From: a virus
Strand: one strand, 5' to 3'
IMG/VR virus record: IMGVR_UViG_3300000956_000002
Coordinates: 1-64,000 of that record
Length of the DNA stretch: 64,000 bases
Shown here: positions 1 to 64,000 of the stretch, piece after piece
Layout of the letters: each line of letters begins with the position of its first letter
How positions within the stretch are numbered: the stretch's first letter is position 1
Program-made: the position numbers and the translations under genes
The notes under the pieces: model-generated
What the model was told of the DNA's origin: nothing
The model's database searches: none
Seen by the model: the letters and a program-made list of their open reading frames with translations, nothing else

Positions 1-50
1 TGGTGGAGCCGAGGGGATTCGAACCCCTGACCCCCACAATGCCATTGTGG
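1..50 (-). repeat. att core: 3' half of tRNA-Ala(GGC), from anticodon stem to CCA
   Basis: Reverse complement reads CCACA-ATGGCAT-TGTGG GGGTC AGGGG-TTCGAAT-CCCCT CGGCTCC ACCA; the upstream sequence is not a tRNA 5' half. Confidence 0.88.
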
Positions 51-116
51 ACAAAAGTATCAACTGGCGTGGAGTTGAGAGGCATGTCCGTAAATGTTAC
101 CAGTTCGGCATCCATT

Positions 117-449
117 TTACTCCTGATCCGCCGCCGCATTAAAACGCTTTGCTGCTTCGGAGTTCGACATGGCCACAGCTTCGATGCGCGCCAGTTCTTT
201 ATCCGGATCTGCCGGCACGTCCGTACCGGCTTCGAGTGATGGGTCGATGGGTTGAGATGAATTCAGAACTTCGAGAATCCTCCGCGCCTCCTTCAAGGTT
301 GCGTCGTGGTCAACGTCGTCGTAATCAACTTCGAGGCTGATAACTGGACCGTGCAAAAAGAAGCTTTTATCGCCACGGCCTGGGCCAATCATTTTCCATG
401 TTTTCATAAATCTCTTTCCGCCGCCCGATTGAGCGATCGACAAACCCAT
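117..449 (-). CDS. hypothetical phage protein (likely start MKTW at ~407)
   Basis: ORF in leftward early gene string. Confidence 0.5.
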   Translation of the reverse strand: MGLSIAQSGGGKRFMKTWKMIGPGRGDKSFFLHGPVISLEVDYDDVDHDATLKEARRILEVLNSSQPIDPSLEAGTDVPADPDKELARIEAVAMSNSEAAKRFNAAADQE

Positions 450-697
450 TCTTCGAGGTTCAGGCCGGATGCGCGTGCGGCTTTGTTCCAGCGCTCTTTC
501 TCGGCCGGCAACGGCTCGACGTGCAGGTCAGTCAGTTTTTGCCAGCCGGAGCGTGTCATGATCCAGGCTTGGCGGCCGCAGCGATCGCGATACTTCTGGC
601 CGATGTCGCCAGCGATGCGAGGCGGACCGTCGCCGATGATCTGTTTCATCACACGACGAAAGCCGATGGCGGCGCCGTTGTCAAAGAAGCGTTTCAT
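404..697 (-). CDS. hypothetical protein with C-terminal RHH-like segment
   Basis: EKERWNKAARASGLNLEEWVCRSLNRAA resembles ribbon-helix-helix helices; ATGA-coupled to neighbours. Confidence 0.5.
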   Translation of the reverse strand: MKRFFDNGAAIGFRRVMKQIIGDGPPRIAGDIGQKYRDRCGRQAWIMTRSGWQKLTDLHVEPLPAEKERWNKAARASGLNLEEWVCRSLNRAAERDL

Positions 698-870
698 TTG
701 GCACCTGCGTCCTTTGATGTGATCTCCAAAATGTCCTCGTCGAAAGTGATCGTCACAGCATCCGCGTTCACGGTTCGACTGTCGAGTTGCTGCAACTCAT
801 GCGCCGTGACGACAATGTAGCCGGTGTATTCCCCGGCGTTCTGCTCGTATTTAATCGTCCAATTTTTCAT
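694..870 (-). CDS. small hypothetical protein (58 aa, MKNWTIKYEQ...)
   Basis: Read manually; its stop overlaps the next start (ATGA). Confidence 0.5.
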   Translation of the reverse strand: MKNWTIKYEQNAGEYTGYIVVTAHELQQLDSRTVNADAVTITFDEDILEITSKDAGAK

Positions 871-919
871 GATCTCTCAATGCGCCCGCCGCTGCGACGG
901 AAGGCGGATGAAAGGTCAG

Positions 920-1141
920 TTACTCAGCGTGTCCGATTTCCTTCGCCCACGATTCCCAAAAGTGGGCCGGATGCGCCGTCGCTTCCCGTTGGATATGGTG
1001 AAGCTGCGGTTTGTTTTCCTGCATGACTTCAGCCAATTCGAAGAGGCGTCCGTCGTCGGTTTTGAACGTGACGCGCCACGCTGAGGATTCGCGGAAGCGC
1101 GACGGCATAGGTTTTGCGGAGACAATTTCGGTGATATTCAT
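920..1141 (-). CDS. hypothetical protein
   Basis: ATG at 1141 (MNITEIV) after an A/C-rich leader. Confidence 0.5.
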   Translation of the reverse strand: MNITEIVSAKPMPSRFRESSAWRVTFKTDDGRLFELAEVMQENKPQLHHIQREATAHPAHFWESWAKEIGHAE

Positions 1142-1378
1142 TTTGTGAAAGGTTGAGGTTAAAAATAAATCATGAATGCGAGCAAGCTGACAAATCCCGC
1201 CGCGGCCAGCACAACAGCCAGGCCAGCGAATTTCAGGAACTCGCGCAGGGTTAAGGGTTCGTTGTTGTGAAGGCTCACGATTGCCTCGCAATCTCCAGCG
1301 CCTTGCGTAGCTCGCTGATTTCAAACTCCAGCCGTTCAGTAAAATCCTCTCGGCTCTCGGCGCTGTAAATGTGATGGA

Positions 1379-1927
1379 TCAACAATCGCGACAACGGATC
1401 ACTCGATCGTGCGCCATGCGTTCCCAATCGACGTAATTAATCGGACTCCACCAGTTTTTTTCATCCCGCTTGTATTCGCCGGTTTCCTCCCAAAAGTTTT
1501 CTACGTAATCGGCCAGTGAATCCCACTCGCCGCGGTTCTTTTCTTCGAAGGCGCTCACCGCGCTTTCAACGTCGTCCTTGTAGTCGCTGTCGCCGTGGTC
1601 GTAGAAGTGGGCAAAGATTTGCCCGTGTTCTTCAATTGCCTTTGCTAACGCCGCAACAGTGTCGAACGATTCGGACTCGCTCAATTTAATCGGCCCAAAT
1701 CCTTCGTAATCGTGAATCGCCCATTCTTCGGCTCCAGGTTCCGGCGACCGCTTCAACATCGCATCGACCGCCGCGCGGATGTCGTCCGCGTCTTGGTCCG
1801 CGTCGATCCATTCGCCATGCAACGTGCCGGCGTTGTAAGCTGCCAGGCACGCAACATAGATTCGGATCGTGCTGCCCGTTGAATTTTGGCCCTGCTTCTC
1901 TTCGTTATCGGTGCTCATCGTGTTCAT
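1379..1927 (-). CDS. ardA: antirestriction protein ArdA (DNA mimic), C-terminus possibly truncated
   Basis: RIYVACLAAYNAGTLHGEWID, EEWAIHDYEGFG, highly acidic. Confidence 0.88.
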   Translation of the reverse strand: MNTMSTDNEEKQGQNSTGSTIRIYVACLAAYNAGTLHGEWIDADQDADDIRAAVDAMLKRSPEPGAEEWAIHDYEGFGPIKLSESESFDTVAALAKAIEEHGQIFAHFYDHGDSDYKDDVESAVSAFEEKNRGEWDSLADYVENFWEETGEYKRDEKNWWSPINYVDWERMAHDRVIRCRDC

Positions 1928-2118
1928 ACTTTCTCTCTTTTCCAGGCATGCCCCCGGCGGCTCCGCATTCGTGCGGCTCGTTTGGCGTTTCGCCATTGCG
2001 CGGATTGTCAAATCCGCGACATGGAGGAACTACCGCTTGCCTCGCGTCCAATGCGTCCAGTGATTCGGATTGCGCTTTCTGGCCATGCGACGGCGTTTTG
2101 AGAGGTTCGCTTTTTTCT

Positions 2119-2463
2119 TCATACCTTTTGCATCGTTGCGAGCGCCTTCGTCATTCCCCTGTCAACCGTCCAGCTTGAGCCGGGCGCAAGGCCGGGAATA
2201 CGTTTAGGTTCGTTCGTTTCGCGTGGGTCGTTCTCGTAATCCCAACTCGCGCAGCCGCACGTGTAGCCATTGGCCGCGCCGCATTCCTCGCAGCCGATAC
2301 CAGCAATTGAAGTCTGCCGCGCCTCCGACTCAGCCCGATCCCGCGCCGATTGCTCGCGCTCCGCTTGTATCCGCGCCCCGTCCGCCGTCACTTCGCCAGC
2401 CAAGTTGAAGTTATCGGCCGCGAACGACATTTCGAACTGTTGGATTGCTGGGCGTCGTTTCAT
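2119..2463 (-). CDS. hypothetical protein with CxxC...CxC motif
   Basis: Coupled ORF in early string. Confidence 0.5.
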   Translation of the reverse strand: MKRRPAIQQFEMSFAADNFNLAGEVTADGARIQAEREQSARDRAESEARQTSIAGIGCEECGAANGYTCGCASWDYENDPRETNEPKRIPGLAPGSSWTVDRGMTKALATMQKV

Positions 2464-2741
2464 CGTGCGCCCCCAGCCGGTTGAATGTTCACGTCCGCCA
2501 ACGTTTCAATTTTGAGCGTCTTTTCAGCGTAGGCTTGCGCGTCCTGACTCAACGCAAGCAAGTCTGGCCCGTCATAATCTCCAACCCCGCGCATATCCAC
2601 CAAATCCCCGTTGCGCTTGTCGAATTGAAACCAGATGGAACGCTCAGGCAGTCCAGAGCATGGCCAAGTGTCCTTGAATGCTTCCACCTCAGCCCGCGAG
2701 ACGGTGACAGAGTGAAAACAGCCGTTGTCGTGGTATTTCAC
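2460..2741 (-). CDS. hypothetical phage protein
   Basis: Start/stop overlaps on both sides. Confidence 0.6.
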   Translation of the reverse strand: MKYHDNGCFHSVTVSRAEVEAFKDTWPCSGLPERSIWFQFDKRNGDLVDMRGVGDYDGPDLLALSQDAQAYAEKTLKIETLADVNIQPAGGAR

Positions 2742-3004
2742 AGTTGCCCCCTTTCCGCCGCCGCCTGAGCGCGAAGGATGCGCCCGGCTTCCGCGTAATC
2801 TGACGACATAGACGCCTCAGCCCATGGATTGCGCGCCACCGATGCCGCAACCCGCTCGCAATAGAGCGCGCCGCTGTTCAATTCGTCCTGCGACGTTCCA
2901 ACATCACGGCGAATGCAACGAACGATCATTGCAACCTTGGGCGAACTAGGCGCCGGGATTAAAGGCACCTCGAACGCTTCCGGCGCGTGAAAGTGAGCGT
3001 TCAT
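2738..3004 (-). CDS. hypothetical phage protein
   Basis: Start/stop overlaps on both sides. Confidence 0.55.
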   Translation of the reverse strand: MNAHFHAPEAFEVPLIPAPSSPKVAMIVRCIRRDVGTSQDELNSGALYCERVAASVARNPWAEASMSSDYAEAGRILRAQAAAERGQL

Positions 3005-3639
3005 ACAATCGCCCTTTCCGCTTCAGTGCGCTTATATCCCAACGGAGCCAGGAGGAGATGCTCTGCCCAACCCTTCGCATACCGGAGCCTAACAACACCA
3101 TGAGGCAAGTTGACCGCTTTTTCCCAATCACTGGCAGTCTTCGTCTCCCCCTTTATCGTGATGAACCGCGGCGGATTCTTGCGGGTGTGTGCCAGTGGCT
3201 CTAATAGCCTTTCCTCAGGCCACCCCATTCTAAGCCGATTCCACAGAGTCCATTCTGGAAGACTGGCGATGCGGCACCATTCGCTTGCTGTTTTGGTTTG
3301 CCCACTAATTGTAATTCGGCGCGAGCGCCTTTGGTTATTCCGCTGTTCTTGCTCGGTCGCCCATTTGCAGTTGCCCGGCTCGTAGTTCCCATTTACGTCT
3401 TTACGCTCAATGGAGTGTTCCACGCTTGGTTTAAGCCCCATATCTGCCACGAAATTCTCGAACGAATTATCCCAACGTTCGCAGACTGTGATCCCGCGCC
3501 CGCCATAGTTTTTAAAACCAGGATTCTTTGGATTCTTGCACCGCTGGCGCATCCCTTCCCACGTCTTATACGTTAAGAATTCGAGAGATTTTTTATCCCC
3601 CTTACTACTGAAGCCGTGCCTCAGGTTTCGTTTGTTCAT
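3001..3639 (-). CDS. HNH-like homing endonuclease (YGGRGI family), copy 1
   Basis: NYGGRGITVCERW-SFENFVADMG, SIERKDVNGNYEPGNCKWAT; two C-terminal ITIxGxTKTASxW repeats. Confidence 0.82.
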   Translation of the reverse strand: MNKRNLRHGFSSKGDKKSLEFLTYKTWEGMRQRCKNPKNPGFKNYGGRGITVCERWDNSFENFVADMGLKPSVEHSIERKDVNGNYEPGNCKWATEQEQRNNQRRSRRITISGQTKTASEWCRIASLPEWTLWNRLRMGWPEERLLEPLAHTRKNPPRFITIKGETKTASDWEKAVNLPHGVVRLRYAKGWAEHLLLAPLGYKRTEAERAIV

Positions 3640-3641
3640 AT

Positions 3642-3757
3642 CTCACAACATTTGAAAATCTCCCCAGCTTTGTTGTGAGCCGCGCAAGAACGCGGATTGA
3701 CCGGATAACCGGCAGCCAGGGAGATTAAATCATTTTGAAGGTCCGCACTCACAACAA
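3642..3757 (-). ncRNA. C4-antisense-like structured leader/RNA
   Basis: Outer stem 3657-3668/3715-3726 with two inner hairpins; internal CTCACAACAA is complementary to copies upstream (3748-3757) and just before the ATG (3642-3650). Confidence 0.6.
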
Positions 3758-4554
3758 TACGGAATCTATCAAACTATTTCCCGTAATCAATATCTATTTT
3801 ACGGAATACGGATAACGCGCTGGAAATGAACGAAATAAAAATGTTTGCGCTAACCTCCGATTTTTCACGCTATCAAACAGTAAATCACGACGACACCCAC
3901 CAAACACGCATGGATAAAGGGCCAAATGCACTTCAGCCACTCCGAAAATCGACTTCCAGGCCCTCAAAATCGCATTTCACCCTTTGTTTATCGGCCCAGA
4001 AGCGTTGTCGTCCGATTTAAATGCTCAACAATCAAACATCCATTCATCCAAATTAATTGCAGGGATTGGGGAACGAGGAAAGACGGGCTTCTTTGTCAGT
4101 CCTAAAAATGTTAGTCACGTCTAACATTGGCCTGGTCGCCAAAATCTGCATTCCGATTCAACTCTCGAACGATCCCCGCTCCACTCGATACGCTCGCTTT
4201 TTGGATGACATTCGGACACCACCGGAGCTAAGTAGCATGATTGCAGGCTGTCACATCACAGTGTGGATGTGGTAGTCGTGGGTTTAATTGCGTGTTTTGA
4301 AGTGGAGCCGAATTGAGGCCGACGACCTGGCCCACATACGCGCGCGTGAGCAGAAAGCGATCGGGGGTATGCCGACGGGTCGCGGTTTTTCTCAGTTATG
4401 TGGTCAGCACACACATGCTTGGATTTTCAGGCTCGAATTTTGGCAGGTGGATTTTCGGGTTGATCGAGCGAATGGAATTTACGGAAAGCGGGAGTGAGAT
4501 TTTTGGTCGAATTTTGAGACAGTTATCCCCACGTCAATAACTGCGACGGAACGA

Positions 4555-5040
4555 ACGTTCTCACGATCCCCTGGAATGAGGAACCCTTCCGGTCAGCGGT
4601 AAAGGGTGGAGCGTGGCGTGAGACGGGTTTCCCCTCTTTCGAGGGAACTGACTGTCGAGCCTGTGGCATCCTCTGGGAATGGTGGTTTAAACCGGTCCAA
4701 ACTTGCAGCACTTGGGCTCTCTTCGGTGTGTTGTTGGTGACGCTGGGGGCCGGTTAAGGCTTCTAACAGCGCCGCGGATGCTATGGGGTTTTGGAGATGG
4801 GTATCCAGGCCGCGGGGTGCGAATGCAAAGGAGCCGCCTTTTTGGCGAGTCGGTTGGCATTGCAACTTAAGCATGGCGGCAATGAACTCGAAGTTACGGA
4901 TTTGGTCAAGGGAGAAAAATGGGTATTGCGTAATTTCCGGAATGATGTATTTCTAACCGTATAGGGACCGCTCCACGCGGAACTTTCGAGCCCCGCTGCC
5001 TGCGACTTAAGCAATCTCGGCACGGGGCTCTTTCTTTTCT
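4555..5040 (+). ncRNA. candidate large structured RNA/leader (~480 nt), unassigned
   Basis: Many stems (TCTCACG/CGTGAGA, ACCCTT/AAGGGT, CCCTC-TTTC-GAGGG, AACCGGTCC/GGGCCGGTT); long-range GTGGAGCG 4606/CGCTCCAC 4969; no convincing ORF. Confidence 0.4.
4988..5040 (+). terminator. intrinsic terminator-like hairpin
   Basis: GAGCCCCG...CGGGGCTC followed by TTTCTTTTCT. Confidence 0.6.
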
Positions 5041-5042
5041 GT

Positions 5043-5069
5043 TTGACATCCGTGATCCGTAGATTACGG
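5043..5069 (+). promoter_or_regulatory. -35 box TTGACA overlapped by operator TCCGTAGATTACGG
   Basis: Consensus -35 plus the recurrent palindrome, upstream of the rightward operon. Confidence 0.55.
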
Positions 5070-5076
5070 TTTGGCC

Positions 5077-5358
5077 ATGCTTAAGTCGGAAAATACCACT
5101 TCACCTGCCTCCATCACGCTTCGGACCCGGAAGGGTTTGGAGAGATCACTTTTAGCCGCGATTTGGAAATACGCAGATAAGTGCGCCAGCGCGTGTGGTC
5201 ACGAAAAGAACATCGAGGAGCACGAAGAGTTTTTGGTTTTCAAAGTTTTCCCATTGATCGAAGAGGCGATGAGGACGGCGCACGCGGCGGGGGTAAATGG
5301 CGTCTCATGGGAGGAGTGGGCCAAGGCGAAGAAAAATCTGGTTCTGCCGTGCATATGA
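5077..5358 (+). CDS. hypothetical protein
   Basis: First ORF after the promoter; ATGA-coupled to the next gene. Confidence 0.6.
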   Translation: MLKSENTTSPASITLRTRKGLERSLLAAIWKYADKCASACGHEKNIEEHEEFLVFKVFPLIEEAMRTAHAAGVNGVSWEEWAKAKKNLVLPCI

Positions 5359-6347
5359 CCCCGACCAAGACAGTCCTTCAACTTCTGCTGACGACGCTCG
5401 TTCTGCGGATCCGGAACAACGGGCGGCGCCTGAATTTGATTGGGCTGTCGGGCGGGAAGGATTCGACGCGATTGGTCGCCTGGGCGATTCACGAGAGTGG
5501 GTATCCCATCGAGAGTTTGATCTTCACGTTTTGTGACACCGAAAATGAATACGACGAAGTTTACCAGCAGATCGCCGCTTTGGATGCCTATGTTCAGTCG
5601 TTTGGATGCAAGCCGATTGTACGCCTCCGCGCTAAAGGAAAGTGGGTGGAAACGTTCCGAATGTTCCCTCTTTTTCTTGCCCTATGCCTTTGGAAAGGGC
5701 GTTTTCCGTCGGCAAAAACTCGGTTCTGCACGCAATTCCTGAAGATCAAACCGACGGAAGAATTCATCTCGACGCTGGTTTGGCAGGGCTACGAGATCGT
5801 CAGCCATTCAGGCGTGCGCGCCGCGGAATCGATCGAGCGTTCGACGATGCAGGAATGGGCACTGGATATGTTCGGTTGCCGGACCCGTCGGCCGATCCTC
5901 AAAGAGACGTTGGAAGATGTGTGGCGTGCGCATCACAAATATGGGTTGCCGATCAACCCGCTCTACAAGGCCGGGTGGAAGCGCGTGGGCTGCCGACTGT
6001 GCATCATGTCCAATAAGGCGGACGTGCGGCGGACGGTCAAAAAGCGGTCGTGGGTGATCGATCTGTATCGCGAGTGGGAAATTGCGGTTGGAAATTATCG
6101 GAAAAAGAAAAAGCGCATCACGGATTTCTCGTCGTGGTTCCACCGTCGCACAGTGCCGCTGGTTCAACGCTCCAGGTTGGTCGATACCAAGCAGGGGCCG
6201 ATGATGGTGGCGACGATCGATGACGTGGCGCGCTGGAGTTTGACCGAGCGCGGCGGGAAACAGGCGCTCGCAGACTTCATGTTCGAAGAGGAGAACTTCG
6301 ATTGGGATGACGCCCATGCTCCGTGCCAGTCGGGATTTTGCGAATGA
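5355..6347 (+). CDS. PAPS reductase family (CysH/DndC-like) protein
   Basis: PP-loop SGGKDS, RFCTxFLKIKP, GVRAAES, NPLYKAGWKRVGCRLC, C-terminal CQSGFCE. Confidence 0.88.
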   Translation: MTPTKTVLQLLLTTLVLRIRNNGRRLNLIGLSGGKDSTRLVAWAIHESGYPIESLIFTFCDTENEYDEVYQQIAALDAYVQSFGCKPIVRLRAKGKWVETFRMFPLFLALCLWKGRFPSAKTRFCTQFLKIKPTEEFISTLVWQGYEIVSHSGVRAAESIERSTMQEWALDMFGCRTRRPILKETLEDVWRAHHKYGLPINPLYKAGWKRVGCRLCIMSNKADVRRTVKKRSWVIDLYREWEIAVGNYRKKKKRITDFSSWFHRRTVPLVQRSRLVDTKQGPMMVATIDDVARWSLTERGGKQALADFMFEEENFDWDDAHAPCQSGFCE

Positions 6348-6471
6348 AAAATAAAACGATAGAACCGTGGGCGATTTGGGGATGGAAGATTCATCGTCCG
6401 GTCGAGAAAACAGTGAAGCGCAAGAAGGCTTCAAAGAAACGGCGCTCCCAGCCCGAACTTTTCCAGGCAGC

Positions 6472-6783
6472 ATGAAACCAATCCCATTTATTCAATTCCT
6501 GCGACCGCACGGTGAGCAACGCCATACCGAGATTGATCTCGAAGATGATTGCTATGCGAAATACGAACAGATCAAAGCGGCGGGCGCGCGGCTGACGGCT
6601 GAGATTTTTGATGGCGGCGAATGTTCCTTCTGTATCGAGGAGCCGGAGCTTGGTGATTACGAGATTTTGATTGTCCAGAACGGACCGAAGGTGCCGGTCG
6701 AGATCACGAAGATGTTGCGCCGATTTGATCCGGCTAATTTCGAGGCGTGGAAAAAGGCATCTATGGCAGAGGAGGAAGTTTGA
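6472..6783 (+). CDS. hypothetical phage protein
   Basis: MKPIPFIQFLRPHG start; co-oriented string. Confidence 0.55.
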   Translation: MKPIPFIQFLRPHGEQRHTEIDLEDDCYAKYEQIKAAGARLTAEIFDGGECSFCIEEPELGDYEILIVQNGPKVPVEITKMLRRFDPANFEAWKKASMAEEEV

Positions 6784-6956
6784 CCCCCGAAGAACAATCC
6801 GCAGAGATCGCGCGCCTGAAAACGATCATCGATCACCTGCACGGGCATCTGCATTTGACGCAGGGGAAGTTGGATGCCGCGCGTCGGGAGATTGATCGGC
6901 TGAAGGGGAAACCCGTGGAGGAGACGACGGAATGAATCGCTGCGACTTTTAATTTT

Positions 6957-7439
6957 ATGAACACAAACACAGTTAGTTCCACAAATCAGCCGGTCGATAA
7001 TTTGCAGGGCGTCCTGGCTGAAACATTGAGATCGTTTCAGCAAGTCTCGGGTGAGGCGTTGGAGGCGGGAAGGAAGGGCGTTAAATCCGCCGTCGAATTC
7101 GCGCAGGAACAGATTCCAGATGTCATCGCGCAGTTGATGGCTTGGGAGTTCATGTATCACCTCTGTTGGGCGCTGGCCGGCGTTGGGTTTATGGCGATCG
7201 TGTTCGTCATCTTTGCGGCGATTTTAAAGAGGGTGAAAATCGTTGGAGACTCTGACGATGTTTTCTTCACGTTCGTCATTGGTGTGGCGATTTCGCTCAT
7301 CGTTTGTGTATTTACGCTCGGCGGTAGTGTTATTCCGAACTCGCTGGTCTGCTTAAAAATCAAGACGGCGCCAAAGGTGTTCCTGATCGAATACTGCAAC
7401 GACATTTTGAAACCGTACAACCGGACGCACAGCCATTAA
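6957..7439 (+). CDS. membrane protein (2 TM)
   Basis: Two hydrophobic helices, C-terminal APKVFLIEY. Confidence 0.65.
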   Translation: MNTNTVSSTNQPVDNLQGVLAETLRSFQQVSGEALEAGRKGVKSAVEFAQEQIPDVIAQLMAWEFMYHLCWALAGVGFMAIVFVIFAAILKRVKIVGDSDDVFFTFVIGVAISLIVCVFTLGGSVIPNSLVCLKIKTAPKVFLIEYCNDILKPYNRTHSH

Positions 7440-7443
7440 TTTT

Positions 7444-7800
7444 ATGACCAAATTGACCAGGGCTCGGTTGGAGGAGATTAAACGAGTGGCGTCCAGAAAT
7501 CTGGACAAAGAAACGCTATTTGAATTTTGCGATGATTTGATCGCCCATGCCGAGGCGACGGTGGAGAGCCAGACGCCGATCACTGATTCGATCATGAAGG
7601 CCATCGAATCGGAAATGCGCATGCCATCGCGCGCCGAAATCGCCATGGCTGTTTTTCTAGAATGCACGAAGCGGACTCTCGAAAAGATTACGTCGAATAC
7701 CAACGAGGAGGATTTGAAGAAAGCCGTCGGAAGTACGGTTCGATTTAGTGTCTATTCTGCCAGCGAATTGCTGGCCGAGCTATCGAAAGGCCGTCAGTGA
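7444..7800 (+). CDS. hypothetical phage protein
   Basis: MTKLTRARLEEIK start typical of phage accessory genes. Confidence 0.6.
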   Translation: MTKLTRARLEEIKRVASRNLDKETLFEFCDDLIAHAEATVESQTPITDSIMKAIESEMRMPSRAEIAMAVFLECTKRTLEKITSNTNEEDLKKAVGSTVRFSVYSASELLAELSKGRQ

Positions 7801-8312
7801 CCCTCGTCACCAAACACGGCGGAGACATGCTGGAGAAGCGCACGGCGGTTTTCAGCGAGTGCGAGCGGTATCGGTATTTACTGAGGATCGTGTGGGACCC
7901 GTCGGCGCCGTTGATGGCGAATATCTCGTTGAATCCAAGTACGGCCGACGAAATGCACGACGATCCTACGCTTCGGAGGATTAAGGAGTTCGCGCGCAAA
8001 TTCGGCCACGGCGGACTGCTGATGACGAACCTGTTCGCGTTTCGCGCGACGGATCCGAAGGACATGAAGGCCGAGAAGAATCCGGTCGGCCAGGCGGATT
8101 GGAATGACGTGCATATTCGTGAGGCGGCGGTCGAGGCCAAGACGATTGTCTGCGCCTGGGGTATGCACGGTGAGTTCCTGGGCCGCGGCGCTGAAGTGAG
8201 ATCGATGCTGGCGCGCGCTGGGCATGCGCTGAAGTGTTTCAAACTGTGTTCCAACGGGCAGCCGTATCATCCGTTGTATTTGCCGGCGTCGAGTGATCTG
8301 ATCGATTTTTAA
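7797..8312 (+). CDS. DUF1643 family protein
   Basis: AVFSECERYRYLL, LNPSTADE..DDPTLRR, NLFAFRATDP, CAWG, PYHPLY. Confidence 0.88.
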   Translation: MTLVTKHGGDMLEKRTAVFSECERYRYLLRIVWDPSAPLMANISLNPSTADEMHDDPTLRRIKEFARKFGHGGLLMTNLFAFRATDPKDMKAEKNPVGQADWNDVHIREAAVEAKTIVCAWGMHGEFLGRGAEVRSMLARAGHALKCFKLCSNGQPYHPLYLPASSDLIDF

Positions 8313-8341
8313 TCCCCCACCCCAAACAAAAGGAAAAGCCG

Positions 8342-8620
8342 ATGAGCGATGAAGCAAAATACAAAAGCAGAGAATGGCGGAAGTTCAGTCTTTGTTGCCA
8401 TGCGGAATCACGTATTTCGTTTTGGGGATACCAGAGGCCAGGTGATTACGCTGGCACTTATGGGCGGCGCTTAAATGCCCACCAAACGAGACGGCTAAAG
8501 CATTGGGAGCGGAGATTCGTGTATTGGTATAATCGCCTCCGTAAAGACTTTCCCAAATCTCTCCCCAACAATGGCCTAAAATCCCAACGCCAGAAGATTC
8601 AAAAGGGAGGGGTGAAGTGA
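8342..8620 (+). CDS. hypothetical protein
   Basis: Coupled ORF in lower-GC accessory block. Confidence 0.5.
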   Translation: MSDEAKYKSREWRKFSLCCHAESRISFWGYQRPGDYAGTYGRRLNAHQTRRLKHWERRFVYWYNRLRKDFPKSLPNNGLKSQRQKIQKGGVK

Positions 8621-8850
8621 GCATTCAAGAACTGCTATCAAAATTCGAGCCAGCCAAACTGAAGGTGCAATTCCTTCACGAGTGCCTGTCTGACCTTCAG
8701 GCAAATAAGAAATGCGCCAAGGTGACTTTTGAGACTGATGCGATTACGCCGAACTCACTGGTCGGAGAGACTGAGCCAGTTGGAATAATTGTTTGGATAC
8801 CGCGCGATGACTGGAACGAAATGAAGAAAGGCCGACAAAATGAACGATGA
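8617..8850 (+). CDS. hypothetical protein
   Basis: GTGA overlap, GGAGG upstream. Confidence 0.6.
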   Translation: MSIQELLSKFEPAKLKVQFLHECLSDLQANKKCAKVTFETDAITPNSLVGETEPVGIIVWIPRDDWNEMKKGRQNER

Positions 8851-9086
8851 GTTGAGGGAAATCTTTTCATGGGTGGTATTCATCATGATACCGGTTTCAG
8901 CTTTTCTTATTTTATATAGCCGAGAGATTTTCGGCCCAACCCCACCAAAGGAACAAGCGAAAATATGAACAACATTCAAATCTTCGTTCTAAGCCTGACA
9001 ATGTTTGTTCTGGAATTATTCGACCGCGTAAAAGCGTTACCCTCACTGTCCGTATTGCGAAGGCTGCGGCTGTCATCGGTGCAACA

Positions 9087-9584
9087 ATGGAAAATAACAA
9101 TATGAATAACAACCAACCCCAATCTCAACCCGAAGTCCAGCAGGGGGAGAAAGAACCAGCAGGTTTAACGCACCCACAAATTCACTGCGACTACTACACT
9201 TGGCTGGAAACAGTAAAGCAGGACCACATAATGATGGGCCTGATCGAGAAGCACGCTACAAGCTTTGTAGGGGCTCACGCTCTCATGATGGAAGCTTGGA
9301 GTCGTTCAAGGGAATTGCTGGCCAAGCGGATCAAATCCAAACCTTCCATCAAATCCCAACTCGAAGCGTTGGTTGGGGAGTTGGGGAAAGAATTTGATGA
9401 CGATACAATTCTTCAACTTTGTCGCGAAGCTGGATTTGATGAACGTCAATGGAAAGCGATGACATACGACCGACAGCCTTATGATGTGACTGTCCCAAGC
9501 TTCGCGCTTAAACAATTCGTGAAGTTCTTTAAAGTAAAACAGACCACCCGCATCCGCGAACTTTTGAAAGGACAAAATGAATAG
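9087..9584 (+). CDS. hypothetical protein
   Basis: Coupled ORF. Confidence 0.55.
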   Translation: MENNNMNNNQPQSQPEVQQGEKEPAGLTHPQIHCDYYTWLETVKQDHIMMGLIEKHATSFVGAHALMMEAWSRSRELLAKRIKSKPSIKSQLEALVGELGKEFDDDTILQLCREAGFDERQWKAMTYDRQPYDVTVPSFALKQFVKFFKVKQTTRIRELLKGQNE

Positions 9585-9888
9585 TGAGAAACAGCAGGAG
9601 AACGAAGAACGGCCTTTAGAGGTTGAAGTTCTTGATGGTCGCATTGTCATTTCGATTGGTATTGAGACCTTGAAATATTGCCACAATCAACTTGAGGAAC
9701 TTCAGGTTAAAGAGGGTTGCGACTGTAAGGGCTTTTTAATCGAGGACGCCGAGGGGTTTGCTCGCGATTTCGTGAACCAGCTTCATAAAGATAGGGAGGA
9801 TGGATCAACCAAGCTGACTGATCTGTTTGACGAAATCATGCTGGACACTGCGAACAATGGGAGCATCCACACCAGAAATTCAAAATGA
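9577..9888 (+). CDS. hypothetical phage protein
   Basis: Coupled ORF (ISIGIETL...EDGSTKL..LFD). Confidence 0.6.
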   Translation: MNSEKQQENEERPLEVEVLDGRIVISIGIETLKYCHNQLEELQVKEGCDCKGFLIEDAEGFARDFVNQLHKDREDGSTKLTDLFDEIMLDTANNGSIHTRNSK

Positions 9889-10856
9889 ACACTGACCGAC
9901 CAACCCCACGAGAAGAGAAATGTCCGACCTGCGGCGGCGTAGGAGGAATTGATAGTGGTGGGATGACCCCCTGGGGAGAGGGAATAAATATTCCCTGTCC
10001 GTCATGCTCGCCTGCCACCCAACCCGAACCCGCGAAGGACTTTTTATCCCCATGGCCGAATGATGTGGATGGCGAGCCAATGACGAGGAGCGAACCCGCG
10101 AAAATGCCACATTGCGCAGCCCCTGCGTGTAGTGGAGTGGCAATAAATTCATCGGGCTTTTGTGAGCGACATCAACCTGAACCCGCGAAGGATGAGTGGG
10201 AAGAAAAACTAAAGATGCATTTAGTTCATCATCCTGCCTGCAAAATTCTAAACACGCCCGGACTGGCTGACTTAATGATGGCGGGAAAGTTTCCTCAATG
10301 CTCTTGCGACTACGAGTCTGTCGCCAATCGGATTGTGGAGGCGGTGAAGCTTCAAGGCCGCTTCGAATGGTGTAGTGTCGGTAATCACAATTTGGGAGGT
10401 TGGGAAATTCAATACCGACTCGATGATGGGCGCCATTATGTTTACGACGAGACTGGAGCATTTGTTTGGAGTGGTGAACCAAAGTTCAACGCTTGGCGGT
10501 GCGGCCAAATGGATCGCGAGTTAAAGTCTCTTCGCGCCGAACTCGAACAGGCCAAAACAGAGAATCAAAAGCTCAGGCAAATCGTTTCCGATAGCGTTCA
10601 AGCTCTCGAATCTGGCGCGGTATCGCCGACAGCCTCTCTCGAATTCATGGCCGAGGTGCCAAAAGAAATCAGACTCGTCGTGCAATCTTATCGCGCCAAG
10701 ATTGAGGGGTTGGAGAAGTTTGCAGAACACGACGATGAATGCCCTGCGAAATGTCTGATGTCAAGAAACGATCCTCTTTGTAGATGTGGGCTCTCTGCGC
10801 TTTTGGAGGGGAGGCACACCGTAGTTCAAGGCCCTTTGGCTTCCGTATCAAAATAA
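9885..10856 (+). CDS. modular Cys-rich phage protein with (Q)PEPAK linkers
   Basis: Several CxxC/HxxxC motifs, a coiled coil and three EPAK repeats. Confidence 0.6.
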   Translation: MNTDRPTPREEKCPTCGGVGGIDSGGMTPWGEGINIPCPSCSPATQPEPAKDFLSPWPNDVDGEPMTRSEPAKMPHCAAPACSGVAINSSGFCERHQPEPAKDEWEEKLKMHLVHHPACKILNTPGLADLMMAGKFPQCSCDYESVANRIVEAVKLQGRFEWCSVGNHNLGGWEIQYRLDDGRHYVYDETGAFVWSGEPKFNAWRCGQMDRELKSLRAELEQAKTENQKLRQIVSDSVQALESGAVSPTASLEFMAEVPKEIRLVVQSYRAKIEGLEKFAEHDDECPAKCLMSRNDPLCRCGLSALLEGRHTVVQGPLASVSK

Positions 10857-10957
10857 GTGCGAGAAGGTATTCTTAAAACTGATTACCCTGATGAACGTCC
10901 GTTGATGTACGGACTCCAAACTGCTAGCGTTTTGGTGAACCCGCTAAAGGAACGGAA

Positions 10958-11173
10958 ATGAAAGCTATGCAGTGCTTGTACTTCGGTCTCAGTCGCAAAG
11001 GTGACGTGGTTATTCCAGCGAAACTTTACAAGACCCAGGAGGAATTGGATCGGGCCATTGAGGATATAAAAAGGCAGTGCGGCGCCGCACGGATCAAAAT
11101 CAACTCTCGTGATTCTTCGGAATTCCGCGTTTCCCGCCTGAAAGCTTCGATCGTCCAGGAATCGCGTATTTAG
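10958..11173 (+). CDS. hypothetical protein
   Basis: ATG with AAGGA upstream. Confidence 0.45.
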   Translation: MKAMQCLYFGLSRKGDVVIPAKLYKTQEELDRAIEDIKRQCGAARIKINSRDSSEFRVSRLKASIVQESRI

Positions 11174-11348
11174 GCGGCGGCTCGTTCAGCACTGACGCGC
11201 GGGCGGCGGTGGCGCGCTCAAGTGTAGGCAGGAACCCCATGACACAATCTTCGCCGACGGAGGCTTCAGAGCGATTCTCGGCCTGCGCAATTGCTTTGAT
11301 GCGCTTCATTGCTTCTTCGTCGAGTCGAATCGAAAACGGAACCCTCAT
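11100..11348 (-). CDS. ribbon-helix-helix (Arc/CopG-like) regulator
   Basis: VPFSIRLDEEAMKRIKAIAQAENRSEASV. Confidence 0.7.
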   Translation of the reverse strand: MRVPFSIRLDEEAMKRIKAIAQAENRSEASVGEDCVMGFLPTLERATAARASVLNEPPPKYAIPGRSKLSGGKRGIPKNHES

Positions 11349-11479
11349 TCGGCGCGTACGAATATGAAGCAATGGTGGCATTGTCAAACGATTTAACTAT
11401 TCCCATATTTTTACATTGACTCAATACAAACAATGCGTATCAATACGGAGCAGAACGCAATGGAAACAACGAACCTAAA

Positions 11480-11767
11480 TTGAGCATTATGAAAGCCACC
11501 ACACCGACACCGGGGAAGAGAACGCGACATATCGAATTCGAAATAGACGCCAATTTGCTGCCTAACGATCAGGCTGTTTTAATCGTGCTTAACGGAAAGG
11601 TTGTCGCGCACATTGCGCCGGCGGATGACGACCCGGCTTCGATTTGCGTTCACAGTCCGAATTTTGACGGGACGCGCGCTGACCCGTTTTCAAAATCCGT
11701 GACGTTTGATCACGGCGGGAATGGGATGCCGCCGCATATCATGATCAAGTTTGCGGAGAGGGAGTGA
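11480..11767 (+). CDS. hypothetical protein
   Basis: Divergent from the RHH gene across an AT-rich promoter region. Confidence 0.5.
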   Translation: MSIMKATTPTPGKRTRHIEFEIDANLLPNDQAVLIVLNGKVVAHIAPADDDPASICVHSPNFDGTRADPFSKSVTFDHGGNGMPPHIMIKFAERE

Positions 11768-12413
11768 AATTCCTATTGACATTTTTACGAACGGTTCCCT
11801 TTGGTTCGAAAAGCATTTCGGTCGGCCATCCGTTTGATATTCTGGAGTGAATTCTGCTCCACGGTGTTTGTTTAATTTCGCACCAATCAGTCAGAGTTTT
11901 GGTTTCTCCATTGAGGGTAATCCAGATTGTGTCTCGACGGTTTTTCGCTTGGTTTGTCCGAGGAATCCAGAGGCAGTTTCCTGGCTCGTAATTTCCATTC
12001 ACATTCTTCCGCTCTATTGAGTAACCGAGCGGACACTCACCCATGTCCTCCAAAAAGTTTAAAAACCCGCCCTTTCCCAACCATCGTTCACAAATCTTGA
12101 TTCCTCTGCCGCCATAGTCTGGATATGCCTTTTCATTAGGGTTTAAGCATCGGCTTTTCATGCCTGCGAAAATCCGGTAGGTTTTTCCGCGGGATTTTCC
12201 ATGAGTAAGGTGGCATTTCCCTTTCATGCTGACCTTATGGCACCCGCACGACTTCGTGTGTCCGCGCACGACGTTGCTCATAAAAACGTCGATCGGCACG
12301 CCGCACTCACACACGCACTGCGCTATAATTTTGTATCCATTATTTTCGGAACGCTTCCATCCAGTGATCGTCAATTTGTTGAACTTTTTGCCAACCGCCT
12401 CTTCCTTCGTCAT
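11745..12413 (-). CDS. HNH-like homing endonuclease (YGGRGI family), copy 2
   Basis: CxCxCG, KSCGC, DYGGRGIKICERW, SIERKNVNGNYEPGNC. Confidence 0.82.
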   Translation of the reverse strand: MTKEEAVGKKFNKLTITGWKRSENNGYKIIAQCVCECGVPIDVFMSNVVRGHTKSCGCHKVSMKGKCHLTHGKSRGKTYRIFAGMKSRCLNPNEKAYPDYGGRGIKICERWLGKGGFLNFLEDMGECPLGYSIERKNVNGNYEPGNCLWIPRTNQAKNRRDTIWITLNGETKTLTDWCEIKQTPWSRIHSRISNGWPTEMLFEPKGTVRKNVNRNFTPSPQT

Positions 12414-12531
12414 AAACAGAAGCACCCGCGCCCCAAGAAAGTAGTCCCGACACATGGCGTGTCGCAGTCTTGGAGCGGGGTGAAAATTTGAGTTTTGTGT
12501 TCAAAGGCTGGACTAAAGCCTAGAACAATCA

Positions 12532-12548
12532 TTCCGTAATTTACGGAA
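12532..12548. promoter_or_regulatory. operator palindrome TTCCGTAATTTACGGAA
   Basis: Perfect 7-bp inverted repeat that recurs in intergenic regions. Confidence 0.65.
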
Positions 12549-12559
12549 ACCCGCAAGCG

Positions 12560-14191
12560 TTATCGTCCAGCGATGCGTAAATGCTGGATTGCCGGCTGAT
12601 TGCTTTTTGCTCTTTCTGGAGTGTTTAGGTACTCGAGGATTTCGCTCCTTAGTCCGTAACGGAGGGCATCAAAACAGTGCTTAAGTGGATCTTTGGGATC
12701 AACGATCTTGTTTGTGCCGCGGCGAATCTCTTGAAGGGACCGTTTTACGTTTGGACAGTTGTTGCCGACGAACAGGCGTTTTTCGCGTAGAAGCATCCGA
12801 ACCAACTTAACGTCATCCTCAACGGTGTGGTCTGCCTTGGAAACCCCGACAAGCTCTATTTGTCCTTCGGTGACTTTGAAAATCATGGCGGCATCTACGC
12901 TATCGTAAGCTGGATTGTACCGATCAGTTGATGACGTGTCGGACCAATGGCGCCAGAGAAATCCAGGGAAAGTCGGAAACCACTTCTTTTTGTAATGCTC
13001 GTTGATTTGGTCCATCCTCGCCAGTGCTTCGAGCGTGATGTCCTTCGTTGAAATTTCCGTTTTGATGTAAACGATTTCCTCCAGAACGCAGACGTAGGGA
13101 ATGCCGTGGTCAACTACGATGTCCAGAATGACGATTGCGCTGTTTACTGACCCGAGGTCCCATCCACTGGCCAGTGTTTCCGTGCTCCGATCAACTGCGA
13201 GTTTTCCCGGAGGAAAATGAATCGGCGGAATGATCAAGTCAGAAAATAATTCCAGTCGGCGCCCACCCGATTTAGGCCACTTGCCTTCGACGTAGATTTC
13301 GTATTCCTCCGGTGGCGCCGATTCGTAACTGGCGATAAGGTCAACGCGCTCGCGATGTTCGAGTTTAACGTTGTCGTTCAGTTGGATTTCAATGAGGCCG
13401 AGACGTTTTTGGAATTCGCGCGCCTCTTCGACCGGGAGTTTGTTTTGCCGAGTTGGATAATCGGGGTCGGTTCGGTCGCGATAAAAAAGCTGCCAAGCCC
13501 AATGATCTTCGCCTTCAAGCGCCGGATTGGTGTCAGAAATCCAGAAGTGATCTTCGTATTTAACGCCGTGCGCGCGCAGGTTGAGTGTGGTGAAGTTGAA
13601 GATGTTTCGAGTTTTGAACGTGGAAAGCTCGATCACCCAAATGGCGGAGAAACGAAGCTGCTTTGTTTTGGCCGCAATTTCATTCTCGTTGTCGATCGAA
13701 AATAGTCGGCACTCCGATTCGCCGCCGAACCTGTTGCGGATTCTGAAAAAAGGTGTTCGAGATTTCGCATCGAGTTTAGTGCTGCCGACCGGGTTCCCTT
13801 CGTCATCCTTGGCGCCGCGCACAAACGTCGTGTATTCGAACACGGCGTCTGGATCATCACCAGGCTCGGTGCTGTTCCCGACGTTTTCGCGCCAGAGCGG
13901 GATGGCGTACTCGATCAGATCCGTCCAACTTCCTCCGTCTGTGGCCACTTTGTACGAGGTCGTGAACAACCCGACTTTTGCTCCATTCGTATTCCAAAGA
14001 TGGGCGCAAATCTTGTGGCAGATGGCGATGGATTTGCCCGTTTTACGGCCTCCACTGACCAGTAAAAAGCGGTCCCGGTTGTAGAGAACTTCGAATTGCT
14101 TGTCGAACAACGGTGGGCGCCATGGCCCATCATCATCCTCTAGGGCATTTAAAACAGGGGACGTTTCTGAGTGTGGGGTTTGAATCGACAT
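12560..14191 (-). CDS. terL: terminase large subunit
   Basis: Walker A GGRKTGKS, Walker B-like WVIE, TNP coupling motif, nuclease GWDLG and HCFDALRYG. Confidence 0.88.
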   Translation of the reverse strand: MSIQTPHSETSPVLNALEDDDGPWRPPLFDKQFEVLYNRDRFLLVSGGRKTGKSIAICHKICAHLWNTNGAKVGLFTTSYKVATDGGSWTDLIEYAIPLWRENVGNSTEPGDDPDAVFEYTTFVRGAKDDEGNPVGSTKLDAKSRTPFFRIRNRFGGESECRLFSIDNENEIAAKTKQLRFSAIWVIELSTFKTRNIFNFTTLNLRAHGVKYEDHFWISDTNPALEGEDHWAWQLFYRDRTDPDYPTRQNKLPVEEAREFQKRLGLIEIQLNDNVKLEHRERVDLIASYESAPPEEYEIYVEGKWPKSGGRRLELFSDLIIPPIHFPPGKLAVDRSTETLASGWDLGSVNSAIVILDIVVDHGIPYVCVLEEIVYIKTEISTKDITLEALARMDQINEHYKKKWFPTFPGFLWRHWSDTSSTDRYNPAYDSVDAAMIFKVTEGQIELVGVSKADHTVEDDVKLVRMLLREKRLFVGNNCPNVKRSLQEIRRGTNKIVDPKDPLKHCFDALRYGLRSEILEYLNTPERAKSNQPAIQHLRIAGR

Positions 14192-14247
14192 TTCCGTATT
14201 TGCTTGCATTTTACGGAAATTACGGGATTGCTCAAGGCAGAAGCGCC

Positions 14248-16836
14248 ATGATCGATCTCAACATCCTCAAAGACTGCGGCATCTCGGCGGAGACGCTGAA
14301 GGATAAGTTCACGCTGAAGGCGCAGCAGGATGCCAAGGCGCGGTGGAGCGATCGACTGGAGTTTGGTGAAGCAGGGCAGAAGGAAAAGATAGGGCGCTTG
14401 TTGGCGCGGATTTGGGCGCGGATCGAGCAGGGCCGGAATTACGGGATCAAACATTATCGGATTTACGAGGCGATCGACGATTCATGGAATTCACCTTTGA
14501 ACCAGGTCACGCCTTCGATGTTGTGGTCGCTGATCGACAAGGATGTGTCGCCGGATACCACGATAGAGAAGCTGAAGTCATGGGGGATTCGGGTGGAGGA
14601 TTACGTTCACGAGACGCCGGATCCGAAAACGCCGGGGAAAACTCAGAAGCAGGTAGAAATTCCGGCCTTCATGCGGCCGCGGGTGAGTTTGGCGAAGAAT
14701 TACACGGAAATCCGCTGGGCGACGTTGGTGAATGATCGGAAGGCGGTGCCGTTTTTCAAATACGAGCCGGCGATCGCCAACCAAGTGACGCAGATGCGGT
14801 GCGAAGTGATTACCGCGCGCGTCGAGGAGATGGCCAATCAATACAACTACCGCGAGTTGGATAAGCAGATGCGCCTGCGGTTGTTGAAATATGGCAGGCA
14901 ATTCAGTTTTCCGCTGGAAGCATGGCATTGGGAATCGCAGTTGGTGGGGGCCGACAGCGGCTATGCCGGCGTGCCGAAGAAGGATGGGGAGGAACGGACA
15001 GAATACGCGTCGGCCGGTGAATCGGCGGATGAGAACGTGACGATCGATGGGACGTATTCGGGGAACGCGGTTGAGGCCATGACGGAAGAGGACGGCGCGC
15101 TGGGAACAGCGAGCCCCACCCCAAAGGCGAAGTATATCGAGGCGACGGTCAAGGAAGGCATCCGGTATCACCTGCCGCATCCAGCGCGGACGTATTGCGA
15201 CCTGGCGCATTGGGCGGCGACGTTCAACTCCGACAGCGGCGCGCGATATGCGGGTTACTGGAAAGTGATGCGCTTCGGCGAACTGGCGGCGTGCCGGGAT
15301 TATTGGAACATCGATCGCATCAAAATTTCGAATTCGGGCAGTTGGTACACGGCGGGAAAAGGAATTTTCGAGAACGTGTATCCGTGCGTGATGGAATTTC
15401 CGTCGGCGGTTGGACAGAGCGCCGGGGTTGGCGAACACGACGGTGAACGAGTAGTCGGCGACGGGTTCTACGCGAGCACGATGGAGGATAGCGGGATTCT
15501 GGTGAATCACTATTTCGAGAAGCTGAACCCAAAAGAGAACGGGCTGGGCGATTACGATTACGACGTGTGGTTCCGTTTCGTGGTGGCGGCCGATGGCACG
15601 GTGATTTACTGCGAGCCGCTGCCATACTGCCCGGTAGGGTATGTGGGATACGATGCGGATGAAGCGAATGTTTTCCAGTCGAGCATGATGCTGGAGATCA
15701 TTCCGTGGGAAACGCATCTCAACAACCTGTTTTCCCAATACATCATCAGCGTGATCCAGAATTGCTACAACATCACGCAGGTCGATACTGATATTGTTCC
15801 GGAGGATGCGATCCAAGGGCTTGGGAAAATTCCAAGCCTGGCGAACCTCACGACGATCTTAAGATTTTCCGGTAACGAACTGGCCAAGCGTCAGAAAGAA
15901 GTCCGCGCGTTATACAGCGAGCGGTTGTCGCTGTTGAACACGCAGGAAATTGCGCAGGCGATCAAGACGTGTTTGGAACTAACAGAACGCCTACTGGTGA
16001 TGAGCCCGCAGGAAATGGGACAGGCGGCGAGCCACGAGCAGACGCGCGAGGAGGTTCGAGTGGTTTCCGCGAATTCGAGTTCACGATTGGAATTCACGGG
16101 CAACGCGATGGAGCCGTGGACCGACAGAATCAAGCGCATCAACTACGAAGGGCTCATGGCTTATGGCGACGATGAATTTTACGCCCAGGTCCCGTGCTCG
16201 CCGGACCTTCAAGATAAAGAAACGCGCGAAGGTGTTCTTCAGGCCCTCGGGTTCACGTACGAAGGGATCGACGACGAAACGGGGCGGTTGACGGTCAAGG
16301 CCAGCTTGAAGGAATTGAAACGGATGGGCGGCGGGTCGAGCGAAAAGACGGCGATTCCGTATGACAAATTTGTGGCCAACCGGGATTCGCGCGATCGCAT
16401 CAACGAACGCGAGAACGCGCAACAGCAGGTGGCATTTATCGATCGGGTGCTGGCCAACCCGATGCTGATGCAGGCGGTGGGGCCAGACCAGGGCATTGCG
16501 ATGATGAATCGCGTGGCGCGCGGATTGGGATTTGATCGCGACTTCAAGCTGGTGAACAAGATGAACGATGCACAGATGTTGCAGCAGCACACCGAGCAAA
16601 TCATGCAGGGCGTGCAGCAACGGCTTGAGCAAAACAACCAGCAGATGGCCGAGCAGATTAAGGGCATCGTGGATTTGGTCGGGAAGAAAAACGCCGAGCA
16701 GGATGCGCAGATCAAGGCGCTGGCTGGATCGCAGATGCGCGCCATTCGTGGATTGCCACCTGGAGCCGGCGGGATGAACGAAATGCCTGGGATGGAATCG
16801 CCGATGCAGTCGCCGATGGACCAGATGGTCGCCTAA
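14248..16836 (+). CDS. probable portal protein
   Basis: ~860 aa, adjacent to terminase, Q/M-rich C-terminal tail typical of P22/N4-type portals. Confidence 0.7.
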   Translation: MIDLNILKDCGISAETLKDKFTLKAQQDAKARWSDRLEFGEAGQKEKIGRLLARIWARIEQGRNYGIKHYRIYEAIDDSWNSPLNQVTPSMLWSLIDKDVSPDTTIEKLKSWGIRVEDYVHETPDPKTPGKTQKQVEIPAFMRPRVSLAKNYTEIRWATLVNDRKAVPFFKYEPAIANQVTQMRCEVITARVEEMANQYNYRELDKQMRLRLLKYGRQFSFPLEAWHWESQLVGADSGYAGVPKKDGEERTEYASAGESADENVTIDGTYSGNAVEAMTEEDGALGTASPTPKAKYIEATVKEGIRYHLPHPARTYCDLAHWAATFNSDSGARYAGYWKVMRFGELAACRDYWNIDRIKISNSGSWYTAGKGIFENVYPCVMEFPSAVGQSAGVGEHDGERVVGDGFYASTMEDSGILVNHYFEKLNPKENGLGDYDYDVWFRFVVAADGTVIYCEPLPYCPVGYVGYDADEANVFQSSMMLEIIPWETHLNNLFSQYIISVIQNCYNITQVDTDIVPEDAIQGLGKIPSLANLTTILRFSGNELAKRQKEVRALYSERLSLLNTQEIAQAIKTCLELTERLLVMSPQEMGQAASHEQTREEVRVVSANSSSRLEFTGNAMEPWTDRIKRINYEGLMAYGDDEFYAQVPCSPDLQDKETREGVLQALGFTYEGIDDETGRLTVKASLKELKRMGGGSSEKTAIPYDKFVANRDSRDRINERENAQQQVAFIDRVLANPMLMQAVGPDQGIAMMNRVARGLGFDRDFKLVNKMNDAQMLQQHTEQIMQGVQQRLEQNNQQMAEQIKGIVDLVGKKNAEQDAQIKALAGSQMRAIRGLPPGAGGMNEMPGMESPMQSPMDQMVA

Positions 16837-16860
16837 CGATTTTTAAAACACAAAAACCCC

Positions 16861-17655
16861 ATGAACTATCACGCACAAAACCTATCGGACGGAAAACACT
16901 CAATCTTTTGGTGGGGCCGCGCATGGCTCGAACTCCTTTCTAGAAGATTTAGGACAGAATGGATTTTTGGGAGACGGGCTGGTGGGCCGTCTTTTAAAAT
17001 CGAGTTCGGAGAAGGTGATTCCGATGCAGATTTAACGCTTCACTTTTCCGTCCCGTGGATTTTCTCACTGTGGCTCACGATCGAGAATGTCTGGAGAACG
17101 AAGCCGTTTTGGATTGGATTCTACATCTACGAAAAGGTTGCCTACTGCATTTCGATCGCTGCGTTCACGAACGAAAAACGGCACAATGATCCATGGTATC
17201 GAAAAACGATCTATCGCGATTTCCCCTGGGCGCTGACGTGGCACTCCACGGAAATTCTTTGTGAGTCCGCTGAGACAGGGTGGGCAGTCGTATATCGAGA
17301 GGATCGCAAAACACGAAAATGCCGAGACACATTTGAAGTCATGCGCGAGAAGGAGGCGGCTGAAATCAAAGTCAGCAGCAAGTGGCCTTATCGATACGTT
17401 TTGAAAAACGGGACAGTGCAAGATGTTGTCGCCACGATGCACGTCAACCGCATGGAGTGGCGTGCCCGTTGGTGGCCCATAATACCCATTAAAAAATCCC
17501 GCACGAGCATCAGCGTGGATTTCTCTGATGAAGTCGGAGAAGGAACCGGTTCATGGAAAGGCGGGACCATTGGATGTGGATACGACATGTTGCCCGGCGA
17601 AAAGGCTATCGAATGTCTCCGCCGAATGGAGCGCGAACGGAAATTTGATCGATAA
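16861..17655 (+). CDS. hypothetical protein inserted in head module
   Basis: 264-aa Trp-rich ORF with lower GC. Confidence 0.6.
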   Translation: MNYHAQNLSDGKHSIFWWGRAWLELLSRRFRTEWIFGRRAGGPSFKIEFGEGDSDADLTLHFSVPWIFSLWLTIENVWRTKPFWIGFYIYEKVAYCISIAAFTNEKRHNDPWYRKTIYRDFPWALTWHSTEILCESAETGWAVVYREDRKTRKCRDTFEVMREKEAAEIKVSSKWPYRYVLKNGTVQDVVATMHVNRMEWRARWWPIIPIKKSRTSISVDFSDEVGEGTGSWKGGTIGCGYDMLPGEKAIECLRRMERERKFDR

Positions 17656-17681
17656 TCTCACAACTTCAACAAAACCCCATT

Positions 17682-19304
17682 ATGCCTAAAACCAGCAAAC
17701 CAGCCGGCGGAACTCCCGCTGAAACGCCAAGTTCAACCGCAACTCCACCTGCCGCGGAAACTCCGCCAGCGACCGAGACTCCGGCGGCCGAGCCAAAGCC
17801 GACGCCGACGCCGGAAGAACTCCAGAAGGCGGCGGATGAAATGGTCAATCTTCTGAGTCGCCCGGTGAATTCCTTCGTGAACGCGAGGATCAAGGAGGAA
17901 CAGGCCAAGGCGGAGAAGATTTCAACCGCGGATGCGGATGAGAATCCGGAAAAGGATTTGAAGCAAGACGATGCTCCGGAAGGAGGTGAGAAACAGGAAG
18001 GAGCGGAAACACCGACGGAAGAAAAGCCTGCCGAACCGGCGCCTGAACCTGAATCTCCGCCGAGCGGAGAGCGATTTGTGCCTGGCGCGATGACGCCGGA
18101 GGAGATCAAGGCCACCGCGCGCGAGGCCGTGCGTGAAGAGATTGAAGCGCGCGAGCCGGAGCCCGCGGAGCCGCCGGCAGTTCCACGTGGAACGCCTGAA
18201 GATGAAGGTTTATCGGAGGCTGCCCAGGATCAATTGGTGGTCCTGAGGGAAATGGCCGCACTGAATCCGGCGCATAAGGATTTGCCGGAACGCCAGAAGA
18301 AATTTTGGAAGCAGGAGGAGAAGTATCGCGCGCAATGGGAACAGGCAAATCCCGGCGCGGCGTTCGATCCGAACTCTGGCGATCACGCGTCGTTCTACAA
18401 AAACGAACCGTTTGTCCCCATGCGCGATTTCAAGGCCGCAGAACGTTCGATCATTGCGCGCGAGGCTGAGGAGCGGGCGGTAAATCGTCTCCGGAAGGAG
18501 CAGGAGCCACGTTTGCGCGAGATCGAATTGAAGGAGCGCGAGCGCGAGGCGGCGCCGGAGATTGCGAATTCGGTGGCGGATACGGCCGAGGAGGTTTTTG
18601 CGTCCGTCCCGCAGTTCAAGGACCTGTTCAAACCAAAGGCGTTATCCAAGGCGGATATGGAAAAAGCCGAGCAGATCAATCCGATCCTGGCCGACGACGC
18701 ACAGGCCGAGATGGAACGGGCGGTTGTGCTGGTTGGGGAACTTGAAAAACTGACGCGACTGCCTGGGCATTACCAAATCGATTACTCGAAGAAGCACAAG
18801 GCCAAGAACGGCCAGGTCATCGCGCCGCATGTCGAACTGGAACACGAAGCCGGCGAGGCTGAGGTGGAATTGCTCAAGAAAAGCGAGCGCAACGGCAAGA
18901 AGTTGATCTCCGTAGCCGAGCGCGATGCTCGAGTACAGCAGATCAACCGGATGCCGGCGGCGAGGATGAAACAGGCGGCGGAAGAGTTGTTTGCGCGCTA
19001 CGATTGGCTGCAACCAAGCGACACACGAGCGCACATTATCGCGAAATCCAAGGCCAGATTGAGTCAAAAGGCCGAGCGCTTCGCAAAAATCACGCCGACA
19101 GCGGCTCAAAACTCAGCGCCCGACAACAAACCAGCGCCATCAACGCCGAAACCTGCGGCAACTCCAGCAAAACCAAGCGGAAAAGCCGGTTTGCCGAGGG
19201 GCACTTCAGGTGTTTCATCGTCCGACGTAGCGGACAATGCGCCGAAAACCAAGAGCGAAGTCGAAAAAACAGCAGATTTTCTGGTGAATCGCTACCGCCC
19301 GTAA
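17682..19304 (+). CDS. probable scaffold/head assembly protein
   Basis: P/E/A-rich disordered ends, helical, directly before the capsid candidate. Confidence 0.6.
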   Translation: MPKTSKPAGGTPAETPSSTATPPAAETPPATETPAAEPKPTPTPEELQKAADEMVNLLSRPVNSFVNARIKEEQAKAEKISTADADENPEKDLKQDDAPEGGEKQEGAETPTEEKPAEPAPEPESPPSGERFVPGAMTPEEIKATAREAVREEIEAREPEPAEPPAVPRGTPEDEGLSEAAQDQLVVLREMAALNPAHKDLPERQKKFWKQEEKYRAQWEQANPGAAFDPNSGDHASFYKNEPFVPMRDFKAAERSIIAREAEERAVNRLRKEQEPRLREIELKEREREAAPEIANSVADTAEEVFASVPQFKDLFKPKALSKADMEKAEQINPILADDAQAEMERAVVLVGELEKLTRLPGHYQIDYSKKHKAKNGQVIAPHVELEHEAGEAEVELLKKSERNGKKLISVAERDARVQQINRMPAARMKQAAEELFARYDWLQPSDTRAHIIAKSKARLSQKAERFAKITPTAAQNSAPDNKPAPSTPKPAATPAKPSGKAGLPRGTSGVSSSDVADNAPKTKSEVEKTADFLVNRYRP

Positions 19305-19371
19305 CAGGTTTAGGTCGAATAGTTTCCGTATTCCGTGAGTTACGGATGAAACATTTGACCTTAAACTTGTT

Positions 19372-21111
19372 ATGGATACACCGGTAATTTCCGATCGCTT
19401 CACCGAGCAATGCGCGGTGGTTTACGCGAACAACAACGACACCTGCGGCGGGGCAACGCGGGAAAACATTGCGTATTTCACGCCCGACCTGATGCAGACG
19501 ATGTTTGCGCCGGGTGGTTTGTGGGCGGAGATGGATGCGTGGTTCGAGACGGCCTTCGAAATGAAGGCGTGCGGCACGCGCACCTACTCGATGTATGACT
19601 GGATCATGGCCAACACGCGCCAAGGCGGCGCGCAACTCCTGCAAAAGATCAAGCAGGGCCCAGGCAAATCACTTTTGCAGCCGTTCATCCTCGCGCGCCA
19701 AAGCTCGATCATCAATGACGACTACTGGAACGTCTCGAACGGCTGGCAGCAGAACGCGTATTCCGCAGGATCGACCGGGCCGTTGACCTCCGACGATTTG
19801 GCGGAAGGCGAATCGACTGATCGCGTCGTCCGCGTGACATCTTCGAACGGCATTGAACTGGTGAGTAACTGGTTCAATCCCGGCATGCAGCAGTTCATCG
19901 TGACGAACGAAAGCGACACGGTGGGCATCGGCATGTGGCAGGTTTTGGCCAGCGCTGCGGCGACCAACGGCAGTTACGTCGATGTGTTGCTCCGCGACAT
20001 GAACGGCGGCGCCACCCAATCCAACTACGATTCTTCGCCGACCTCCGGTTTGCTGGTGCGTTCGACGAATAACGTCAATGACTTCGAAAAATGGTGCCAC
20101 AACGAGCCGAATTACGACGGCCGCAAGCTGGTGCCGATGTGGATCAAGACGTTCCGCCGTTCACGCTGCGTCGATTCCGAATACCTGAAGTTTTACGCGC
20201 GGCTCATGTCCGGCGCGAACAAGGCGTTCAAGGAATTCGGCGACCTTCCGCTGGCCGAGCGCAATGCCCAGGACGAACTGCATCACAAGAAAGCGTTCGT
20301 GAACAACTTCTTCTTCAGCGTGCCGTCGGATGCGAACCAGAACATCAACGACTGGCAGGAATTGGAAGAAATCCGGACGCCCAGCGGTTACTCGGTTGAC
20401 CCCGGCACGGGCGGCAAGTTGATTGCGTTGCGAGCCGAAAACATCGGTGTGCTCGAACAACTCCGGCGCTGCAATCGCGTGCGCGATTTGCAGAACCAAC
20501 CGCTGAACTTCTACGAGTTCCTGAACGAGAACTATCGCATCATGCGCAGTCGCGGGAACAACCCTAAGAAGGGCGGGGCGATGGAAATCGACTGGTACAC
20601 CGATAGCACGACCGCGGCGAACATTCATCGTGGCGTCATCGCGTATTGGAAGAAGGAGACGCAGGAAACCCTGGCGCTGAACCACGAGATGACCAAGACG
20701 AACACGTTCGGGATGAAATATCGCTCCTACAGCGACTTCGTTTTCCCGACGGGCTTGACCATCAACATCATCGTGAACGACGCGTTCGACGATTGGGTTA
20801 ATGCCGGCGGTCCCCGCATTTTGACGGCGTTGGATCTCGGCGCCAACGGGACGGTTTACTGGCTGCAAGTGGCGTCCAACCGCAAGCAGTACACGACCGG
20901 AGAAGTCGATAACCTGGCGAAGATCGATCGCGAATGGGCGTGTGTGATGGAAAGCGTCAGCGAAGAGCGGACGTTGCATTCCGACACTGGCGCTGTGGTT
21001 GTCGAATGCCCGCAGGATCAACTTTGGATTTGGGGCATCGCAAACGAAACGCCGGATGTGACCGGTGTGAACACCGAGAACGAAACGCCGTACTACCACG
21101 ACTTGATCTAA
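19372..21111 (+). CDS. probable major capsid protein
   Basis: Position after scaffold, strong codon bias, own operator (19323-19346) and downstream hairpin. Confidence 0.65.
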   Translation: MDTPVISDRFTEQCAVVYANNNDTCGGATRENIAYFTPDLMQTMFAPGGLWAEMDAWFETAFEMKACGTRTYSMYDWIMANTRQGGAQLLQKIKQGPGKSLLQPFILARQSSIINDDYWNVSNGWQQNAYSAGSTGPLTSDDLAEGESTDRVVRVTSSNGIELVSNWFNPGMQQFIVTNESDTVGIGMWQVLASAAATNGSYVDVLLRDMNGGATQSNYDSSPTSGLLVRSTNNVNDFEKWCHNEPNYDGRKLVPMWIKTFRRSRCVDSEYLKFYARLMSGANKAFKEFGDLPLAERNAQDELHHKKAFVNNFFFSVPSDANQNINDWQELEEIRTPSGYSVDPGTGGKLIALRAENIGVLEQLRRCNRVRDLQNQPLNFYEFLNENYRIMRSRGNNPKKGGAMEIDWYTDSTTAANIHRGVIAYWKKETQETLALNHEMTKTNTFGMKYRSYSDFVFPTGLTINIIVNDAFDDWVNAGGPRILTALDLGANGTVYWLQVASNRKQYTTGEVDNLAKIDREWACVMESVSEERTLHSDTGAVVVECPQDQLWIWGIANETPDVTGVNTENETPYYHDLI

Positions 21112-21128
21112 GTCGGAACGAATCTTTA

Positions 21129-21165
21129 CCGGGACTGCTTCTCACAGGCGGCAGTCCTCGGTTTA
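21129..21165 (+). terminator. hairpin after capsid gene
   Basis: CCGGGACTGC...GCAGTCCTCGG then TTT. Confidence 0.45.
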
Positions 21166-21237
21166 AGAAAATGATCCGGCTTGGGTTCATTGGGGTTCCT
21201 GAGCCGGATTCTCTTAAAAACCCCAGCGCATAACCCC

Positions 21238-21702
21238 ATGAGATATTTCAAAAAAATCCTTCCGAAAAACCCGGTGGAAGTGAACGGGAAGATGTTCACG
21301 TTTCCGGCGACGGCGGCAGGAGTCGGTTTGCTGGCGGTGAATCCCGCGACACGTCCGGATTTGATTCGCGGCTTTGAGATGTTGATCGCCAAGCAGCGTG
21401 GCGGGATTTCCGAGATCACGCAGGCTGAATACGAAGGCGAAAAAAAAAAGACACCGAGCCCGAAACCAAAGTCGGGGCAGGACTCGCTCACAGCCAGCCA
21501 GTTCAACCAAATCCGCCTCGCCGCCGACCGCGTAAATGCGGCGCGTGCGGACACTGAGCGGGAGCGGGCAAAGCGGCAATTGACGCCGACGATCAACCGA
21601 AGCTTCAAGCGGCCGGGGATGAAATTCGCAGGGGCGACGGCCAATCCTGAACCGGGCCAGACGCAGCCGGGGCAATGGCGACCGGGGATTTCCGATCGGT
21701 AA
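21238..21702 (+). CDS. hypothetical virion-module protein
   Basis: ATG after an AACCCC leader. Confidence 0.55.
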   Translation: MRYFKKILPKNPVEVNGKMFTFPATAAGVGLLAVNPATRPDLIRGFEMLIAKQRGGISEITQAEYEGEKKKTPSPKPKSGQDSLTASQFNQIRLAADRVNAARADTERERAKRQLTPTINRSFKRPGMKFAGATANPEPGQTQPGQWRPGISDR

Positions 21703-21708
21703 TCGCGA

Positions 21709-23271
21709 ATGCAAACCTACCAACAATTCACGACGAAGCTGCGGGGCAGAATCTGGCCTGGGCGTGAGCCTGCGAATTTGGTGGCGCCGCATGACGCGAT
21801 GTTTCAGACGGCGATGCTCGAACTCCAGAAGTGGGTGCCGTGCCTGAAGGAATACAACATTTCAACTTACGAAAGCGCGGACCGTGAATGGGATGGGGCC
21901 AAGACGCGCGTGCAGATGCCGAATGGGCAGATTCGTCGGGTTTACACCGTGGCCGGCGGAACTGATCGCTGGCGGGATCGCGTTTTTTATCGGTCGTCGA
22001 ATGTCCGGGAGATGGAGTGCTGGGCGCGCAATTTGATGGACGCCGAGACGCCGCCATTGCCGGATTTGGGTTACGGCGTGCGGGCGGAGAGCGAATCCAG
22101 CGATTGGGAACATGGCCGGGCGCGTCAGGGGATTTGGGCGCATTACCGCGGGAAGCTTTACATGGCGCCGTGGTTGCAGACCTACGAATTGCTGGTCGTT
22201 GAATGGGACGGCGAGAAGCAAGAATGGCAGGCCGGCGATGGGGTTGATCCGCGCATTTGGCGACACGATGCCGAGATGGCGGTGGAACTTTACGTCAAAT
22301 GGCGGCACGAACAGAGTTACGGCGACATTGGTATTTCTCGGGAAATCAAAGCGACGTTCGACCGTGTGCTGGCAGATTTGATGCACTGGTGCCGGGAGAA
22401 TACGCGCCAGCGGCAGGATGAAATTTGCGCGTCGGAAGGTGGGACGATCGATCCGCGTCCGGCGGGCACAGATGATTTGTCGGAGGACGATGAGGATCCG
22501 ACAGAGAATACGACGGATGAGGATGAAGTGCTGTTCAACGCGGTCGGCGATTTAGGCGACGACACAGAAGCGGCGGCGGCGGTGGCTGAAGCCGTCATTG
22601 CCGATAATCCCGAAGTTTTCATTGCGCTCGGGGACCTGACTTACAACGACGATTTCGAGGCAGACTTCGGCGTCAAATACAGCGCGCTCATGACCGGTAA
22701 TAAACTGATTCCAGTGCCGGGAAATCACGACGTTATCGATGGGAGCCTCAATACGTTCTCAGAATACTTTGCGGATTTCGTGGGGAACAATGGCCGGAAT
22801 TACGAAGCGACGATCGGGCCTTGCCACATCCTTGTTTACAACACGGAGGACACGGACGGCATCGATCCTGATTCAGCCCAGGCGGAATGGTTGCGGGCGA
22901 AACTGCTGCTTTCGACAGCGCGCTGGAAAATTGTGGTGATGCACAAGGCGCCGTATTCGTCGGACTCGACGCACGGTTCGAACGCTGATTTGCAATTCCC
23001 GTGGGAGGATTGGGGGGCAGTGCCAGATGTCATCATAGCGGCTCACGCGCACGATTACGAACGGTTGGAGGTTGGTGGCGTTCCGTATTTCGTCGTCGGG
23101 ACCGGCGGACATTCGCTTCGAGATTTCGGATCGGCGGTAGATGGCAGTCAGTTCCGGGACAACACGCACTACGGTCGGCTCATTGGGGAAGTGAATTGCG
23201 ATCGCATGATTTTGAGTTTCAAGAGCGTGGACAATGAAGTCCTAGACTCACTGACGATCACGAAGGAATGA
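21709..23271 (+). CDS. adaptor-position protein fused to calcineurin-like (purple acid phosphatase-type) metallophosphoesterase
   Basis: C-terminal GDLG, GDLTY, GNHD, MHKAPY, AHAHDYER; helical N-domain; acidic linker. Confidence 0.8.
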   Translation: MQTYQQFTTKLRGRIWPGREPANLVAPHDAMFQTAMLELQKWVPCLKEYNISTYESADREWDGAKTRVQMPNGQIRRVYTVAGGTDRWRDRVFYRSSNVREMECWARNLMDAETPPLPDLGYGVRAESESSDWEHGRARQGIWAHYRGKLYMAPWLQTYELLVVEWDGEKQEWQAGDGVDPRIWRHDAEMAVELYVKWRHEQSYGDIGISREIKATFDRVLADLMHWCRENTRQRQDEICASEGGTIDPRPAGTDDLSEDDEDPTENTTDEDEVLFNAVGDLGDDTEAAAAVAEAVIADNPEVFIALGDLTYNDDFEADFGVKYSALMTGNKLIPVPGNHDVIDGSLNTFSEYFADFVGNNGRNYEATIGPCHILVYNTEDTDGIDPDSAQAEWLRAKLLLSTARWKIVVMHKAPYSSDSTHGSNADLQFPWEDWGAVPDVIIAAHAHDYERLEVGGVPYFVVGTGGHSLRDFGSAVDGSQFRDNTHYGRLIGEVNCDRMILSFKSVDNEVLDSLTITKE

Positions 23272-23762
23272 GATTTTTAACAATTTTAAGGAACCTATTT
23301 ATGAAAACAGAAGTGAGAGGTCCAGGGCTTGATAAAAACGCAACGAACTCGCGAATTTATTTGAAGCGGGAGGCGCAAGAAATCGCGAGCGCCACACAAG
23401 TGGATGTCCTCGGCGCAGCGCTGGAGGCTGGTGGCGATTATCTCATTGAGGCGTTGATCACGTTCACAGTGGAAACCAACGGGGCCGCGTTTTCGCTGGA
23501 TGTGTCGGCGGACGACATCTCGGTGGATATGTGGGCCGTGGACGCAAATGGGTTGACCAGTCGCCTGGTCGCAAATTCTTTAGCCGAGGAGATCGCGGTC
23601 GGAGGCGATTTGGCTGCGGAAGGGTGTTTGCATTTAAACGGGGTCGTTTTAGGCGCGGCGGGTGGGAATTTCAAAATCAAGTCAGGACAGCACACATCGG
23701 CTCCAGAGGCGCCGTTGGCGATCGGGGCTGGAAGTTACCTGCGCGTCACGAAACTCAATTAA
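23268..23762 (+). CDS. putative structural protein (beta-rich)
   Basis: C-terminal GSYLRVTKLN; tail module. Confidence 0.55.
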   Translation: MRFLTILRNLFMKTEVRGPGLDKNATNSRIYLKREAQEIASATQVDVLGAALEAGGDYLIEALITFTVETNGAAFSLDVSADDISVDMWAVDANGLTSRLVANSLAEEIAVGGDLAAEGCLHLNGVVLGAAGGNFKIKSGQHTSAPEAPLAIGAGSYLRVTKLN

Positions 23763-23776
23763 GGAAAGGAAACACC

Positions 23777-24022
23777 ATGGCACTACTTGCTCCATACGTT
23801 CCGACTGAAATCGTGCATCCGGATGCTGATGGCGCTTTGCCGCCAAGTAGCAGCGACGGAGCCGCTGGACTTATCGGGAATGGTCCGCCGGATGGGAACA
23901 CTGCCAGCGATGGAACGACTGCGGAAGATGCGGTCGAAGGGACGACGTGGCTGGATGATGACACGGACGTTCTTTACGTGAAAAAGGCGGACGGGACCTG
24001 GACGACGGGAACGAGCGTTTAA
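23777..24022 (+). CDS. small tail-fibre-type protein
   Basis: GNGPPDG...GTTWLDDDTDVLYVKKADGTW module; AAGGA upstream. Confidence 0.6.
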   Translation: MALLAPYVPTEIVHPDADGALPPSSSDGAAGLIGNGPPDGNTASDGTTAEDAVEGTTWLDDDTDVLYVKKADGTWTTGTSV

Positions 24023-24026
24023 ATTT

Positions 24027-25016
24027 ATGAGACTGATTCAAAAACTTATTTTGTGCCTGGCTATTGCTGTTCCTGTGCTCGGGGACGGGCCAAAGATTGC
24101 AGGCCGAGAATTTACTGAGTGGTTGAACGACTTTTTGGACACAAGTTCGTTGCTCCCTAAAAACGAAGGAATCGCAACCAGCTTGACAGTGGTCGGGTCA
24201 ATTACCAATTTCGCGAAAGCTGAGATTACAACCACTACTCTATCGGGTTCGTCGATCACGCTCGATTGGACTGCTGGCGGAGAATACCGGCACACAATGG
24301 CCGCGGACACAACGTTGTCGTTCGCAAACTCCACCGGAACAAACCGAACAATCGTTTTAAACGCCTACCCTGACGGCACACATAGCTACACTTGGCCTTC
24401 AGGGGTGATTCCACTGACGCTTACAAATCAACCTTTGTCGCAAGGTTTAACCAAAATCTATTTCGACAGGATAGATGGGACAAATTATTTGAGCGTCTCC
24501 CCGGAGCCACGCAAGGACAGGATGCTATTCACTGGACTTCAATTCAGTGACGGGATCGGTGCGGTCCCAAACACAAACGATTACACAGCCGTCACATTCA
24601 TGCACTACAAGTTCAGTGGCACTGCGGCGACGAATGCGAATTACGGCGTTTATCCAATTGTTCCGGTCCCAGACAATTTGAACACCAACGTCGCTCTGCG
24701 CGCGCGCTTGACGGTTCGGTTGAGCGGAACTGACACTGACCCATCTACTTGGAACTTAGGCGTTCAAAACGTATCAAATTCAGCGAGCGGGTCATTTGGA
24801 GGCGCCGGAAATTGGGTGTCAATCACCATGTCTGGAGATGCTTCTGGAGCCGCGAACGATCTTGAACGAAGTAGCTGGGTGACCCTTACCGGATGGGCGG
24901 GCGCGTTGACTGCTGGGCAATCGATGTTCGTTGTCCTTAACCGGAATGGGGCAAGCGACACTTCGAATGTTGGCGTCTGGGATGTAAACCTCGAACTGGA
25001 GTACGGCATCCAATGA
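24027..25016 (+). CDS. tail-fibre-like protein with N-terminal signal peptide
   Basis: MRLIQKLILCLAIAVPVLG; DWTAG..TLSFAN..TWPSGV fibre domain. Confidence 0.65.
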   Translation: MRLIQKLILCLAIAVPVLGDGPKIAGREFTEWLNDFLDTSSLLPKNEGIATSLTVVGSITNFAKAEITTTTLSGSSITLDWTAGGEYRHTMAADTTLSFANSTGTNRTIVLNAYPDGTHSYTWPSGVIPLTLTNQPLSQGLTKIYFDRIDGTNYLSVSPEPRKDRMLFTGLQFSDGIGAVPNTNDYTAVTFMHYKFSGTAATNANYGVYPIVPVPDNLNTNVALRARLTVRLSGTDTDPSTWNLGVQNVSNSASGSFGGAGNWVSITMSGDASGAANDLERSSWVTLTGWAGALTAGQSMFVVLNRNGASDTSNVGVWDVNLELEYGIQ

Positions 25017-25882
25017 AAAAGCTTTTCCTTATATTTTTGCTGGTTTTGATACCGACAGTGATACACGGCTCCACCCGCGTGATTCCGTGGCCCAATCTGC
25101 CTATAGGGTCGCCTTTGTTGCTCGATAAGGTCGATTCCGCTAACCTCTACTCTGCTTACTCAGTTTCGAGAAAACTTCGGAACGGTTATTCTGGGGCAGC
25201 ATTTCAGGTTCGACGTGCTAGCGACAACACGACGACTAACATTGGTTTCATTGGAACTGCTGTCGATACGGCAGGGCTTCTCGCATTCTGTTCCGGAACG
25301 GACGGGTTTTTGCCCATCGTTTACAATCAAGGACCAGCTTCAAGTCGTGACATCGCATCCGCCTCCGGAAACCAACCAAAGATCGTAACCGCTGGCGTTC
25401 TTGAAACTGGCAACAACTCGCGGCCTTGCATGGTCTTTGATGGGTCGGATGATTTTTTGAACCTCACAGCGACGATCGCTCTTCCAGTCAGCTTTTATAT
25501 CGTGGTGGCAAACACATCGACTGTGAACATTGACACGATTATTTACGGAGGTTCAACGACACGCGCCAGCCTGAAACAGCGCACCGGGCCGCTGTTCGGA
25601 TTGAATTCTGGAACAGATCAAACCTACTCATCGTACGTAAACGGGAATTGGTATCTTGTCCGGGCGACATTCCAGTCCGGAAACGAAGCGTTTCGGCTTA
25701 ACGCAAACTCCGAGGACGCAACCAAGGATGCAGGATCGAACTCCGTAACTTCGCTGGGATTTGGGGCAGCGACCGCCACTGGCCAGTTTAAGAGCAGCGA
25801 ATTGATTTACTTTAACCAAGGAACCCACGCCGATGAAGCTACTATTTTGGCAGATATTAACGCTCACTACGCTCTCTATTAA
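25013..25882 (+). CDS. ConA/LamG-like (arabinofuranosidase-B-catalytic-like) protein with signal peptide
   Basis: AYSVSRKLRNGYSGAAFQVRRASDN, FDGSDD, SELIYF; MKKLFLIFLLVLIP. Confidence 0.7.
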   Translation: MKKLFLIFLLVLIPTVIHGSTRVIPWPNLPIGSPLLLDKVDSANLYSAYSVSRKLRNGYSGAAFQVRRASDNTTTNIGFIGTAVDTAGLLAFCSGTDGFLPIVYNQGPASSRDIASASGNQPKIVTAGVLETGNNSRPCMVFDGSDDFLNLTATIALPVSFYIVVANTSTVNIDTIIYGGSTTRASLKQRTGPLFGLNSGTDQTYSSYVNGNWYLVRATFQSGNEAFRLNANSEDATKDAGSNSVTSLGFGAATATGQFKSSELIYFNQGTHADEATILADINAHYALY

Positions 25883-27593
25883 AGTTGCGGCCGGGACGTA
25901 TTACATAGATTGGGACGGCGGTTCGGATGCGAACAACGGAATAAGCACCGGTACGGCTTGGAAGCGTTCCCCTGGAATGGTTGGGTTCGCTGGCTCGTAT
26001 TCGCACGCGGCGGGGGACCACTTTATTTTTAAAGGCGGCGTCACTTGGCCAAGGACGGTGCTTCCACTGACAATCGCTAACTCTGGAAACTCTTCTACGC
26101 CGGATGTTTATCGTTCGACAAACACATGGTATAGCGGAGGAAGTTTCGCCATCCCATGTTTTGACGGAGAGCACATTCAGCTTGTTGGGTCGATTTCGTC
26201 ACCGATTTACGTCACGGGCGATTACATCACAATTTCAGGAATTGAGATCAAGCGACAACTGGTTCCGAACTCAGCCGGTTTCAACGCCTACGGGCATGGT
26301 GGAATTCGGGTTTCAGCGGCAGGGTCTTTTGTGACAGTAAGGGAATGCTGGATTCATGATTGGCTCCCTGCTGTTAGCGCAGCTACGCCGAACAATACCG
26401 ACTCTGATTTCGGTGGCGTCGTTGGGTTAAGCGGCTCATCAAATATTGTCGTAATCACAAATGTGATCGGGCCGGGTCTGCCTCCAGTCGGTTTGACTGG
26501 AAACAGTGGATGCGGAGTCGGCGGAACAGTTCTCGTCGTTTCGAGCAATCGTATTTTTGGAGTGACGGAATGTATCAACGGGGGCGCGACAAACATTTCC
26601 TTCAACTACCTCAGCTATTGCACGAACTCGTACGATCCGCCCTACCATCCGAATGTGATTTACCACGGGCTCGCGAGCAACGGTAAGGCGTGGATATACG
26701 GGAACACGATCCACGGAATTGATACTGAATTTCAAACGATGTTATTGCACGTTGGCTACCTCGGAGCCACCAACACGGCCTACTACATCTCAGGGAATTT
26801 GATTTACGATGTGTCGTCTCCAATCGACGTTGACGAATCGGGGATCGTAATAGCTAACAGCGGAACAAAGGCTTACATTTACAATAATACCATTTCCAGA
26901 AGCATCACGGTTGCAGCGTTAAAACGCAACCAGACCTATCACATCAGCCTTTTGGAGTGTAAAAATAACCTCTGGATTTCCGACACGCCAACCGGGAACC
27001 CAATCGGAACAGCGGCCACTACTTCCGCCTATGCGCCAGTGGAATCTTTGGTTGACGACAACAATGTGTGGCTGACTTCCGCGCAGGCCGTAACGGCAGG
27101 CTACACGACCGTAAATCTTTTCCAGGGCACGTCCGCTACGGCTGGGCTCGGCGACAATTATTATTCATTGGTGTTCCCAAGATACGATGTGCTGGGTCGC
27201 GAAAGGCAATCTGTGGGGGATTGGGATATTGGAGCCTACGCTCTGGTCGGGCCAACGATTTCAACGATCCCAGACCAATCGATTTATAAAGACGAAGCAA
27301 CCGCGGCAATCCCGTTTACGTTAAGCGACATCGACGATGCGGAGGCGGATTTAACTCTGAGCGTCGAGTCCAGTAACACAGCTTTGATACAAACGGGTGA
27401 CATTTCTTTTGGTGGAAGCGGAGCAAGTCGGACGATAACCGTGACACCCGACGCAGGAGAAACAGGCTCATCGACGATAACCGTCACGGCTGAAGACCCT
27501 AACGGAAACACCGGATCTACTGAGTTTCTAATCGATGTCACCGAGCCGATCGTTATCCCTGCGCGCGTCGGAACTTTCGTCCGGCGCCGATAA
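25833..27593 (+). CDS. secreted parallel beta-helix protein with C-terminal cadherin/Ig-like domain
   Basis: YYIDWDGGSDANNG..AWK, GNTI/NNTI repeats, WDIGAY, PTISTIPDQ..SSNTALI..TITVTP. Confidence 0.72.
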   Translation: MKLLFWQILTLTTLSIKVAAGTYYIDWDGGSDANNGISTGTAWKRSPGMVGFAGSYSHAAGDHFIFKGGVTWPRTVLPLTIANSGNSSTPDVYRSTNTWYSGGSFAIPCFDGEHIQLVGSISSPIYVTGDYITISGIEIKRQLVPNSAGFNAYGHGGIRVSAAGSFVTVRECWIHDWLPAVSAATPNNTDSDFGGVVGLSGSSNIVVITNVIGPGLPPVGLTGNSGCGVGGTVLVVSSNRIFGVTECINGGATNISFNYLSYCTNSYDPPYHPNVIYHGLASNGKAWIYGNTIHGIDTEFQTMLLHVGYLGATNTAYYISGNLIYDVSSPIDVDESGIVIANSGTKAYIYNNTISRSITVAALKRNQTYHISLLECKNNLWISDTPTGNPIGTAATTSAYAPVESLVDDNNVWLTSAQAVTAGYTTVNLFQGTSATAGLGDNYYSLVFPRYDVLGRERQSVGDWDIGAYALVGPTISTIPDQSIYKDEATAAIPFTLSDIDDAEADLTLSVESSNTALIQTGDISFGGSGASRTITVTPDAGETGSSTITVTAEDPNGNTGSTEFLIDVTEPIVIPARVGTFVRRR

Positions 27594-28089
27594 GCACAAC
27601 GCTAATCGCGAGCAAAGCAGCGCTGCTGTTCGTGTCTGGAACTTCGTTGGGCGTCGGCGTTGGGTCTGGTATCACTGGAAGGCCCGGAATCGTGGATGGA
27701 AGATTAACGTCAAATGTCGCGATGGTAAATGAGCCGAATATTTGAATCGAGTCGCCGGTCGTGGCTTGGTAGTAATCAAACTTCACGTCATGCGTTCCTG
27801 GCGTAAACGCTGATCCCAAGTCTGGAATTAGTCCGTAGATATCATACGGGGCCACCTCTGTGGCGTTTTGAGCCTCAAAAACAAGAGGTACAACAATCTT
27901 GTGGGCATAAACCAATCCATCGATGAATAGGAATGATCTGGTAATATCTGGTTCGAGATCAATAACCCCGACATGGAGATGGACCCCGGCGTTGTCCTGA
28001 TCGACGGTGATATCCAAAGTTGCAATCGCCTTTGATGTTTGAGCCGAAAGCGCAAAAAGCGCGCAGAGTATTGTTAGGATTTTTTTCAT
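27553..28089 (-). CDS. VPDSG-CTERM/PEP-CTERM-type exosortase substrate (moron)
   Basis: Signal peptide MKKILTILCALFALSA; C-terminal VPDTNSS + TM + RKFRR. Confidence 0.78.
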   Translation of the reverse strand: MKKILTILCALFALSAQTSKAIATLDITVDQDNAGVHLHVGVIDLEPDITRSFLFIDGLVYAHKIVVPLVFEAQNATEVAPYDIYGLIPDLGSAFTPGTHDVKFDYYQATTGDSIQIFGSFTIATFDVNLPSTIPGLPVIPDPTPTPNEVPDTNSSAALLAISVVLIGAGRKFRRAQG

Positions 28090-28239
28090 AGACTTTGATT
28101 TGTCATACACCGGGCGGAAACGGAAAGCAATATAAAAATATAACAATAGTAAGGACGGTTAATGGTCGGGTGTTCAGGATAGGCGAGCCGAGTTTTTCTC
28201 ATTGTTTTTCCGTAAAATCCGGGTTACTGAAGAATTCGT

Positions 28240-31200
28240 ATGGCCCAATTTCCTTTGCCGCAGCCGATTAAGATCGTGGATTCTGGTCCGCCGCCGAATG
28301 CGAATTACGCGGCGTCGAACAAACAGTATAAGGGCCATGGCAGTCCGGAGGGTGTGGTGGCGGGGATTGTGGGGGATGAGTATCTGGATTTGGACACGGG
28401 CGCTAAATGGAGCAAGATGGGGCCTGATGAAGCTCCGCCGCGACAAACAAAAGACGGTTGGCAACCAGATGGGGTTGATTTGGCGGATATTCGAGATTTT
28501 GGGGTGGCTCCAGATTCGGAAGATGACCAAGGGGATTTGATCCAAACGGCTTTGGACGCCTCGGCGGAAGAGGGTTTCGTTCTGACTGTGCCGGATGGGA
28601 TTTATCTGCACACGGCATTGACGGTTTCGGGGTTAATTCGAATCCGCGGCACTGGCAAAGGGAAGGCGATTTTCAAGGCGCGCGAAGCGTACGACAGCAC
28701 GAATGGACTTTGGACGGTGCAAGCTGGCGCCGACGTTGTTTTCGAGGACGTAGGTTTGCATGGGAACGATCAAGTGAATCGCATCCTGCGCATCAACGCT
28801 GGCGCTGACGTGGAAGTCTTGCGGTCGAAGATTTCGAATGCCTACGGTTCTGTTTCGGTATCGGCTACAGTTTGTGGAATTTTCTGCGGTGGCGGTGGAA
28901 CCTTACGTGTACTGGATTCGGTCGTTCAGGATTTGATTGCCGAACCTGATGGCGATAACACCGGGAACGTGCCTGGCACTGTTCGCGGTATTTCGATTGC
29001 CAAACAAGGGAGCGAGGATCCACCGACAGAAGTTTTGATTTCGCGATGCACGTTCAAGAATATTTTATCCGGCGACGGCGCTTCGGAGCGCAACGAGGAT
29101 TCAGATGCCATCGCGTATCAGTCGTTTGGTCAGGACACGAAAGGCAACGTAAAGGTCATCGGTAATCATTTCCATAATATCGGCAAGCGGTGGATGAAGA
29201 TTTTGAGTCCTGGTGTGATTTTCGCTGATAACGATGGGACGAATGAATCGACTTCAACGCGGCCGATGTATGCCATCGTGAGCGCAAATAGCTCCGATAT
29301 TACTGTGGCGAGGAATCACGCTGTCGGCGGCGCTGTCGGGTTATTTTGCGACGTCGGAAATCCTGGGGCGTGGGCGTGCAATAATGTTCACGTCGTCAAT
29401 AATTACTGCAAACAGAGCGAGTCTGATCCATACACTTCCGCGGAGGGATGCAGAACATTCGGTGGAACATCGGAGCTTTGCTCGGGTGTTAAAATCAGCG
29501 ACAACGATTTCATCGGGTTTCTGATTGGTGTGCATGTGAACGACGGGTCGGTTGGTGTCGTTGTCACGGACAACTACATTGAGGCCACCGAGGCGTGCGT
29601 GCATGTCTCGTGGCGGTACAATTCCGAGAATTTGTTGAACTATCCAGACCCGGATATGGTTCTGGTGCATGGGAACGTTGGGATGGCGACGACGTACGGG
29701 TTGAGGTGGAAGGGCGCAACGCAGGCGGTGTCAGGTGATAATCTTTTTGAGGCCGGCGATGCGCTCATCGTTGAAGGCGATTATGCGACGACGTTTGTTA
29801 CAGTTGAGAGGTTTAACCAGCAAATTCGTGGCGGAACGATCAAAGGGATTACGGCGCCTTTTTTGGTTGGATCGACCACAGCCACAACATACGGATCAGA
29901 GACACCTCAAGTTCAATCGATAGATACGGCCTCAAGCGGTGGGGTTGCCGGGCTCTCTGCTGAAACGCGCGATGGGACCAGAAATCGGCGAATCAGAATG
30001 ACTGTCGTTGACGGCGCGAATCCATCAACTGACCAACGAGCAGGACTTGAGACTACGCAGTCCTCGGGTGGGACAGTGCCGTTTTTTATTAAGCTTGGTG
30101 GAACTGTTCGAAAGTGGATCGACTCGATTGGGCGCCATTTCTTCTCTGATCCAACAACAGATAGCCTTGCGGTCAGTATCTCTGAGGGAACAAGCAGTCC
30201 AGAAGGGGTGAGGGTGGCGAATCCTGGTTCCATTTACATTCAGCGAGATGGATCAACTGGACGAGTCTTTTGGAGGAAAGAATCCGGCACGAGCAATACT
30301 GGATGGAGCGTTTCGAGAAACAAGGAGGATTTTCTCGATTGGGGAGCAAGTGGCGCTGGAGTTGATGATGTTTCATCGGCGTTTACGTCAGCGGTGGCCG
30401 CACGATCTCACATTGTAATTGAAAGTGGAACGTATTCTTTTGCGGATGATTACACGATTGCCGCTGGGGTTGTGTTGATAATGCGACCAGGGGCAAAATT
30501 AAAGCCAGCGAGCGGGAAGAAGATCACGATCAACGGCGAAGTGCAGGCCGGGCGGCATGAGATTTTTGATTACAGCGCCGGCGGCAAAGTGGCTTTTGGG
30601 TCATTCGCTCGAATGACTTTTATTCTGCCGGAATGGTGGGGAGCGGTTGGTGATGCTTCGACTAATAACGACACAGCATTCGGAAGGATTTACGATGCAG
30701 CGTTGGGCGCCTCTGAAAACAAGCAGACGCTTTTATTGGCTTCGTCTTATTACAATTTCGTGGCCGGGTTCACGGTCAAATCGAAAACGGCGATTAAAGG
30801 ACAAGGGCATCGTCAAACTCGTTTGCAGTTTGCGCCGACTTCGAGCGGTAGATTAATTACACTTCCGGAGGATGGGGACAACTTCACGATTGAAGGCGTC
30901 CAACTCAATTGCAATGCGTTCTCGGCTGGAGTCAGAACAACGGCCATCGGCGCCGCCGGAGACACTGACGAGATTAACACGCTTCTCGCTCGCGACGTGG
31001 TGATCTCAAATTTCAACCAATACGGTTTCAATTTCGGCTCCTGCATCTGGTCGCGATTTGAGGCTGTCGAATTTGATAGTGTTTCGAATCGTGTCGCTCT
31101 CGGGGGCACCGGAGATGGATCGGCTATCTGCATCAATTTCCGAAGCTTTTCAAACGCCATAGAGATTGGGAGCATGTGTCGCGCTGGGCAATGTGAACAA

Positions 31201-32307
31201 TTTCTCAAGACGGTGGATGCAGCGTCTCTTTCGGTTGAAAATAATTCCTTCGAACAATCCGATGCGACAATCGATGCCGTCTTAAACAAGACGAGCTTCA
31301 TTGACGTGGTTGGGAGCAACGTCCGCATCGAGAAGAATTACTTCGAGGGCATCCGGTCGGACAATCCCGGCGCCGTGATTAATATCACGTCAGCGGATTC
31401 TCCTGTCGTCTCAGAAAACCGATTGAATGGGCATCGCCCCGGAGGGAGTACGTCGGTTTCGGAGATTTTCGTAAGAATAAATGCTTCCGTAAATGGCGGC
31501 TGGGTTGCGTGCAATACGTTTCTCGGGGTGCCGGACTATTACATCCAAGTCAACGGATCGTCGCAGCCTGTATCGGCGCCGCAAAATACCTACCTCAACA
31601 ACAGTGAGGTTCCCTACACGGCGTTCTCGCAAATCGAAGCAATGATGTCTCCATCTGTGACCGACCTAACGATGTCCACGGAGATTCGTTTTTGCCGCCC
31701 CCAGGTGACGAGAATCACCAGCGCCAATACCAACGTCGCGACGGTTCAGGTATGGGAAAAGTATCGGAGCGGTGGCTCCGGTTCCGCTAATGACGGCGTT
31801 CAGGTTGTTTCAAAACTGACGAACGATGCTGGAAACAATTCCCAAACTCAGGTTGGTACGATGGGCTGGATGTATGAGAATCCGGCTGACTCGACTGAGC
31901 AGGCGAAGTTTCGTGTTCAAGTTATGAACACTGGTCAACTCGCGACCGGTTTTGAGGCGTTGTCCAAAGGGGGATTCTATACGCAAGGCCCGCCAATCTC
32001 CGACATCGTGGTTTCCGCTGTCGATGTGGTCGGAACACAAAAGAATTGGAAGTGCATCCTTACAGCGACCGGGAAAAAATACTCCTGCCCCAATCCATCC
32101 GCTGGGACACCGGCGCTGCCGGAAGGTTGGAAATGTTTTGTGAAGTTGAACATCGGCGGAGTTGGAACAGGAACAGTTGATTTCGTGAACGCCACGGATC
32201 GCATCCGGCCATCTGGAGCTTCCTCCTACAGCTTGTCGGCCGATGGGAAATACGTCGAACTCGAGTACATCGGAAACAACGACTGGATCATCATTCGCGA
32301 AGGATAA
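28240..32307 (+). CDS. tailspike/depolymerase with two beta-helix domains
   Basis: DIRDFGV..D..IQTALD..VPDGIY and PEWWGAVGD..AF pectate-lyase-like starts; GxSPEG modules. Confidence 0.82.
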   Translation: MAQFPLPQPIKIVDSGPPPNANYAASNKQYKGHGSPEGVVAGIVGDEYLDLDTGAKWSKMGPDEAPPRQTKDGWQPDGVDLADIRDFGVAPDSEDDQGDLIQTALDASAEEGFVLTVPDGIYLHTALTVSGLIRIRGTGKGKAIFKAREAYDSTNGLWTVQAGADVVFEDVGLHGNDQVNRILRINAGADVEVLRSKISNAYGSVSVSATVCGIFCGGGGTLRVLDSVVQDLIAEPDGDNTGNVPGTVRGISIAKQGSEDPPTEVLISRCTFKNILSGDGASERNEDSDAIAYQSFGQDTKGNVKVIGNHFHNIGKRWMKILSPGVIFADNDGTNESTSTRPMYAIVSANSSDITVARNHAVGGAVGLFCDVGNPGAWACNNVHVVNNYCKQSESDPYTSAEGCRTFGGTSELCSGVKISDNDFIGFLIGVHVNDGSVGVVVTDNYIEATEACVHVSWRYNSENLLNYPDPDMVLVHGNVGMATTYGLRWKGATQAVSGDNLFEAGDALIVEGDYATTFVTVERFNQQIRGGTIKGITAPFLVGSTTATTYGSETPQVQSIDTASSGGVAGLSAETRDGTRNRRIRMTVVDGANPSTDQRAGLETTQSSGGTVPFFIKLGGTVRKWIDSIGRHFFSDPTTDSLAVSISEGTSSPEGVRVANPGSIYIQRDGSTGRVFWRKESGTSNTGWSVSRNKEDFLDWGASGAGVDDVSSAFTSAVAARSHIVIESGTYSFADDYTIAAGVVLIMRPGAKLKPASGKKITINGEVQAGRHEIFDYSAGGKVAFGSFARMTFILPEWWGAVGDASTNNDTAFGRIYDAALGASENKQTLLLASSYYNFVAGFTVKSKTAIKGQGHRQTRLQFAPTSSGRLITLPEDGDNFTIEGVQLNCNAFSAGVRTTAIGAAGDTDEINTLLARDVVISNFNQYGFNFGSCIWSRFEAVEFDSVSNRVALGGTGDGSAICINFRSFSNAIEIGSMCRAGQCEQFLKTVDAASLSVENNSFEQSDATIDAVLNKTSFIDVVGSNVRIEKNYFEGIRSDNPGAVINITSADSPVVSENRLNGHRPGGSTSVSEIFVRINASVNGGWVACNTFLGVPDYYIQVNGSSQPVSAPQNTYLNNSEVPYTAFSQIEAMMSPSVTDLTMSTEIRFCRPQVTRITSANTNVATVQVWEKYRSGGSGSANDGVQVVSKLTNDAGNNSQTQVGTMGWMYENPADSTEQAKFRVQVMNTGQLATGFEALSKGGFYTQGPPISDIVVSAVDVVGTQKNWKCILTATGKKYSCPNPSAGTPALPEGWKCFVKLNIGGVGTGTVDFVNATDRIRPSGASSYSLSADGKYVELEYIGNNDWIIIREG

Positions 32308-32316
32308 TATTCGCCC

Positions 32317-32721
32317 ATGCGAAGGTCATATCGAATCCCGGAACCAGCCAACCCGCTTGATCCAGAGATCGCGCAAGCGATGGTCACGAGCCGCCTTCAG
32401 GTCCCGCCTGATGACGTTTTCGAGGCACAATTTAGCGAGGAGGACCTTGTAAAGTTCAAAGAAGCAGACCAGAAGCTACTAGGTCTTATGAGCATACAAC
32501 GTCAGTGGATTGATTGGCTGATATCTGCGGTGCAGAAACAGGATGATTCTATTCGTCAGGTTGACGCCGAGGTGGCGCGTCGAAAAATTGACCTGGCAAA
32601 ATTGAAAAGCGAAACAGAGGAACAAACAATCGTATGGCGCATTTTACGATGGATGATCCCACTGCTCGTGGGTGGCGCGCTAACTGCAATTGGCTCGCTT
32701 CTGATCAAGGGGGGTCTGTGA
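32317..32721 (+). CDS. coiled-coil protein with C-terminal TM (holin-like)
   Basis: Single C-terminal hydrophobic helix after the tail genes. Confidence 0.5.
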   Translation: MRRSYRIPEPANPLDPEIAQAMVTSRLQVPPDDVFEAQFSEEDLVKFKEADQKLLGLMSIQRQWIDWLISAVQKQDDSIRQVDAEVARRKIDLAKLKSETEEQTIVWRILRWMIPLLVGGALTAIGSLLIKGGL

Positions 32722-32856
32722 AGAAATTGCAAAAGCAATTGCAGGACGTGGTGGATCAGATCCGCAGCGAAGATCGCGACTCCAGTAAAGACGCGAAATA
32801 CAACGCCGCGCTGTGCTCTGCAATTGACTCCATTCAAAAGCGGCCGCGGAAATCGC

Positions 32857-33249
32857 ATGAAGTTTGATTCGCTACTTGCTCGCATCGATCGCCTGCCGCC
32901 TTGTTTGTGCCGGCTGCTGGCGCGTCGAAACGTCACCGGCGGGGGTTGGGCGCCGAAAAGCACGCGGGACATCGCCGCGGATGCCGGGCTGTCGAAATCA
33001 GCGGTGGCGGAATTAAGCCGACGCCGAACGTGGCGTGGAACTCCGATTGGAATGGCCGATGCGTTCGCGCGCGGGTGTGGCGTGAACCTGGCGGAGGTGG
33101 ATGCAGTGATCAAGCGACTAAGGTATCATCGGACGCGCCTGCGGCATCTCAGTAAAGGCAATGGGCATCAGCGGCGGATGATTGCGGATTTGTTGAAGCA
33201 AGTGAAAAACCAAAACCCCATGGAAAGTTCGAGCACTCTCAATGGATGA
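32857..33249 (+). CDS. HTH-like protein
   Basis: STRDIAADAGLSKSAVAELS. Confidence 0.55.
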   Translation: MKFDSLLARIDRLPPCLCRLLARRNVTGGGWAPKSTRDIAADAGLSKSAVAELSRRRTWRGTPIGMADAFARGCGVNLAEVDAVIKRLRYHRTRLRHLSKGNGHQRRMIADLLKQVKNQNPMESSSTLNG

Positions 33250-33604
33250 AACAATTCACCTCTCCAAGAATGAATCGGAGACTCCGACGCCAACGCCGCC
33301 GGGAGTTCAGACAACAAAAACTGAGACGAAGATCGAGTCGGTGGAGACTGAGATCACGCCGGCCAACGGACGACGACATCGCCATCCTGGTGAACTGATG
33401 GGGATGAGCGGGCGGTTTTGGATCGCCTTCATTGGAATGCTCGGTGTCGTTTATATCGCTGGTGTGGTAGTTCACAAATCGAAGGACGAGATCGATCCTC
33501 AAGTGTCGGCGATGATTCTCGGCGGGTTCCTTACGCTGATCGGCAACGTCGCTTCCAACTATTTTGGACAAAACACCGGGCCGACGAAGCCTAAGACTTC
33601 ATAG
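33242..33604 (+). CDS. putative holin (2 TM)
   Basis: Two TM helices ending NYFGQ. Confidence 0.6.
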   Translation: MDETIHLSKNESETPTPTPPGVQTTKTETKIESVETEITPANGRRHRHPGELMGMSGRFWIAFIGMLGVVYIAGVVVHKSKDEIDPQVSAMILGGFLTLIGNVASNYFGQNTGPTKPKTS

Positions 33605-33666
33605 TCCAATCCACGATTGACGGTCCGATGGGTGAACGTTACCGTAATTACGGAATACGGATAAGT

Positions 33667-34113
33667 ATGAAAAAATTCACCCAAATCATCGCCCTTGTAG
33701 CGCTCACCATCGGCATGCTCAGTCCCATCGGACCGGTGGCGTGTTCGAAAACAACACTGTCGGCTGACGGCGTTTACCAGGGAGACAAAACCCTTTACTC
33801 CGCCGAAAAAACGATTACCACGGCCTACAAATCCTTCGACGCGTTTTTGAAGTGGGAGGAAACCTATCGGGCGGCGCTGCCGGTGGATGTCAGCCGAGCG
33901 GCCGACACTGTTCGTTTGAACGCCAAGAAATGGATCGATAGCGCGAGCGCCATGCGTGACGCCTATGCTTCCAGCCCGACAAAGGAAAATCGGGACAAGC
34001 TGCAACTCACACTGTCGTTGATCGACACGGCGCTGGCTGAATCGTTGAAATACATGCAGGCCAACAAGTCGATTGCGCCGGCGCCGCCGAGCAATTTGCC
34101 AGTGAAGAAATAA
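33667..34113 (+). CDS. lipoprotein (possible spanin-like)
   Basis: Signal peptide ending PVA-C, helical body. Confidence 0.6.
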   Translation: MKKFTQIIALVALTIGMLSPIGPVACSKTTLSADGVYQGDKTLYSAEKTITTAYKSFDAFLKWEETYRAALPVDVSRAADTVRLNAKKWIDSASAMRDAYASSPTKENRDKLQLTLSLIDTALAESLKYMQANKSIAPAPPSNLPVKK

Positions 34114-34136
34114 TCTCAAATCTCGAAAGGAACGAT

Positions 34137-34337
34137 ATGGATCCGATCACCGTTATAACCCTCGCCTCAGCAGCGATGGCGCTCGTAAAGCAGGCTATGC
34201 CGACAATTCGTGACGCCATCAACGGCGGGCAGTTATCGGCTGAAGATGAAGCCAAGGTGCGCGCCGAATACGAATCGCTCAGGAAACAACTCGGGGGCGA
34301 ATTCACCGGCAGTCATTGGGAGTTAAGCGGGCGATAA
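34137..34337 (+). CDS. small lysis-region protein
   Basis: MDPITVITLA start, AAGGA upstream. Confidence 0.55.
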   Translation: MDPITVITLASAAMALVKQAMPTIRDAINGGQLSAEDEAKVRAEYESLRKQLGGEFTGSHWELSGR

Positions 34338-34339
34338 TT

Positions 34340-34555
34340 ATGATCGCCGCAATAACTGGAGCATCGTTACTAACGGTCATCATCTGGTTGGTGGTGGCCG
34401 GTTTGATTTACTGGATTCTCGAATGGGGGCTCTCCAAGGTTGGACTTCCTGAGCCCTTTGCGAAGATCGCCAAAGTGATTCTCGTGCTGCTGGTCGTCCT
34501 GGTGGCGGTTAATGCGTTACTGATGCTGGTTGGGCGTCCGATAATCGTTTGGTAG
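34340..34555 (+). CDS. small 2-TM membrane protein
   Basis: LIYW..LPEPFAKIAKV.. hydrophobic hairpin. Confidence 0.6.
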   Translation: MIAAITGASLLTVIIWLVVAGLIYWILEWGLSKVGLPEPFAKIAKVILVLLVVLVAVNALLMLVGRPIIVW

Positions 34556-34900
34556 TTCGAACGGAATACTGTTGGCTTCGCAGAGATTTTTGACGGCATC
34601 CTTTTCGGTGTGGCCCCACATGCAGCGTTCTGACTCTTCCATGATGCGGCAATAGCCGGCGATGATTTCAAATGGGTCATCGCTTTTGCAGTAGGAACGG
34701 TGGTCGGAATAACGTTCTTTGCCGTCGCCATCAAACGGCAGTAACATCGCCATCCATTTCGGAAACGCGCGCGTCGATTCTCCTGGGCAATTGTGCGTCC
34801 AGATGCCGTGCTTTTGCTTGAATACCTTGAGTTGAGATTTATCGCTTGGCCGCGGCGGATGATCTCGCGGCACTTCGAGGAGTAGGGGTTGGTTGCTCAT
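34517..34900 (-). CDS. hypothetical protein
   Basis: Last gene of leftward operon, ATGA-coupled. Confidence 0.55.
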   Translation of the reverse strand: MSNQPLLLEVPRDHPPRPSDKSQLKVFKQKHGIWTHNCPGESTRAFPKWMAMLLPFDGDGKERYSDHRSYCKSDDPFEIIAGYCRIMEESERCMWGHTEKDAVKNLCEANSIPFELPNDYRTPNQHQ

Positions 34901-35625
34901 TGTGATTTCCTTCGTTGAAATGGTCGCCGATTTTTTGGTTGATCACGCACCGGTATCCATTTGCAATTTGAAGGCTCGTAGTTGCCATTCACATCAACTC
35001 TTTCGATTGAATACCCAGGAGGACGCTCACCCATGTCCTGAAGGAAATTGTCGAAAGAATTTTTCCACCTATCACAGATAGCGATTCCGCGCCCGCCATA
35101 GTCTTTAAAAAATTCGTATTTGGGATTTAAGCACCGCGTTTTCATGTGACTCCAGCTAACATAGGCTGGAGATTGTTTGCTTCGACCGCGTTTGATTCTT
35201 GAGCAGCCGCACGATTTTCCGACCCCATTTTCAAGTTTTCTAAAAGACTTACTCACTTCTGCGCCGCAATCACATTTACAAATGCACGAGGGATAGCGTT
35301 GATTTATGGGAGATCGAAAAGATAAAATCGTCAAACGACCGTATCTTTTCCCGATGTAATCAGTGAATACAAACTTCGTCGTTTCGACTGGAATGTTTTT
35401 TGTCTTTTTTCGTCTCAGACACCCACAGGATTTAAAATGTCCAAAATTCAGGCGGTATCCTTTAAGTAACTTTTCTGATCCGCAGTCGCATCGACACATC
35501 CATATAGCGTCCCGTTTTTGATCTAAACCATGAAAGGAAACGACCAGTAACCTTGAGAAGCGCTTGCCTGTTAAATCCACAAAACGCGAGTGGGTTGGCT
35601 TTCTGGAATCAACGATTGTGATCAT
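34897..35625 (-). CDS. HNH-like homing endonuclease (YGGRGI family), copy 3
   Basis: Two GKRxxRL..CxCDCG..SCGC repeats; DYGGRGI; SIERVDVNGNYEPSNC. Confidence 0.82.
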   Translation of the reverse strand: MITIVDSRKPTHSRFVDLTGKRFSRLLVVSFHGLDQKRDAIWMCRCDCGSEKLLKGYRLNFGHFKSCGCLRRKKTKNIPVETTKFVFTDYIGKRYGRLTILSFRSPINQRYPSCICKCDCGAEVSKSFRKLENGVGKSCGCSRIKRGRSKQSPAYVSWSHMKTRCLNPKYEFFKDYGGRGIAICDRWKNSFDNFLQDMGERPPGYSIERVDVNGNYEPSNCKWIPVRDQPKNRRPFQRRKSQ

Positions 35626-35726
35626 AAATTAATTCCCCCGCCGAGCCGACCAGGCTGGGACCGGGACGCATTTACAGTTGAGGTCTTGGAACCATGCGTT
35701 CCGCCAAACGTTTGGGAGGGAAAGTG

Positions 35727-35906
35727 TCATTGAAATCGTTTATCCAGCGCCGACAAACCGCATGTGCATTCGCCACCTTTGCGCCGCGGACAAAAAAGCG
35801 CATGTCTCGCGTGACTTCGAACCCACGCTTCAAACCGCTCCAGGCGTCGAACTTCGCGCTGGAGATTCGCTATGATCCGGTCAACGGTTTTGGGTTCGAT
35901 GGACAT
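35727..35906 (-). CDS. small protein with HxxxC..CxCG motif (59 aa)
   Basis: Read manually (MSIEPKTVD...HALFCPRRKGGECTCGL). Confidence 0.5.
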   Translation of the reverse strand: MSIEPKTVDRIIANLQREVRRLERFEAWVRSHARHALFCPRRKGGECTCGLSALDKRFQ

Positions 35907-35908
35907 GG

Positions 35909-37384
35909 TTAATCTCCGTACGGCGTGCGGGCGTTCGATTCGTATGGAACATTCGAAACTTTGCTGGCGCTCTCGTAGCGTGTGAACGATTTCAGGAACG
36001 TGAGATTCACGTCGCCGGTTGGACCATTGCGCTGTTTGGCGATCAAGAGGTTGATCGGCACGGCTTCGATCTCCTGCGGCTCATCGGCGGCATCTTCGTC
36101 CTCTTCGCGCTGCGCTTTGTAGAGCAAGCCGACGAGATCCGCATCCTGCTCGATGGCGCCGGACTCGCGAAGGTCTGAAAGGCGTGGCTTCCGGTTTTTG
36201 TCTTTTTCGAGTTCCCGGTTGAGTTGGGCGAGGACGATCACCGGCACGTCGAGTTCTTTAGCCAGCGCCTTAATGCCGTTGGATATGATCGAGATTTCCT
36301 GCTGGCGATTGTCGAACTTTTTTCCCGTTCCTCCGTTCAAGAGTTGCAGGTAATCAATGACGAACAGTTTGATGCCATGCTGCTGATACATTCGCCGGGC
36401 CTTCGCGCGCAGTTGCATGATGGACAGGCCGGCGGTTTCATCGAGATAGATTGGGGCGTTTGCTATTTTTCCGGAGGCCCCGGTGAGTCTTGGAAAGTCG
36501 CGTTCAGCCAAAAATCCATCGCGGACGTTCCGAAGGTTGACTCTGGCGCGCGAACAGATCGTCCGAACGATCAGGGACTTGCTGGACATTTCGAGGCTGA
36601 AGATTCCAACAGGCTTTTTTTCTTCGATGGCCACGTGTTCGGCGATGTTCATGGCCAGGGCGGTCTTGCCCATCGACGGCCTACCAGCGATGACGATCAT
36701 CTCTCCGCCCTTCAAGCCGCCGGTCATTTTATCGAAGTCTGGAAATCCAGTTCCGACTCCCATCAGCGCGCCGGCATTTTGGTGATATTGCTCAATCTCG
36801 TTGATAGCCTCGTGCGTTATAGCCTTGATCGATTTATCCACTGAAACGATGCGGTCCTGGCTGATCTCCAGAATATTCCGCTCTACTTCGTCCAAGAGAG
36901 CTTCCACGTCGCCTTGGTGCTCGTAAACCTGCCCCACGGCTTGCGTGCAGGTCTGGATGACCTTCCGAAGCAGGAACTTCTCGCGCAGGATGTCGGCGTA
37001 GTACTCGAGGTTGGCAGCCGACGGGACGCAGTTCATCAGCCCGGCGATGTAAGGCATGCCGCCTAAGGCTTCCAGTTGGTTGCGATCCTTCAGGTATTGA
37101 CCGACGCCGATGGGGTCGATCAACTCGCCTTTATCCTGCATCTCTGCCAGCACGTCGAAAAGCGCCTGGTGGCGCATGTCGTAAAACATCTCGCTGCCGC
37201 GGCGCAGTTTGTCGATCGCCAGCGGCATGCAGGTCTTAGGTTCGAGCAGAATGGACCCAAGGACGCCCTGCTCGGCTTCGATGCTGTGCGGTGGCAATCT
37301 GTCCGCAACCTGAGGCATTGGTAGCGGGGATGAATCGCGGCGGCGCCGGCGGGGTTGCTCAAGCATTTGGTCGGGGTCCATCAT
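35909..37384 (-). CDS. dnaB: replicative DNA helicase
   Basis: PPHSIEAEQ, GRPSMGKT, FSLEM, IDYLQL, QLNR, SDLRESGAIEQDAD, KQRNGPTG. Confidence 0.97.
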   Translation of the reverse strand: MMDPDQMLEQPRRRRRDSSPLPMPQVADRLPPHSIEAEQGVLGSILLEPKTCMPLAIDKLRRGSEMFYDMRHQALFDVLAEMQDKGELIDPIGVGQYLKDRNQLEALGGMPYIAGLMNCVPSAANLEYYADILREKFLLRKVIQTCTQAVGQVYEHQGDVEALLDEVERNILEISQDRIVSVDKSIKAITHEAINEIEQYHQNAGALMGVGTGFPDFDKMTGGLKGGEMIVIAGRPSMGKTALAMNIAEHVAIEEKKPVGIFSLEMSSKSLIVRTICSRARVNLRNVRDGFLAERDFPRLTGASGKIANAPIYLDETAGLSIMQLRAKARRMYQQHGIKLFVIDYLQLLNGGTGKKFDNRQQEISIISNGIKALAKELDVPVIVLAQLNRELEKDKNRKPRLSDLRESGAIEQDADLVGLLYKAQREEDEDAADEPQEIEAVPINLLIAKQRNGPTGDVNLTFLKSFTRYESASKVSNVPYESNARTPYGD

Positions 37385-38282
37385 TGGATTTCCATTTGTC
37401 AGAGAGTTGAGTGTTGAGGTTTTTGATGTCTCTTTTTAAAGCTGCCCACTCTTCGCGCTTTTCCCGGTTGTGCCAGTCCCGGCCGGTTGGAGACTCGGAT
37501 GAATGGCGATTTTCGAGTTCTTTAACCCTTTTCTCCTTCGCCTCGATGATCTTTGAGATGTCGAAGGTTGACATGGGTTTCGATCCATTCGACTCAGGCC
37601 ACGCCTTGCCGGGATTGCGGTCCTCCCACTGGCATTTCTTCGACCAGGCCCCACTGGCGTAGTTGTGCCATTTACCGACAGGTTGGCCTTGCCGATCGCG
37701 ATAATTCCGCCCGACGGTCTCGTTCCAAAGGCTGTCCAAAAACTCAACGGTTGCCACCCTTGCCGGCTTTCCGACCGTGCAGTAAACAATTGCAGTAAGC
37801 GGGTTTTTAGCTTGCTCCAACGTCGGAAACCCAGGCGGAGGCTCAACATCGAAATCCCTACCCCCTGCACCCCCACCCTTCAAAGAAACTCCATCTCCAT
37901 TACCAGAAGGTGGAGAGAGCGTTACAGGGTGCGTTACAGCATTGTTTAAACGCGCTTTTTGAACACGTAAACGAGTCTGGTTACGCTTCTTCCACTCGTT
38001 ACGCATCCGGCGATTTATTAGCGTTACAACACCATCACGCTCCGTTACATCCGCTGCTCCGGTCTGGTCGAGTTCAGTGATGGCAAGGCTCAGTTCTTCC
38101 AATGTGCAACGTCCGGTCCGAGCCAAAACGGGTCGGGAGCCGGAGATTAAACCACATCGGTCGTCAAGGTGCATCGCGAACACAAACTCCAGCCAGATCG
38201 ATCGAGTAGCGTGACAACAGCGCGAGAGCTTCTCATCGCCAAGATGATCTTTCGGGAAGAATTGGAGGTAGGGAAATTTCAA
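37359..38282 (-). CDS. phage replication initiator-like protein
   Basis: KFPYLQFFPKDHLGD N-terminus, NRRM motif, directly upstream of dnaB; internal GTTACA-type repeats ~37920-38050. Confidence 0.65.
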   Translation of the reverse strand: MKFPYLQFFPKDHLGDEKLSRCCHATRSIWLEFVFAMHLDDRCGLISGSRPVLARTGRCTLEELSLAITELDQTGAADVTERDGVVTLINRRMRNEWKKRNQTRLRVQKARLNNAVTHPVTLSPPSGNGDGVSLKGGGAGGRDFDVEPPPGFPTLEQAKNPLTAIVYCTVGKPARVATVEFLDSLWNETVGRNYRDRQGQPVGKWHNYASGAWSKKCQWEDRNPGKAWPESNGSKPMSTFDISKIIEAKEKRVKELENRHSSESPTGRDWHNREKREEWAALKRDIKNLNTQLSDKWKSNDGPRPNA

Positions 38283-38860
38283 GCGTACTTGCGGTGCATC
38301 TTCCCGTGGCATTGACTGCAAAGCCAAATTACATAAAGTGGTTTTGTGTAATCCGGGTGGTGCATTTGAAGAGGATTGGAAGAGGAGCATTTTTCGCAAT
38401 TTGAAAGGATTGGAATAATCCCTGACTTCGCCGCTTTGCGGGCTAGGCTGCGAGCTTTGAATTTGTGCTTATTGTGTAAATAGTAATTTCTGGAGTATTC
38501 CTTCCTCTGTAAATGACCGACTTTTGATTTTAAATGATCTGGAACACGGTTATCCATCCCCCTACATGAAAGCCCGCAATATTTTCTTCTGAGTAAAGCA
38601 GATGGGGACTCGATTGAACCATCTGAATTAGTTTTTCGAACAAGCAAAGAACCACAAAAAAGACAATGTTTTACGGGAGTAGGTTTTAATCGACAACTAA
38701 CTCGACCATCACGCGGTTCTGGCGCGTTCATTTTCCTCCAAAGTTTAGAATCTTTCTTACTGCATTCCTTGCACTTATTAAGGTGACCGTCTCTCATTAG
38801 AGGGTGAGGGTAAAATTCGTCGAGCGATTTTTCGGCACCACATTTGAAGCATATTTTCAT
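38279..38860 (-). CDS. Zn-finger HNH-like endonuclease
   Basis: CxxC..F..DG...CKEC, CEKC..HHPDY.KPL.V.WLC..CH. Confidence 0.75.
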   Translation of the reverse strand: MKICFKCGAEKSLDEFYPHPLMRDGHLNKCKECSKKDSKLWRKMNAPEPRDGRVSCRLKPTPVKHCLFCGSLLVRKTNSDGSIESPSALLRRKYCGLSCRGMDNRVPDHLKSKVGHLQRKEYSRNYYLHNKHKFKARSLARKAAKSGIIPILSNCEKCSSSNPLQMHHPDYTKPLYVIWLCSQCHGKMHRKYA

Positions 38861-38875
38861 TTCAATGAAACAAAT

Positions 38876-38997
38876 CGCCCTTCAAAGCGCCGAACCTCAC
38901 GCGGGCTGACAACCGGCCTGACGGCCTGAAATTTACCCAATTCGGCGCCTTGAAAGGCGGCTTTGCTATCCGGTGTCATTTATCATGGCAGCGTGAG
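38876..38997 (-). ncRNA. C4-antisense-like structured leader
   Basis: 19-bp stem 38876-38894/38941-38959; loop segments complementary to 38970-38978 and 38991-38997. Confidence 0.55.
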
Positions 38998-39058
38998 ATG
39001 CCGACCCCACGGTGAGAGTTTATTGTTTTTTACGCAAGGTTTTTCCGTCAAATTCGGT

Positions 39059-39781
39059 TTACGGAAACTTCTGGTCATGGGTTTTGGGGTTGGGTGCCTG
39101 AAAGAATTCTGAATGCAGTTGCAGCCACGATTGGAACTTGTCCATTTCCTGATGCCGTAAGGCGGTCCAGTCGATTGGCCACCCCATCAACCATTCGCTC
39201 AACTGTGGGTTCTGCTTTCGACCCACATACGTTCCACGGCGTAAGGCTTTCTTCCTGGCGTTGGAACCGCCGCAATTGTCCCGGTCGCTCGCCCGCGGGG
39301 TAGGCCAAGACGAACAATCGTCGTCGCACATGTGGAGCACCAACGGAACATGCTGAAAACACTCCCCATCGCGCATCCATCCCCATTCCGGCAATGTCAG
39401 CAAGGACTCGGTTGAGTCCTCGAATAGCAAGGTCTGACGAGTTTTCAATGAACGCGAATCGTGGTCGAACTTCGCGAATGATCCGCGCGAACTCTCCCCA
39501 CAATCCTGAACGTTCACCTTCGATTCCGACACGGCATCCAGCCGGGCTGATATCCTGGCATGGAAATCCGCCGCAAACGATATCAACGCCGCGCCATGGC
39601 TTTCCGTCAAAGGTTCGAACGTCGTCCCAAATCGGGAACCATGGCAGGATTCCGTCTCGCTGGCGTTGGAGGAGGATTTGGCGGCAGTAAGGTTCAATTT
39701 CGACCGCACAAACAGTTCGATGCCCGAGAAGCATTCCGCCGAGGATTCCACCGCCGCATCCTGCAAATAGGTGTAACTCAT
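39059..39781 (-). CDS. overlapping alternative-frame MTase partner polypeptide
   Basis: 240-codon open frame nested on the MTase; WPTPRASD and NPQLSEWLMGWPIDWT (motif IX-like). Confidence 0.7.
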   Translation of the reverse strand: MSYTYLQDAAVESSAECFSGIELFVRSKLNLTAAKSSSNASETESCHGSRFGTTFEPLTESHGAALISFAADFHARISARLDAVSESKVNVQDCGESSRGSFAKFDHDSRSLKTRQTLLFEDSTESLLTLPEWGWMRDGECFQHVPLVLHMCDDDCSSWPTPRASDRDNCGGSNARKKALRRGTYVGRKQNPQLSEWLMGWPIDWTALRHQEMDKFQSWLQLHSEFFQAPNPKTHDQKFP

Positions 39782-39785
39782 TCAC
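39075..39785 (-). CDS. DNA cytosine-C5 methyltransferase, catalytic polypeptide
   Basis: LFAGCGG, GGFPCQD, ENS, HxRxR, GNGQVP; no motif IX. Confidence 0.9.
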   Translation of the reverse strand: MNELHLFAGCGGGILGGMLLGHRTVCAVEIEPYCRQILLQRQRDGILPWFPIWDDVRTFDGKPWRGVDIVCGGFPCQDISPAGCRVGIEGERSGLWGEFARIIREVRPRFAFIENSSDLAIRGLNRVLADIAGMGMDARWGVFSACSVGAPHVRRRLFVLAYPAGERPGQLRRFQRQEESLTPWNVCGSKAEPTVERMVDGVANRLDRLTASGNGQVPIVAATAFRILSGTQPQNP

Positions 39786-40251
39786 CCCGCTCCTCCCTGA
39801 CGCACTGTTCGTAGGCGGCGCCGAAGATTTGGGCGGATTCAACGCCGTTGGTTTCATTGTCGAGATTGGTGATCGTTATCACGGCGCCTTCCTGGCCTTC
39901 TGGCACGTCGATGATTTCAAAACTCCCCCTTTTGATGTGCTTCGAGGAATCGTTTGCGGGCAGCAATGAGGCAATCCAAGATTGTGGTGTATCCGTTATC
40001 CCCATCGCTACGGCCGTCCGATACGCGGAGTGCAACTGCGACTCCAAAGATCGAATTGCCGCGTTTAGCCACGCCTTTGTGTCGTCGTTTTGGAGGATGT
40101 ATCGCTGGCCGTTTTTCCTCATGCCGATCTTCTTGTCGTTTTTCTTCGACGGGACTCGGCCCAGGTTGCGGATGTGAAGAACCAGCGGCTCCGAGGTTTC
40201 GCTGGATAAACGACTCACTGGCGTTTGGGAATTTGGCGAGGATGGATTCAC
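39778..40251 (-). CDS. RusA-like resolvase, frame A (N- and C-terminal motifs)
   Basis: VPSKKN...AW; NDS..I...EGAVITI; lacks DxDN. Confidence 0.6.
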   Translation of the reverse strand: MNPSSPNSQTPVSRLSSETSEPLVLHIRNLGRVPSKKNDKKIGMRKNGQRYILQNDDTKAWLNAAIRSLESQLHSAYRTAVAMGITDTPQSWIASLLPANDSSKHIKRGSFEIIDVPEGQEGAVITITNLDNETNGVESAQIFGAAYEQCVREERGE

Positions 40252-40258
40252 GAGTCAT
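39917..40258 (-). CDS. RusA-like resolvase, frame B (central catalytic motif)
   Basis: VAVALRV..RSDGDNGYTTILDCL matches RusA RRDLDNLQKAAFDAL spacing. Confidence 0.55.
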   Translation of the reverse strand: MTRESILAKFPNASESFIQRNLGAAGSSHPQPGPSPVEEKRQEDRHEEKRPAIHPPKRRHKGVAKRGNSIFGVAVALRVSDGRSDGDNGYTTILDCLIAARKRFLEAHQKGEF

Positions 40259-40362
40259 CGGTGTAAAAATTTCAATAGGACGAACCAAGCGAAAGCCACG
40301 ACCGGTAGTGCAAGGATCACCAGGCAGAGAATCGCGAGAATGTTTTTGATGGTGTTCATGGC

Positions 40363-40827
40363 TTAAAATGGAACGTCATCTTCGGCGTCAGGTGGTGTGT
40401 CATCCGACGGCGGTGGTGGAGTTGGTCGCGCGGGAGTTGATCTACCTGTCGGCACGCCGGCAGTCGGTGGTCGCGGCGAACTTGGCCGTTCCGAAGAGGC
40501 GGATTGTCGATCGAGAAACTGAATCGAGTCGCCAACGCATTTCAGTTTCGTGTAGGTCTTTCCGTTGGACTCCCACGAATCGAGTTTCAGTCGAGCATCC
40601 ACGTCAACGAGCGAACCGGCTCGGCAGTATTGCGAAATGGCTTCCGCGGTTTTTCCGAAGAAATCGACTTCGACAATGGCGATCTCTTCTTTGTCCTGGC
40701 CTTTGTAATTGTAGGAGCGCTGAGTCTCGATCGAGATCGTCGTCAGCGTCGTCTGGCCGACAGGTTTACTAACTGGCGCTTGCGTGAGGACACCAAGCAG
40801 GGAGACGCGATTTCGGGAGGGTTTCAT
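40363..40827 (-). CDS. ssb: single-stranded DNA-binding protein
   Basis: NRVSLLG, FGKTAE, RLKLDSWE, C-terminal EDDVPF. Confidence 0.92.
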   Translation of the reverse strand: MKPSRNRVSLLGVLTQAPVSKPVGQTTLTTISIETQRSYNYKGQDKEEIAIVEVDFFGKTAEAISQYCRAGSLVDVDARLKLDSWESNGKTYTKLKCVGDSIQFLDRQSASSERPSSPRPPTAGVPTGRSTPARPTPPPPSDDTPPDAEDDVPF

Positions 40828-41934
40828 TTATTCTTTTCGTTTCAACTGTGGTTCCGGTTTCTCGCCGACCTCGACGCACCCGTCTAAAATCTGATCCATC
40901 ATTTCGTCCAGCGCCTTGCCGTAAAGCCCCGTCGCTTTCCAGATCAGCCCTTTGAGCCCACGCGCTTCCTCGCCGTGCTTCTTCGTTTCCTTCTTCGCCT
41001 CGCCCTTCGTGATGCCGCATTCCTGCTGGAAATCTTTGAGCGTCACGCCCAGAGCTTTCACGCGTTCAAATACCTCCGGCAATTCGACGATGGTTTCACG
41101 TGGTGTGCCGTCCTTCAGAAAATAACCAGGCACGTCCTCGTTGGCTTTTAGACGCCTTTTGGCTTCAGCGCGCAAATCGTTCACGATCGCTTCGATGCGT
41201 GGAATGAGCCCAAGATGGACTGAAAGTTCAGCGCCGGTTAGTGCTGGAATTGTTGACGTATCTGTTCTCGATACAGCCAAATTTAGATTCAAGCGTTCAG
41301 GACAACGGAGGCGCGCGCGGCAATACTTGCATTGGCGTTCACCGGGAACCCGCGGCGCATCCGGTATCTCGGCCGCAGCGATGATCTCCTGAATCTTCAG
41401 CAGCGCAGCGCCAGCGGTTTCCAGCGTGTAGGTCGCCGTCTCTTTGATGGCCCCGAAGCGCGGGATAATCGCGACCGTTACCTCAGCAACCCCGTATTTG
41501 TGAATCACGAGGATTGCCAACGTCGCCAACTGCGGATTCTCTGGCGCTGTCGTGACCGGCAGAAACCCGGATTTGAAATCGATGCACAGCGCTTTTCCGT
41601 CCTTCAAATAAACGCGGTCAGGCTGGCCGGAGAAGTCGTCGTTAAACCAGATTCGCTCTTCGGCGATGAAGTTGTTCGTATCAAACCCATGCCGCTCCAC
41701 GAGTTGATGCGCCTTGCGGCTCATGTGCTCGTAGGTGGATTGTTCTTCGCTAGACAGTTCGAGTAGCGCCTCAGTGTCACCCGCCAAGGCCGCGTGGATT
41801 CGTATCCCAGATTCCTTCACGTCCTCGGCGGCGTCGAGTTCTGGAAGTCCCTCCTGAGCATTGCGCGATCCAGGGCAGAGATATGCCTGCTCCACGGCAC
41901 TCGCGCTCATTTTTCCTTGACGTGGGTCGCTCAT
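40828..41934 (-). CDS. PD-(D/E)XK Cas4-like nuclease (DUF2800-like)
   Basis: SAS..CPGS, GQPD, IDFKSG, QL, QCKYC...CP. Confidence 0.8.
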   Translation of the reverse strand: MSDPRQGKMSASAVEQAYLCPGSRNAQEGLPELDAAEDVKESGIRIHAALAGDTEALLELSSEEQSTYEHMSRKAHQLVERHGFDTNNFIAEERIWFNDDFSGQPDRVYLKDGKALCIDFKSGFLPVTTAPENPQLATLAILVIHKYGVAEVTVAIIPRFGAIKETATYTLETAGAALLKIQEIIAAAEIPDAPRVPGERQCKYCRARLRCPERLNLNLAVSRTDTSTIPALTGAELSVHLGLIPRIEAIVNDLRAEAKRRLKANEDVPGYFLKDGTPRETIVELPEVFERVKALGVTLKDFQQECGITKGEAKKETKKHGEEARGLKGLIWKATGLYGKALDEMMDQILDGCVEVGEKPEPQLKRKE

Positions 41935-41935
41935 G

Positions 41936-43237
41936 TTATTTCGCCACCATCCCATCTTCAATGACTACGGAAACCTCTCCGCCGGTTGAAACGCGCTCCA
42001 TCCATACCTGCGCGTCGTTCTTGGCTGCGATGTCGGCAACCATGGCCAAGCTTTCCTCGTCGAGAAGCGAGCCGTCCCGAATAAGGAGCACGCGCAATTT
42101 CGGATTCAATGCGAGCCCAATGGCGATCGATACTTTTGTCTGGTCAGCGGAACTTGCCTGAGAAAATGGAATGCCATTGAAAACAACGTTTCCGCTCGCG
42201 TCGAAACTGAGTCCGGGAATCGGATACTTCGCGTCGGATATCGCCTTCGTTTTTTCAGCTTCAATGGCTTCGAGGCGTGCGGTCAGATCGTCCGCCTTCT
42301 TTTGTTTTTCAGCGTGCTTCTGAGCGGTTGTGGCTCTCTCTTTATTCTTGCGGACCTTCTGGTTTGTTTCGGCAGCCGTGTTGGCTTTGGTTACGAACGG
42401 CGCGAGGTCGATATCCACCAAAGCAGCAACCTCTGCTTCCGTTACAGCGATTAATTTCTTTTGCTCGTCAATATCCTCGACTGCGACGGCCCGCTGGGTT
42501 TCCAGTTCTTTGATGGCCTGGACGAGTTCTTCGATTTGTGCGCGTTTGTCCGAAATTTGTGAGTCAAATGTTGCGAGTCCGCGTTCACTATTCGCAGCGT
42601 CGATTTTTGATTGTTCAAGGCGGGCTCGCCGTCGGGCGTTCAGCGCATTCTTCTCCGATGCTGCTTGCTGCTCCTTAAGGATATCAGCCGTAGAAACTTC
42701 CTCGTCAGGAACGCCGTCGAATTTCGGGTTCGCATCGAGGGCGATCTTGAGAGCTTTCGCTTCCCGATTTACTGCTGTTCGTTCGTCGTAAAGCGACTTG
42801 TATTCGGTATCCTGTTTCGAAAAGTCGAGGCCGACCAATCTGCGAAGCGTTTCCGCCTGGGTGTCAGCGCGGCGGGCGAATTCCAAAGGGTCGAAGCTGA
42901 GTGTTCCGACAAGCTTATCAAGAATAGACTGCGGGCTCGGAAACTTAGCTCCTTCCTTATTTGTGACGACGAGGTTGGTTCCGCCAGCAGCGGTGAACGT
43001 TCTCTTCACGATCAACTCGCCAAGGTCGATCACAACCTCCGCGTTCGGCTGACCGTCGCGCACGGGCTTCTGTGGAAGAGTTGAACCTCCGCCAAGCCCA
43101 TACATTATCGAGTCGAGGACCGACGACTTCCCTTGGCCATTCCTTCCGCCAATGACGACGACGTTTCCATCCGGTGTGATTTCAACCGCAGAAAGACGTT
43201 TAACGTTCTGCGAGTGAAGCCTAATTATTTTGCTCAT
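41936..43237 (-). CDS. AAA/SMC-like ATPase
   Basis: GRNGQGKSS, central coiled coil, LIRDGSLLD. Confidence 0.82.
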   Translation of the reverse strand: MSKIIRLHSQNVKRLSAVEITPDGNVVVIGGRNGQGKSSVLDSIMYGLGGGSTLPQKPVRDGQPNAEVVIDLGELIVKRTFTAAGGTNLVVTNKEGAKFPSPQSILDKLVGTLSFDPLEFARRADTQAETLRRLVGLDFSKQDTEYKSLYDERTAVNREAKALKIALDANPKFDGVPDEEVSTADILKEQQAASEKNALNARRRARLEQSKIDAANSERGLATFDSQISDKRAQIEELVQAIKELETQRAVAVEDIDEQKKLIAVTEAEVAALVDIDLAPFVTKANTAAETNQKVRKNKERATTAQKHAEKQKKADDLTARLEAIEAEKTKAISDAKYPIPGLSFDASGNVVFNGIPFSQASSADQTKVSIAIGLALNPKLRVLLIRDGSLLDEESLAMVADIAAKNDAQVWMERVSTGGEVSVVIEDGMVAK

Positions 43238-43261
43238 GATCTATGGGGTTGATTTTTGATT

Positions 43262-44380
43262 TTACGGTTGAACCGCTTTCAGAATTTCCTCCTTGGCACC
43301 GAGAATCACCTTGGCCTGCTGCATCGTCAGGTCGGTAACATCGGCGGCGCTTTCAGCCCACGTACCAAATTCGCGCGCAACGGCGGCTTGAATCTGCCCC
43401 CATCCGAGATTGTTTTGAACCAACCACTCCGAGAGGCGGGTTTTATCGTTCGCCAGCGCATTGGCCGGTGGGGTCGCGGGCTCGGCCTTCTTTTCCGTTT
43501 TGGCTGCGGGTTCTTTCGGTGGTTCCGCCGCAGGTTTCGTTTCAGCCGGCGGTGGAGTTTCGGTCTTGGACTTGTCGGCGCCGAAGATTCCGGCCTTCGC
43601 TTCCTTTTGAGGCAACGGGAAGGCGGATTCGATAGTAGTTTGCCCATCCTTAATCGCAGACCGAAGTCCGGTGAGAGTTTCCAAATCTTCGAGGTCGATT
43701 TCCTCAATGCCCTTCCGATCAAGCGCGAACAAGATCCGATCCAACGTCACGCCCATTTTAGTGAAAACTTCGATGGCTTTGTCGCGGCGCTCGTTCAAGG
43801 TTTTGGCGTCACCGATAGCGACACGCTTCGCTGCCTCGTAAACCGGCTTCACAAGGACACCAGGCACTACTTTAAATATGGCATCGCGCAGGGCGATGGC
43901 AGAGCAGGCATTGGTCGCGAGATTGATGTCATCGGAATCGGGGCGTTCTTTGAACTTCTTTTTTGTGACAGTCCGGCGCTTCTCAATGCTGATCGCGGAA
44001 TTCTTCTCAAGATCGTGGCATACCGCCTGGATGATTACGTGTGGGTCATCCGTGATGTTGGTTCCGACGATACGGCTGGCCGCGCGTAAATTGCCGTAGC
44101 ACGACAAGGCTATTTCAGCGAGTCGGATAGAAGGACCTTTGATGAATTTCTTGGAGCCATCGTCGTTTTTCCCGCGAGGTAAACTGTAAAAGCACGCCTC
44201 CGCTGTTTCCACATCAAGGGTTGCCATTGTAAGCATCTCCTTTTTGACCTGGGCGATACTGCGAGGGTATTTGCGCGCAGTCGCAATCTGCACATCTATC
44301 TGTGCGCGCTCCATAGCCTCCACTGCTGATGGGGAAGCGGGCATAAGTTCGGCGTCAATTGTCTCGGGTTGATCATTCAT
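43262..44380 (-). CDS. putative recombination/ssDNA-annealing protein
   Basis: IDVQIATARKYPRS, FYSLPRG, GPSIRLAE; next to nuclease and SSB. Confidence 0.55.
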   Translation of the reverse strand: MNDQPETIDAELMPASPSAVEAMERAQIDVQIATARKYPRSIAQVKKEMLTMATLDVETAEACFYSLPRGKNDDGSKKFIKGPSIRLAEIALSCYGNLRAASRIVGTNITDDPHVIIQAVCHDLEKNSAISIEKRRTVTKKKFKERPDSDDINLATNACSAIALRDAIFKVVPGVLVKPVYEAAKRVAIGDAKTLNERRDKAIEVFTKMGVTLDRILFALDRKGIEEIDLEDLETLTGLRSAIKDGQTTIESAFPLPQKEAKAGIFGADKSKTETPPPAETKPAAEPPKEPAAKTEKKAEPATPPANALANDKTRLSEWLVQNNLGWGQIQAAVAREFGTWAESAADVTDLTMQQAKVILGAKEEILKAVQP

Positions 44381-44485
44381 ATAGTTTCGATTTTGAAATT
44401 GATGCTGGTTCTACTCGTGTTTCAACCTCTCGGCTGTCCAAGCCCGACAGAACGTTGCGGTAATCGCTAACTTGGAAAATTGTCA

Positions 44486-44803
44486 TCATTTCTTTGGATG
44501 CGCGCGGAAGTAACGTTCGTGGCCGGCTTCAATCAGTGTTCTTGGGTGAAAACGAAATTCATTTCCGAATTCGATGGCCGGAATTTTGTTCTTTCTCGCG
44601 AGGGTATTCAGCGTCTTAACACTGCACTGAAGCCATTCGGCAGCCTGTTTCGATGTCAGCGTGGCATCCAATTGCGCTTCCACTAGGCCGGCGCCTTTGA
44701 AAAGCGAGGCGAGTCGGGTCAGTAACTTCAACGCTTCGGCGGTCGAAATGGGATCGGCCGTCAAAGTCGTTTTCAGTTCTTCCGCGTGCATCGCCTCGCT
44801 CAT
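44486..44803 (-). CDS. excisionase-like MerR/HTH_17 protein
   Basis: LTSKQAAEWLQCSVKTL..LAR..KIPA..FG..FRF. Confidence 0.78.
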   Translation of the reverse strand: MSEAMHAEELKTTLTADPISTAEALKLLTRLASLFKGAGLVEAQLDATLTSKQAAEWLQCSVKTLNTLARKNKIPAIEFGNEFRFHPRTLIEAGHERYFRAHPKK

Positions 44804-44823
44804 AGGTCCCCACCTGTTTCGCT

Positions 44824-45612
44824 TTATCCTGCGACCAAAAACGGAGTGAGTTTAACTTCGTTGGCGATCGTGGCCCAAATGGAGCGACGAACATCTTCGA
44901 GCAGCGCCGTGCGGCGAATGATCTCGAAATTGAACGTCAACTTTCCTTCGACCAGATCGTAACGGAGCCGAATATCCACCAGGCGCGCAGGTTCGCCTTC
45001 GAGGATCGGAACTTGAATCTGGAACACTGACGGGATTTCAAGGTCGCCACGTTGACCGGCCTTGCCGACGGTCGTTTTCTCGTAGGCCAGTGAAACGTCG
45101 CCATTCTCCAGTCGAATGCCGCTCTTGAAGTTTGAGCTTTGTTCGGCGTGAAGCGTCCGCGCGATGTCCAGCATTTCGCCGCCGGATGGGGCCACGAAAT
45201 CAGCCGTATTGTCCTCGACGAACTCCGCGAACTGCCGCTGATTCATGTTCTGCTTGTTTCGATCATCCCAGGTTTTCCAGCGGTCGGAATAGGTGACGAT
45301 GAACTCGGCGCTGTGTTCAGCCCAACGCGGTTCGTCCGGCGTTGGGGCGTCAATCAACGCCAATGCGCTGCCGCCGCGGCGAACATGGATCTCCGTGCCA
45401 GCGCGCTTGAAGTGGTTCACGTATTCGATGAACGACGCCAAGGCGAGCAGCTTCATGGCGCGCTTGGTGCGCAGCGGATTCGGCAGGAACTTTTCCAGGT
45501 CCTCCACGCGGTTGTCGTGCTTAACGATGACGTACGGGTGGCGTTGAATTTCATCACTCGACTTCGCGCGCAGAACCAAATCTTCGAACTTCTCAACAAA
45601 TGTTTCGTCCAT
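44824..45612 (-). CDS. DUF2303 (YfdQ-like) protein
   Basis: SFIEYVN, QRQFAEFVEDN, FKSGIRLENG, RLRY. Confidence 0.82.
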   Translation of the reverse strand: MDETFVEKFEDLVLRAKSSDEIQRHPYVIVKHDNRVEDLEKFLPNPLRTKRAMKLLALASFIEYVNHFKRAGTEIHVRRGGSALALIDAPTPDEPRWAEHSAEFIVTYSDRWKTWDDRNKQNMNQRQFAEFVEDNTADFVAPSGGEMLDIARTLHAEQSSNFKSGIRLENGDVSLAYEKTTVGKAGQRGDLEIPSVFQIQVPILEGEPARLVDIRLRYDLVEGKLTFNFEIIRRTALLEDVRRSIWATIANEVKLTPFLVAG

Positions 45613-45619
45613 AGTTCCT

Positions 45620-45997
45620 TTATTGGTTCACCGCGCGTTGCATCGGTTGTTCGTTCTGCGCTTCAGCGCCATCAACGACGGCGAACATTTCCGTCTGCTT
45701 TGGATCATCGCGCTGGAGCCCGCCATCCTCGGTGTCGAACATTGTCGTCGCCTTCGGATCGAGTTTGGGAACCTTCGGCTCACAAACAGCCGTGATTTCG
45801 ATGGCGTCAGCGCTAGGCCGAAGCGTCATCTCAATTTTGAGTTTCCCTTTCTTGCCGGTTTTCCGAACTTGCTTCACAAGGTCGGCCAATGTCTGGCTCG
45901 CTTCCGCGACCAGCGCGCCACGCCGAAGTTCGCAAAGGGTTTTCGCGAACGAATTCGACGGAGCAATTTCCGCAGGTGGAGTTTTACTGTTTTTCAT
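45620..45997 (-). CDS. YfdP-like partner of DUF2303
   Basis: LRRG..V..TGKKG.L..L, F.TEDG.L.RDDP.Q. Confidence 0.7.
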   Translation of the reverse strand: MKNSKTPPAEIAPSNSFAKTLCELRRGALVAEASQTLADLVKQVRKTGKKGKLKIEMTLRPSADAIEITAVCEPKVPKLDPKATTMFDTEDGGLQRDDPKQTEMFAVVDGAEAQNEQPMQRAVNQ

Positions 45998-46071
45998 GTT
46001 TTCGAAAGTGACTACGGCTTACGGACCAAAAAGAAATGACTTGCGTAATATACGAAACGATGTATCGTAAA

Positions 46072-46275
46072 TTACTTGGATGACGGTTTGCTCATCTCTT
46101 TGAGCATGTCCTTCTCATCCTTTGCGACTTGCGTGAGCACAGCACGATCACAATACGGCCCGATAGATTCGCCTTTGTGTGCGGCGACAACGGACGCGCG
46201 TCGGTGCGTTTCCAGCGCAAGGTTGACTGTGATGTTTGGGTTCTTTCGTTCCTCAGCAGGGGTGAGCTTTCGCAT
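46072..46275 (-). CDS. RHH-like regulator at Cro position
   Basis: NITVNLALETHRRASVVAAHKGESI; first gene of the leftward operon. Confidence 0.6.
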   Translation of the reverse strand: MRKLTPAEERKNPNITVNLALETHRRASVVAAHKGESIGPYCDRAVLTQVAKDEKDMLKEMSKPSSK

Positions 46276-46290
46276 ATCGTTAAACGGACT

Positions 46291-46306
46291 TTCCGTAATT
46301 TACGGA
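46291..46306. promoter_or_regulatory. operator palindrome in switch region
   Basis: TTCCGTAATTTACGGA between divergent regulators. Confidence 0.68.
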
Positions 46307-46345
46307 TTTACGTCAACACCTTTTTGAAGAAAATTTTTTAAGCCT

Positions 46346-46735
46346 ATGCCTGAAATCAATATAATCCTCAAACATGCCAGAAAATCGCGGGAATTAACGC
46401 TCGCACAGGTGTCGAAAGACACCGGAATACCACTCACGACACTGAACAGTTGGGAGCGCGGGGCGAATTTTCCGCGCGGGAAAAATCGGGAAATCATCGC
46501 GGAATACTATAAGATGCCGAAGGAATCGCTCGATTATTCGCTGGTGAACTCATCTGGTGGCCGAGAGTTCGATATTGGGCAAATCTCGCAGGCCATGGCT
46601 CAATCTGAATACGAGACAAGGCCAGTGATGCTTCATAAGTCTTACTGGAAAATGGCGGAAGATGTTCGAAAGAGCGCTGGCGACGTGGATTTCAATGAGA
46701 TGTTCGCGCGGCTTCTGAAGGCTGAGAGCAAGTAA
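46346..46735 (+). CDS. XRE/CI-like HTH repressor
   Basis: LKHARKSRELTLAQVSKDTGIPLTTLNSWERG..P. Confidence 0.82.
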   Translation: MPEINIILKHARKSRELTLAQVSKDTGIPLTTLNSWERGANFPRGKNREIIAEYYKMPKESLDYSLVNSSGGREFDIGQISQAMAQSEYETRPVMLHKSYWKMAEDVRKSAGDVDFNEMFARLLKAESK

Positions 46736-46834
46736 GTAGGCATTCGGCCACGCGTTGGATTTTCCAGCAGAAGAAAGTTTCGATTTTCTCTTGCTTCGGA
46801 GTTTCCGTAGTATACGATTTACGGAAATTTACGC

Positions 46835-47308
46835 ATGGAGCCAATCAAGCCAATAGCACCGCCAGAAAGTAAAGACGGAAAGTTTCTGTGGAGATTTTGG
46901 TCGAAAGTCGAAAGGAAAGGTGAATGTTGGACCTGGATAAAGCCGGCGATTAACGGCTACGGATATTTTTGGTTTAAAGGGAAATGGATGCTGGCTCACA
47001 GGGTTTCGTATTTTCTAAAAACAGGAATTTTCTTAGACGGGCTCGTTCTTGATCACTTGTGCAGAAACAGAGCTTGCGTAAATCCAGACCATCTTGAGCC
47101 GGTAACTCAGAGGGAAAATGTACTTCGCGGAATTGGGCCGGTCGCTAAGAACAACGCTAAAACACACTGCAAGCGAGGACATCTACTCGAAGGGGAAAAT
47201 CTCATCAGATGCTCTGCGTTGAAGGGGTGGAGGATTTGCAAGAAGTGCGTGGCGGAGAAGCAGTCAAAAAGATACTTCGAAAAAAAGAAACAAAAGAAAC
47301 ATGCCTGA
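46835..47308 (+). CDS. HNH endonuclease
   Basis: CWTW..GYG, AHRVSY, DHLCRNRACVNPDHLE, THCKRGH. Confidence 0.88.
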   Translation: MEPIKPIAPPESKDGKFLWRFWSKVERKGECWTWIKPAINGYGYFWFKGKWMLAHRVSYFLKTGIFLDGLVLDHLCRNRACVNPDHLEPVTQRENVLRGIGPVAKNNAKTHCKRGHLLEGENLIRCSALKGWRICKKCVAEKQSKRYFEKKKQKKHA

Positions 47309-48695
47309 AATACTTCAAGACGATCTCGAAACCGATTATCAAAAGTCGCTGGCCGTCATAGCGGCGGATAAGAAGGCGAGCGTCAAACATCTTCAGCAGC
47401 GGCTCAAGTTAAGTTACGGGCGAGCGGCGCAAATCATGGCCAAGCTGGAGCGGGATGGAATCCTGGCGCCACCGCAAAAAGGCCAGGCCCGTGAGATTTT
47501 GTTCGATAAAATCGATGCTTTACTGCTTTCGTCCGCGTCCCCATCCGAGGCTCCACGTGTTCTAGCCGACGATGGAAAAGTCAGCAATTCGACTCCACCT
47601 CAGGTTGATTCCCCTGAGGCACTGACAGGCGCGGACGCTTCTTTAGTGGGCGGGTGGCGGAATGGAGACGCAGCCCTAGAAAAGCGGGAGGGCACCCCTT
47701 CCGCAATCGCCGGAAACGAAACGGGTCGCTCCCAATGCGATACGGCGGTTGAAAAGGGGTCGCAATCAATTGCAGGTTCGAGTCCTGCCCTGTCCACCAA
47801 TCCTATCAAGTTGTGCGTCATCGCATACCTGCCGAAGCCCAGCGAAAAATTCCATACGCTGGCGTTCCTCGAAAACCTGAAGCGCAATCCGCCGGCCCAT
47901 GACCTCATCACGTTCAGCGATTGCCCGGATTTTGGTGAGTATGGGAAGCCGACGGTGCGACTGGATTTGGAAGGCAAAAAATCGATCGAGGAATACTTCC
48001 CTGACTTGAAGGAGAAGGTTCACGGATTCGCCAACATTGCTTTCTATCTGGCCTTTTGCATCGCATGGAAAAACGGCTTCTCCCATTTCTTGTATGCCGA
48101 GATGGATTGCAGGTTTAGGAACAGAGGCCCGGATGGTTCGGTCAAGTGGGACGAATTTCTCGTCGCTGAATTCCTCGACGCCCAGGACGAAAGGCCGGTC
48201 GAACTCGTCGTTGGCGGAACGATGATGGTGGATAATCCGTATCGATCTGACGCGGAGACAGCGCAACGAACGAAGGAGTTGCTGGCTAAGTGGAATCCGA
48301 ATCTTACCAGCCGTGCTCCGAAGGAACGCAATAAGCCGATTGCCTGTCGAGCGCAACGAGGCGTCAAAGACAACACTTCGATGGTTGGCTGCAATGGCGC
48401 GGGAGCCGTTTACTCGGTTGCTGGACTTCGGGCGCTCTTTCCGGAAATCAAAAACTTTTCTGGCGCGACAGGGACCATAGCGACGTTCGCGAAAAACGGT
48501 TTGCCGTTCGATTGGGAAATCGCAAAACGACTTTGGTCAAGATACAAGTCCGCGGCCTTCGATTATGTCGCTCACCTGCCTTCAGAGTTCAGTTCGTTTG
48601 GTGACTCTGTTTCAACTGAGGACGAGCGGATGGACATGCTTAGAACGGCAAAGTGCGTTCTAGTTCATCCCGTTAAATCCCGCATTATTGAATAA
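47301..48695 (+). CDS. FtsK-gamma winged-helix domain fused to GT-A-like glycosyltransferase domain
   Basis: ASVKHLQQRLKLSYGRAAQIMAKLERDGIL..REIL; C-domain YAEMDC, NGAGAVY, LVHPVK. Confidence 0.7.
   Translation: MPEILQDDLETDYQKSLAVIAADKKASVKHLQQRLKLSYGRAAQIMAKLERDGILAPPQKGQAREILFDKIDALLLSSASPSEAPRVLADDGKVSNSTPPQVDSPEALTGADASLVGGWRNGDAALEKREGTPSAIAGNETGRSQCDTAVEKGSQSIAGSSPALSTNPIKLCVIAYLPKPSEKFHTLAFLENLKRNPPAHDLITFSDCPDFGEYGKPTVRLDLEGKKSIEEYFPDLKEKVHGFANIAFYLAFCIAWKNGFSHFLYAEMDCRFRNRGPDGSVKWDEFLVAEFLDAQDERPVELVVGGTMMVDNPYRSDAETAQRTKELLAKWNPNLTSRAPKERNKPIACRAQRGVKDNTSMVGCNGAGAVYSVAGLRALFPEIKNFSGATGTIATFAKNGLPFDWEIAKRLWSRYKSAAFDYVAHLPSEFSSFGDSVSTEDERMDMLRTAKCVLVHPVKSRIIE
47648..47798 (+). ncRNA. 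tRNA-like structure with ~80-nt extra arm, inside a CDS
   Basis: GGGCGGG/CCTGTCC acceptor + ACCA; D-arm GCG-GAATGGAGA-CGC; T-arm GCAGG-TTCGAGT-CCTGC. Confidence 0.68.
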
Positions 48696-49486
48696 TGAGC
48701 AAAGGATACGTCAGCTACAGACCGGAAGGACGACTTGGCAACGCGCTCTACCAGGCAAGCGCTGCAATGGCGTATGCGTGGGACCACGGCATGGAGTTTT
48801 CGATGCCTACGACCAGCCGTGATCCTAAATGGTGTCCTACTTATCTGCCGCATTTGGCAAAGCCAGATTACGATCCGTCGCTGCCGGTGATCATGGTGGA
48901 GGAGCGCGGGTATCGGTTCCAAAAACTGCCGTGGGATGACCGCTGGAAAGATGGGCACAACATTGTGCTGAACGGATTTTTTCAAAGCCCGAAATACTGG
49001 CAGCATCATCGCGATCGGATTTTGGAGTCGTTTGGCTTCCAGTGGCGCAAAATGGAAATGTTTTGGTGTGCGGTGCATGTCCGTCGCGGCGATGCGCTTC
49101 GTTATCCAGAAAAACATTTGCTCCAAACGAAGGAATGGATCGAAGCGCAGATGCGAAAGTTTCCGCATTACAGCTTTCGATTTTTCTCAGACGACTACCC
49201 ATGGTGCCGCGAGCAATTCGGGCATCGCATCGACTGCTACTTCGATGATTTTCCGAGGTGCATGGAAGTCGCCGACGACCGTCCCGAAGTTCAAGACCTC
49301 GTTGACGCAGCGTGTTGTTCGCATTTGATCGGCAGTTCCTCGACGTTCGCGGCCTGGATTTATTTCTTAAATCGCAATCCCAACAAGCGCGCAATTTTCC
49401 CGAAGGAGTGGCTGAAAACCGGGTGGGAAGGAACGACACAGGAAACGTGGCGGGACGTGCTTCCAATGGAGGTCGAACGCGCATGA
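48695..49486 (+). CDS. GT11 alpha-1,2-fucosyltransferase-like
   Basis: GRLGN, GFFQS, AVHVRRGD, FSDD, SSTF..W. Confidence 0.88.
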   Translation: MSKGYVSYRPEGRLGNALYQASAAMAYAWDHGMEFSMPTTSRDPKWCPTYLPHLAKPDYDPSLPVIMVEERGYRFQKLPWDDRWKDGHNIVLNGFFQSPKYWQHHRDRILESFGFQWRKMEMFWCAVHVRRGDALRYPEKHLLQTKEWIEAQMRKFPHYSFRFFSDDYPWCREQFGHRIDCYFDDFPRCMEVADDRPEVQDLVDAACCSHLIGSSSTFAAWIYFLNRNPNKRAIFPKEWLKTGWEGTTQETWRDVLPMEVERA

Positions 49487-49598
49487 AATCCAAACCGCAA
49501 AAACGCTGCCACGGCTCGCGCCAAAAACATTCGTTCATCGATGGCATTTGCGAATGGTGTGGCACGACGCGCAAAGAGGCGCGGAAGAGTAGTCGTAA

Positions 49599-50270
49599 AT
49601 GAAAATTGATCCTGAACAGTTAGTTGAAGCAGGCCAAATGCTCATTGGTTTGGGCAGGCATATTCAGAGGACGTTTCCCGTCCCGAATGCGGTCGGATCT
49701 CAGTATGGCGAATTTGAAGTCCTGCGGAAATTGCTGCCCCACGACAACGGAATTTACGTCGATGTGGGCGCTAGCTGGCCTAAAGATTGTTCGAACACCT
49801 GGCAGTTTTATGAAATCGGCTGGCGAGGATTATTGGTTGAACCTTTGCCGGATTGTTGGCCGGCGATTCTGCATCAACGTCCGGAGGATTACCTCTGCAC
49901 GACCGCGGCCTCGGACAAAGATGGGTTTGCAACTTTGCATCGTTGCCGGTCGGTAAGTTCACTCGATTCAACTTGGCGCAACGATAACGACGGGTCGATG
50001 CCGGTGATGACGGAACGGCTGGAGACGATTCTGAAGCGCTATAAGGAGGTCGATTGGACCAAGACCGATTTGCTGTCGATCGATGTCGAAGGCCACGAAT
50101 GGGAGGTTCTGAACGGGATTGATTGGGGCACCTTCACGCCAAAGGTGATTATCGTGGAATATGCCGATCAAAACGGAAAAGACATTTCCGCAGAGTGGCA
50201 TCCCATTTTGATGAACCGCTACACCGTTCACGCGGAGAATCGGCTGAATAGGATTTACGTGAGAAAATGA
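49599..50270 (+). CDS. FkbM-family methyltransferase
   Basis: YVDVGA, GWRGLLVEP, LLSIDVEGHE. Confidence 0.88.
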   Translation: MKIDPEQLVEAGQMLIGLGRHIQRTFPVPNAVGSQYGEFEVLRKLLPHDNGIYVDVGASWPKDCSNTWQFYEIGWRGLLVEPLPDCWPAILHQRPEDYLCTTAASDKDGFATLHRCRSVSSLDSTWRNDNDGSMPVMTERLETILKRYKEVDWTKTDLLSIDVEGHEWEVLNGIDWGTFTPKVIIVEYADQNGKDISAEWHPILMNRYTVHAENRLNRIYVRK

Positions 50271-51055
50271 GCGACCTCATCGTAGCTTTTTGTCCGACGT
50301 TCAGCCGCGCGCACTTACTCGCGCGCGCGATCGCTGCATGGGAGGCGCAAACTTATTCCGACCGCCTGTTGATTTGTGTGGATGACTCCGGCCAGTTGGA
50401 CTCGCAAAAGAGCGATCAAGGAAAATGGGAAATCGTGTCGTTGCCGCGGCGCTGTCGAAGTCTGTCGGAGAAAAACAATCTCTGCATTTCGCTCGCGCCG
50501 GCAGGAGCCAAAAAGTTCATGAAGTTTGACGACGACGACCTGGCTTATCCGTGGGCGTGTGAAGCGGCCGCTGAAGCGCTCGATCGCGGGATGATTTGCC
50601 AGCCAAGGTTCGCGATCGATTACGTCGAGAACGAATGGGTGATCACGCCGACTCATTCCCATTCACCAAAGAAGTGCAGCCTCGAAGCGTCGTTCGCGTA
50701 CCACGGAACTTGGTCATTTACCGAAGAGTTCTACTTGAAGATGCGCGGATACGCTCCGATGCTCTATGCTGGCGACGATGGCGAACTCGATAAGCGCCGG
50801 CGCGAGATGAAGATTCGCTCTGTCGGTTTGGATAAGCGATACCCGCCTTACTACAAATATTTCGCCATGTATCACCGGGCGCATCCTGAAGCGTTGCTTG
50901 GTTCACCTGGGCCAATAAGTCAGCGCGGGCCTTCGATGGAAGCCTACATCAACACTCCACGCGCGCCTTACATCGGTCGTTTGCCAGAATATAAAGGGCC
51001 GCCCATTTGGCTCGATCCGCTGCCGACTAAAACTTTGGAACGGAGGAGATGGTGA
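50267..51055 (+). CDS. GT2-like glycosyltransferase
   Basis: CPTFSR..L, QTY, VDDS, FDDDD, GDD. Confidence 0.82.
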   Translation: MSDLIVAFCPTFSRAHLLARAIAAWEAQTYSDRLLICVDDSGQLDSQKSDQGKWEIVSLPRRCRSLSEKNNLCISLAPAGAKKFMKFDDDDLAYPWACEAAAEALDRGMICQPRFAIDYVENEWVITPTHSHSPKKCSLEASFAYHGTWSFTEEFYLKMRGYAPMLYAGDDGELDKRRREMKIRSVGLDKRYPPYYKYFAMYHRAHPEALLGSPGPISQRGPSMEAYINTPRAPYIGRLPEYKGPPIWLDPLPTKTLERRRW

Positions 51056-51059
51056 ATTT

Positions 51060-51629
51060 ATGAAACAAATCTCAAATCGCAACCAACTGGCCGAACTCTT
51101 GATCGAACTTGGGCTCACCGGAGAAGCGGCATTTATCGGCTGTGCGGAGTGCTATTACGAAAGTTATTTCGCCGAACGCTGGCCGGGTCACGCAAATTGG
51201 ATCGATCCCTGGCGTGTGCTGAATACTCCCGGATTTTCAGGACATGGCGAGGACACAGATAAAGGACAAGAGGAACGCTATCACCGTATTCTCGCCAAGG
51301 CGCAGAAGTTCAACGGGCGCGTTAAAGTCATTCGGGCGACCAGTGAAGAAGCGGCGCCGAGGTTTGGGAATGGCACGCTCGATTTCGTCTATATCGACGC
51401 CGATCACTCGCTGGATGCGGCTCGGCAGGATATTGCGTTGTGGGCGCCGAAGGTGAAACGCGGTGGTATCCTGGCGGGTCATGATTACCTCGAAGGGATG
51501 CACAACGGCCAACTCTACGGCGTGAAGCAAGCCGTCGCGGAGTTCGCCGCGAAAAGCAATCTCTCGGTCAACGTGACTCAGGAATCCGATTGGCCAAGCT
51601 GGTGGCTGCGGAGGGAGCCAGCACGATGA
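51060..51629 (+). CDS. class I SAM methyltransferase (Methyltransf_24-like)
   Basis: IDPW, LDFVYIDADH, W..VK.GGILAGHDY, GVKQAV. Confidence 0.85.
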   Translation: MKQISNRNQLAELLIELGLTGEAAFIGCAECYYESYFAERWPGHANWIDPWRVLNTPGFSGHGEDTDKGQEERYHRILAKAQKFNGRVKVIRATSEEAAPRFGNGTLDFVYIDADHSLDAARQDIALWAPKVKRGGILAGHDYLEGMHNGQLYGVKQAVAEFAAKSNLSVNVTQESDWPSWWLRREPAR

Positions 51630-52315
51630 ACGCACTTATCACGCTCGCGACCTCGGAGGTATCAGCCATCGCAAAACCATTCATCGAGAACCAACGCGCG
51701 TACGCCGACCGATGGGGATATGAATTCATTTGCTACCCGCAGAGGTATATCGATTGGGAACATCTCCACCCGTCGTTTTCCAAGGTGCCGCTTATCGACA
51801 GGGCGCTGAAGGCGGATTTTGAATATATCGTGTTCGCCGACGCTGATGTGGCGTTCACGAATTTCCAAAAGGATATTTCGGATATTTTGCGCACGAGGTT
51901 GGCAGAACGTCCCGAGCTTTGGTTGGCTGGAAAAGAGCAGCGTAACTGGATTACCTGGAAATATATTTGCAATGGTCTGCTGGTTATTCGCAACACGCCA
52001 GACGCGCGCGCGTTCATGGATAAGTGGATCGATTATTGCCTCAACGGAACGCCGAACATTGAACCCGGCAAGCGCGTGATGATGCGCGATCATCCCTGGG
52101 AGCAATTCCCATTTGATCAGTTGATTCGCGAGACGCAGTACCACGGGGCATACGCTGCGCTGTCGGCGGAGATCGGCGGGTTCTGTCCTGAAATCTGGAC
52201 AGACGGCGATGAGTGGAAGCCGGGGCATTTGACGATGCACTTCGCTGGGCCTGCAACCTTCGAACGTCGCGCCCAGGTTTTCAAAGAGAAATATCAACCA
52301 CTGATCGTTTATTGA
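51626..52315 (+). CDS. GT34/GMA12-MNN10-like glycosyltransferase
   Basis: YA..WGY, FSKV, DAD, NG...IRN, WEQ, HFAG. Confidence 0.75.
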   Translation: MNALITLATSEVSAIAKPFIENQRAYADRWGYEFICYPQRYIDWEHLHPSFSKVPLIDRALKADFEYIVFADADVAFTNFQKDISDILRTRLAERPELWLAGKEQRNWITWKYICNGLLVIRNTPDARAFMDKWIDYCLNGTPNIEPGKRVMMRDHPWEQFPFDQLIRETQYHGAYAALSAEIGGFCPEIWTDGDEWKPGHLTMHFAGPATFERRAQVFKEKYQPLIVY

Positions 52316-52316
52316 T

Positions 52317-52970
52317 ATGCTAACTTCCTTCGACGATCTCTTCACGCGATATTCCGTCCGCCCGAACGGAATCCTTCACCTTGGCGCTTCGGACGATGGG
52401 CGCGAATTGCCGCATTATGCGAAGGCGTGTCCCGGCGGCCCCATTCTACTCGTCGAGGCCCTGCCTAAAGTCTGCGCGCGACTGGAGAAGAAGCTGACGC
52501 ATCCTAACATGCGAGCAATTTGCGCGTGCGTCAGTGATAAGGATGGCGAGGAGCGTGATTTTCACGTGGCCAACAACGCGGGCCAGAGCAGTTCTTTACT
52601 GTCGTTTGGAACCCACACTGTTGAGCATCCCAGCGTCCAATTCATCGGCGACACAAAGCTTGTTACGACTCGCGTCGATACGTTGCTAGCGAAAGAACTC
52701 GCGGTGATGGCGCAACGTCCGTGGTTCGGAAACATCGATCTTCAGGGGGCCGAGTTGATGGCGCTTCGGGGGTTCGGACCATTTCTCGAAGCATTCTCAT
52801 GGCTCTATATCGAAGTGAACAAACGCCCACTCTACCAGGGAGCGCCGATGATTGGCGAACTGGATGCGTTTTTAGCACCGCACGGATTTAATCGCCGAGA
52901 GACTTGGTGGTTTCAGCATTCGAACGGGCAGGAAGCCGGATGGGGGGATGCTATCTGGACACGGAGGTGA
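52317..52970 (+). CDS. FkbM-family methyltransferase
   Basis: LHLGA, QSSSLL, NIDLQGAEL, IEVN..LY, WGDA. Confidence 0.88.
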   Translation: MLTSFDDLFTRYSVRPNGILHLGASDDGRELPHYAKACPGGPILLVEALPKVCARLEKKLTHPNMRAICACVSDKDGEERDFHVANNAGQSSSLLSFGTHTVEHPSVQFIGDTKLVTTRVDTLLAKELAVMAQRPWFGNIDLQGAELMALRGFGPFLEAFSWLYIEVNKRPLYQGAPMIGELDAFLAPHGFNRRETWWFQHSNGQEAGWGDAIWTRR

Positions 52971-52971
52971 G

Positions 52972-53310
52972 ATGAGAAAACGTCAGGACATCAGGAAAGT
53001 GAAGTGGATAATCGTTCCATGGAATAATTCTGTGCGCGAGCTTCTTTACTACTGGCAAGTCGATCCTGATGGTCGAGGCTATTGGTATCATCTTTGGTGG
53101 GATCGCCGAACATTTTATTGGCTGGCCAAAAAGCACAAGGCTCATGCGGAAGTGGTGTGTGATTTGTGGTTCTCATTCTCCGGCGCAATCGTTCGAAAAC
53201 CACGCCTGCACCGTGCGATTCTCTCGAAATACTGGCGGCGCTGCATTCTGGCGAAGATTCCGAGGGTTGGTTTGTTCCACAAATGTCCCCATTGCAAAGG
53301 AGAGTTTTGA
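52972..53310 (+). CDS. hypothetical protein
   Basis: GGAGG upstream, C-terminal CPHC. Confidence 0.5.
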   Translation: MRKRQDIRKVKWIIVPWNNSVRELLYYWQVDPDGRGYWYHLWWDRRTFYWLAKKHKAHAEVVCDLWFSFSGAIVRKPRLHRAILSKYWRRCILAKIPRVGLFHKCPHCKGEF

Positions 53311-53313
53311 TTT

Positions 53314-53724
53314 ATGGCCAATCGCAAACGCACACGCAAACTTAAGAACACCGAAATCAAAAACAATCTGCGTGCTTTTTCCGACGCGCATAAGAAGCAC
53401 AAGCGGGAACGCGAAGAGGCGGAGATGAAGGAGCAGCTTGGCCGCGCGCGATTGCTGTACGACGAATTCAAGCGGGCAATGACGGAATCTGGTCCGGCGA
53501 AAACGTGGGATGAGATTTTAGTGGCGCTGGAGGCGTTGAAGGACGCGATCAAAAAGGTGTGCAAGAACAAGTTCGTCCGGAACGCAATGATGCGCGAGGT
53601 CAACCTTGCGGAGCATAGATTTCTCACGGTGTATGGACCGAAGTCCAAAACCGAATTGAAAACGCGAATGAAAATGCCGCATCGCGATGACGTGGATGGC
53701 GGTGGTGATCCGAGGAACAATTGA
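53314..53724 (+). CDS. hypothetical basic helical protein
   Basis: Coupled ORF. Confidence 0.55.
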   Translation: MANRKRTRKLKNTEIKNNLRAFSDAHKKHKREREEAEMKEQLGRARLLYDEFKRAMTESGPAKTWDEILVALEALKDAIKKVCKNKFVRNAMMREVNLAEHRFLTVYGPKSKTELKTRMKMPHRDDVDGGGDPRNN

Positions 53725-54242
53725 TGGACGAATTGGTTCTAACTCCAGATCCGCCGCCAGTTCATCGACAGGCATTTGCTGGATTGACCGAAGGAAAAGA
53801 TGAATGGCTTACCCCCCCCCATATCATCAAATCGCTGGGCGAGTTTGACCTCGATCCATGTTCGCCGATCGAACGCCCATGGCCGACGGCGAAACAGCAT
53901 TATCATCGGCTCGACAACGGACTAATGAAAGAATGGGCCGGTCGGGTTTGGATGAATCCTCCGTACGGTCCGGAGACTTCAAAATGGATGTCGCGACTCG
54001 CGGCTCATGGAAATGGGATTGCGTTTATCTTCGCTCGAACTGAGACCGAGACTTTCTTTAAACACGTGTGGCCAGTCGCAAATGCCATCCTGTTCCTAAA
54101 AGGGCGTGTCCGTTTCCATCACGTTAGTGGTCGTGCCGCCGATGCCGCTGGTGCGCCGTCGTGCCTCATCGCTTACGGGAATGAGAACGTCGAGGCGTTG
54201 GGAAAATCCGGAATTCCCGGAAAACTTCTCAGGATTCAATAA
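53724..54242 (+). CDS. phage DNA N6-adenine methyltransferase (Dam-like)
   Basis: DEWLTPP, FDLDPC, WMNPPY, FARTET, GRVRF. Confidence 0.88.
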   Translation: MDELVLTPDPPPVHRQAFAGLTEGKDEWLTPPHIIKSLGEFDLDPCSPIERPWPTAKQHYHRLDNGLMKEWAGRVWMNPPYGPETSKWMSRLAAHGNGIAFIFARTETETFFKHVWPVANAILFLKGRVRFHHVSGRAADAAGAPSCLIAYGNENVEALGKSGIPGKLLRIQ

Positions 54243-57200
54243 CGCGCCATCCCCCGCCCGACGCGCGAAAGACTCGGCGCTCTGAGACTGACGCGATTGG
54301 TATTCTGATCGCGCTGCCGAACTCCAATCATGGCGCCAGCTTGCGCCCAATTCTGCTGGGCCTGCTGGATTTCAGTAGCGAGATTGGCTCCGGGTTGAGC
54401 GGCGGCGCGGCGCATCATTTCAGCGCGCTCGATGGGGGTCATTCGGCGGGTCAGTGCGCGCGTTTCCGGATTGCGCGAGCGCCAGTAATTTTGCACGGCT
54501 CTCACCGGATCCTTATTGCCCATGCGCAAGTTGGCCTGGACGGCTTCGCGTGCGGCGCGTTGGAATCCGGCGCGATCGCCCCGGAAAGCTGCGTTATCCA
54601 TCTTCTGCTTCCACGGGGTAGATTCGTCAATGCCGCGGGCGACAGCGCCTTTATAGGCTGGACGAATGAGATCAGGCGTCGCGAATCGTTTGATGTCGGC
54701 GACGGCGTTGGCGCCGGCGCGTCGGCCTTCCTGAGAGTCGAGGCGATTGATGACGATCTTGGAATCCGGGATGAATTTGGCAGCCATGTCAGGCAGACCG
54801 AACATGGGATCACCGCTGGCGACCATTCCGTGAATCCAAGATGCGATGGACTTGCCCGCTTCCCAAACGGCGAGGGTGGGTTCAAAGCTGGCGCGCGCCG
54901 GGGTGTTGGCCGGGATGAGGAGGTTGCCGAGGATTCCCAACAGCGGCACGCTTTCGAGCCCCAGGCGGGCAACACCGGCGGCGCCGCGGCCAAGCGACTG
55001 TTCCTCCCATGGCAGGCGGTTTTGCGATTCCTGATTGTAGAGCGCCCGGCGGAGCATGCGGGCCACGAGTTCGTCCTGAAGTTGGCCGCCGGCGCCGGTC
55101 ATGGCCAGAGCCAACCCAGCGAGGGCCATGGAGCGCGCCCACAGTTTCATCTTGCCGGTTTCGGTGTTGGTCGGGACCGCCATGGATTCCTCCCAATCAG
55201 CGAAGGAGCGAAGTGACCAGCCGTAGAGCGGCCGGACCATGTTGGACAGGAACGAGCCGTCCTTGAACTTCAACGGCGAGTTCGAGAACGATGCGCGGTT
55301 CATCTTGTTGATGAGGGTTTCGGTCAAAGCCTGGCGATTCTCGGTCGTCAGGAATTGGGCCGACTGCGGGTTGGACTGGAGTTCAGCCATGAAGGCGGCG
55401 GCGCGCTCGTCGAAGCTCATGCCCGCCATTTGATACGTGCGGCGGACTTGAGACAAAGTTTGTTCACTCAAGCCGAGTTCCTTCGGGCTCAGGCGATTGA
55501 CTGGATCGGCTGGGTCCTGAAGGTTGAACGTCCGAGGTAATCCGCCACGCATCCAGTTGGTATAGAGTTTCTTCAGAGAATCCTGCATGCCCTGGACTGG
55601 ACCCCACTGCGAATTGACGGCATTCCACATGGCGCCGTTGATGGCCGCGTCACCCATGGTCGGGAACCCGGCGTTGGCCAGGGCGAGAAGAGTGGCCTCG
55701 AACAGCCCGGCGGCGTATCCCCCAACCTTGGCGGCGCCTTCGAACTCATTGGCTGGGATGCCGCCGCGGTAGAGGATGGAGCCGAGGATTTGATTGTCGA
55801 ACTGCGCAACTTTATCCGGAAGTTGATACATGCCAGCGGCTTCGAGTTCGCGAACCGATTGCAGCCGGCGGGGGACGTTGACGGACAGTTCGCGGATGAC
55901 ATCGCGCAAGGCGGACAGGTAAGCCTCGCGGGCGTTACCTTTGAGGAGTTGTGGGACACCGCGGGCCATGCCGCGCAGTAGGTAGCCGAACGACTTCGGG
56001 ACCCCGACGAAGGCGAAACTGGCGAGGATTTTAGCCGCTTCCGCCTTGGTGAACAGCATCGAGCGCAGGGTGGTGTTGAACTCGTCCATGCCGGCGGCGC
56101 GCAACTGGCGTCCGAGGAAGATCGACGACACGTTTTTCATCGTCGTCACGATGTTTCCGATGAGCGAACCGACGAGCGCGCCAGCCCCGCGGTTGAACAG
56201 GGTGTTGAAATCCGAGTTCGACACCGACGGATTCTGTAAATCGTTCAGAACACCTTGGATGCGTGCGCGACGGTCCTTTAAGTTCTGCCAGTTATCGAAG
56301 GTTTGGCCGCGGCGCCGTTCCACTTCTTTGAGGGCAATGGCCGACTGTTTGGCGTTGGGTTTGCCAAGGCGTTCGAGTTCCTTAGCCTTAGCGCTGAGAT
56401 CGGATTCCTGGCGTTCGAGGTCTTTATCGATGGCCTGAAGGGTGGCGACGACGCGATCGACGGCCACGCTCTGCATGCCGGCGGCGTGGTTGGACACGTC
56501 ATCGGTGGTGGTGAAGCCGGTGCGATAGAACGTCCATGGCGCGAGGGCATCGCCGCGGGCCTGGGTGAAGCTGTTCTTGGCGTCACCGGATTTGCCACCC
56601 TGCTCGGCGGCCGCGACCTTTTCCTGCACGGCGTTGGACCAGTTGGATACGATGCGACCGAACTCCTCGAGTACGATTTCTTTGGCTTGGTCTGGCGGGA
56701 TGGTACTCGAGCTTGCGAGTTCGTTGGCCAAGGCATCGATCGTCGGGATGACGTTCGGGTTGGCCTTCATCATGTTGGCTGCGACCTCGAAAGCGCCGCC
56801 CTTGCCGTCAAAAATGGTGCGCTTCGCGAATTCCGGGTTGCGATCAATCAAAAGGCTGGCGCCGACCTGTGGCCAGAGTTGGTTCAAGGCAGCTTCAATG
56901 GCGGCCGGGTCGCCGGCTTTGACCGCATCGGAGACGGCTTTGGCTTGGGCAGCCAGCGAATAATCAAACATCCGCGGCACCAGATACGGGCTCGTCCGGA
57001 GGGCTGACCGGTAGTTCGAGGTCTTTTTGAGCCCGCGGGCGTCCTTGGTGATCTGTTCGTCGAACTTGGCGGCGAGATTGAGGGCGTCGAACCCGGCCTT
57101 GGATTGGGCCTCCAGATGCGCCATATCCTCGCGGGTGACGACTTCACCGGAAGAGAGGGTGTCGCCGACGTTGTAGCCGCCCTGTTGACGTTGCCATGAG

Positions 57201-60200
57201 GCGGCGAGTTCCTGGCCAACCCGTTGCTGATAGATGCGGTTGGCTTCAACGATGGAGCGGCCGCGGAGATTGTTCCACGTCAGTCCATGGCTTTTCATGG
57301 CCGCCCGCTGAGTCATCGGCAGCGTGTGGACGGCGCGTTCGAACCAATCCCGCGACCATTTGTGCATCTGATCGGCGCGATTCAAGACCGACCGAGCCTG
57401 GCCGACGAGGCGCGAACCGGACTTCGAGATGGCGGATCCGATAATGGAATACGCCTGTCCCCACAACGGCGACTGGTTTTCGGGCATGATGTGCTGGAGC
57501 CCGCCGTAGTAGTTTTTGAGCAGTTCGAGGTTGTGCGCGTGATAACGGCGGGTGGGATCGTCTGCGTTCTGCGGGTTGGCCAGCCAGTTTTCGAGGAAGC
57601 CGATGGCCTTGCGTTGTTCATCCCAGCGTTGGCGGAGATGGACGACGTTGCCGTCGAGGACTTCGTGGCCGATGCCGATGGTGGCGCCGGACATGGGCAG
57701 CGGCGGGGCGCCGTTCACGCCGGGGACGACCGGGAGGGTGATGGTAGAACCCGCGTCGTCGGCGCTGCGGAGGGCTTTGCCGGGCTCAGGACTGCCGCCC
57801 CATGAGGTTTGATCGTTGAGGATTTCCTTCCGGAGCGCCTGGAATTGAGGATCGGCTTTGATCCTGGCGGCGATTCCGCCGGCATCGACGGCTGCCAACA
57901 GGGGTTCGAGTTCGGACAACATCTCTTCTTCGAGTTCTTTGAAGGCGAACTCGGCGGACATGGCGTTGCGGACCTTACGTTCGCGATCGCGCATCGCCCG
58001 GCGGACAGTGGCCACCGGGTCTTTCGAGAAGTCGTCGGCCAACTTTTTGGCCATGCCGTTGAGTTGCGCGCGCAAGCCGGTTTGCTTGGCGAGATTGGCA
58101 GCTTGGATTCTGGCCGCGAGCTTCGGTGACTTGGCGAGGATGTAACTGGCCCACTTGAGGAGATTCTGATTGTTGAGCGGTTGGCCGGTGGAACGTTTGA
58201 TGTCCTTGTAAATTTCGAGGATGGATCGTCCGCCGCCTTGGCCGGTGAATAGCGCGTTCTGCCCCTCGGGTGTTGACGACAGGGCCGTCACCATGTCGTT
58301 GAGCGTTTGTTCCATGGCGACGGTGGATTCGCTGGCCTCGCGGATGCCGCGGAGTTCGCCCTGCAACACCGCCATGTCGCGATCGGTCTTGGCTTCCTGC
58401 TTTAGCGCCGCGGTCGCTTCTTTGATGGCAGAGTCGAACACCGCTTTGGAATTCGTGAGGATGGCCTGCGCGGCTTGATTCTGCGCCGCCTTGGCTTGCA
58501 CGCGGGCGATGAAATCCTGGAAATGGCGCGAGGTCAGTTTCTTGAACGCCTTCGAACTGTCGTCGAGAACCTGCTGGAGAATTTCTTCGAACCGCAGGAT
58601 GGATTGGCCACCTTCGCCGGCAAGGCGCGCGCGACGATATGGGTCGTTGGCCAGCCGGGCTTTCATCTGTTGGTAGGTTTCGCGACCTTGAGGATTCAGT
58701 TGCTCGCCGATGTCGCGAATGCCTTTCCAGTTGCGGTAATCGAAAGCGTTTTGGACCTTCGGATCGGCGGTGTTGACGCCGAATTGATCGAGGATGTTCG
58801 TCACGTCGGCAGCCTGGGCGAGTTGCGATTCGCCTTCGATCTGCTGCTCCATGGCGGACGACGCGAGGTTGGCGGCGTTGATCGCCTCGTTGGCATCGGT
58901 GACGAATGTGCCGCGTTCAATCGCGCGCTCAAACGCCGGTTGCGCATCATACTTCTGGCGTCCTTCGAGGATGTCGCGGTAAACGCGTTCGCTGGCCGTC
59001 GGGTCTTTGAGTAAACCTTTGAGCCCTTTCCATAATTGCGCGAACCATTGTTTGATGCGGTTGATGATGCCGGGTGAGCGTTGTTCGAGAGTTTCCTGAG
59101 CCAGTCGATCGCCGAAAATCTTGGCAGCGTACTCGTCGAGGTTGATGAACGGGTAGAGGTCCATCGACCAGCCGGGCTCTCTGACGCGGAATTGGAATTC
59201 AACGCTGCTGAGTTTTCCGTCGCGGATTTCTTGAGGCGCGTTCGCCGGCATTTTGGCCAGGCGTTCAGCTTCGAGCGCGGCGCGGTCAGCTTCTGGCAAT
59301 GATTGAATGAGGATGTGAAAGATTTCGTGCGCCGCAGCATCGGGCTTTGCTCCTTCAGCCAATCGCACGAGGCTTCCCAGCATACCGCCTTTGAGCATCA
59401 CTTGCCCTTGGAACCCACCGCCAATGTAACGACGGAGTTCGAGAGTAAGCGGACCGGAGTTCAATCCGCTGGCCTGAAAGATTTCGTGCGCTCGGAGAAG
59501 GACTTTCTTCGTCTGCGGACTCAAGGCGGAGGCATTGACGAGAGTCGGGATGTTGGCATCGGTTGCTCTGCCGATTGCCACCGATGGGCCTTGCGGCGGT
59601 GGAGTATTGACAGGTTCTGTGACGAGAGTACCTTGGCTTCCTTCCGCCTTCAGGGGAGCCGTTTGGGGCGTCGATCCTCGGGGTGACGGAGCAGCAGCAC
59701 CAAACTGTTGGCTGTTGCCGTTTGCTCTCCGCATTGTTCCCTTGTCGATATTCAACACCTGTTCGGAAGTGAGCGTCTGCGTTCCAAACTTCGGGCCGTC
59801 ATCGATCGTCACCGACTGCAACATTGTCTCATCATCGGGACGCGTCTTGACGTTCGTGACTGTGAAGCGCTCGCCTTGAATCTTGAACTTATCGCCGACG
59901 GAGAGTTCATCGCTGACAATCGGCTTGGTGTTCTTGCGCTCCTTCGCGGCGACGGTTTGGAATTTGGCATCCTGAGTGGCCTGCTTTACTTCGGAATAGA
60001 AAGCCTCGCGGTCGGACTTCCGTTTCTTCGGCGCCTCGATGATTTGATTGAGCAGCGTTTCAGGATCGATCGGGCGACCAGTGTTTTGCTCAACGCCTTG
60101 CGCGGCCACGTCTGGAGCCGATGCGGTTGGACTATCGACGAACAATTTGGGCATCGCCTTTTGGGCAGCACGCCAGAGGTCCGCGTGTTCGGATTTTTCG

Positions 60201-62212
60201 CCGGGTTTGATACGGCGCAGCTTTCCGACGTAGCCTTCAATGTCGTCCACGATGTCGGGAGCGCGTTCGTATTTTGGAGCGGACGGCTTCGGTTGAACTT
60301 GTAAGTCCGGCTTACCAGTTGGTGCAACCATTTCGGTGGGTTCAACGAATTGGTTTTGAACTGCCGACGCCGATGGTTGAACCGTTGCAGTTTCTGAAAC
60401 AGTTGGCGAGACGCGGACATTAACCGTCCCATCCTCATTCGGTGACGCGTTAATTACACCCGCTTCAGCCAATTCCTGCCACGACGGCGCCTCTGGACCA
60501 AGAACCGATTTTATGTGGGCGTCGGGAATTCCAAAGTCAGCCATCGAAATATCCATGCTTCGACCTTGCATGTTGGCTTCGAGGTTTCGCCGAATCTCAG
60601 GTGATGAGAATTGATTGGGGTCGCGCGGGAAACGAATATCGAACGACTCATCTTCCGTGGCGGATGGCTGATTGATCGGCGTGCTGGCGATTGGAACGGG
60701 CTGTTGAATGACTGGAATACTTGCGCGTGCGGCTTCCTGTAATTTGGAGAGCGCTGCACGGTTTTCTTCGGCGTAGGTCCGGCGCGCCTGTGTTCTGGTC
60801 TTTTGATTGTCGCCCACATTCGGAAGGCGAAAACCAAATCGGTCGAGTTCTCCCAAGGCAGCATCGATGATGTCGAAATCTGGAAGCGTCAGATTGCCGC
60901 GTTGAATTGTCGCGATGGCGTTACCAACTTGGCTGGCCATTTCTGGCGCCAACCCTGCGGCGTTCAACTCAGCCGCTAATGTTTGTGCCGCCTGCTGACG
61001 AATCTGCTCGACGCGAGAGACGGCAATAGGTTGTTGAATTGTCTCACCGGGCTGTTCGCCTTCCACTGTTTGGAATTCGAGTTCGTCGGTCGGCAGCATG
61101 CTGGTTAAACCAAGTCCTCGAAGATTCATCCCGGATGTGTCTTGGTAGGGATAGAACGGATTCTCCGGCGCAACGCGCTCTTGGATCGGCAACGGCGGAG
61201 GTTCGCTGACGACTTCGAATTCACCGTCCATCGTCGGAGATGCCGGCGGAGGCGTTTGTAGATCGGCGCCGGTCTGAAATTGATTTTCGCCGCGATCAAC
61301 AGCCGCACGAGCCCCGGCAGTCAGAGCGCCGATTCCCGCCGCCATGCCGCCGCCCCACCCAGCGGCTTCCCACGTCTCGGCGATGATTTCGTTCAGCGGT
61401 TTGTCGGGATCGTAAGAAGCTTTGGCGACTGCGATTTGACCAAGTTGATCGAGCGCTTCTTCCCCAGCTTCTTTGAAGATTTCGCCGGAGACATTGCGCA
61501 CGATGCTGTAGATCGAACCCGGAGGCATGTTGCGCGTCACGCCTTCGCCGAGATGGCCAGGCATGAACCGCGTCAGCAATCCAGTGATGGCGCCGCTGGC
61601 CAAGGCTGGCAGTCGCGCTTTGGCCGTAGCCATATCTGGCGAGAACCCTTGCGCTTCGTACGCCTGTTCTGCGGCATCCTGAGTTGAGCCTGCACTTTGA
61701 AGGCCGCCGACGATTGCGGCGCCAACCGGTCCAGCGTATCGACCGGCCACGATGCTCGGCGCTTGCTGGGCTGCCATGCCGCCAAAGTATTCCGCGAACT
61801 CGCGTCCGATGTCTGGATTCTGGCCGCCCAACGTTTGAGAAACGTCAGCCAACTCTGCGGAACCTGCGCGTGCATTGGATTGGAGCGCACGTCCGACTGG
61901 AGTCAGGCTGATTAAATTGAATAACCCGCCAAGACCTGATTCCAAACTTCGCAAGCCTTGAGCGCCGCCCAATGCGAGGCGTTCGAGGATGGTCGATTCG
62001 TCGGGCTGCATCTCGGCTTCACGTTGCGCTTGCTGGCGGAGACGTAGCGCGGCGCCAGATTCGCGGTAGGTGTTGATTGGTCCGCTGTATTGTGGAGTTG
62101 GTTCTGGATAAGGTTCGTAATCGTAAACAACTTCCCACTCACGGGGATCGTATCCCGAAGGGAGATCAGGACCACTCACGACTTCCCATTCGTTCGGATC
62201 GTAGGCTGGCAT
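54236..62212 (-). CDS. giant (~2660 aa) internal virion/ejection-type polyvalent protein with HExxH motif
   Basis: Ala/Gly-rich helical; AAHEIFH at 59315-59329; likely start MPAYDP. Confidence 0.7.
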   Translation of the reverse strand: MPAYDPNEWEVVSGPDLPSGYDPREWEVVYDYEPYPEPTPQYSGPINTYRESGAALRLRQQAQREAEMQPDESTILERLALGGAQGLRSLESGLGGLFNLISLTPVGRALQSNARAGSAELADVSQTLGGQNPDIGREFAEYFGGMAAQQAPSIVAGRYAGPVGAAIVGGLQSAGSTQDAAEQAYEAQGFSPDMATAKARLPALASGAITGLLTRFMPGHLGEGVTRNMPPGSIYSIVRNVSGEIFKEAGEEALDQLGQIAVAKASYDPDKPLNEIIAETWEAAGWGGGMAAGIGALTAGARAAVDRGENQFQTGADLQTPPPASPTMDGEFEVVSEPPPLPIQERVAPENPFYPYQDTSGMNLRGLGLTSMLPTDELEFQTVEGEQPGETIQQPIAVSRVEQIRQQAAQTLAAELNAAGLAPEMASQVGNAIATIQRGNLTLPDFDIIDAALGELDRFGFRLPNVGDNQKTRTQARRTYAEENRAALSKLQEAARASIPVIQQPVPIASTPINQPSATEDESFDIRFPRDPNQFSSPEIRRNLEANMQGRSMDISMADFGIPDAHIKSVLGPEAPSWQELAEAGVINASPNEDGTVNVRVSPTVSETATVQPSASAVQNQFVEPTEMVAPTGKPDLQVQPKPSAPKYERAPDIVDDIEGYVGKLRRIKPGEKSEHADLWRAAQKAMPKLFVDSPTASAPDVAAQGVEQNTGRPIDPETLLNQIIEAPKKRKSDREAFYSEVKQATQDAKFQTVAAKERKNTKPIVSDELSVGDKFKIQGERFTVTNVKTRPDDETMLQSVTIDDGPKFGTQTLTSEQVLNIDKGTMRRANGNSQQFGAAAPSPRGSTPQTAPLKAEGSQGTLVTEPVNTPPPQGPSVAIGRATDANIPTLVNASALSPQTKKVLLRAHEIFQASGLNSGPLTLELRRYIGGGFQGQVMLKGGMLGSLVRLAEGAKPDAAAHEIFHILIQSLPEADRAALEAERLAKMPANAPQEIRDGKLSSVEFQFRVREPGWSMDLYPFINLDEYAAKIFGDRLAQETLEQRSPGIINRIKQWFAQLWKGLKGLLKDPTASERVYRDILEGRQKYDAQPAFERAIERGTFVTDANEAINAANLASSAMEQQIEGESQLAQAADVTNILDQFGVNTADPKVQNAFDYRNWKGIRDIGEQLNPQGRETYQQMKARLANDPYRRARLAGEGGQSILRFEEILQQVLDDSSKAFKKLTSRHFQDFIARVQAKAAQNQAAQAILTNSKAVFDSAIKEATAALKQEAKTDRDMAVLQGELRGIREASESTVAMEQTLNDMVTALSSTPEGQNALFTGQGGGRSILEIYKDIKRSTGQPLNNQNLLKWASYILAKSPKLAARIQAANLAKQTGLRAQLNGMAKKLADDFSKDPVATVRRAMRDRERKVRNAMSAEFAFKELEEEMLSELEPLLAAVDAGGIAARIKADPQFQALRKEILNDQTSWGGSPEPGKALRSADDAGSTITLPVVPGVNGAPPLPMSGATIGIGHEVLDGNVVHLRQRWDEQRKAIGFLENWLANPQNADDPTRRYHAHNLELLKNYYGGLQHIMPENQSPLWGQAYSIIGSAISKSGSRLVGQARSVLNRADQMHKWSRDWFERAVHTLPMTQRAAMKSHGLTWNNLRGRSIVEANRIYQQRVGQELAASWQRQQGGYNVGDTLSSGEVVTREDMAHLEAQSKAGFDALNLAAKFDEQITKDARGLKKTSNYRSALRTSPYLVPRMFDYSLAAQAKAVSDAVKAGDPAAIEAALNQLWPQVGASLLIDRNPEFAKRTIFDGKGGAFEVAANMMKANPNVIPTIDALANELASSSTIPPDQAKEIVLEEFGRIVSNWSNAVQEKVAAAEQGGKSGDAKNSFTQARGDALAPWTFYRTGFTTTDDVSNHAAGMQSVAVDRVVATLQAIDKDLERQESDLSAKAKELERLGKPNAKQSAIALKEVERRRGQTFDNWQNLKDRRARIQGVLNDLQNPSVSNSDFNTLFNRGAGALVGSLIGNIVTTMKNVSSIFLGRQLRAAGMDEFNTTLRSMLFTKAEAAKILASFAFVGVPKSFGYLLRGMARGVPQLLKGNAREAYLSALRDVIRELSVNVPRRLQSVRELEAAGMYQLPDKVAQFDNQILGSILYRGGIPANEFEGAAKVGGYAAGLFEATLLALANAGFPTMGDAAINGAMWNAVNSQWGPVQGMQDSLKKLYTNWMRGGLPRTFNLQDPADPVNRLSPKELGLSEQTLSQVRRTYQMAGMSFDERAAAFMAELQSNPQSAQFLTTENRQALTETLINKMNRASFSNSPLKFKDGSFLSNMVRPLYGWSLRSFADWEESMAVPTNTETGKMKLWARSMALAGLALAMTGAGGQLQDELVARMLRRALYNQESQNRLPWEEQSLGRGAAGVARLGLESVPLLGILGNLLIPANTPARASFEPTLAVWEAGKSIASWIHGMVASGDPMFGLPDMAAKFIPDSKIVINRLDSQEGRRAGANAVADIKRFATPDLIRPAYKGAVARGIDESTPWKQKMDNAAFRGDRAGFQRAAREAVQANLRMGNKDPVRAVQNYWRSRNPETRALTRRMTPIERAEMMRRAAAQPGANLATEIQQAQQNWAQAGAMIGVRQRDQNTNRVSLRAPSLSRVGRGMARY

Positions 62213-62250
62213 ACTGAGGGTCCTATACTCTGAATTGGCACTTGACGCCA

Positions 62251-62265
62251 TCCGTAAATTACGGA
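62251..62265. promoter_or_regulatory. operator palindrome TCCGTAAATTACGGA next to TTGACG
   Basis: Same motif family as 12532 and 46291. Confidence 0.65.
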
Positions 62266-62347
62266 ATAGGTTACGCGTCCGAACAATCGGTGTGGAAGCC
62301 GAGGGTAAGCGACCGGAACGGTTCAGATGAAATTTTGGGTAACTCCA

Positions 62348-62403
62348 AACCCGCTCGAAAAACGTCTTACCACGTCTTCCACCGAGCGGGTTCTCTTTTT
62401 TTT
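62348..62403 (+). terminator. terminator/attenuator hairpin
   Basis: AACCCGCTCG...CGAGCGGGTT + T8. Confidence 0.65.
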
Positions 62404-62758
62404 CCGCGTTTGGACCGTGAGCCGTGCCGCGATATAGGTTGCACGAACTCCGGCGGCCCAACTTCGGTTGGTGCTGGTGAAGGCGTCGGCGAGGACGAGA
62501 ACTCCCCGGCGTGGACGACAAGGAAAACTTCAGTCCTGTGCGGCTGGCGGGATGAGTACAGCTAAGAGTGCAGAGTAACGCCTGCATCTCCTGCCGGATT
62601 ATCGGCGTACGACGCCACAGGATTGAATTTTTCTTTGCCTTCCGACGTTGGCTTTTAAGCCTGCACTCCATTTAGGAGGGGTAGGGGTGGTTGTCTTATC
62701 GGGTTCGTTTTCTTTTGGCTTTCCCTCTCCCGCCTCTTCTGTCAGTAGCTTTAGGTGT

Positions 62759-62869
62759 ATGCCAAAAAACGACCCACCCAAAAGCGACAACACCATTTGG
62801 TTTTTTATTGGAGCCGCCTTTGCAATCGGATTCGTCCTCTACGTGATGCTCGGAGGCGGGGCAGAGTGA
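62759..62869 (+). CDS. small single-TM peptide (36 aa)
   Basis: MPKNDPP..WFFIGAAFAIGFVLYVML. Confidence 0.45.
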   Translation: MPKNDPPKSDNTIWFFIGAAFAIGFVLYVMLGGGAE

Positions 62870-62873
62870 CCGA

Positions 62874-63974
62874 TTACCAAGTCGGATCACCGTAGTAGCG
62901 CTTCATCAGTGGAACTTGGCCGATGGCATTGCCGGTCAATTCGATCAATGCGCGAGGATCGAGATAGGTGAACGGCTTAAACACAGGCTCGAAATCCTGC
63001 ATGAACCGGTTGGTGTCGAAATTCGGCTGGAGCCTCGAACCGGGGACGACTGACGCCTGAAGTGGAGGTGCGGCAGGCCCGAGGTATTCCAGTGGCGCTT
63101 CAGCCGGAGTGGGCGGCAAAGGAATTGGAGCCCGATTGTAATCCGTGCGTGTGTCAGCGAATGACGCATCCCGTGCGCTGATCATCGGCACCGGTATCTC
63201 TTGCCCTTGCGGCCCGACCTTAACCATCTGGCCAGTTTGGCGACTGCGAAGGACTCTCCATCCGTTTCCCCCTTGTTGCGGGCCACGCGGAGCGCCACTC
63301 ATCTGCGGAGGAGGCGGCGCAAAATCGCTGCCGTTACCCATGTCGATACCACCGTCGTCGTAGGATTCGTCGTAACCGCCGGTATCGTATCCAAAATTAT
63401 CAACCGGAGCCGCAGGCGGCGTGGAACTTAATCCGATCATCCGTCCTATCTTAGTGAAGAATCCTGGGTCATCTTGCGGAGAGAGCGCCGACGGATTGTC
63501 CTGCGCGTAACGATTAGCGAAACCACGGATCATAGTCATCGTCGCGGGATCAAATCTACGCGAGAACATCTGCGTCACCTGTTGAGGAGTCAAAGCCCCA
63601 GCGGCCGCAGCAGCAGCCACATCTTGATAGTATTTGCGGTCGGACTCCGATTTGAAGTTTGCCATCGAATCCTGATGGAAGCGTTCGCGTTGATCGTATC
63701 CACTTTTATTGAATCGCTCGCGTTGCTGACGATTGGCTTCCGCATTGAGCGCCTGAATCTGGCGCCATTTTTCCTGAGCAGTCAGCGTCTTGTCGGCGTG
63801 GATGCGTTGCTGTTGCTGATTGATCCAATCACGCTCGTTTCTTACCTGCGTCTCTCCAAACCGGGCTTCATCCAATTCGAACTTTAGAGGATTCAGATAA
63901 TTCGCAAGCCGTTGGCTTCGCAAATCCTCCAATCCGGACTGATACTTGAGACGTTGCCATTCGGTCGGCAACAT
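62874..63974 (-). CDS. putative internal virion protein
   Basis: Q/R-rich helical N-half, P/G-rich C-half, upstream of the giant protein; start may lie further out. Confidence 0.55.
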   Translation of the reverse strand: MLPTEWQRLKYQSGLEDLRSQRLANYLNPLKFELDEARFGETQVRNERDWINQQQQRIHADKTLTAQEKWRQIQALNAEANRQQRERFNKSGYDQRERFHQDSMANFKSESDRKYYQDVAAAAAAGALTPQQVTQMFSRRFDPATMTMIRGFANRYAQDNPSALSPQDDPGFFTKIGRMIGLSSTPPAAPVDNFGYDTGGYDESYDDGGIDMGNGSDFAPPPPQMSGAPRGPQQGGNGWRVLRSRQTGQMVKVGPQGQEIPVPMISARDASFADTRTDYNRAPIPLPPTPAEAPLEYLGPAAPPLQASVVPGSRLQPNFDTNRFMQDFEPVFKPFTYLDPRALIELTGNAIGQVPLMKRYYGDPTW

Positions 63975-64000
63975 TCGAGCCCCACGTTCTTTGGCGTCCA

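Follow-up and report, generated by a model that had tools for sequence, protein, structure and literature searches.

We propose that this phage encodes a RusA-type structure-specific nuclease (Holliday-junction resolvase) as two chains, A and B, translated from two overlapping frames of the same strand, a reading to which we give a probability of roughly 0.6 on the basis of sequence comparisons and structure models. Both frames are open, selection alternates between them along the shared DNA, and each chain is homologous to a complementary part of RusA. We infer from these features that both chains are translated, that their translation is coupled, and that A and B assemble into a complex with nuclease activity.

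In the proposed mechanism, two polypeptides would be translated from overlapping same-strand frames of a single mRNA stretch. Chain A would provide the first strand with its PSKKN motif as well as the long helix, along with the last strands, on which the third acidic residue (N100-D101) lies, and would carry a disordered linker in place of the catalytic strand-helix. Chain B would provide that catalytic strand-helix, including the two catalytic aspartates D85 and D87, preceded by a short conserved N-terminal peptide and a disordered linker overlapping the N-domain of A. The two chains would then associate into one RusA-like fold with a composite active site, which presumably dimerises like RusA. 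Both would probably be made by termination-reinitiation coupling at the stop of the upstream gene.

The locus and its resemblance to RusA

The window, by which we mean the whole 64,000-nt stretch of DNA that was analysed, belongs to an 80,252-base IMG/VR phage genome with direct terminal repeats, and every feature discussed here lies on its minus strand. The local gene order on that strand is a Cas4/RecB-like nuclease ORF (40828-41961), an SSB-like ORF (40363-40827), a 34-aa hydrophobic ORF (40255-40359), the two overlapping RusA ORFs (A and B), a C5 methyltransferase gene, and a zinc-finger/HNH-like ORF; the flanking genes were named from their translations alone, with PHROG support for the methyltransferase. 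The 34-aa ORF, lying between the SSB-like gene and the RusA pair, may mainly be an upstream cistron for coupling. The features of the pair are as follows, from its two ORFs to the segments within them and the overlaps at either end.

39778..40251 (-): frame A ORF, 157 aa, GTG start and TGA stop; N-terminal strand, PSKKN, helix, linker, C-terminal strands and a subfamily-specific C-terminal helix
39917..40258 (-): frame B ORF, 113 aa from ATG 40258, TGA stop at 39917-39919; -1 relative to A
40196..40258 (-): N-terminal peptide of B (residues 1-21, M-TR-E..KFPNAS..F..N), conserved in the B subfamily of the window (alignment with P0058 and P0060)
40027..40191 (-): N-domain of A (residues 21-75), with a strand, G-R-V-P-S-K-K-N, a beta-hairpin and a long helix (secondary structure from AlphaFold2); W61 and S71-Q-L73 invariant
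39947..40054 (-): core of B (residues 69-104), with the strand VAVALRV, invariant S80-D81, D85 and D87, T92, and the helix ILDCLIAAR
39961..40026 (-): linker of A (residues 76-97), of low model confidence and kept stop-free; the stretch that the first-pass annotation had called nonsense-like
39859..39960 (-): C-domain of A (residues 98-131), with P98, N100-D101 (aligned to the DD motif of RusA, D91) and the terminal strand EGAVITI, predicted to pair with the B strand
40070..40072 (-): candidate internal GTG start of B, 17 codons before the S-D motif; made up of the base before the invariant Trp codon of A and the first two bases of that codon
40255..40258 (-): ATGA overlap, in which the TGA of the upstream 34-aa membrane-type ORF overlaps the ATG of B; the GTG of A lies 4 nt after this stop
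39778..39785 (-): stop of A and methyltransferase start; the TGA of A overlaps the ATG (39781) of the alternative-frame methyltransferase ORF, and the GTG of the methyltransferase frame lies 4 nt upstream

The ORF pair proved to be as the first-pass annotation had described it, with both ORFs in place, starts 7 nt apart and the described motifs present. The two ORFs overlap over 335 nt, the third frame at the locus has stops throughout, and an alternative TTG start at 40288 would extend frame B to 123 aa. Frame A contains the first strand, G-R-V-P-S-K-K-N, a helix with W61 and S-Q-L, and, towards the C terminus, N-D-S-S-K-H-I followed by E-G-A-V-I-T-I; over the middle of A, frame B reads VAVALRVSDGRSDGDNGYTTILDCLIAAR. 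Over the bases of the A N-domain (40027..40191), frame B, kept open, encodes a hydrophilic linker whose sequence is not conserved. Residues 132-157 of chain A (39781-39858, minus strand) form an extra C-terminal helix in the subfamily of the window (H136-155 in the AlphaFold2 model), which is common to the homologues P0001, P0003 and P0004 and missing from the main clade. This region overlaps a long upstream extension (ATG 39857) of the methyltransferase ORF.

RusA is a single polypeptide of about 120 aa that forms a homodimer, whereas the locus described here has two overlapping ORFs of 157 and 113 aa. Its relationship to RusA was traced through a set of single-frame relatives found among the related loci (L002, L003, L007, L009 and L039-L042), which carry in one frame PSKKN, the helix, a strand ending in D-R-R-R-R-D-L-D-N, a helix S-V-L-D-L-L-V-D-A-G, L-P-D-D-x-W, and the last strands. 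Compared with this set by hhalign, the B family aligned over the strand and the DLDN helix (probability 96.7, E 3.3e-10), and the A family aligned over its N- and C-terminal parts, with the A linker falling over the catalytic segment (probability 98.3, E 1.4e-14). The profile of the single-frame set in turn matched E. coli RusA (PDB 1q8r) at E 2e-7, and two of its members, L007 (24.5 bits) and L003 (34.1 bits), pass the gathering threshold of 22.8 bits for the Pfam RusA family, PF05866. As judged from these alignments, A and B are homologous to complementary parts of the RusA fold, by a link that is transitive and lies at the profile level only. The resemblance of frame B to the catalytic motif, suggested by the first-pass annotation, is borne out, since the B core aligns to the catalytic strand-helix of the single-frame relatives.

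Frame A, frame B and a six-frame scan of the whole 80-kb genome all fell short of the Pfam RusA threshold, and searches of Pfam and PHROGs returned no meaningful family for chain A or chain B. Conceptual read-throughs in which the three segments were joined, made for the window (P0007) and for one related locus (L011, P0008), likewise stayed below the Pfam RusA threshold and had no PDB sequence match.

The catalytic acidic residues of E. coli RusA are ones that we take to be D70, D72 and D91. Two invariant residues of chain B, D85 and D87, fall on the DLD of the RusA relatives in the alignment (RusA D70/D72). On chain A, the DD motif of RusA (D91) is matched by D101, with a conservation of at least 90%. 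The three putative RusA-type catalytic residues are in this way divided between the two chains, with D85 and D87 on B and D101 on A. The first-pass annotation had also remarked that a conserved lysine is replaced by threonine; the position aligned to RusA K76 is indeed T, A or S in B, and the replacement carries little weight, because the lysine is not conserved in the single-frame relatives either, some of which have N-K instead.

Related loci and selection in each frame

Starting from the A family and then from the B family, scans found both motifs in 35 hits, 25 of them distinct: the window, three metagenome loci and 21 IMG/VR loci. These loci come from independent metagenomes and share 30-60% protein identity, reaching down to about 30%. 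In all 25, the A and B motifs lie 125-161 nt apart with an identical one-base frame offset and both frames open, which answers the question raised by the first-pass annotation of whether both frames stay open across homologues. Neither of the findings that it had named as speaking against a split gene, single-frame homologues and an unconserved frame B, was made for these loci: every one of them has an open B, with a core in which B is more strongly conserved than A.

The chain A profile matched 472 cluster representatives at 50% identity, 357 of them at E <= 1e-10. An in-frame catalytic D-R/K-x-x-D-x-D motif was found in none of the best 148 of these 472 representatives, and all of these 148 therefore look like chain A of the split form. 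The chain B profile matched 53 called protein clusters, all unnamed or "hypothetical" and without any Pfam family; the called B proteins are mostly 105-110 aa long, with a few of 72 aa (P0045 and P0054). An exact-word search with B alone returned only the protein of the window itself, and the B relatives were reached only with the B profile. No match to A or to B was found by tblastn in 50,697 deposited phage genomes, and an A-family scan of bacterial and archaeal genome contigs returned no relative.

Most of the IMG/VR loci (L011-L035) share a conserved context, seen from about 1.4 kb upstream to 0.5 kb downstream of the pair, in which a DnaB-type replicative helicase gene is followed by the dual-frame RusA and then by a phage SSB-like protein. 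In this group, the two RusA starts flank the helicase stop codon or overlap it.

Frame-specific selection can be followed in a gap-free alignment of 17 loci. Mean pairwise nucleotide diversity in these loci peaks at the third positions of A codons over the whole stretch that begins with the first strand and ends with the helix. Over SDRRRRDLDGALATI, the peak moves to the third positions of B codons, and the A1/B2 phase there is 0.00-0.13. Over the C-terminal domain, the peak is back at the third positions of A. Diversity is lower in all three phases in the two junction zones, as expected if both frames are read there. B-type wobble is also seen in the first 12 codons of B in a subfamily with the N-terminal pattern M.WT..E...Y, while the N terminus of B in the window, of the KFPNAS type, is common to the database proteins P0058 and P0060, with a linker to the core that is not conserved. 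Together, the switches in diversity and the conserved N-terminal peptides of B show that the selected segments alternate B, A, B, A along the gene.

The description of the middle of A as nonsense-like has to be revised in part. At the amino-acid level it does not hold, as five homologues of the frame A protein (P0001-5) are 53-65% identical to it and conserved through the middle too; this conservation comes only from the constraint of frame B on the same bases.

Whether the open frames could be a by-product of coding in the other frame was judged from an exact sum over all synonymous codon choices, which gives the chance of a stop-free second frame for one protein at the codon usage of its locus. 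At 24 of 24 loci, frame A has no stop in the 30-codon B core, an outcome expected with a chance of 0.01-0.29 per locus (mean 0.09); the third frame is open over the same core at four of 24. For frame A, a conservative product, in which each of 11 clusters formed at 75% nucleotide identity contributes only its highest value, is 1e-10, and since the loci are interrelated, such products overstate independence. Frame B is stop-free over the N-domain of A at 24 of 25 loci, with an expected chance of 0.03-0.52 per locus.

The sole locus with stops in the B linker, of which it has two, is L026 (IMGVR_UViG_3300030060_004561, 1469-1792). Its only possible B start is an internal ATG 17 codons before the S-D motif, which would give a product of about 68 aa. 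Going by this sequence, not every locus can make the long form of B, and the start assigned to B is provisional. A start-type codon lies 17 codons before the S-D motif at 24 of 25 loci; we considered this as proof of an internal start of B and dropped it, because the codon is mostly forced by the invariant Trp codon of A.

Two chains or another reading

The first-pass annotation had left a choice between a two-chain nuclease and a double programmed frameshift, a pair of possibilities that the data support, and of the two, the evidence favors two chains. A single-chain RusA would need a -1 shift from A to B before the catalytic strand and a +1 shift from B to A after the helix, possibly with a third shift from the N-terminal peptide of B into A. 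Such a product would account for the order of the three or four selected segments, which are collinear with the single-frame RusA relatives, and a conceptual read-through aligns with those relatives in one piece by profile-profile comparison (probability 96, E 3e-9). Heptamers at Lys codons, such as A_AAA_AAG or A_AAA_AAT, occur in a few loci. However, an X_XXY_YYZ heptamer is missing from 15 of the 25 loci, the window included, and elsewhere falls at varying Lys codons far from the junction; no slippery sequence at the frame junction is conserved among the 25 loci. Under frameshifting, the stretches that are not read would be free to gain stops, yet A is open over the B core at every locus counted and B is open over the N-domain of A at all but one. 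Each frame being open where the other is selected favors two chains over frameshifting, as do the conserved N-terminal peptides of B and the start codon that each ORF has of its own. In addition, the bases of the first junction encode conserved residues of both frames, the S-Q-L of A and the conserved strand of B lying on the same T-C-T-C-A-G-T-T-G block, and one shifted chain cannot hold both. To our knowledge, two or three efficient frameshifts within 330 nt would be unprecedented. Weighing these points, we consider frameshifting improbable. A broken RusA gene or an assembly error with two compensating indels would be the default reading for one fold spread over two frames in a single sequence, but 25 distinct loci from independent metagenomes, with proteins 30-60% identical, have the same offset and open frames, purifying selection specific to each frame is visible, and the A family comprises hundreds of clusters. 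Its probability is negligible, and on these comparisons we regard this reading as refuted for practical purposes.

It is also conceivable that chain A, as an incomplete RusA relative, alone keeps the ancestral type of role, for example by binding junctions without cutting them, while B arose by overprinting and does a separate job, perhaps as a regulator or inhibitor. This idea would fit the entries of gene callers and databases, most of which contain A without B, and also the N-terminal peptide and long linker of B, which are seen in no RusA. Against it, the selected core of B is the catalytic strand-helix of RusA (DRRRRDLD...D.L), exactly the piece missing from A, and the in-frame catalytic motif is lacking from the best 148 A-family representatives. 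The structure models bear on the same question. Modeled alone by AlphaFold2 from a 30-row alignment, A has a mean pLDDT of 76, falling to about 54 over residues 81-100 (the linker), and a Foldseek search with this model of A found no PDB match at E <= 0.001. There is, then, no recognizable fold match for A by itself, whereas the complex model fills the gap with B. We find an independent B unlikely.

The complex was modeled with residues 20-135 of A and 58-113 of B, each with its own family alignment, and scored 0.78 against 0.00 for the best of three controls, a score that may reflect the model's memory of the single-chain RusA fold. The mark used for such scores is reached by 58 of 80 solved complexes and by 2 of 110 mismatched pairs, and these counts are only a rough guide here, where alignments of our own making were used. 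The runs share at least 82% of their contacts, with a partner pLDDT of at least 69. The B strand 72-76 is paired with the last strand of A (123-128) in the predicted complex, in which helix 96-104 of B also packs against helix 65-73 of A. This co-folding comparison, which the first-pass annotation had suggested, came out in favor of the pair and may only echo the known RusA fold: because A and B correspond to the halves of one solved fold, the score speaks for a RusA-like fit and not for binding.

For the two-chain nuclease, the arrangement of the starts offers a plausible route to joint synthesis. Across the loci, neither the start of A nor that of B is more than about 25 nt from the stop of the upstream gene, and often one of the two overlaps it as ATGA or GTGA. 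A search at the candidate starts found no Shine-Dalgarno-like motifs marking them. With both starts within a few bases of an upstream stop, we consider termination-reinitiation coupling the probable mode of initiation.

Implications and comparison with known systems

If confirmed, the RusA pair, which is present in hundreds of phage lineages, would be the second natural case, after M.EcoHK31I, in which overlapping frames divide an enzyme fold, and it would do so to a far greater degree. It would bear on the origin of overlapping genes, pointing to the splitting of an existing fold and not to de novo overprinting, and on same-strand dual coding that gene callers miss, as databases keep chain A or chain B as unrelated, family-less hypothetical proteins. 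A need for two products might serve to control a nuclease that is toxic when over-made. Fragment complementation and reinitiation into two frames could also be studied in this pair as a compact natural model. We see about even odds for a broader proposal, that a large clade of phage RusA-type proteins consists of obligate two-chain enzymes, with fold elements interleaved B-A-B-A, co-initiated at an upstream stop, and that the neighboring C5 methyltransferase in this phage has the same design.

The methyltransferase next to the pair was called dual-coded by the first-pass annotation, and both of its frames have PHROG matches. The C5 methyltransferase frame (39075-39857, minus strand) matches phrog_363, DNA methyltransferase (7e-64), and Pfam DNA_methylase (1e-28); the overlapping frame (39059-39781, minus strand), in full overlap with 39075-39857, matches phrog_1008, "DNA methyltransferase" (9e-20), and phrog_35493. 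Its twin-start design is like that of the RusA pair and reminiscent of the alpha and beta chains of M.EcoHK31I. If the RusA clade and the methyltransferase are both two-frame genes, there may be a recurrent route in which a fold is split by compensating frameshifts and the split is then fixed.

Compared with RusA of the E. coli DLP12 prophage (PDB 1q8r/2h8c/2h8e; PF05866) and its single-frame phage relatives (L003, L007 and L039-L042), the pair has the same order of elements: the P-S-x-x-N strand, the long helix with Trp, the D-R-R-R-R-D-L-D strand, the D..L helix, the DD motif and the terminal strands. The residues aligned to RusA D70, D72 and D91 are kept, and the setting among phage replication and recombination genes is like that of the single-frame relatives. 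Unlike in RusA, the elements alternate between two overlapping ORFs, each with a disordered linker where the other is structured; B has an added N-terminal peptide, neither chain reaches Pfam RusA, and T, A or S takes the position aligned to K76.

Programmed frameshift genes, such as the tail chaperone G/GT, dnaX and prfB, resemble the pair in that two frames of one mRNA stretch feed protein products. In those genes, a single shift takes place at a conserved slippery site and the unused frame is not kept open, whereas here there is no conserved slippery site and both frames are open throughout.

Full-text literature searches returned no description of a RusA encoded in two frames. A mention of a "RusA/RuvC frameshift" in PMC10885494 is not a precedent, as it cites a 1991 paper on ruvC. 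The statement of the first-pass annotation that no such case had been described holds for RusA in the literature searched; as a general principle, the arrangement does have a precedent in M.EcoHK31I. The alpha gene of that methyltransferase contains, in a second reading frame, the coding sequence of the beta chain, which carries motif IX and without which the enzyme is inactive (PMC2836561). In both systems, the first chain lacks a motif that a second ORF supplies from a different frame of the same strand. The two differ in fold and chemistry, and whereas the beta chain of M.EcoHK31I is a single nested piece, the frames of the RusA pair overlap almost completely, with segments that interleave B-A-B-A. 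M.EcoHK31I is nonetheless the closest precedent for the split-frame layout, and the only described case of it found in the literature searched.

Follow-up and report, generated by a model that had tools for sequence, protein, structure and literature searches.

The open reading frame at 47301 to 48695 of the window, by which we mean the whole 64,000-nucleotide stretch of viral DNA analyzed here, encodes one polypeptide in which an FtsK-gamma winged helix is joined through a disordered linker to a GT-A fold glycosyltransferase domain. This fusion is real and rare. The frame is free of internal stops, and it lies in the complete 80,252-bp genome of an uncultured, temperate phage. We tentatively read its product (P0001) as a DNA-tethered glycosyltransferase of a cytoplasmic methyl-glycan pathway, with an acceptor that is more likely to be protein than DNA. 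The parts of the protein and their coordinates are as follows.

47301..48695, + strand: whole open reading frame (464 aa), comprising FtsK-gamma winged helix, linker and GT-A glycosyltransferase
47337..47504, + strand: FtsK-gamma winged-helix domain, residues 13-68 (Pfam, PDB alignments, AF2)
47535..47804, + strand: disordered, acidic, S/T/P/A/G-rich linker, residues ~79-168 (pLDDT, composition, shared motifs)
47648..47796, + strand: tRNA-like element inside the linker codons, residues ~116-166 (Rfam RF00005)
47805..48692, + strand: GT-A fold glycosyltransferase domain, residues 169-464, unnamed family (AF2, Foldseek, VIA)
48099..48113, + strand: E267-M-D269-C-R271, the ExDxR motif, invariant in 72 sequences
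48393..48413, + strand: N365-G366-A-G-A-V-Y371 loop, NGA..Y in the family consensus
48510..48512, + strand: D404 in an 'AWD' motif, an invariant Asp (D245 in the domain alignment)
48666..48677, + strand: H456-P-V-K459, with H456 invariant and K459 near-invariant

The N-terminal domain matches PF09397 (FtsK_gamma) over residues 13-68 with an E-value of 2e-13 and 50.3 bits (cut-off 30.6); a search of the genome scores FtsK_gamma at 54.3 bits and finds it to be the sole such domain in the 80,252 bp. In a phmmer search against the PDB, the gamma domains of Pseudomonas aeruginosa and Escherichia coli FtsK (2J5O, 2VE8/2VE9, 2J5P) were recovered at E-values of 9e-6 to 1e-4, and when the N-domain alone was used in a word-based search, the query was the only sequence recovered. 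The AF2 model places helices at 3-23, 28-35 and 39-51, followed by short strands at 55-65 (pLDDT 73-88), and so has the three helices and beta wing of a winged-helix fold. A Pfam search found no alpha/beta ATPase motor in the open reading frame, in agreement with the motor-less FtsK-gamma signature reported in a preliminary description of this DNA. Compared to FtsK gamma (PF09397; 2VE8/2VE9 from P. aeruginosa, 2J5P from E. coli), the domain belongs to the same winged-helix family and shares the helix-3 framework and the wing Arg, but it is N-terminal instead of C-terminal and its partner is a glycosyltransferase.

That description had also cited the reading of KOPS motifs by FtsK-gamma, and for the present domain such reading is not supported by the side chains of the recognition helix, Y39-E50. 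The residues with which E. coli FtsK recognizes KOPS are N1296, R1300 and E1303 (PMC2533119, PMC2680272); in the PDB alignment these positions are taken by G40, Q44 and A47, of which residues 44 and 47 differ between homologues. Three of the four KOPS-reading residues of E. coli FtsK are thus replaced, and only E1306 is retained (as E50). The KOPS sequence GGGNAGGG occurs only three times (1 + 2) in the 80 kb, with no enrichment. What is conserved in the N-domain is the wing Arg (R64) and the helix-3 framework of Y39, R41 (in most sequences), I45, E50 and G53, and the domain is only mildly basic, with a pI of 8.0. The winged helix, its KOPS-reading side chains lost, would still bind duplex DNA, whether with a different specificity or with none. 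Among cultured phages, 163 records carry the gamma module on proteins that handle DNA, RdgC-like recombination proteins among them. Motor-less examples (the RdgC-like::gamma proteins of Vibrio phages K242/Valp1, and the 'FtsK gamma domain protein' of Vibrio phage 448O51-1) have ~30-35% identity to the N-domain and are portable add-ons there too; those modules are C-terminal on DNA-handling proteins, whereas here the module is N-terminal on a sugar transferase.

The long linker noted earlier proved to be a disordered stretch of ~90 residues (pLDDT 23-33), with a pI of 4.4 and a composition of 55% S/T/P/A/G. The short motifs L/I-S-S-A-L, D-G-K-V-S and P-E-x-L..A-D-A-S are common to the linkers of P0002-5 and P0007.

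Modeled by AF2 from a 72-sequence alignment, the C-domain reached a pLDDT of 92.3 and a pTM of 0.90; with five sequences the pLDDT was ~25-55. The model is a single Rossmann-like alpha/beta/alpha domain. Of the 97 PDB matches that Foldseek gave at E<=1e-3, all of the top ones listed are GT-A transferases, which bears out the earlier assignment to this fold; VIA returned 512 chains at Z>=8, with top scores ranging from 12.7 to 10.2. The matches include the GT31 enzymes B3GalT6 (9SP7, Z 12.7) and B3GalT5 (8ZWP), Manic Fringe (2J0A, 12.0), the PBCV-1 capsid glycosyltransferase A64R (2P73, 11.6) and the GT8 enzyme glycogenin (6EQL, 11.1), and models of viral glycosyltransferases likewise agree with the GT-A assignment. 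With these solved enzymes the fold is shared over ~180-210 residues at Z 11-12.7, while identity is 7-13%.

As in the solved GT-A enzymes, an acidic motif of the DXD type is present in the C-domain, and a His near the C-terminus is a candidate counterpart of theirs. The acidic motif directly follows the fourth core strand (model strand 103-107) and takes the form ExDxR in place of DXD; as an ExD variant of the DXD type, it would bind metal and nucleotide-sugar. D404 is a putative catalytic base of the xED type, and H456, which lies near the C-terminus on the final model strand (295-297), is a candidate for the C-terminal metal-binding His of GT-A enzymes. The ExD, NGxxxY and HPVK motifs named in the preliminary description are all present and conserved in the family, except that the spacing of the second is strictly NGxxxxY. 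In domain numbering, the invariants of the 72-sequence alignment are E108/D110/R112, G147, D245 and H297, in the same sequential order as the GT-A core motifs, and G207 is near-invariant in the family. ExDxR, the invariant Asp and the C-terminal His together form a candidate catalytic set, and the C-domain is probably a soluble GT-A nucleotide-sugar transferase with a predicted dependence on Mn2+/Mg2+.

The C-domain (residues ~166-464) has no match in Pfam or PHROG, and PDB searches with the sequence and with the 72-sequence profile returned nothing for it. Pfam searches with the domain and 71 relatives gave no match save one at E 0.01, and hhalign comparisons with the GT34-like and GT2-like proteins of the adjoining cassette were not significant. 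Sequence models of the named families (GT2, GT8, GT31, GT34 and others) thus gave no significant match, and because it carries ExDxR rather than DXD and has no Pfam or PDB sequence match, the domain cannot be assigned to a named glycosyltransferase family.

The genes around the fusion are arranged in a + strand operon, in which the following features bear on its function.

46292..46306, strand not assigned: perfect 15-bp palindrome TCCGTAATTTACGGA, 40 nt 5' of the Xre-type HTH gene
46346-46735, + strand: Xre-type HTH gene, which opens the operon holding the fusion gene
48695-49486, + strand: GT11-like, glycan cassette
49599-50270, + strand: FkbM methyltransferase, glycan cassette
50267-51055, + strand: weak GT2, glycan cassette
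51060-51629, + strand: Methyltransf_24, glycan cassette
51590-52315, + strand: GT34-like, glycan cassette
52317-52970, + strand: FkbM methyltransferase, glycan cassette
53721..54242, + strand: Dam-type N6-adenine DNA methyltransferase (PF05869, E 1.6e-10; phrog_111)

As previously proposed, the fusion gene heads a glycan cassette: it is the first enzyme gene in a set of four glycosyltransferases and three methyltransferases, of which the remainder is tightly packed on the + strand over 48695..52970. All of the cassette enzymes are predicted to be soluble, with no membrane segments. The start of the fusion gene shares 8 nt with the 3' end of an upstream HNH gene, and the Dam-type methyltransferase comes last in the same run of + strand genes; a C5 methylase lies 8 kb away. 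A scan of the operon for sigma-70 promoters and terminators found fewer sites than in shuffled sequences and was uninformative. Ser/Thr-rich tails were sought on the structural proteins as candidate glycan acceptors, and only the T/P/A-rich N-terminus of the open reading frame at 17682-19304 was found, which is not decisive.

The GT-A family to which the C-domain belongs comprises 148 clusters, is almost purely phage and metagenomic and has no Pfam model; nearly all of the clusters come from uncultured phage-sized contigs. Its members mostly stand alone or are joined to other glycosyltransferases, and the fusions to DUF6492, GT2, GT4 and Stealth domains mark the family as glycan-building. The gamma fusion is restricted to six protein clusters, the window's own record and the contig of P0007 being each ~80 kb. 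The fusion is retained in all close homologues, at 99% coverage in four that share 47-54% identity, and in P0007 as well. In G001, a distantly related phage, a family member stands alone at a syntenic position and the whole record lacks a gamma domain, which indicates that the tether is dispensable for the enzyme family as such. A split gamma/GT form was considered for G001, and the 88-aa frame directly 5' of its stand-alone GT-A gene is not a gamma domain. No match was found by tblastn among 50,697 phage records for the whole protein, the C-domain, two other family members or the terminase, and with the fusion alignment as query no relatives turned up in IMG/VR, JGI metagenomes or GTDB genomes; P0007 and P0166 were likewise not recovered. 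Overall, the observation made in the preliminary description is confirmed, and its interpretation is partly supported.

In the reading that we tentatively favor, the polypeptide has two working parts, a DNA-binding head and a GT-A transferase. The transferase, the three downstream glycosyltransferases and the three SAM methyltransferases would together assemble a short, O-methylated glycan in the cytoplasm, whether of a lysogen or of an infected cell. The winged helix and its ~90-residue flexible tether would hold the transferase at the phage or host nucleoid, where it may place the first sugar on something on or beside the DNA, with a DNA-associated or packaged phage protein a more likely target than a base. 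Virion glycan machinery, as in the A064R-type glycosyltransferase and methyltransferase proteins of PBCV-1 and in the capsid and tail glycosylation of mycobacteriophages, works with cytoplasmic soluble glycosyltransferases and O-methyltransferases, without host ER/Golgi or lipid carriers. The present cassette resembles that machinery in its soluble glycosyltransferases and methyltransferases; to our knowledge, the virion-glycan enzymes of those viruses carry no DNA-binding head.

The interpretation offered earlier, in the form that the enzyme primes glycosylation of DNA itself, is unlikely. Here gamma would dock the enzyme on DNA, the GT-A domain would prime a sugar on a base and the downstream glycosyltransferases and methyltransferases would extend it, giving nuclease-resistant hypermodified DNA. 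There is precedent, in that phage GT-A enzymes put mono- to trisaccharides on 5hmC (bioRxiv 10.1101/2023.12.21.572611). Known phage DNA glycosylation depends on C5-MT plus 5mYOX/TET or ThyS routes, and its phage/JGT GT-As carry R...DDD...EDY/F active-site motifs (bioRxiv 10.1101/2023.12.21.572611). The multi-GT clusters for 5hmC DNA described by Pyle et al. (bioRxiv 10.1101/2023.12.21.572611), in which there is no mention of a DNA-binding domain on the glycosyltransferases, share with the present phage the GT-A enzymes and a C5-MT in the genome, but here there is no 5mYOX/ThyS, the active-site motif is another and sugar-type methyltransferases are interleaved. A profile search of the complete genome found PF00303, PF12851, PF13640 and PF13532 to be absent; with no ThyA-type hydroxymethylase, TET/JBP enzyme or other 2OG oxygenase, no known hydroxyl acceptor would be made on the DNA, although a novel oxidase may lie among the uncharacterized reading frames. 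The DDD motif is absent from the family, whose invariants are ExDxR, D and H, and elsewhere its members are joined to glycosyltransferases of the polysaccharide type. Moreover, we know of no DNA glycans that involve sugar-type O-methyltransferases, of which the cassette has three. The evidence gathered does not demonstrate sugar-coating of DNA. The attachment of gamma modules to DNA-handling phage proteins, the Dam methylase that closes the operon and the C5 methylase nearby still leave room for a DNA-linked role.

Lysogenic conversion, in which the cassette would remodel a glycan of the host surface (O-antigen, capsule or S-layer glycan) at the cytoplasmic face of the membrane with the winged helix as a regulator or passenger, is also unlikely. 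The phage has an integrase gene, and the member in G001 adjoins one gene of the superinfection-exclusion type and one of the integrase family. Combinations of GT11, GT2 and FkbM are typical of O-antigen loci, and the cassette resembles these in its mix; its enzymes are soluble, as peripheral polysaccharide glycosyltransferases are. However, domain annotation found no flippase, polymerase, lipid-carrier primase or Gtr-type gene within the cassette, and this explanation leaves the conserved DNA-binding head and its linker without a reason.

The tRNA-like element in the linker raises the possibility that the two halves of the protein are also made separately. It scores 31.5 bits with Rfam RF00005 against a gathering threshold of 29 (model 1-71) and has an acceptor stem, a D arm, a perfect T arm and ACCA, with 92 nt replacing the anticodon arm and variable region; ARAGORN called no tRNA there. 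It encodes half of the linker, its 3' end lies 8 nt before the GT-A domain, and the 25 nt of its 3' half recur unchanged in free-standing tRNA and tRNA-like genes elsewhere, other phages among them. A tRNA-like gene residing in frame within a disordered protein linker is a new observation. It is quite improbable that RNase P/Z excise the element from the mRNA so that the GT-A domain is made mainly alone, from TTG 47811, with the fusion minor or accidental. Stand-alone family members start exactly where the GT-A domain begins, and in this frame the linker has a codon score of only +0.07 to +0.09, against 0.33 +/- 0.18 for coding regions. Against this, the frame across the element is open for 490 codons here and closed in all free-standing copies, the fused frame persists in four homologues that lack the T-arm peptide, and in P0004 the T-arm appears to stay in the same frame, with an indel of 3 nt ahead of the GT domain.

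With equally little probability, the protein could be the primer of a DNA-anchored methylated oligosaccharide, built on a non-canonical DNA acceptor or on its own conserved Ser-rich linker; processing of the tRNA-like element by RNase P would decide how much of the enzyme is tethered and how much is free. If this were true, the phage would have a new means to shield or mark its DNA.

Very unlikely is a trigger enzyme, in which the winged helix would be a transcription factor domain and the first enzyme of the pathway would control the cassette or other phage genes, as with BirA and PutA. An HTH-enzyme fusion heading its own pathway is a classic layout, the N-domain also matches HTH_24 weakly, and the operator-like palindrome TCCGTAATTTACGGA at the operon start has six sites genome-wide against 0.07 expected. 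However, a 15-bp palindrome better suits the dimeric Xre-type repressor encoded just behind it, no repeat or operator was found directly 5' of the fusion gene, whose start overlaps the HNH gene, and so long a disordered linker is atypical for such regulators. There is only a slight chance that the GT-A domain, in the manner of glycogenin, adds sugar to Ser/Thr in its own linker, with the other enzymes extending the sugar into a DNA-bound glycoprotein: the S/T/P/A-rich linker keeps SSAL and ADAS even in P0007 and in the gamma-less P0009, but the glycogenin match is no better than those of many other GT-A families, and half of the linker in this phage is the translated tRNA-like element.

If the winged helix tethers the glycosyltransferase to DNA, as in the tentatively favored reading, such targeting would be without known precedent among glycan-building enzymes, and it would direct attention to a class of phage modifications still unexplored, whether of DNA itself or of proteins associated with it. 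Such modifications would be relevant to the evasion of restriction and other defenses. Independently of the tethering, an unnamed GT-A family of ~150 clusters is now defined, with a clear candidate catalytic set of ExDxR, D and H.

The ORF at 47301-48695 (+) is open for 464 codons, and residues 13-68 of its product match Pfam FtsK_gamma (E 2e-13; 50.3 bits, cut-off 30.6) as well as the solved FtsK gamma domains of P. aeruginosa and E. coli (E 9e-6 to 1e-4). The AlphaFold model of this region consists of a wing and three helices (pLDDT 73-88). No motor domain was found in the ORF, and a genome-wide search showed this to be the sole gamma domain of the whole genome. These results bear out the motor-less FtsK-gamma domain of the preliminary description, which also brought in KOPS reading by FtsK-gamma; for the present domain such reading is not supported. 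In E. coli FtsK, KOPS is read by N1296, R1300 and E1303, with a contribution from E1306 (PMC2533119, PMC2680272), and the triple alanine mutant is KOPS-blind. In the alignment to FtsK gamma these positions become G40, Q44, A47 and E50. All five homologues share G40, positions 44 (Q/Q/K/E/K) and 47 (A/G/D/A/A) vary, and the KOPS motif GGGNAGGG has only three copies in the genome. Because the KOPS-reading residues are replaced, the domain should not be named a KOPS reader. Since its scaffold and wing arginine are retained, DNA binding that is general or of other specificity is plausible, and on balance we expect that the winged helix would bind DNA.

Searches with the C-terminal domain found no sequence match in Pfam, PHROG or the PDB. 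Exhaustive phmmer against 1.84 billion representatives gathered a family of 148 clusters (E<=1e-3), 99 of them with E<=1e-10; they are mostly stand-alone proteins of 250-290 aa, none of them named and nearly all from metagenome assemblies. The domain was modelled by AlphaFold with 72 family sequences aligned (pLDDT 92.3, pTM 0.90), and in Foldseek against the PDB each top match listed was a GT-A transferase (E 3e-5 to 5e-4), including XXYLT1, glycogenin, ABO transferases, SpsA and Kre2p. VIA-align gave Z of at least 8 for 512 chains, among them B3GalT6 (12.7), Manic Fringe and B3GalT5 (both 12.0), the PBCV-1 capsid glycosyltransferase A64R (11.6) and glycogenin (11.1). Matches in BFVD were viral GT8-like and GT-A proteins, and the ESM Atlas result pointed in the same direction. 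E267, D269, R271, G306, D404, R443 and H456 are invariant in the family and K459 nearly so, in keeping with the ExD and terminal HPVK motifs, and the GT-A assignment, first proposed for this domain. In the model, ExDxR directly follows the fourth core strand and H456 lies in the last strand. Acidic motif, Gly loop, Asp and C-terminal His follow one another as they do in the GT-A core, and from this we infer that the domain is a metal-dependent nucleotide-sugar transferase. It shares 7-13% identity with solved glycosyltransferases, and no significant result came from comparing its profile with those of named GT families, so that the domain is, as judged from sequence and model, a new sequence family in a known fold. 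We regard the domain calls and the GT-A fold as very probably correct.

The fusion is found in relatives: PF09397 is present in all four close homologues (47-54% identity, 99% query coverage), and a local HMM of the N-domain, run against 155 family proteins, detected only one further carrier, P0007 (531 aa, encoded on a 79.7-kb contig). The fusion is thus conserved yet limited to a small clade. Other members of the C-domain family are fused with DUF6492, GT2, GT4 or Stealth domains. In the distant relative phage G001 (81.5 kb), a stand-alone family member (31% identity) occupies the syntenic position, and no gamma domain was found anywhere in that genome. Its sugar cassette differs and sits elsewhere, on the minus strand at 4118-11227 of L010 (the 20000-38000 stretch of G001). 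Besides a DUF6492-like GT and a pair of FkbM methyltransferases, it encodes a radical SAM enzyme and a transketolase/E1-like TPP enzyme split into two parts; this content suggests branched or C-methylated sugars.

The long linker described earlier is confirmed, residues ~79-168 being predicted as disordered, acidic (pI 4.4) and 55% S/T/P/A/G. It differs in both sequence and length between homologues, and the short motifs L/I-SSAL, DGKVS and PE.L..ADAS are retained, also in the more distant P0007. A linker-like extension with these motifs (SALT, SADAS repeated), without a gamma domain, is present in the family member P0009. The N-terminal extensions of P0009 and two further members, P0032 and P0020, are basic and 80-100 residues long; two begin MPRKK.

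Within the linker, residues ~116-166 are encoded by a tRNA-like element:
47648-47796 (+): end-to-end match to the Rfam tRNA model (31.5 bits, gathering score 29)
Two G-U pairs occur in its acceptor stem, the D arm is of the Leu type, the T arm is perfect and ACCA is encoded; 92 nt replace the anticodon arm and variable region. ARAGORN did not call it, and its fold beats shuffled sequences by a modest margin (z -2.0). The 3' half (25 nt) recurs without a mismatch at the 3' end of a tRNA-Phe from a Bacteroidetes MAG and of free-standing 107-150-nt tRNA-like genes. The latter come from six IMG/VR contigs and one Spirochaetales MAG, and several sit inside phage tRNA arrays, including jumbo-phage arrays. 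ARAGORN calls none of the long tRNA-like genes sharing this T-arm/acceptor half (L012, L013, L015-L018). The frame across the element is open for 490 codons in the window; the free-standing copies have no long open frame. Read in the ORF frame, the linker has codon scores of +0.07 to +0.09, which exceed those of the other two frames and are intermediate between coding (0.33 +/- 0.18) and off-frame (-0.41 +/- 0.22) references. The fused ORF occurs without the element in four homologues. P0004 has AGSNPAL where the studied protein has AGSSPAL, and between this peptide and the GT domain the two differ in length by one codon; the AGSNPAL of P0004 would be the T arm translated in the same frame. 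We conclude that the lineage of these two proteins acquired the element in frame, at a place where the linker tolerated it; RNA processing at the element, uncoupling the two domains, is conceivable.

The surrounding genes abut or overlap as follows:
46292-46306: perfect 15-bp palindrome TCCGTAAWTTACGGA, with the Xre-type HTH gene 40 nt downstream
from 46346 (+): Xre-type HTH gene, opening the glycan operon
46835-47308 (+): HNH endonuclease gene, its last 8 nt shared with the start of the studied gene
47301-48695 (+): studied gene
then, in order (+): GT11-like, FkbM methyltransferase, weak GT2, Methyltransf_24, GT34-like, FkbM methyltransferase, two unknown ORFs
53721-54242 (+): phage Dam-type N6-adenine methylase (PF05869), end of the string
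The studied gene thus heads a glycan cassette, as had been proposed. The HNH gene, one of three (also 3001-3639 (-) and 34897-35625 (-)), may be a homing insertion between regulator and cassette. The palindrome has 6 copies against 0.07 expected, perfect at 12533-12547, 46292-46306 and 62251-62265 and with 2 mismatches at 4927, 5056 and 19332, and one copy closely precedes ORF 19372. The palindrome is likely the operator of a dimeric repressor. The Xre gene and the studied gene share the start ATGCCTGAAAT (MPEI). Ribosome-binding sites are rich in A and show no obvious Shine-Dalgarno, and fewer sigma-70-like promoters occur than in shuffled sequence. Taken with the tRNA match to a Bacteroidetes MAG, this is a hint of a host of the Bacteroidota type.

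The window covers bases 1-64000 of an IMG/VR virus record that is complete (80,252 bp, terminal repeats with a 46-bp exact repeat) and phage-like in content (large terminase, DnaB helicase, exonuclease, SbcC-like ATPase, a 1355-aa tailspike-like protein). Because a tyrosine integrase is encoded (78902-79357), the phage is probably temperate; sequence searches of cultured phage records found none resembling the window. A giant ORF of 2811 aa at 54236-62671 (-), without Pfam or PHROG match, has a counterpart in G001 at L002 6728-13645 (-) (23% identity over 1821 aa, E 1e-77); the two span 2,300-2,800 aa and have in common a HEIxH metalloprotease-like motif near residue 1112. The PAPS-reductase-family protein at 5181-6347 (+) (PF01507, E 1e-12, weakly QueC-like) is a possible nucleotide- or DNA-modification enzyme. 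A C5-cytosine DNA methyltransferase at 39075-39857 (-) (PF00145) is a short form with motifs 4-181 of 324 only. The 540-aa structural-module protein at 17682-19304 (+) starts with a ~30-residue T/P/A-rich tract, conceivably an O-glycan acceptor.

Gamma modules that lack a motor are present in 163 cultured phage records, mostly at the C-terminus of RdgC-like recombination proteins beside SSB, and this speaks for a link to DNA; compared with these partners, the sugar transferase is the odd one out. Our tentative choice of acceptor is a protein, be it one associated with DNA, one of the virion or another. No membrane segments were found in any product of the gene string, nor a flippase, polymerase or lipid-carrier primase among its genes, so the pathway would be cytoplasmic and its product a short methylated glycan; a host surface glycan precursor seems an unlikely acceptor. 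Priming of glycosylation on DNA itself, first suggested along with priming on DNA-bound protein, draws on gamma modules elsewhere being on DNA-handling phage proteins and on the C5-methyltransferase in the complete genome. However, phage DNA glycosylation known so far requires a hydroxymethyl-pyrimidine, supplied by a ThyA-type hydroxymethylase or by a C5-methyltransferase with a TET-type dioxygenase (bioRxiv 10.1101/2023.12.21.572611), and PF00303, PF12851, PF13640 and PF13532 are all absent from the complete genome, as is the R..DDD..EDY/F motif of phage 5hmC glycosyltransferases from the studied protein. This reasoning is from absence, and one of the unknown ORFs could encode a novel oxidase; we consider DNA improbable as the acceptor. 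That the enzyme modifies its own linker is very doubtful. In the studied gene, known parts form a rare new architecture, which carries the tRNA-like element as an unexpected passenger.
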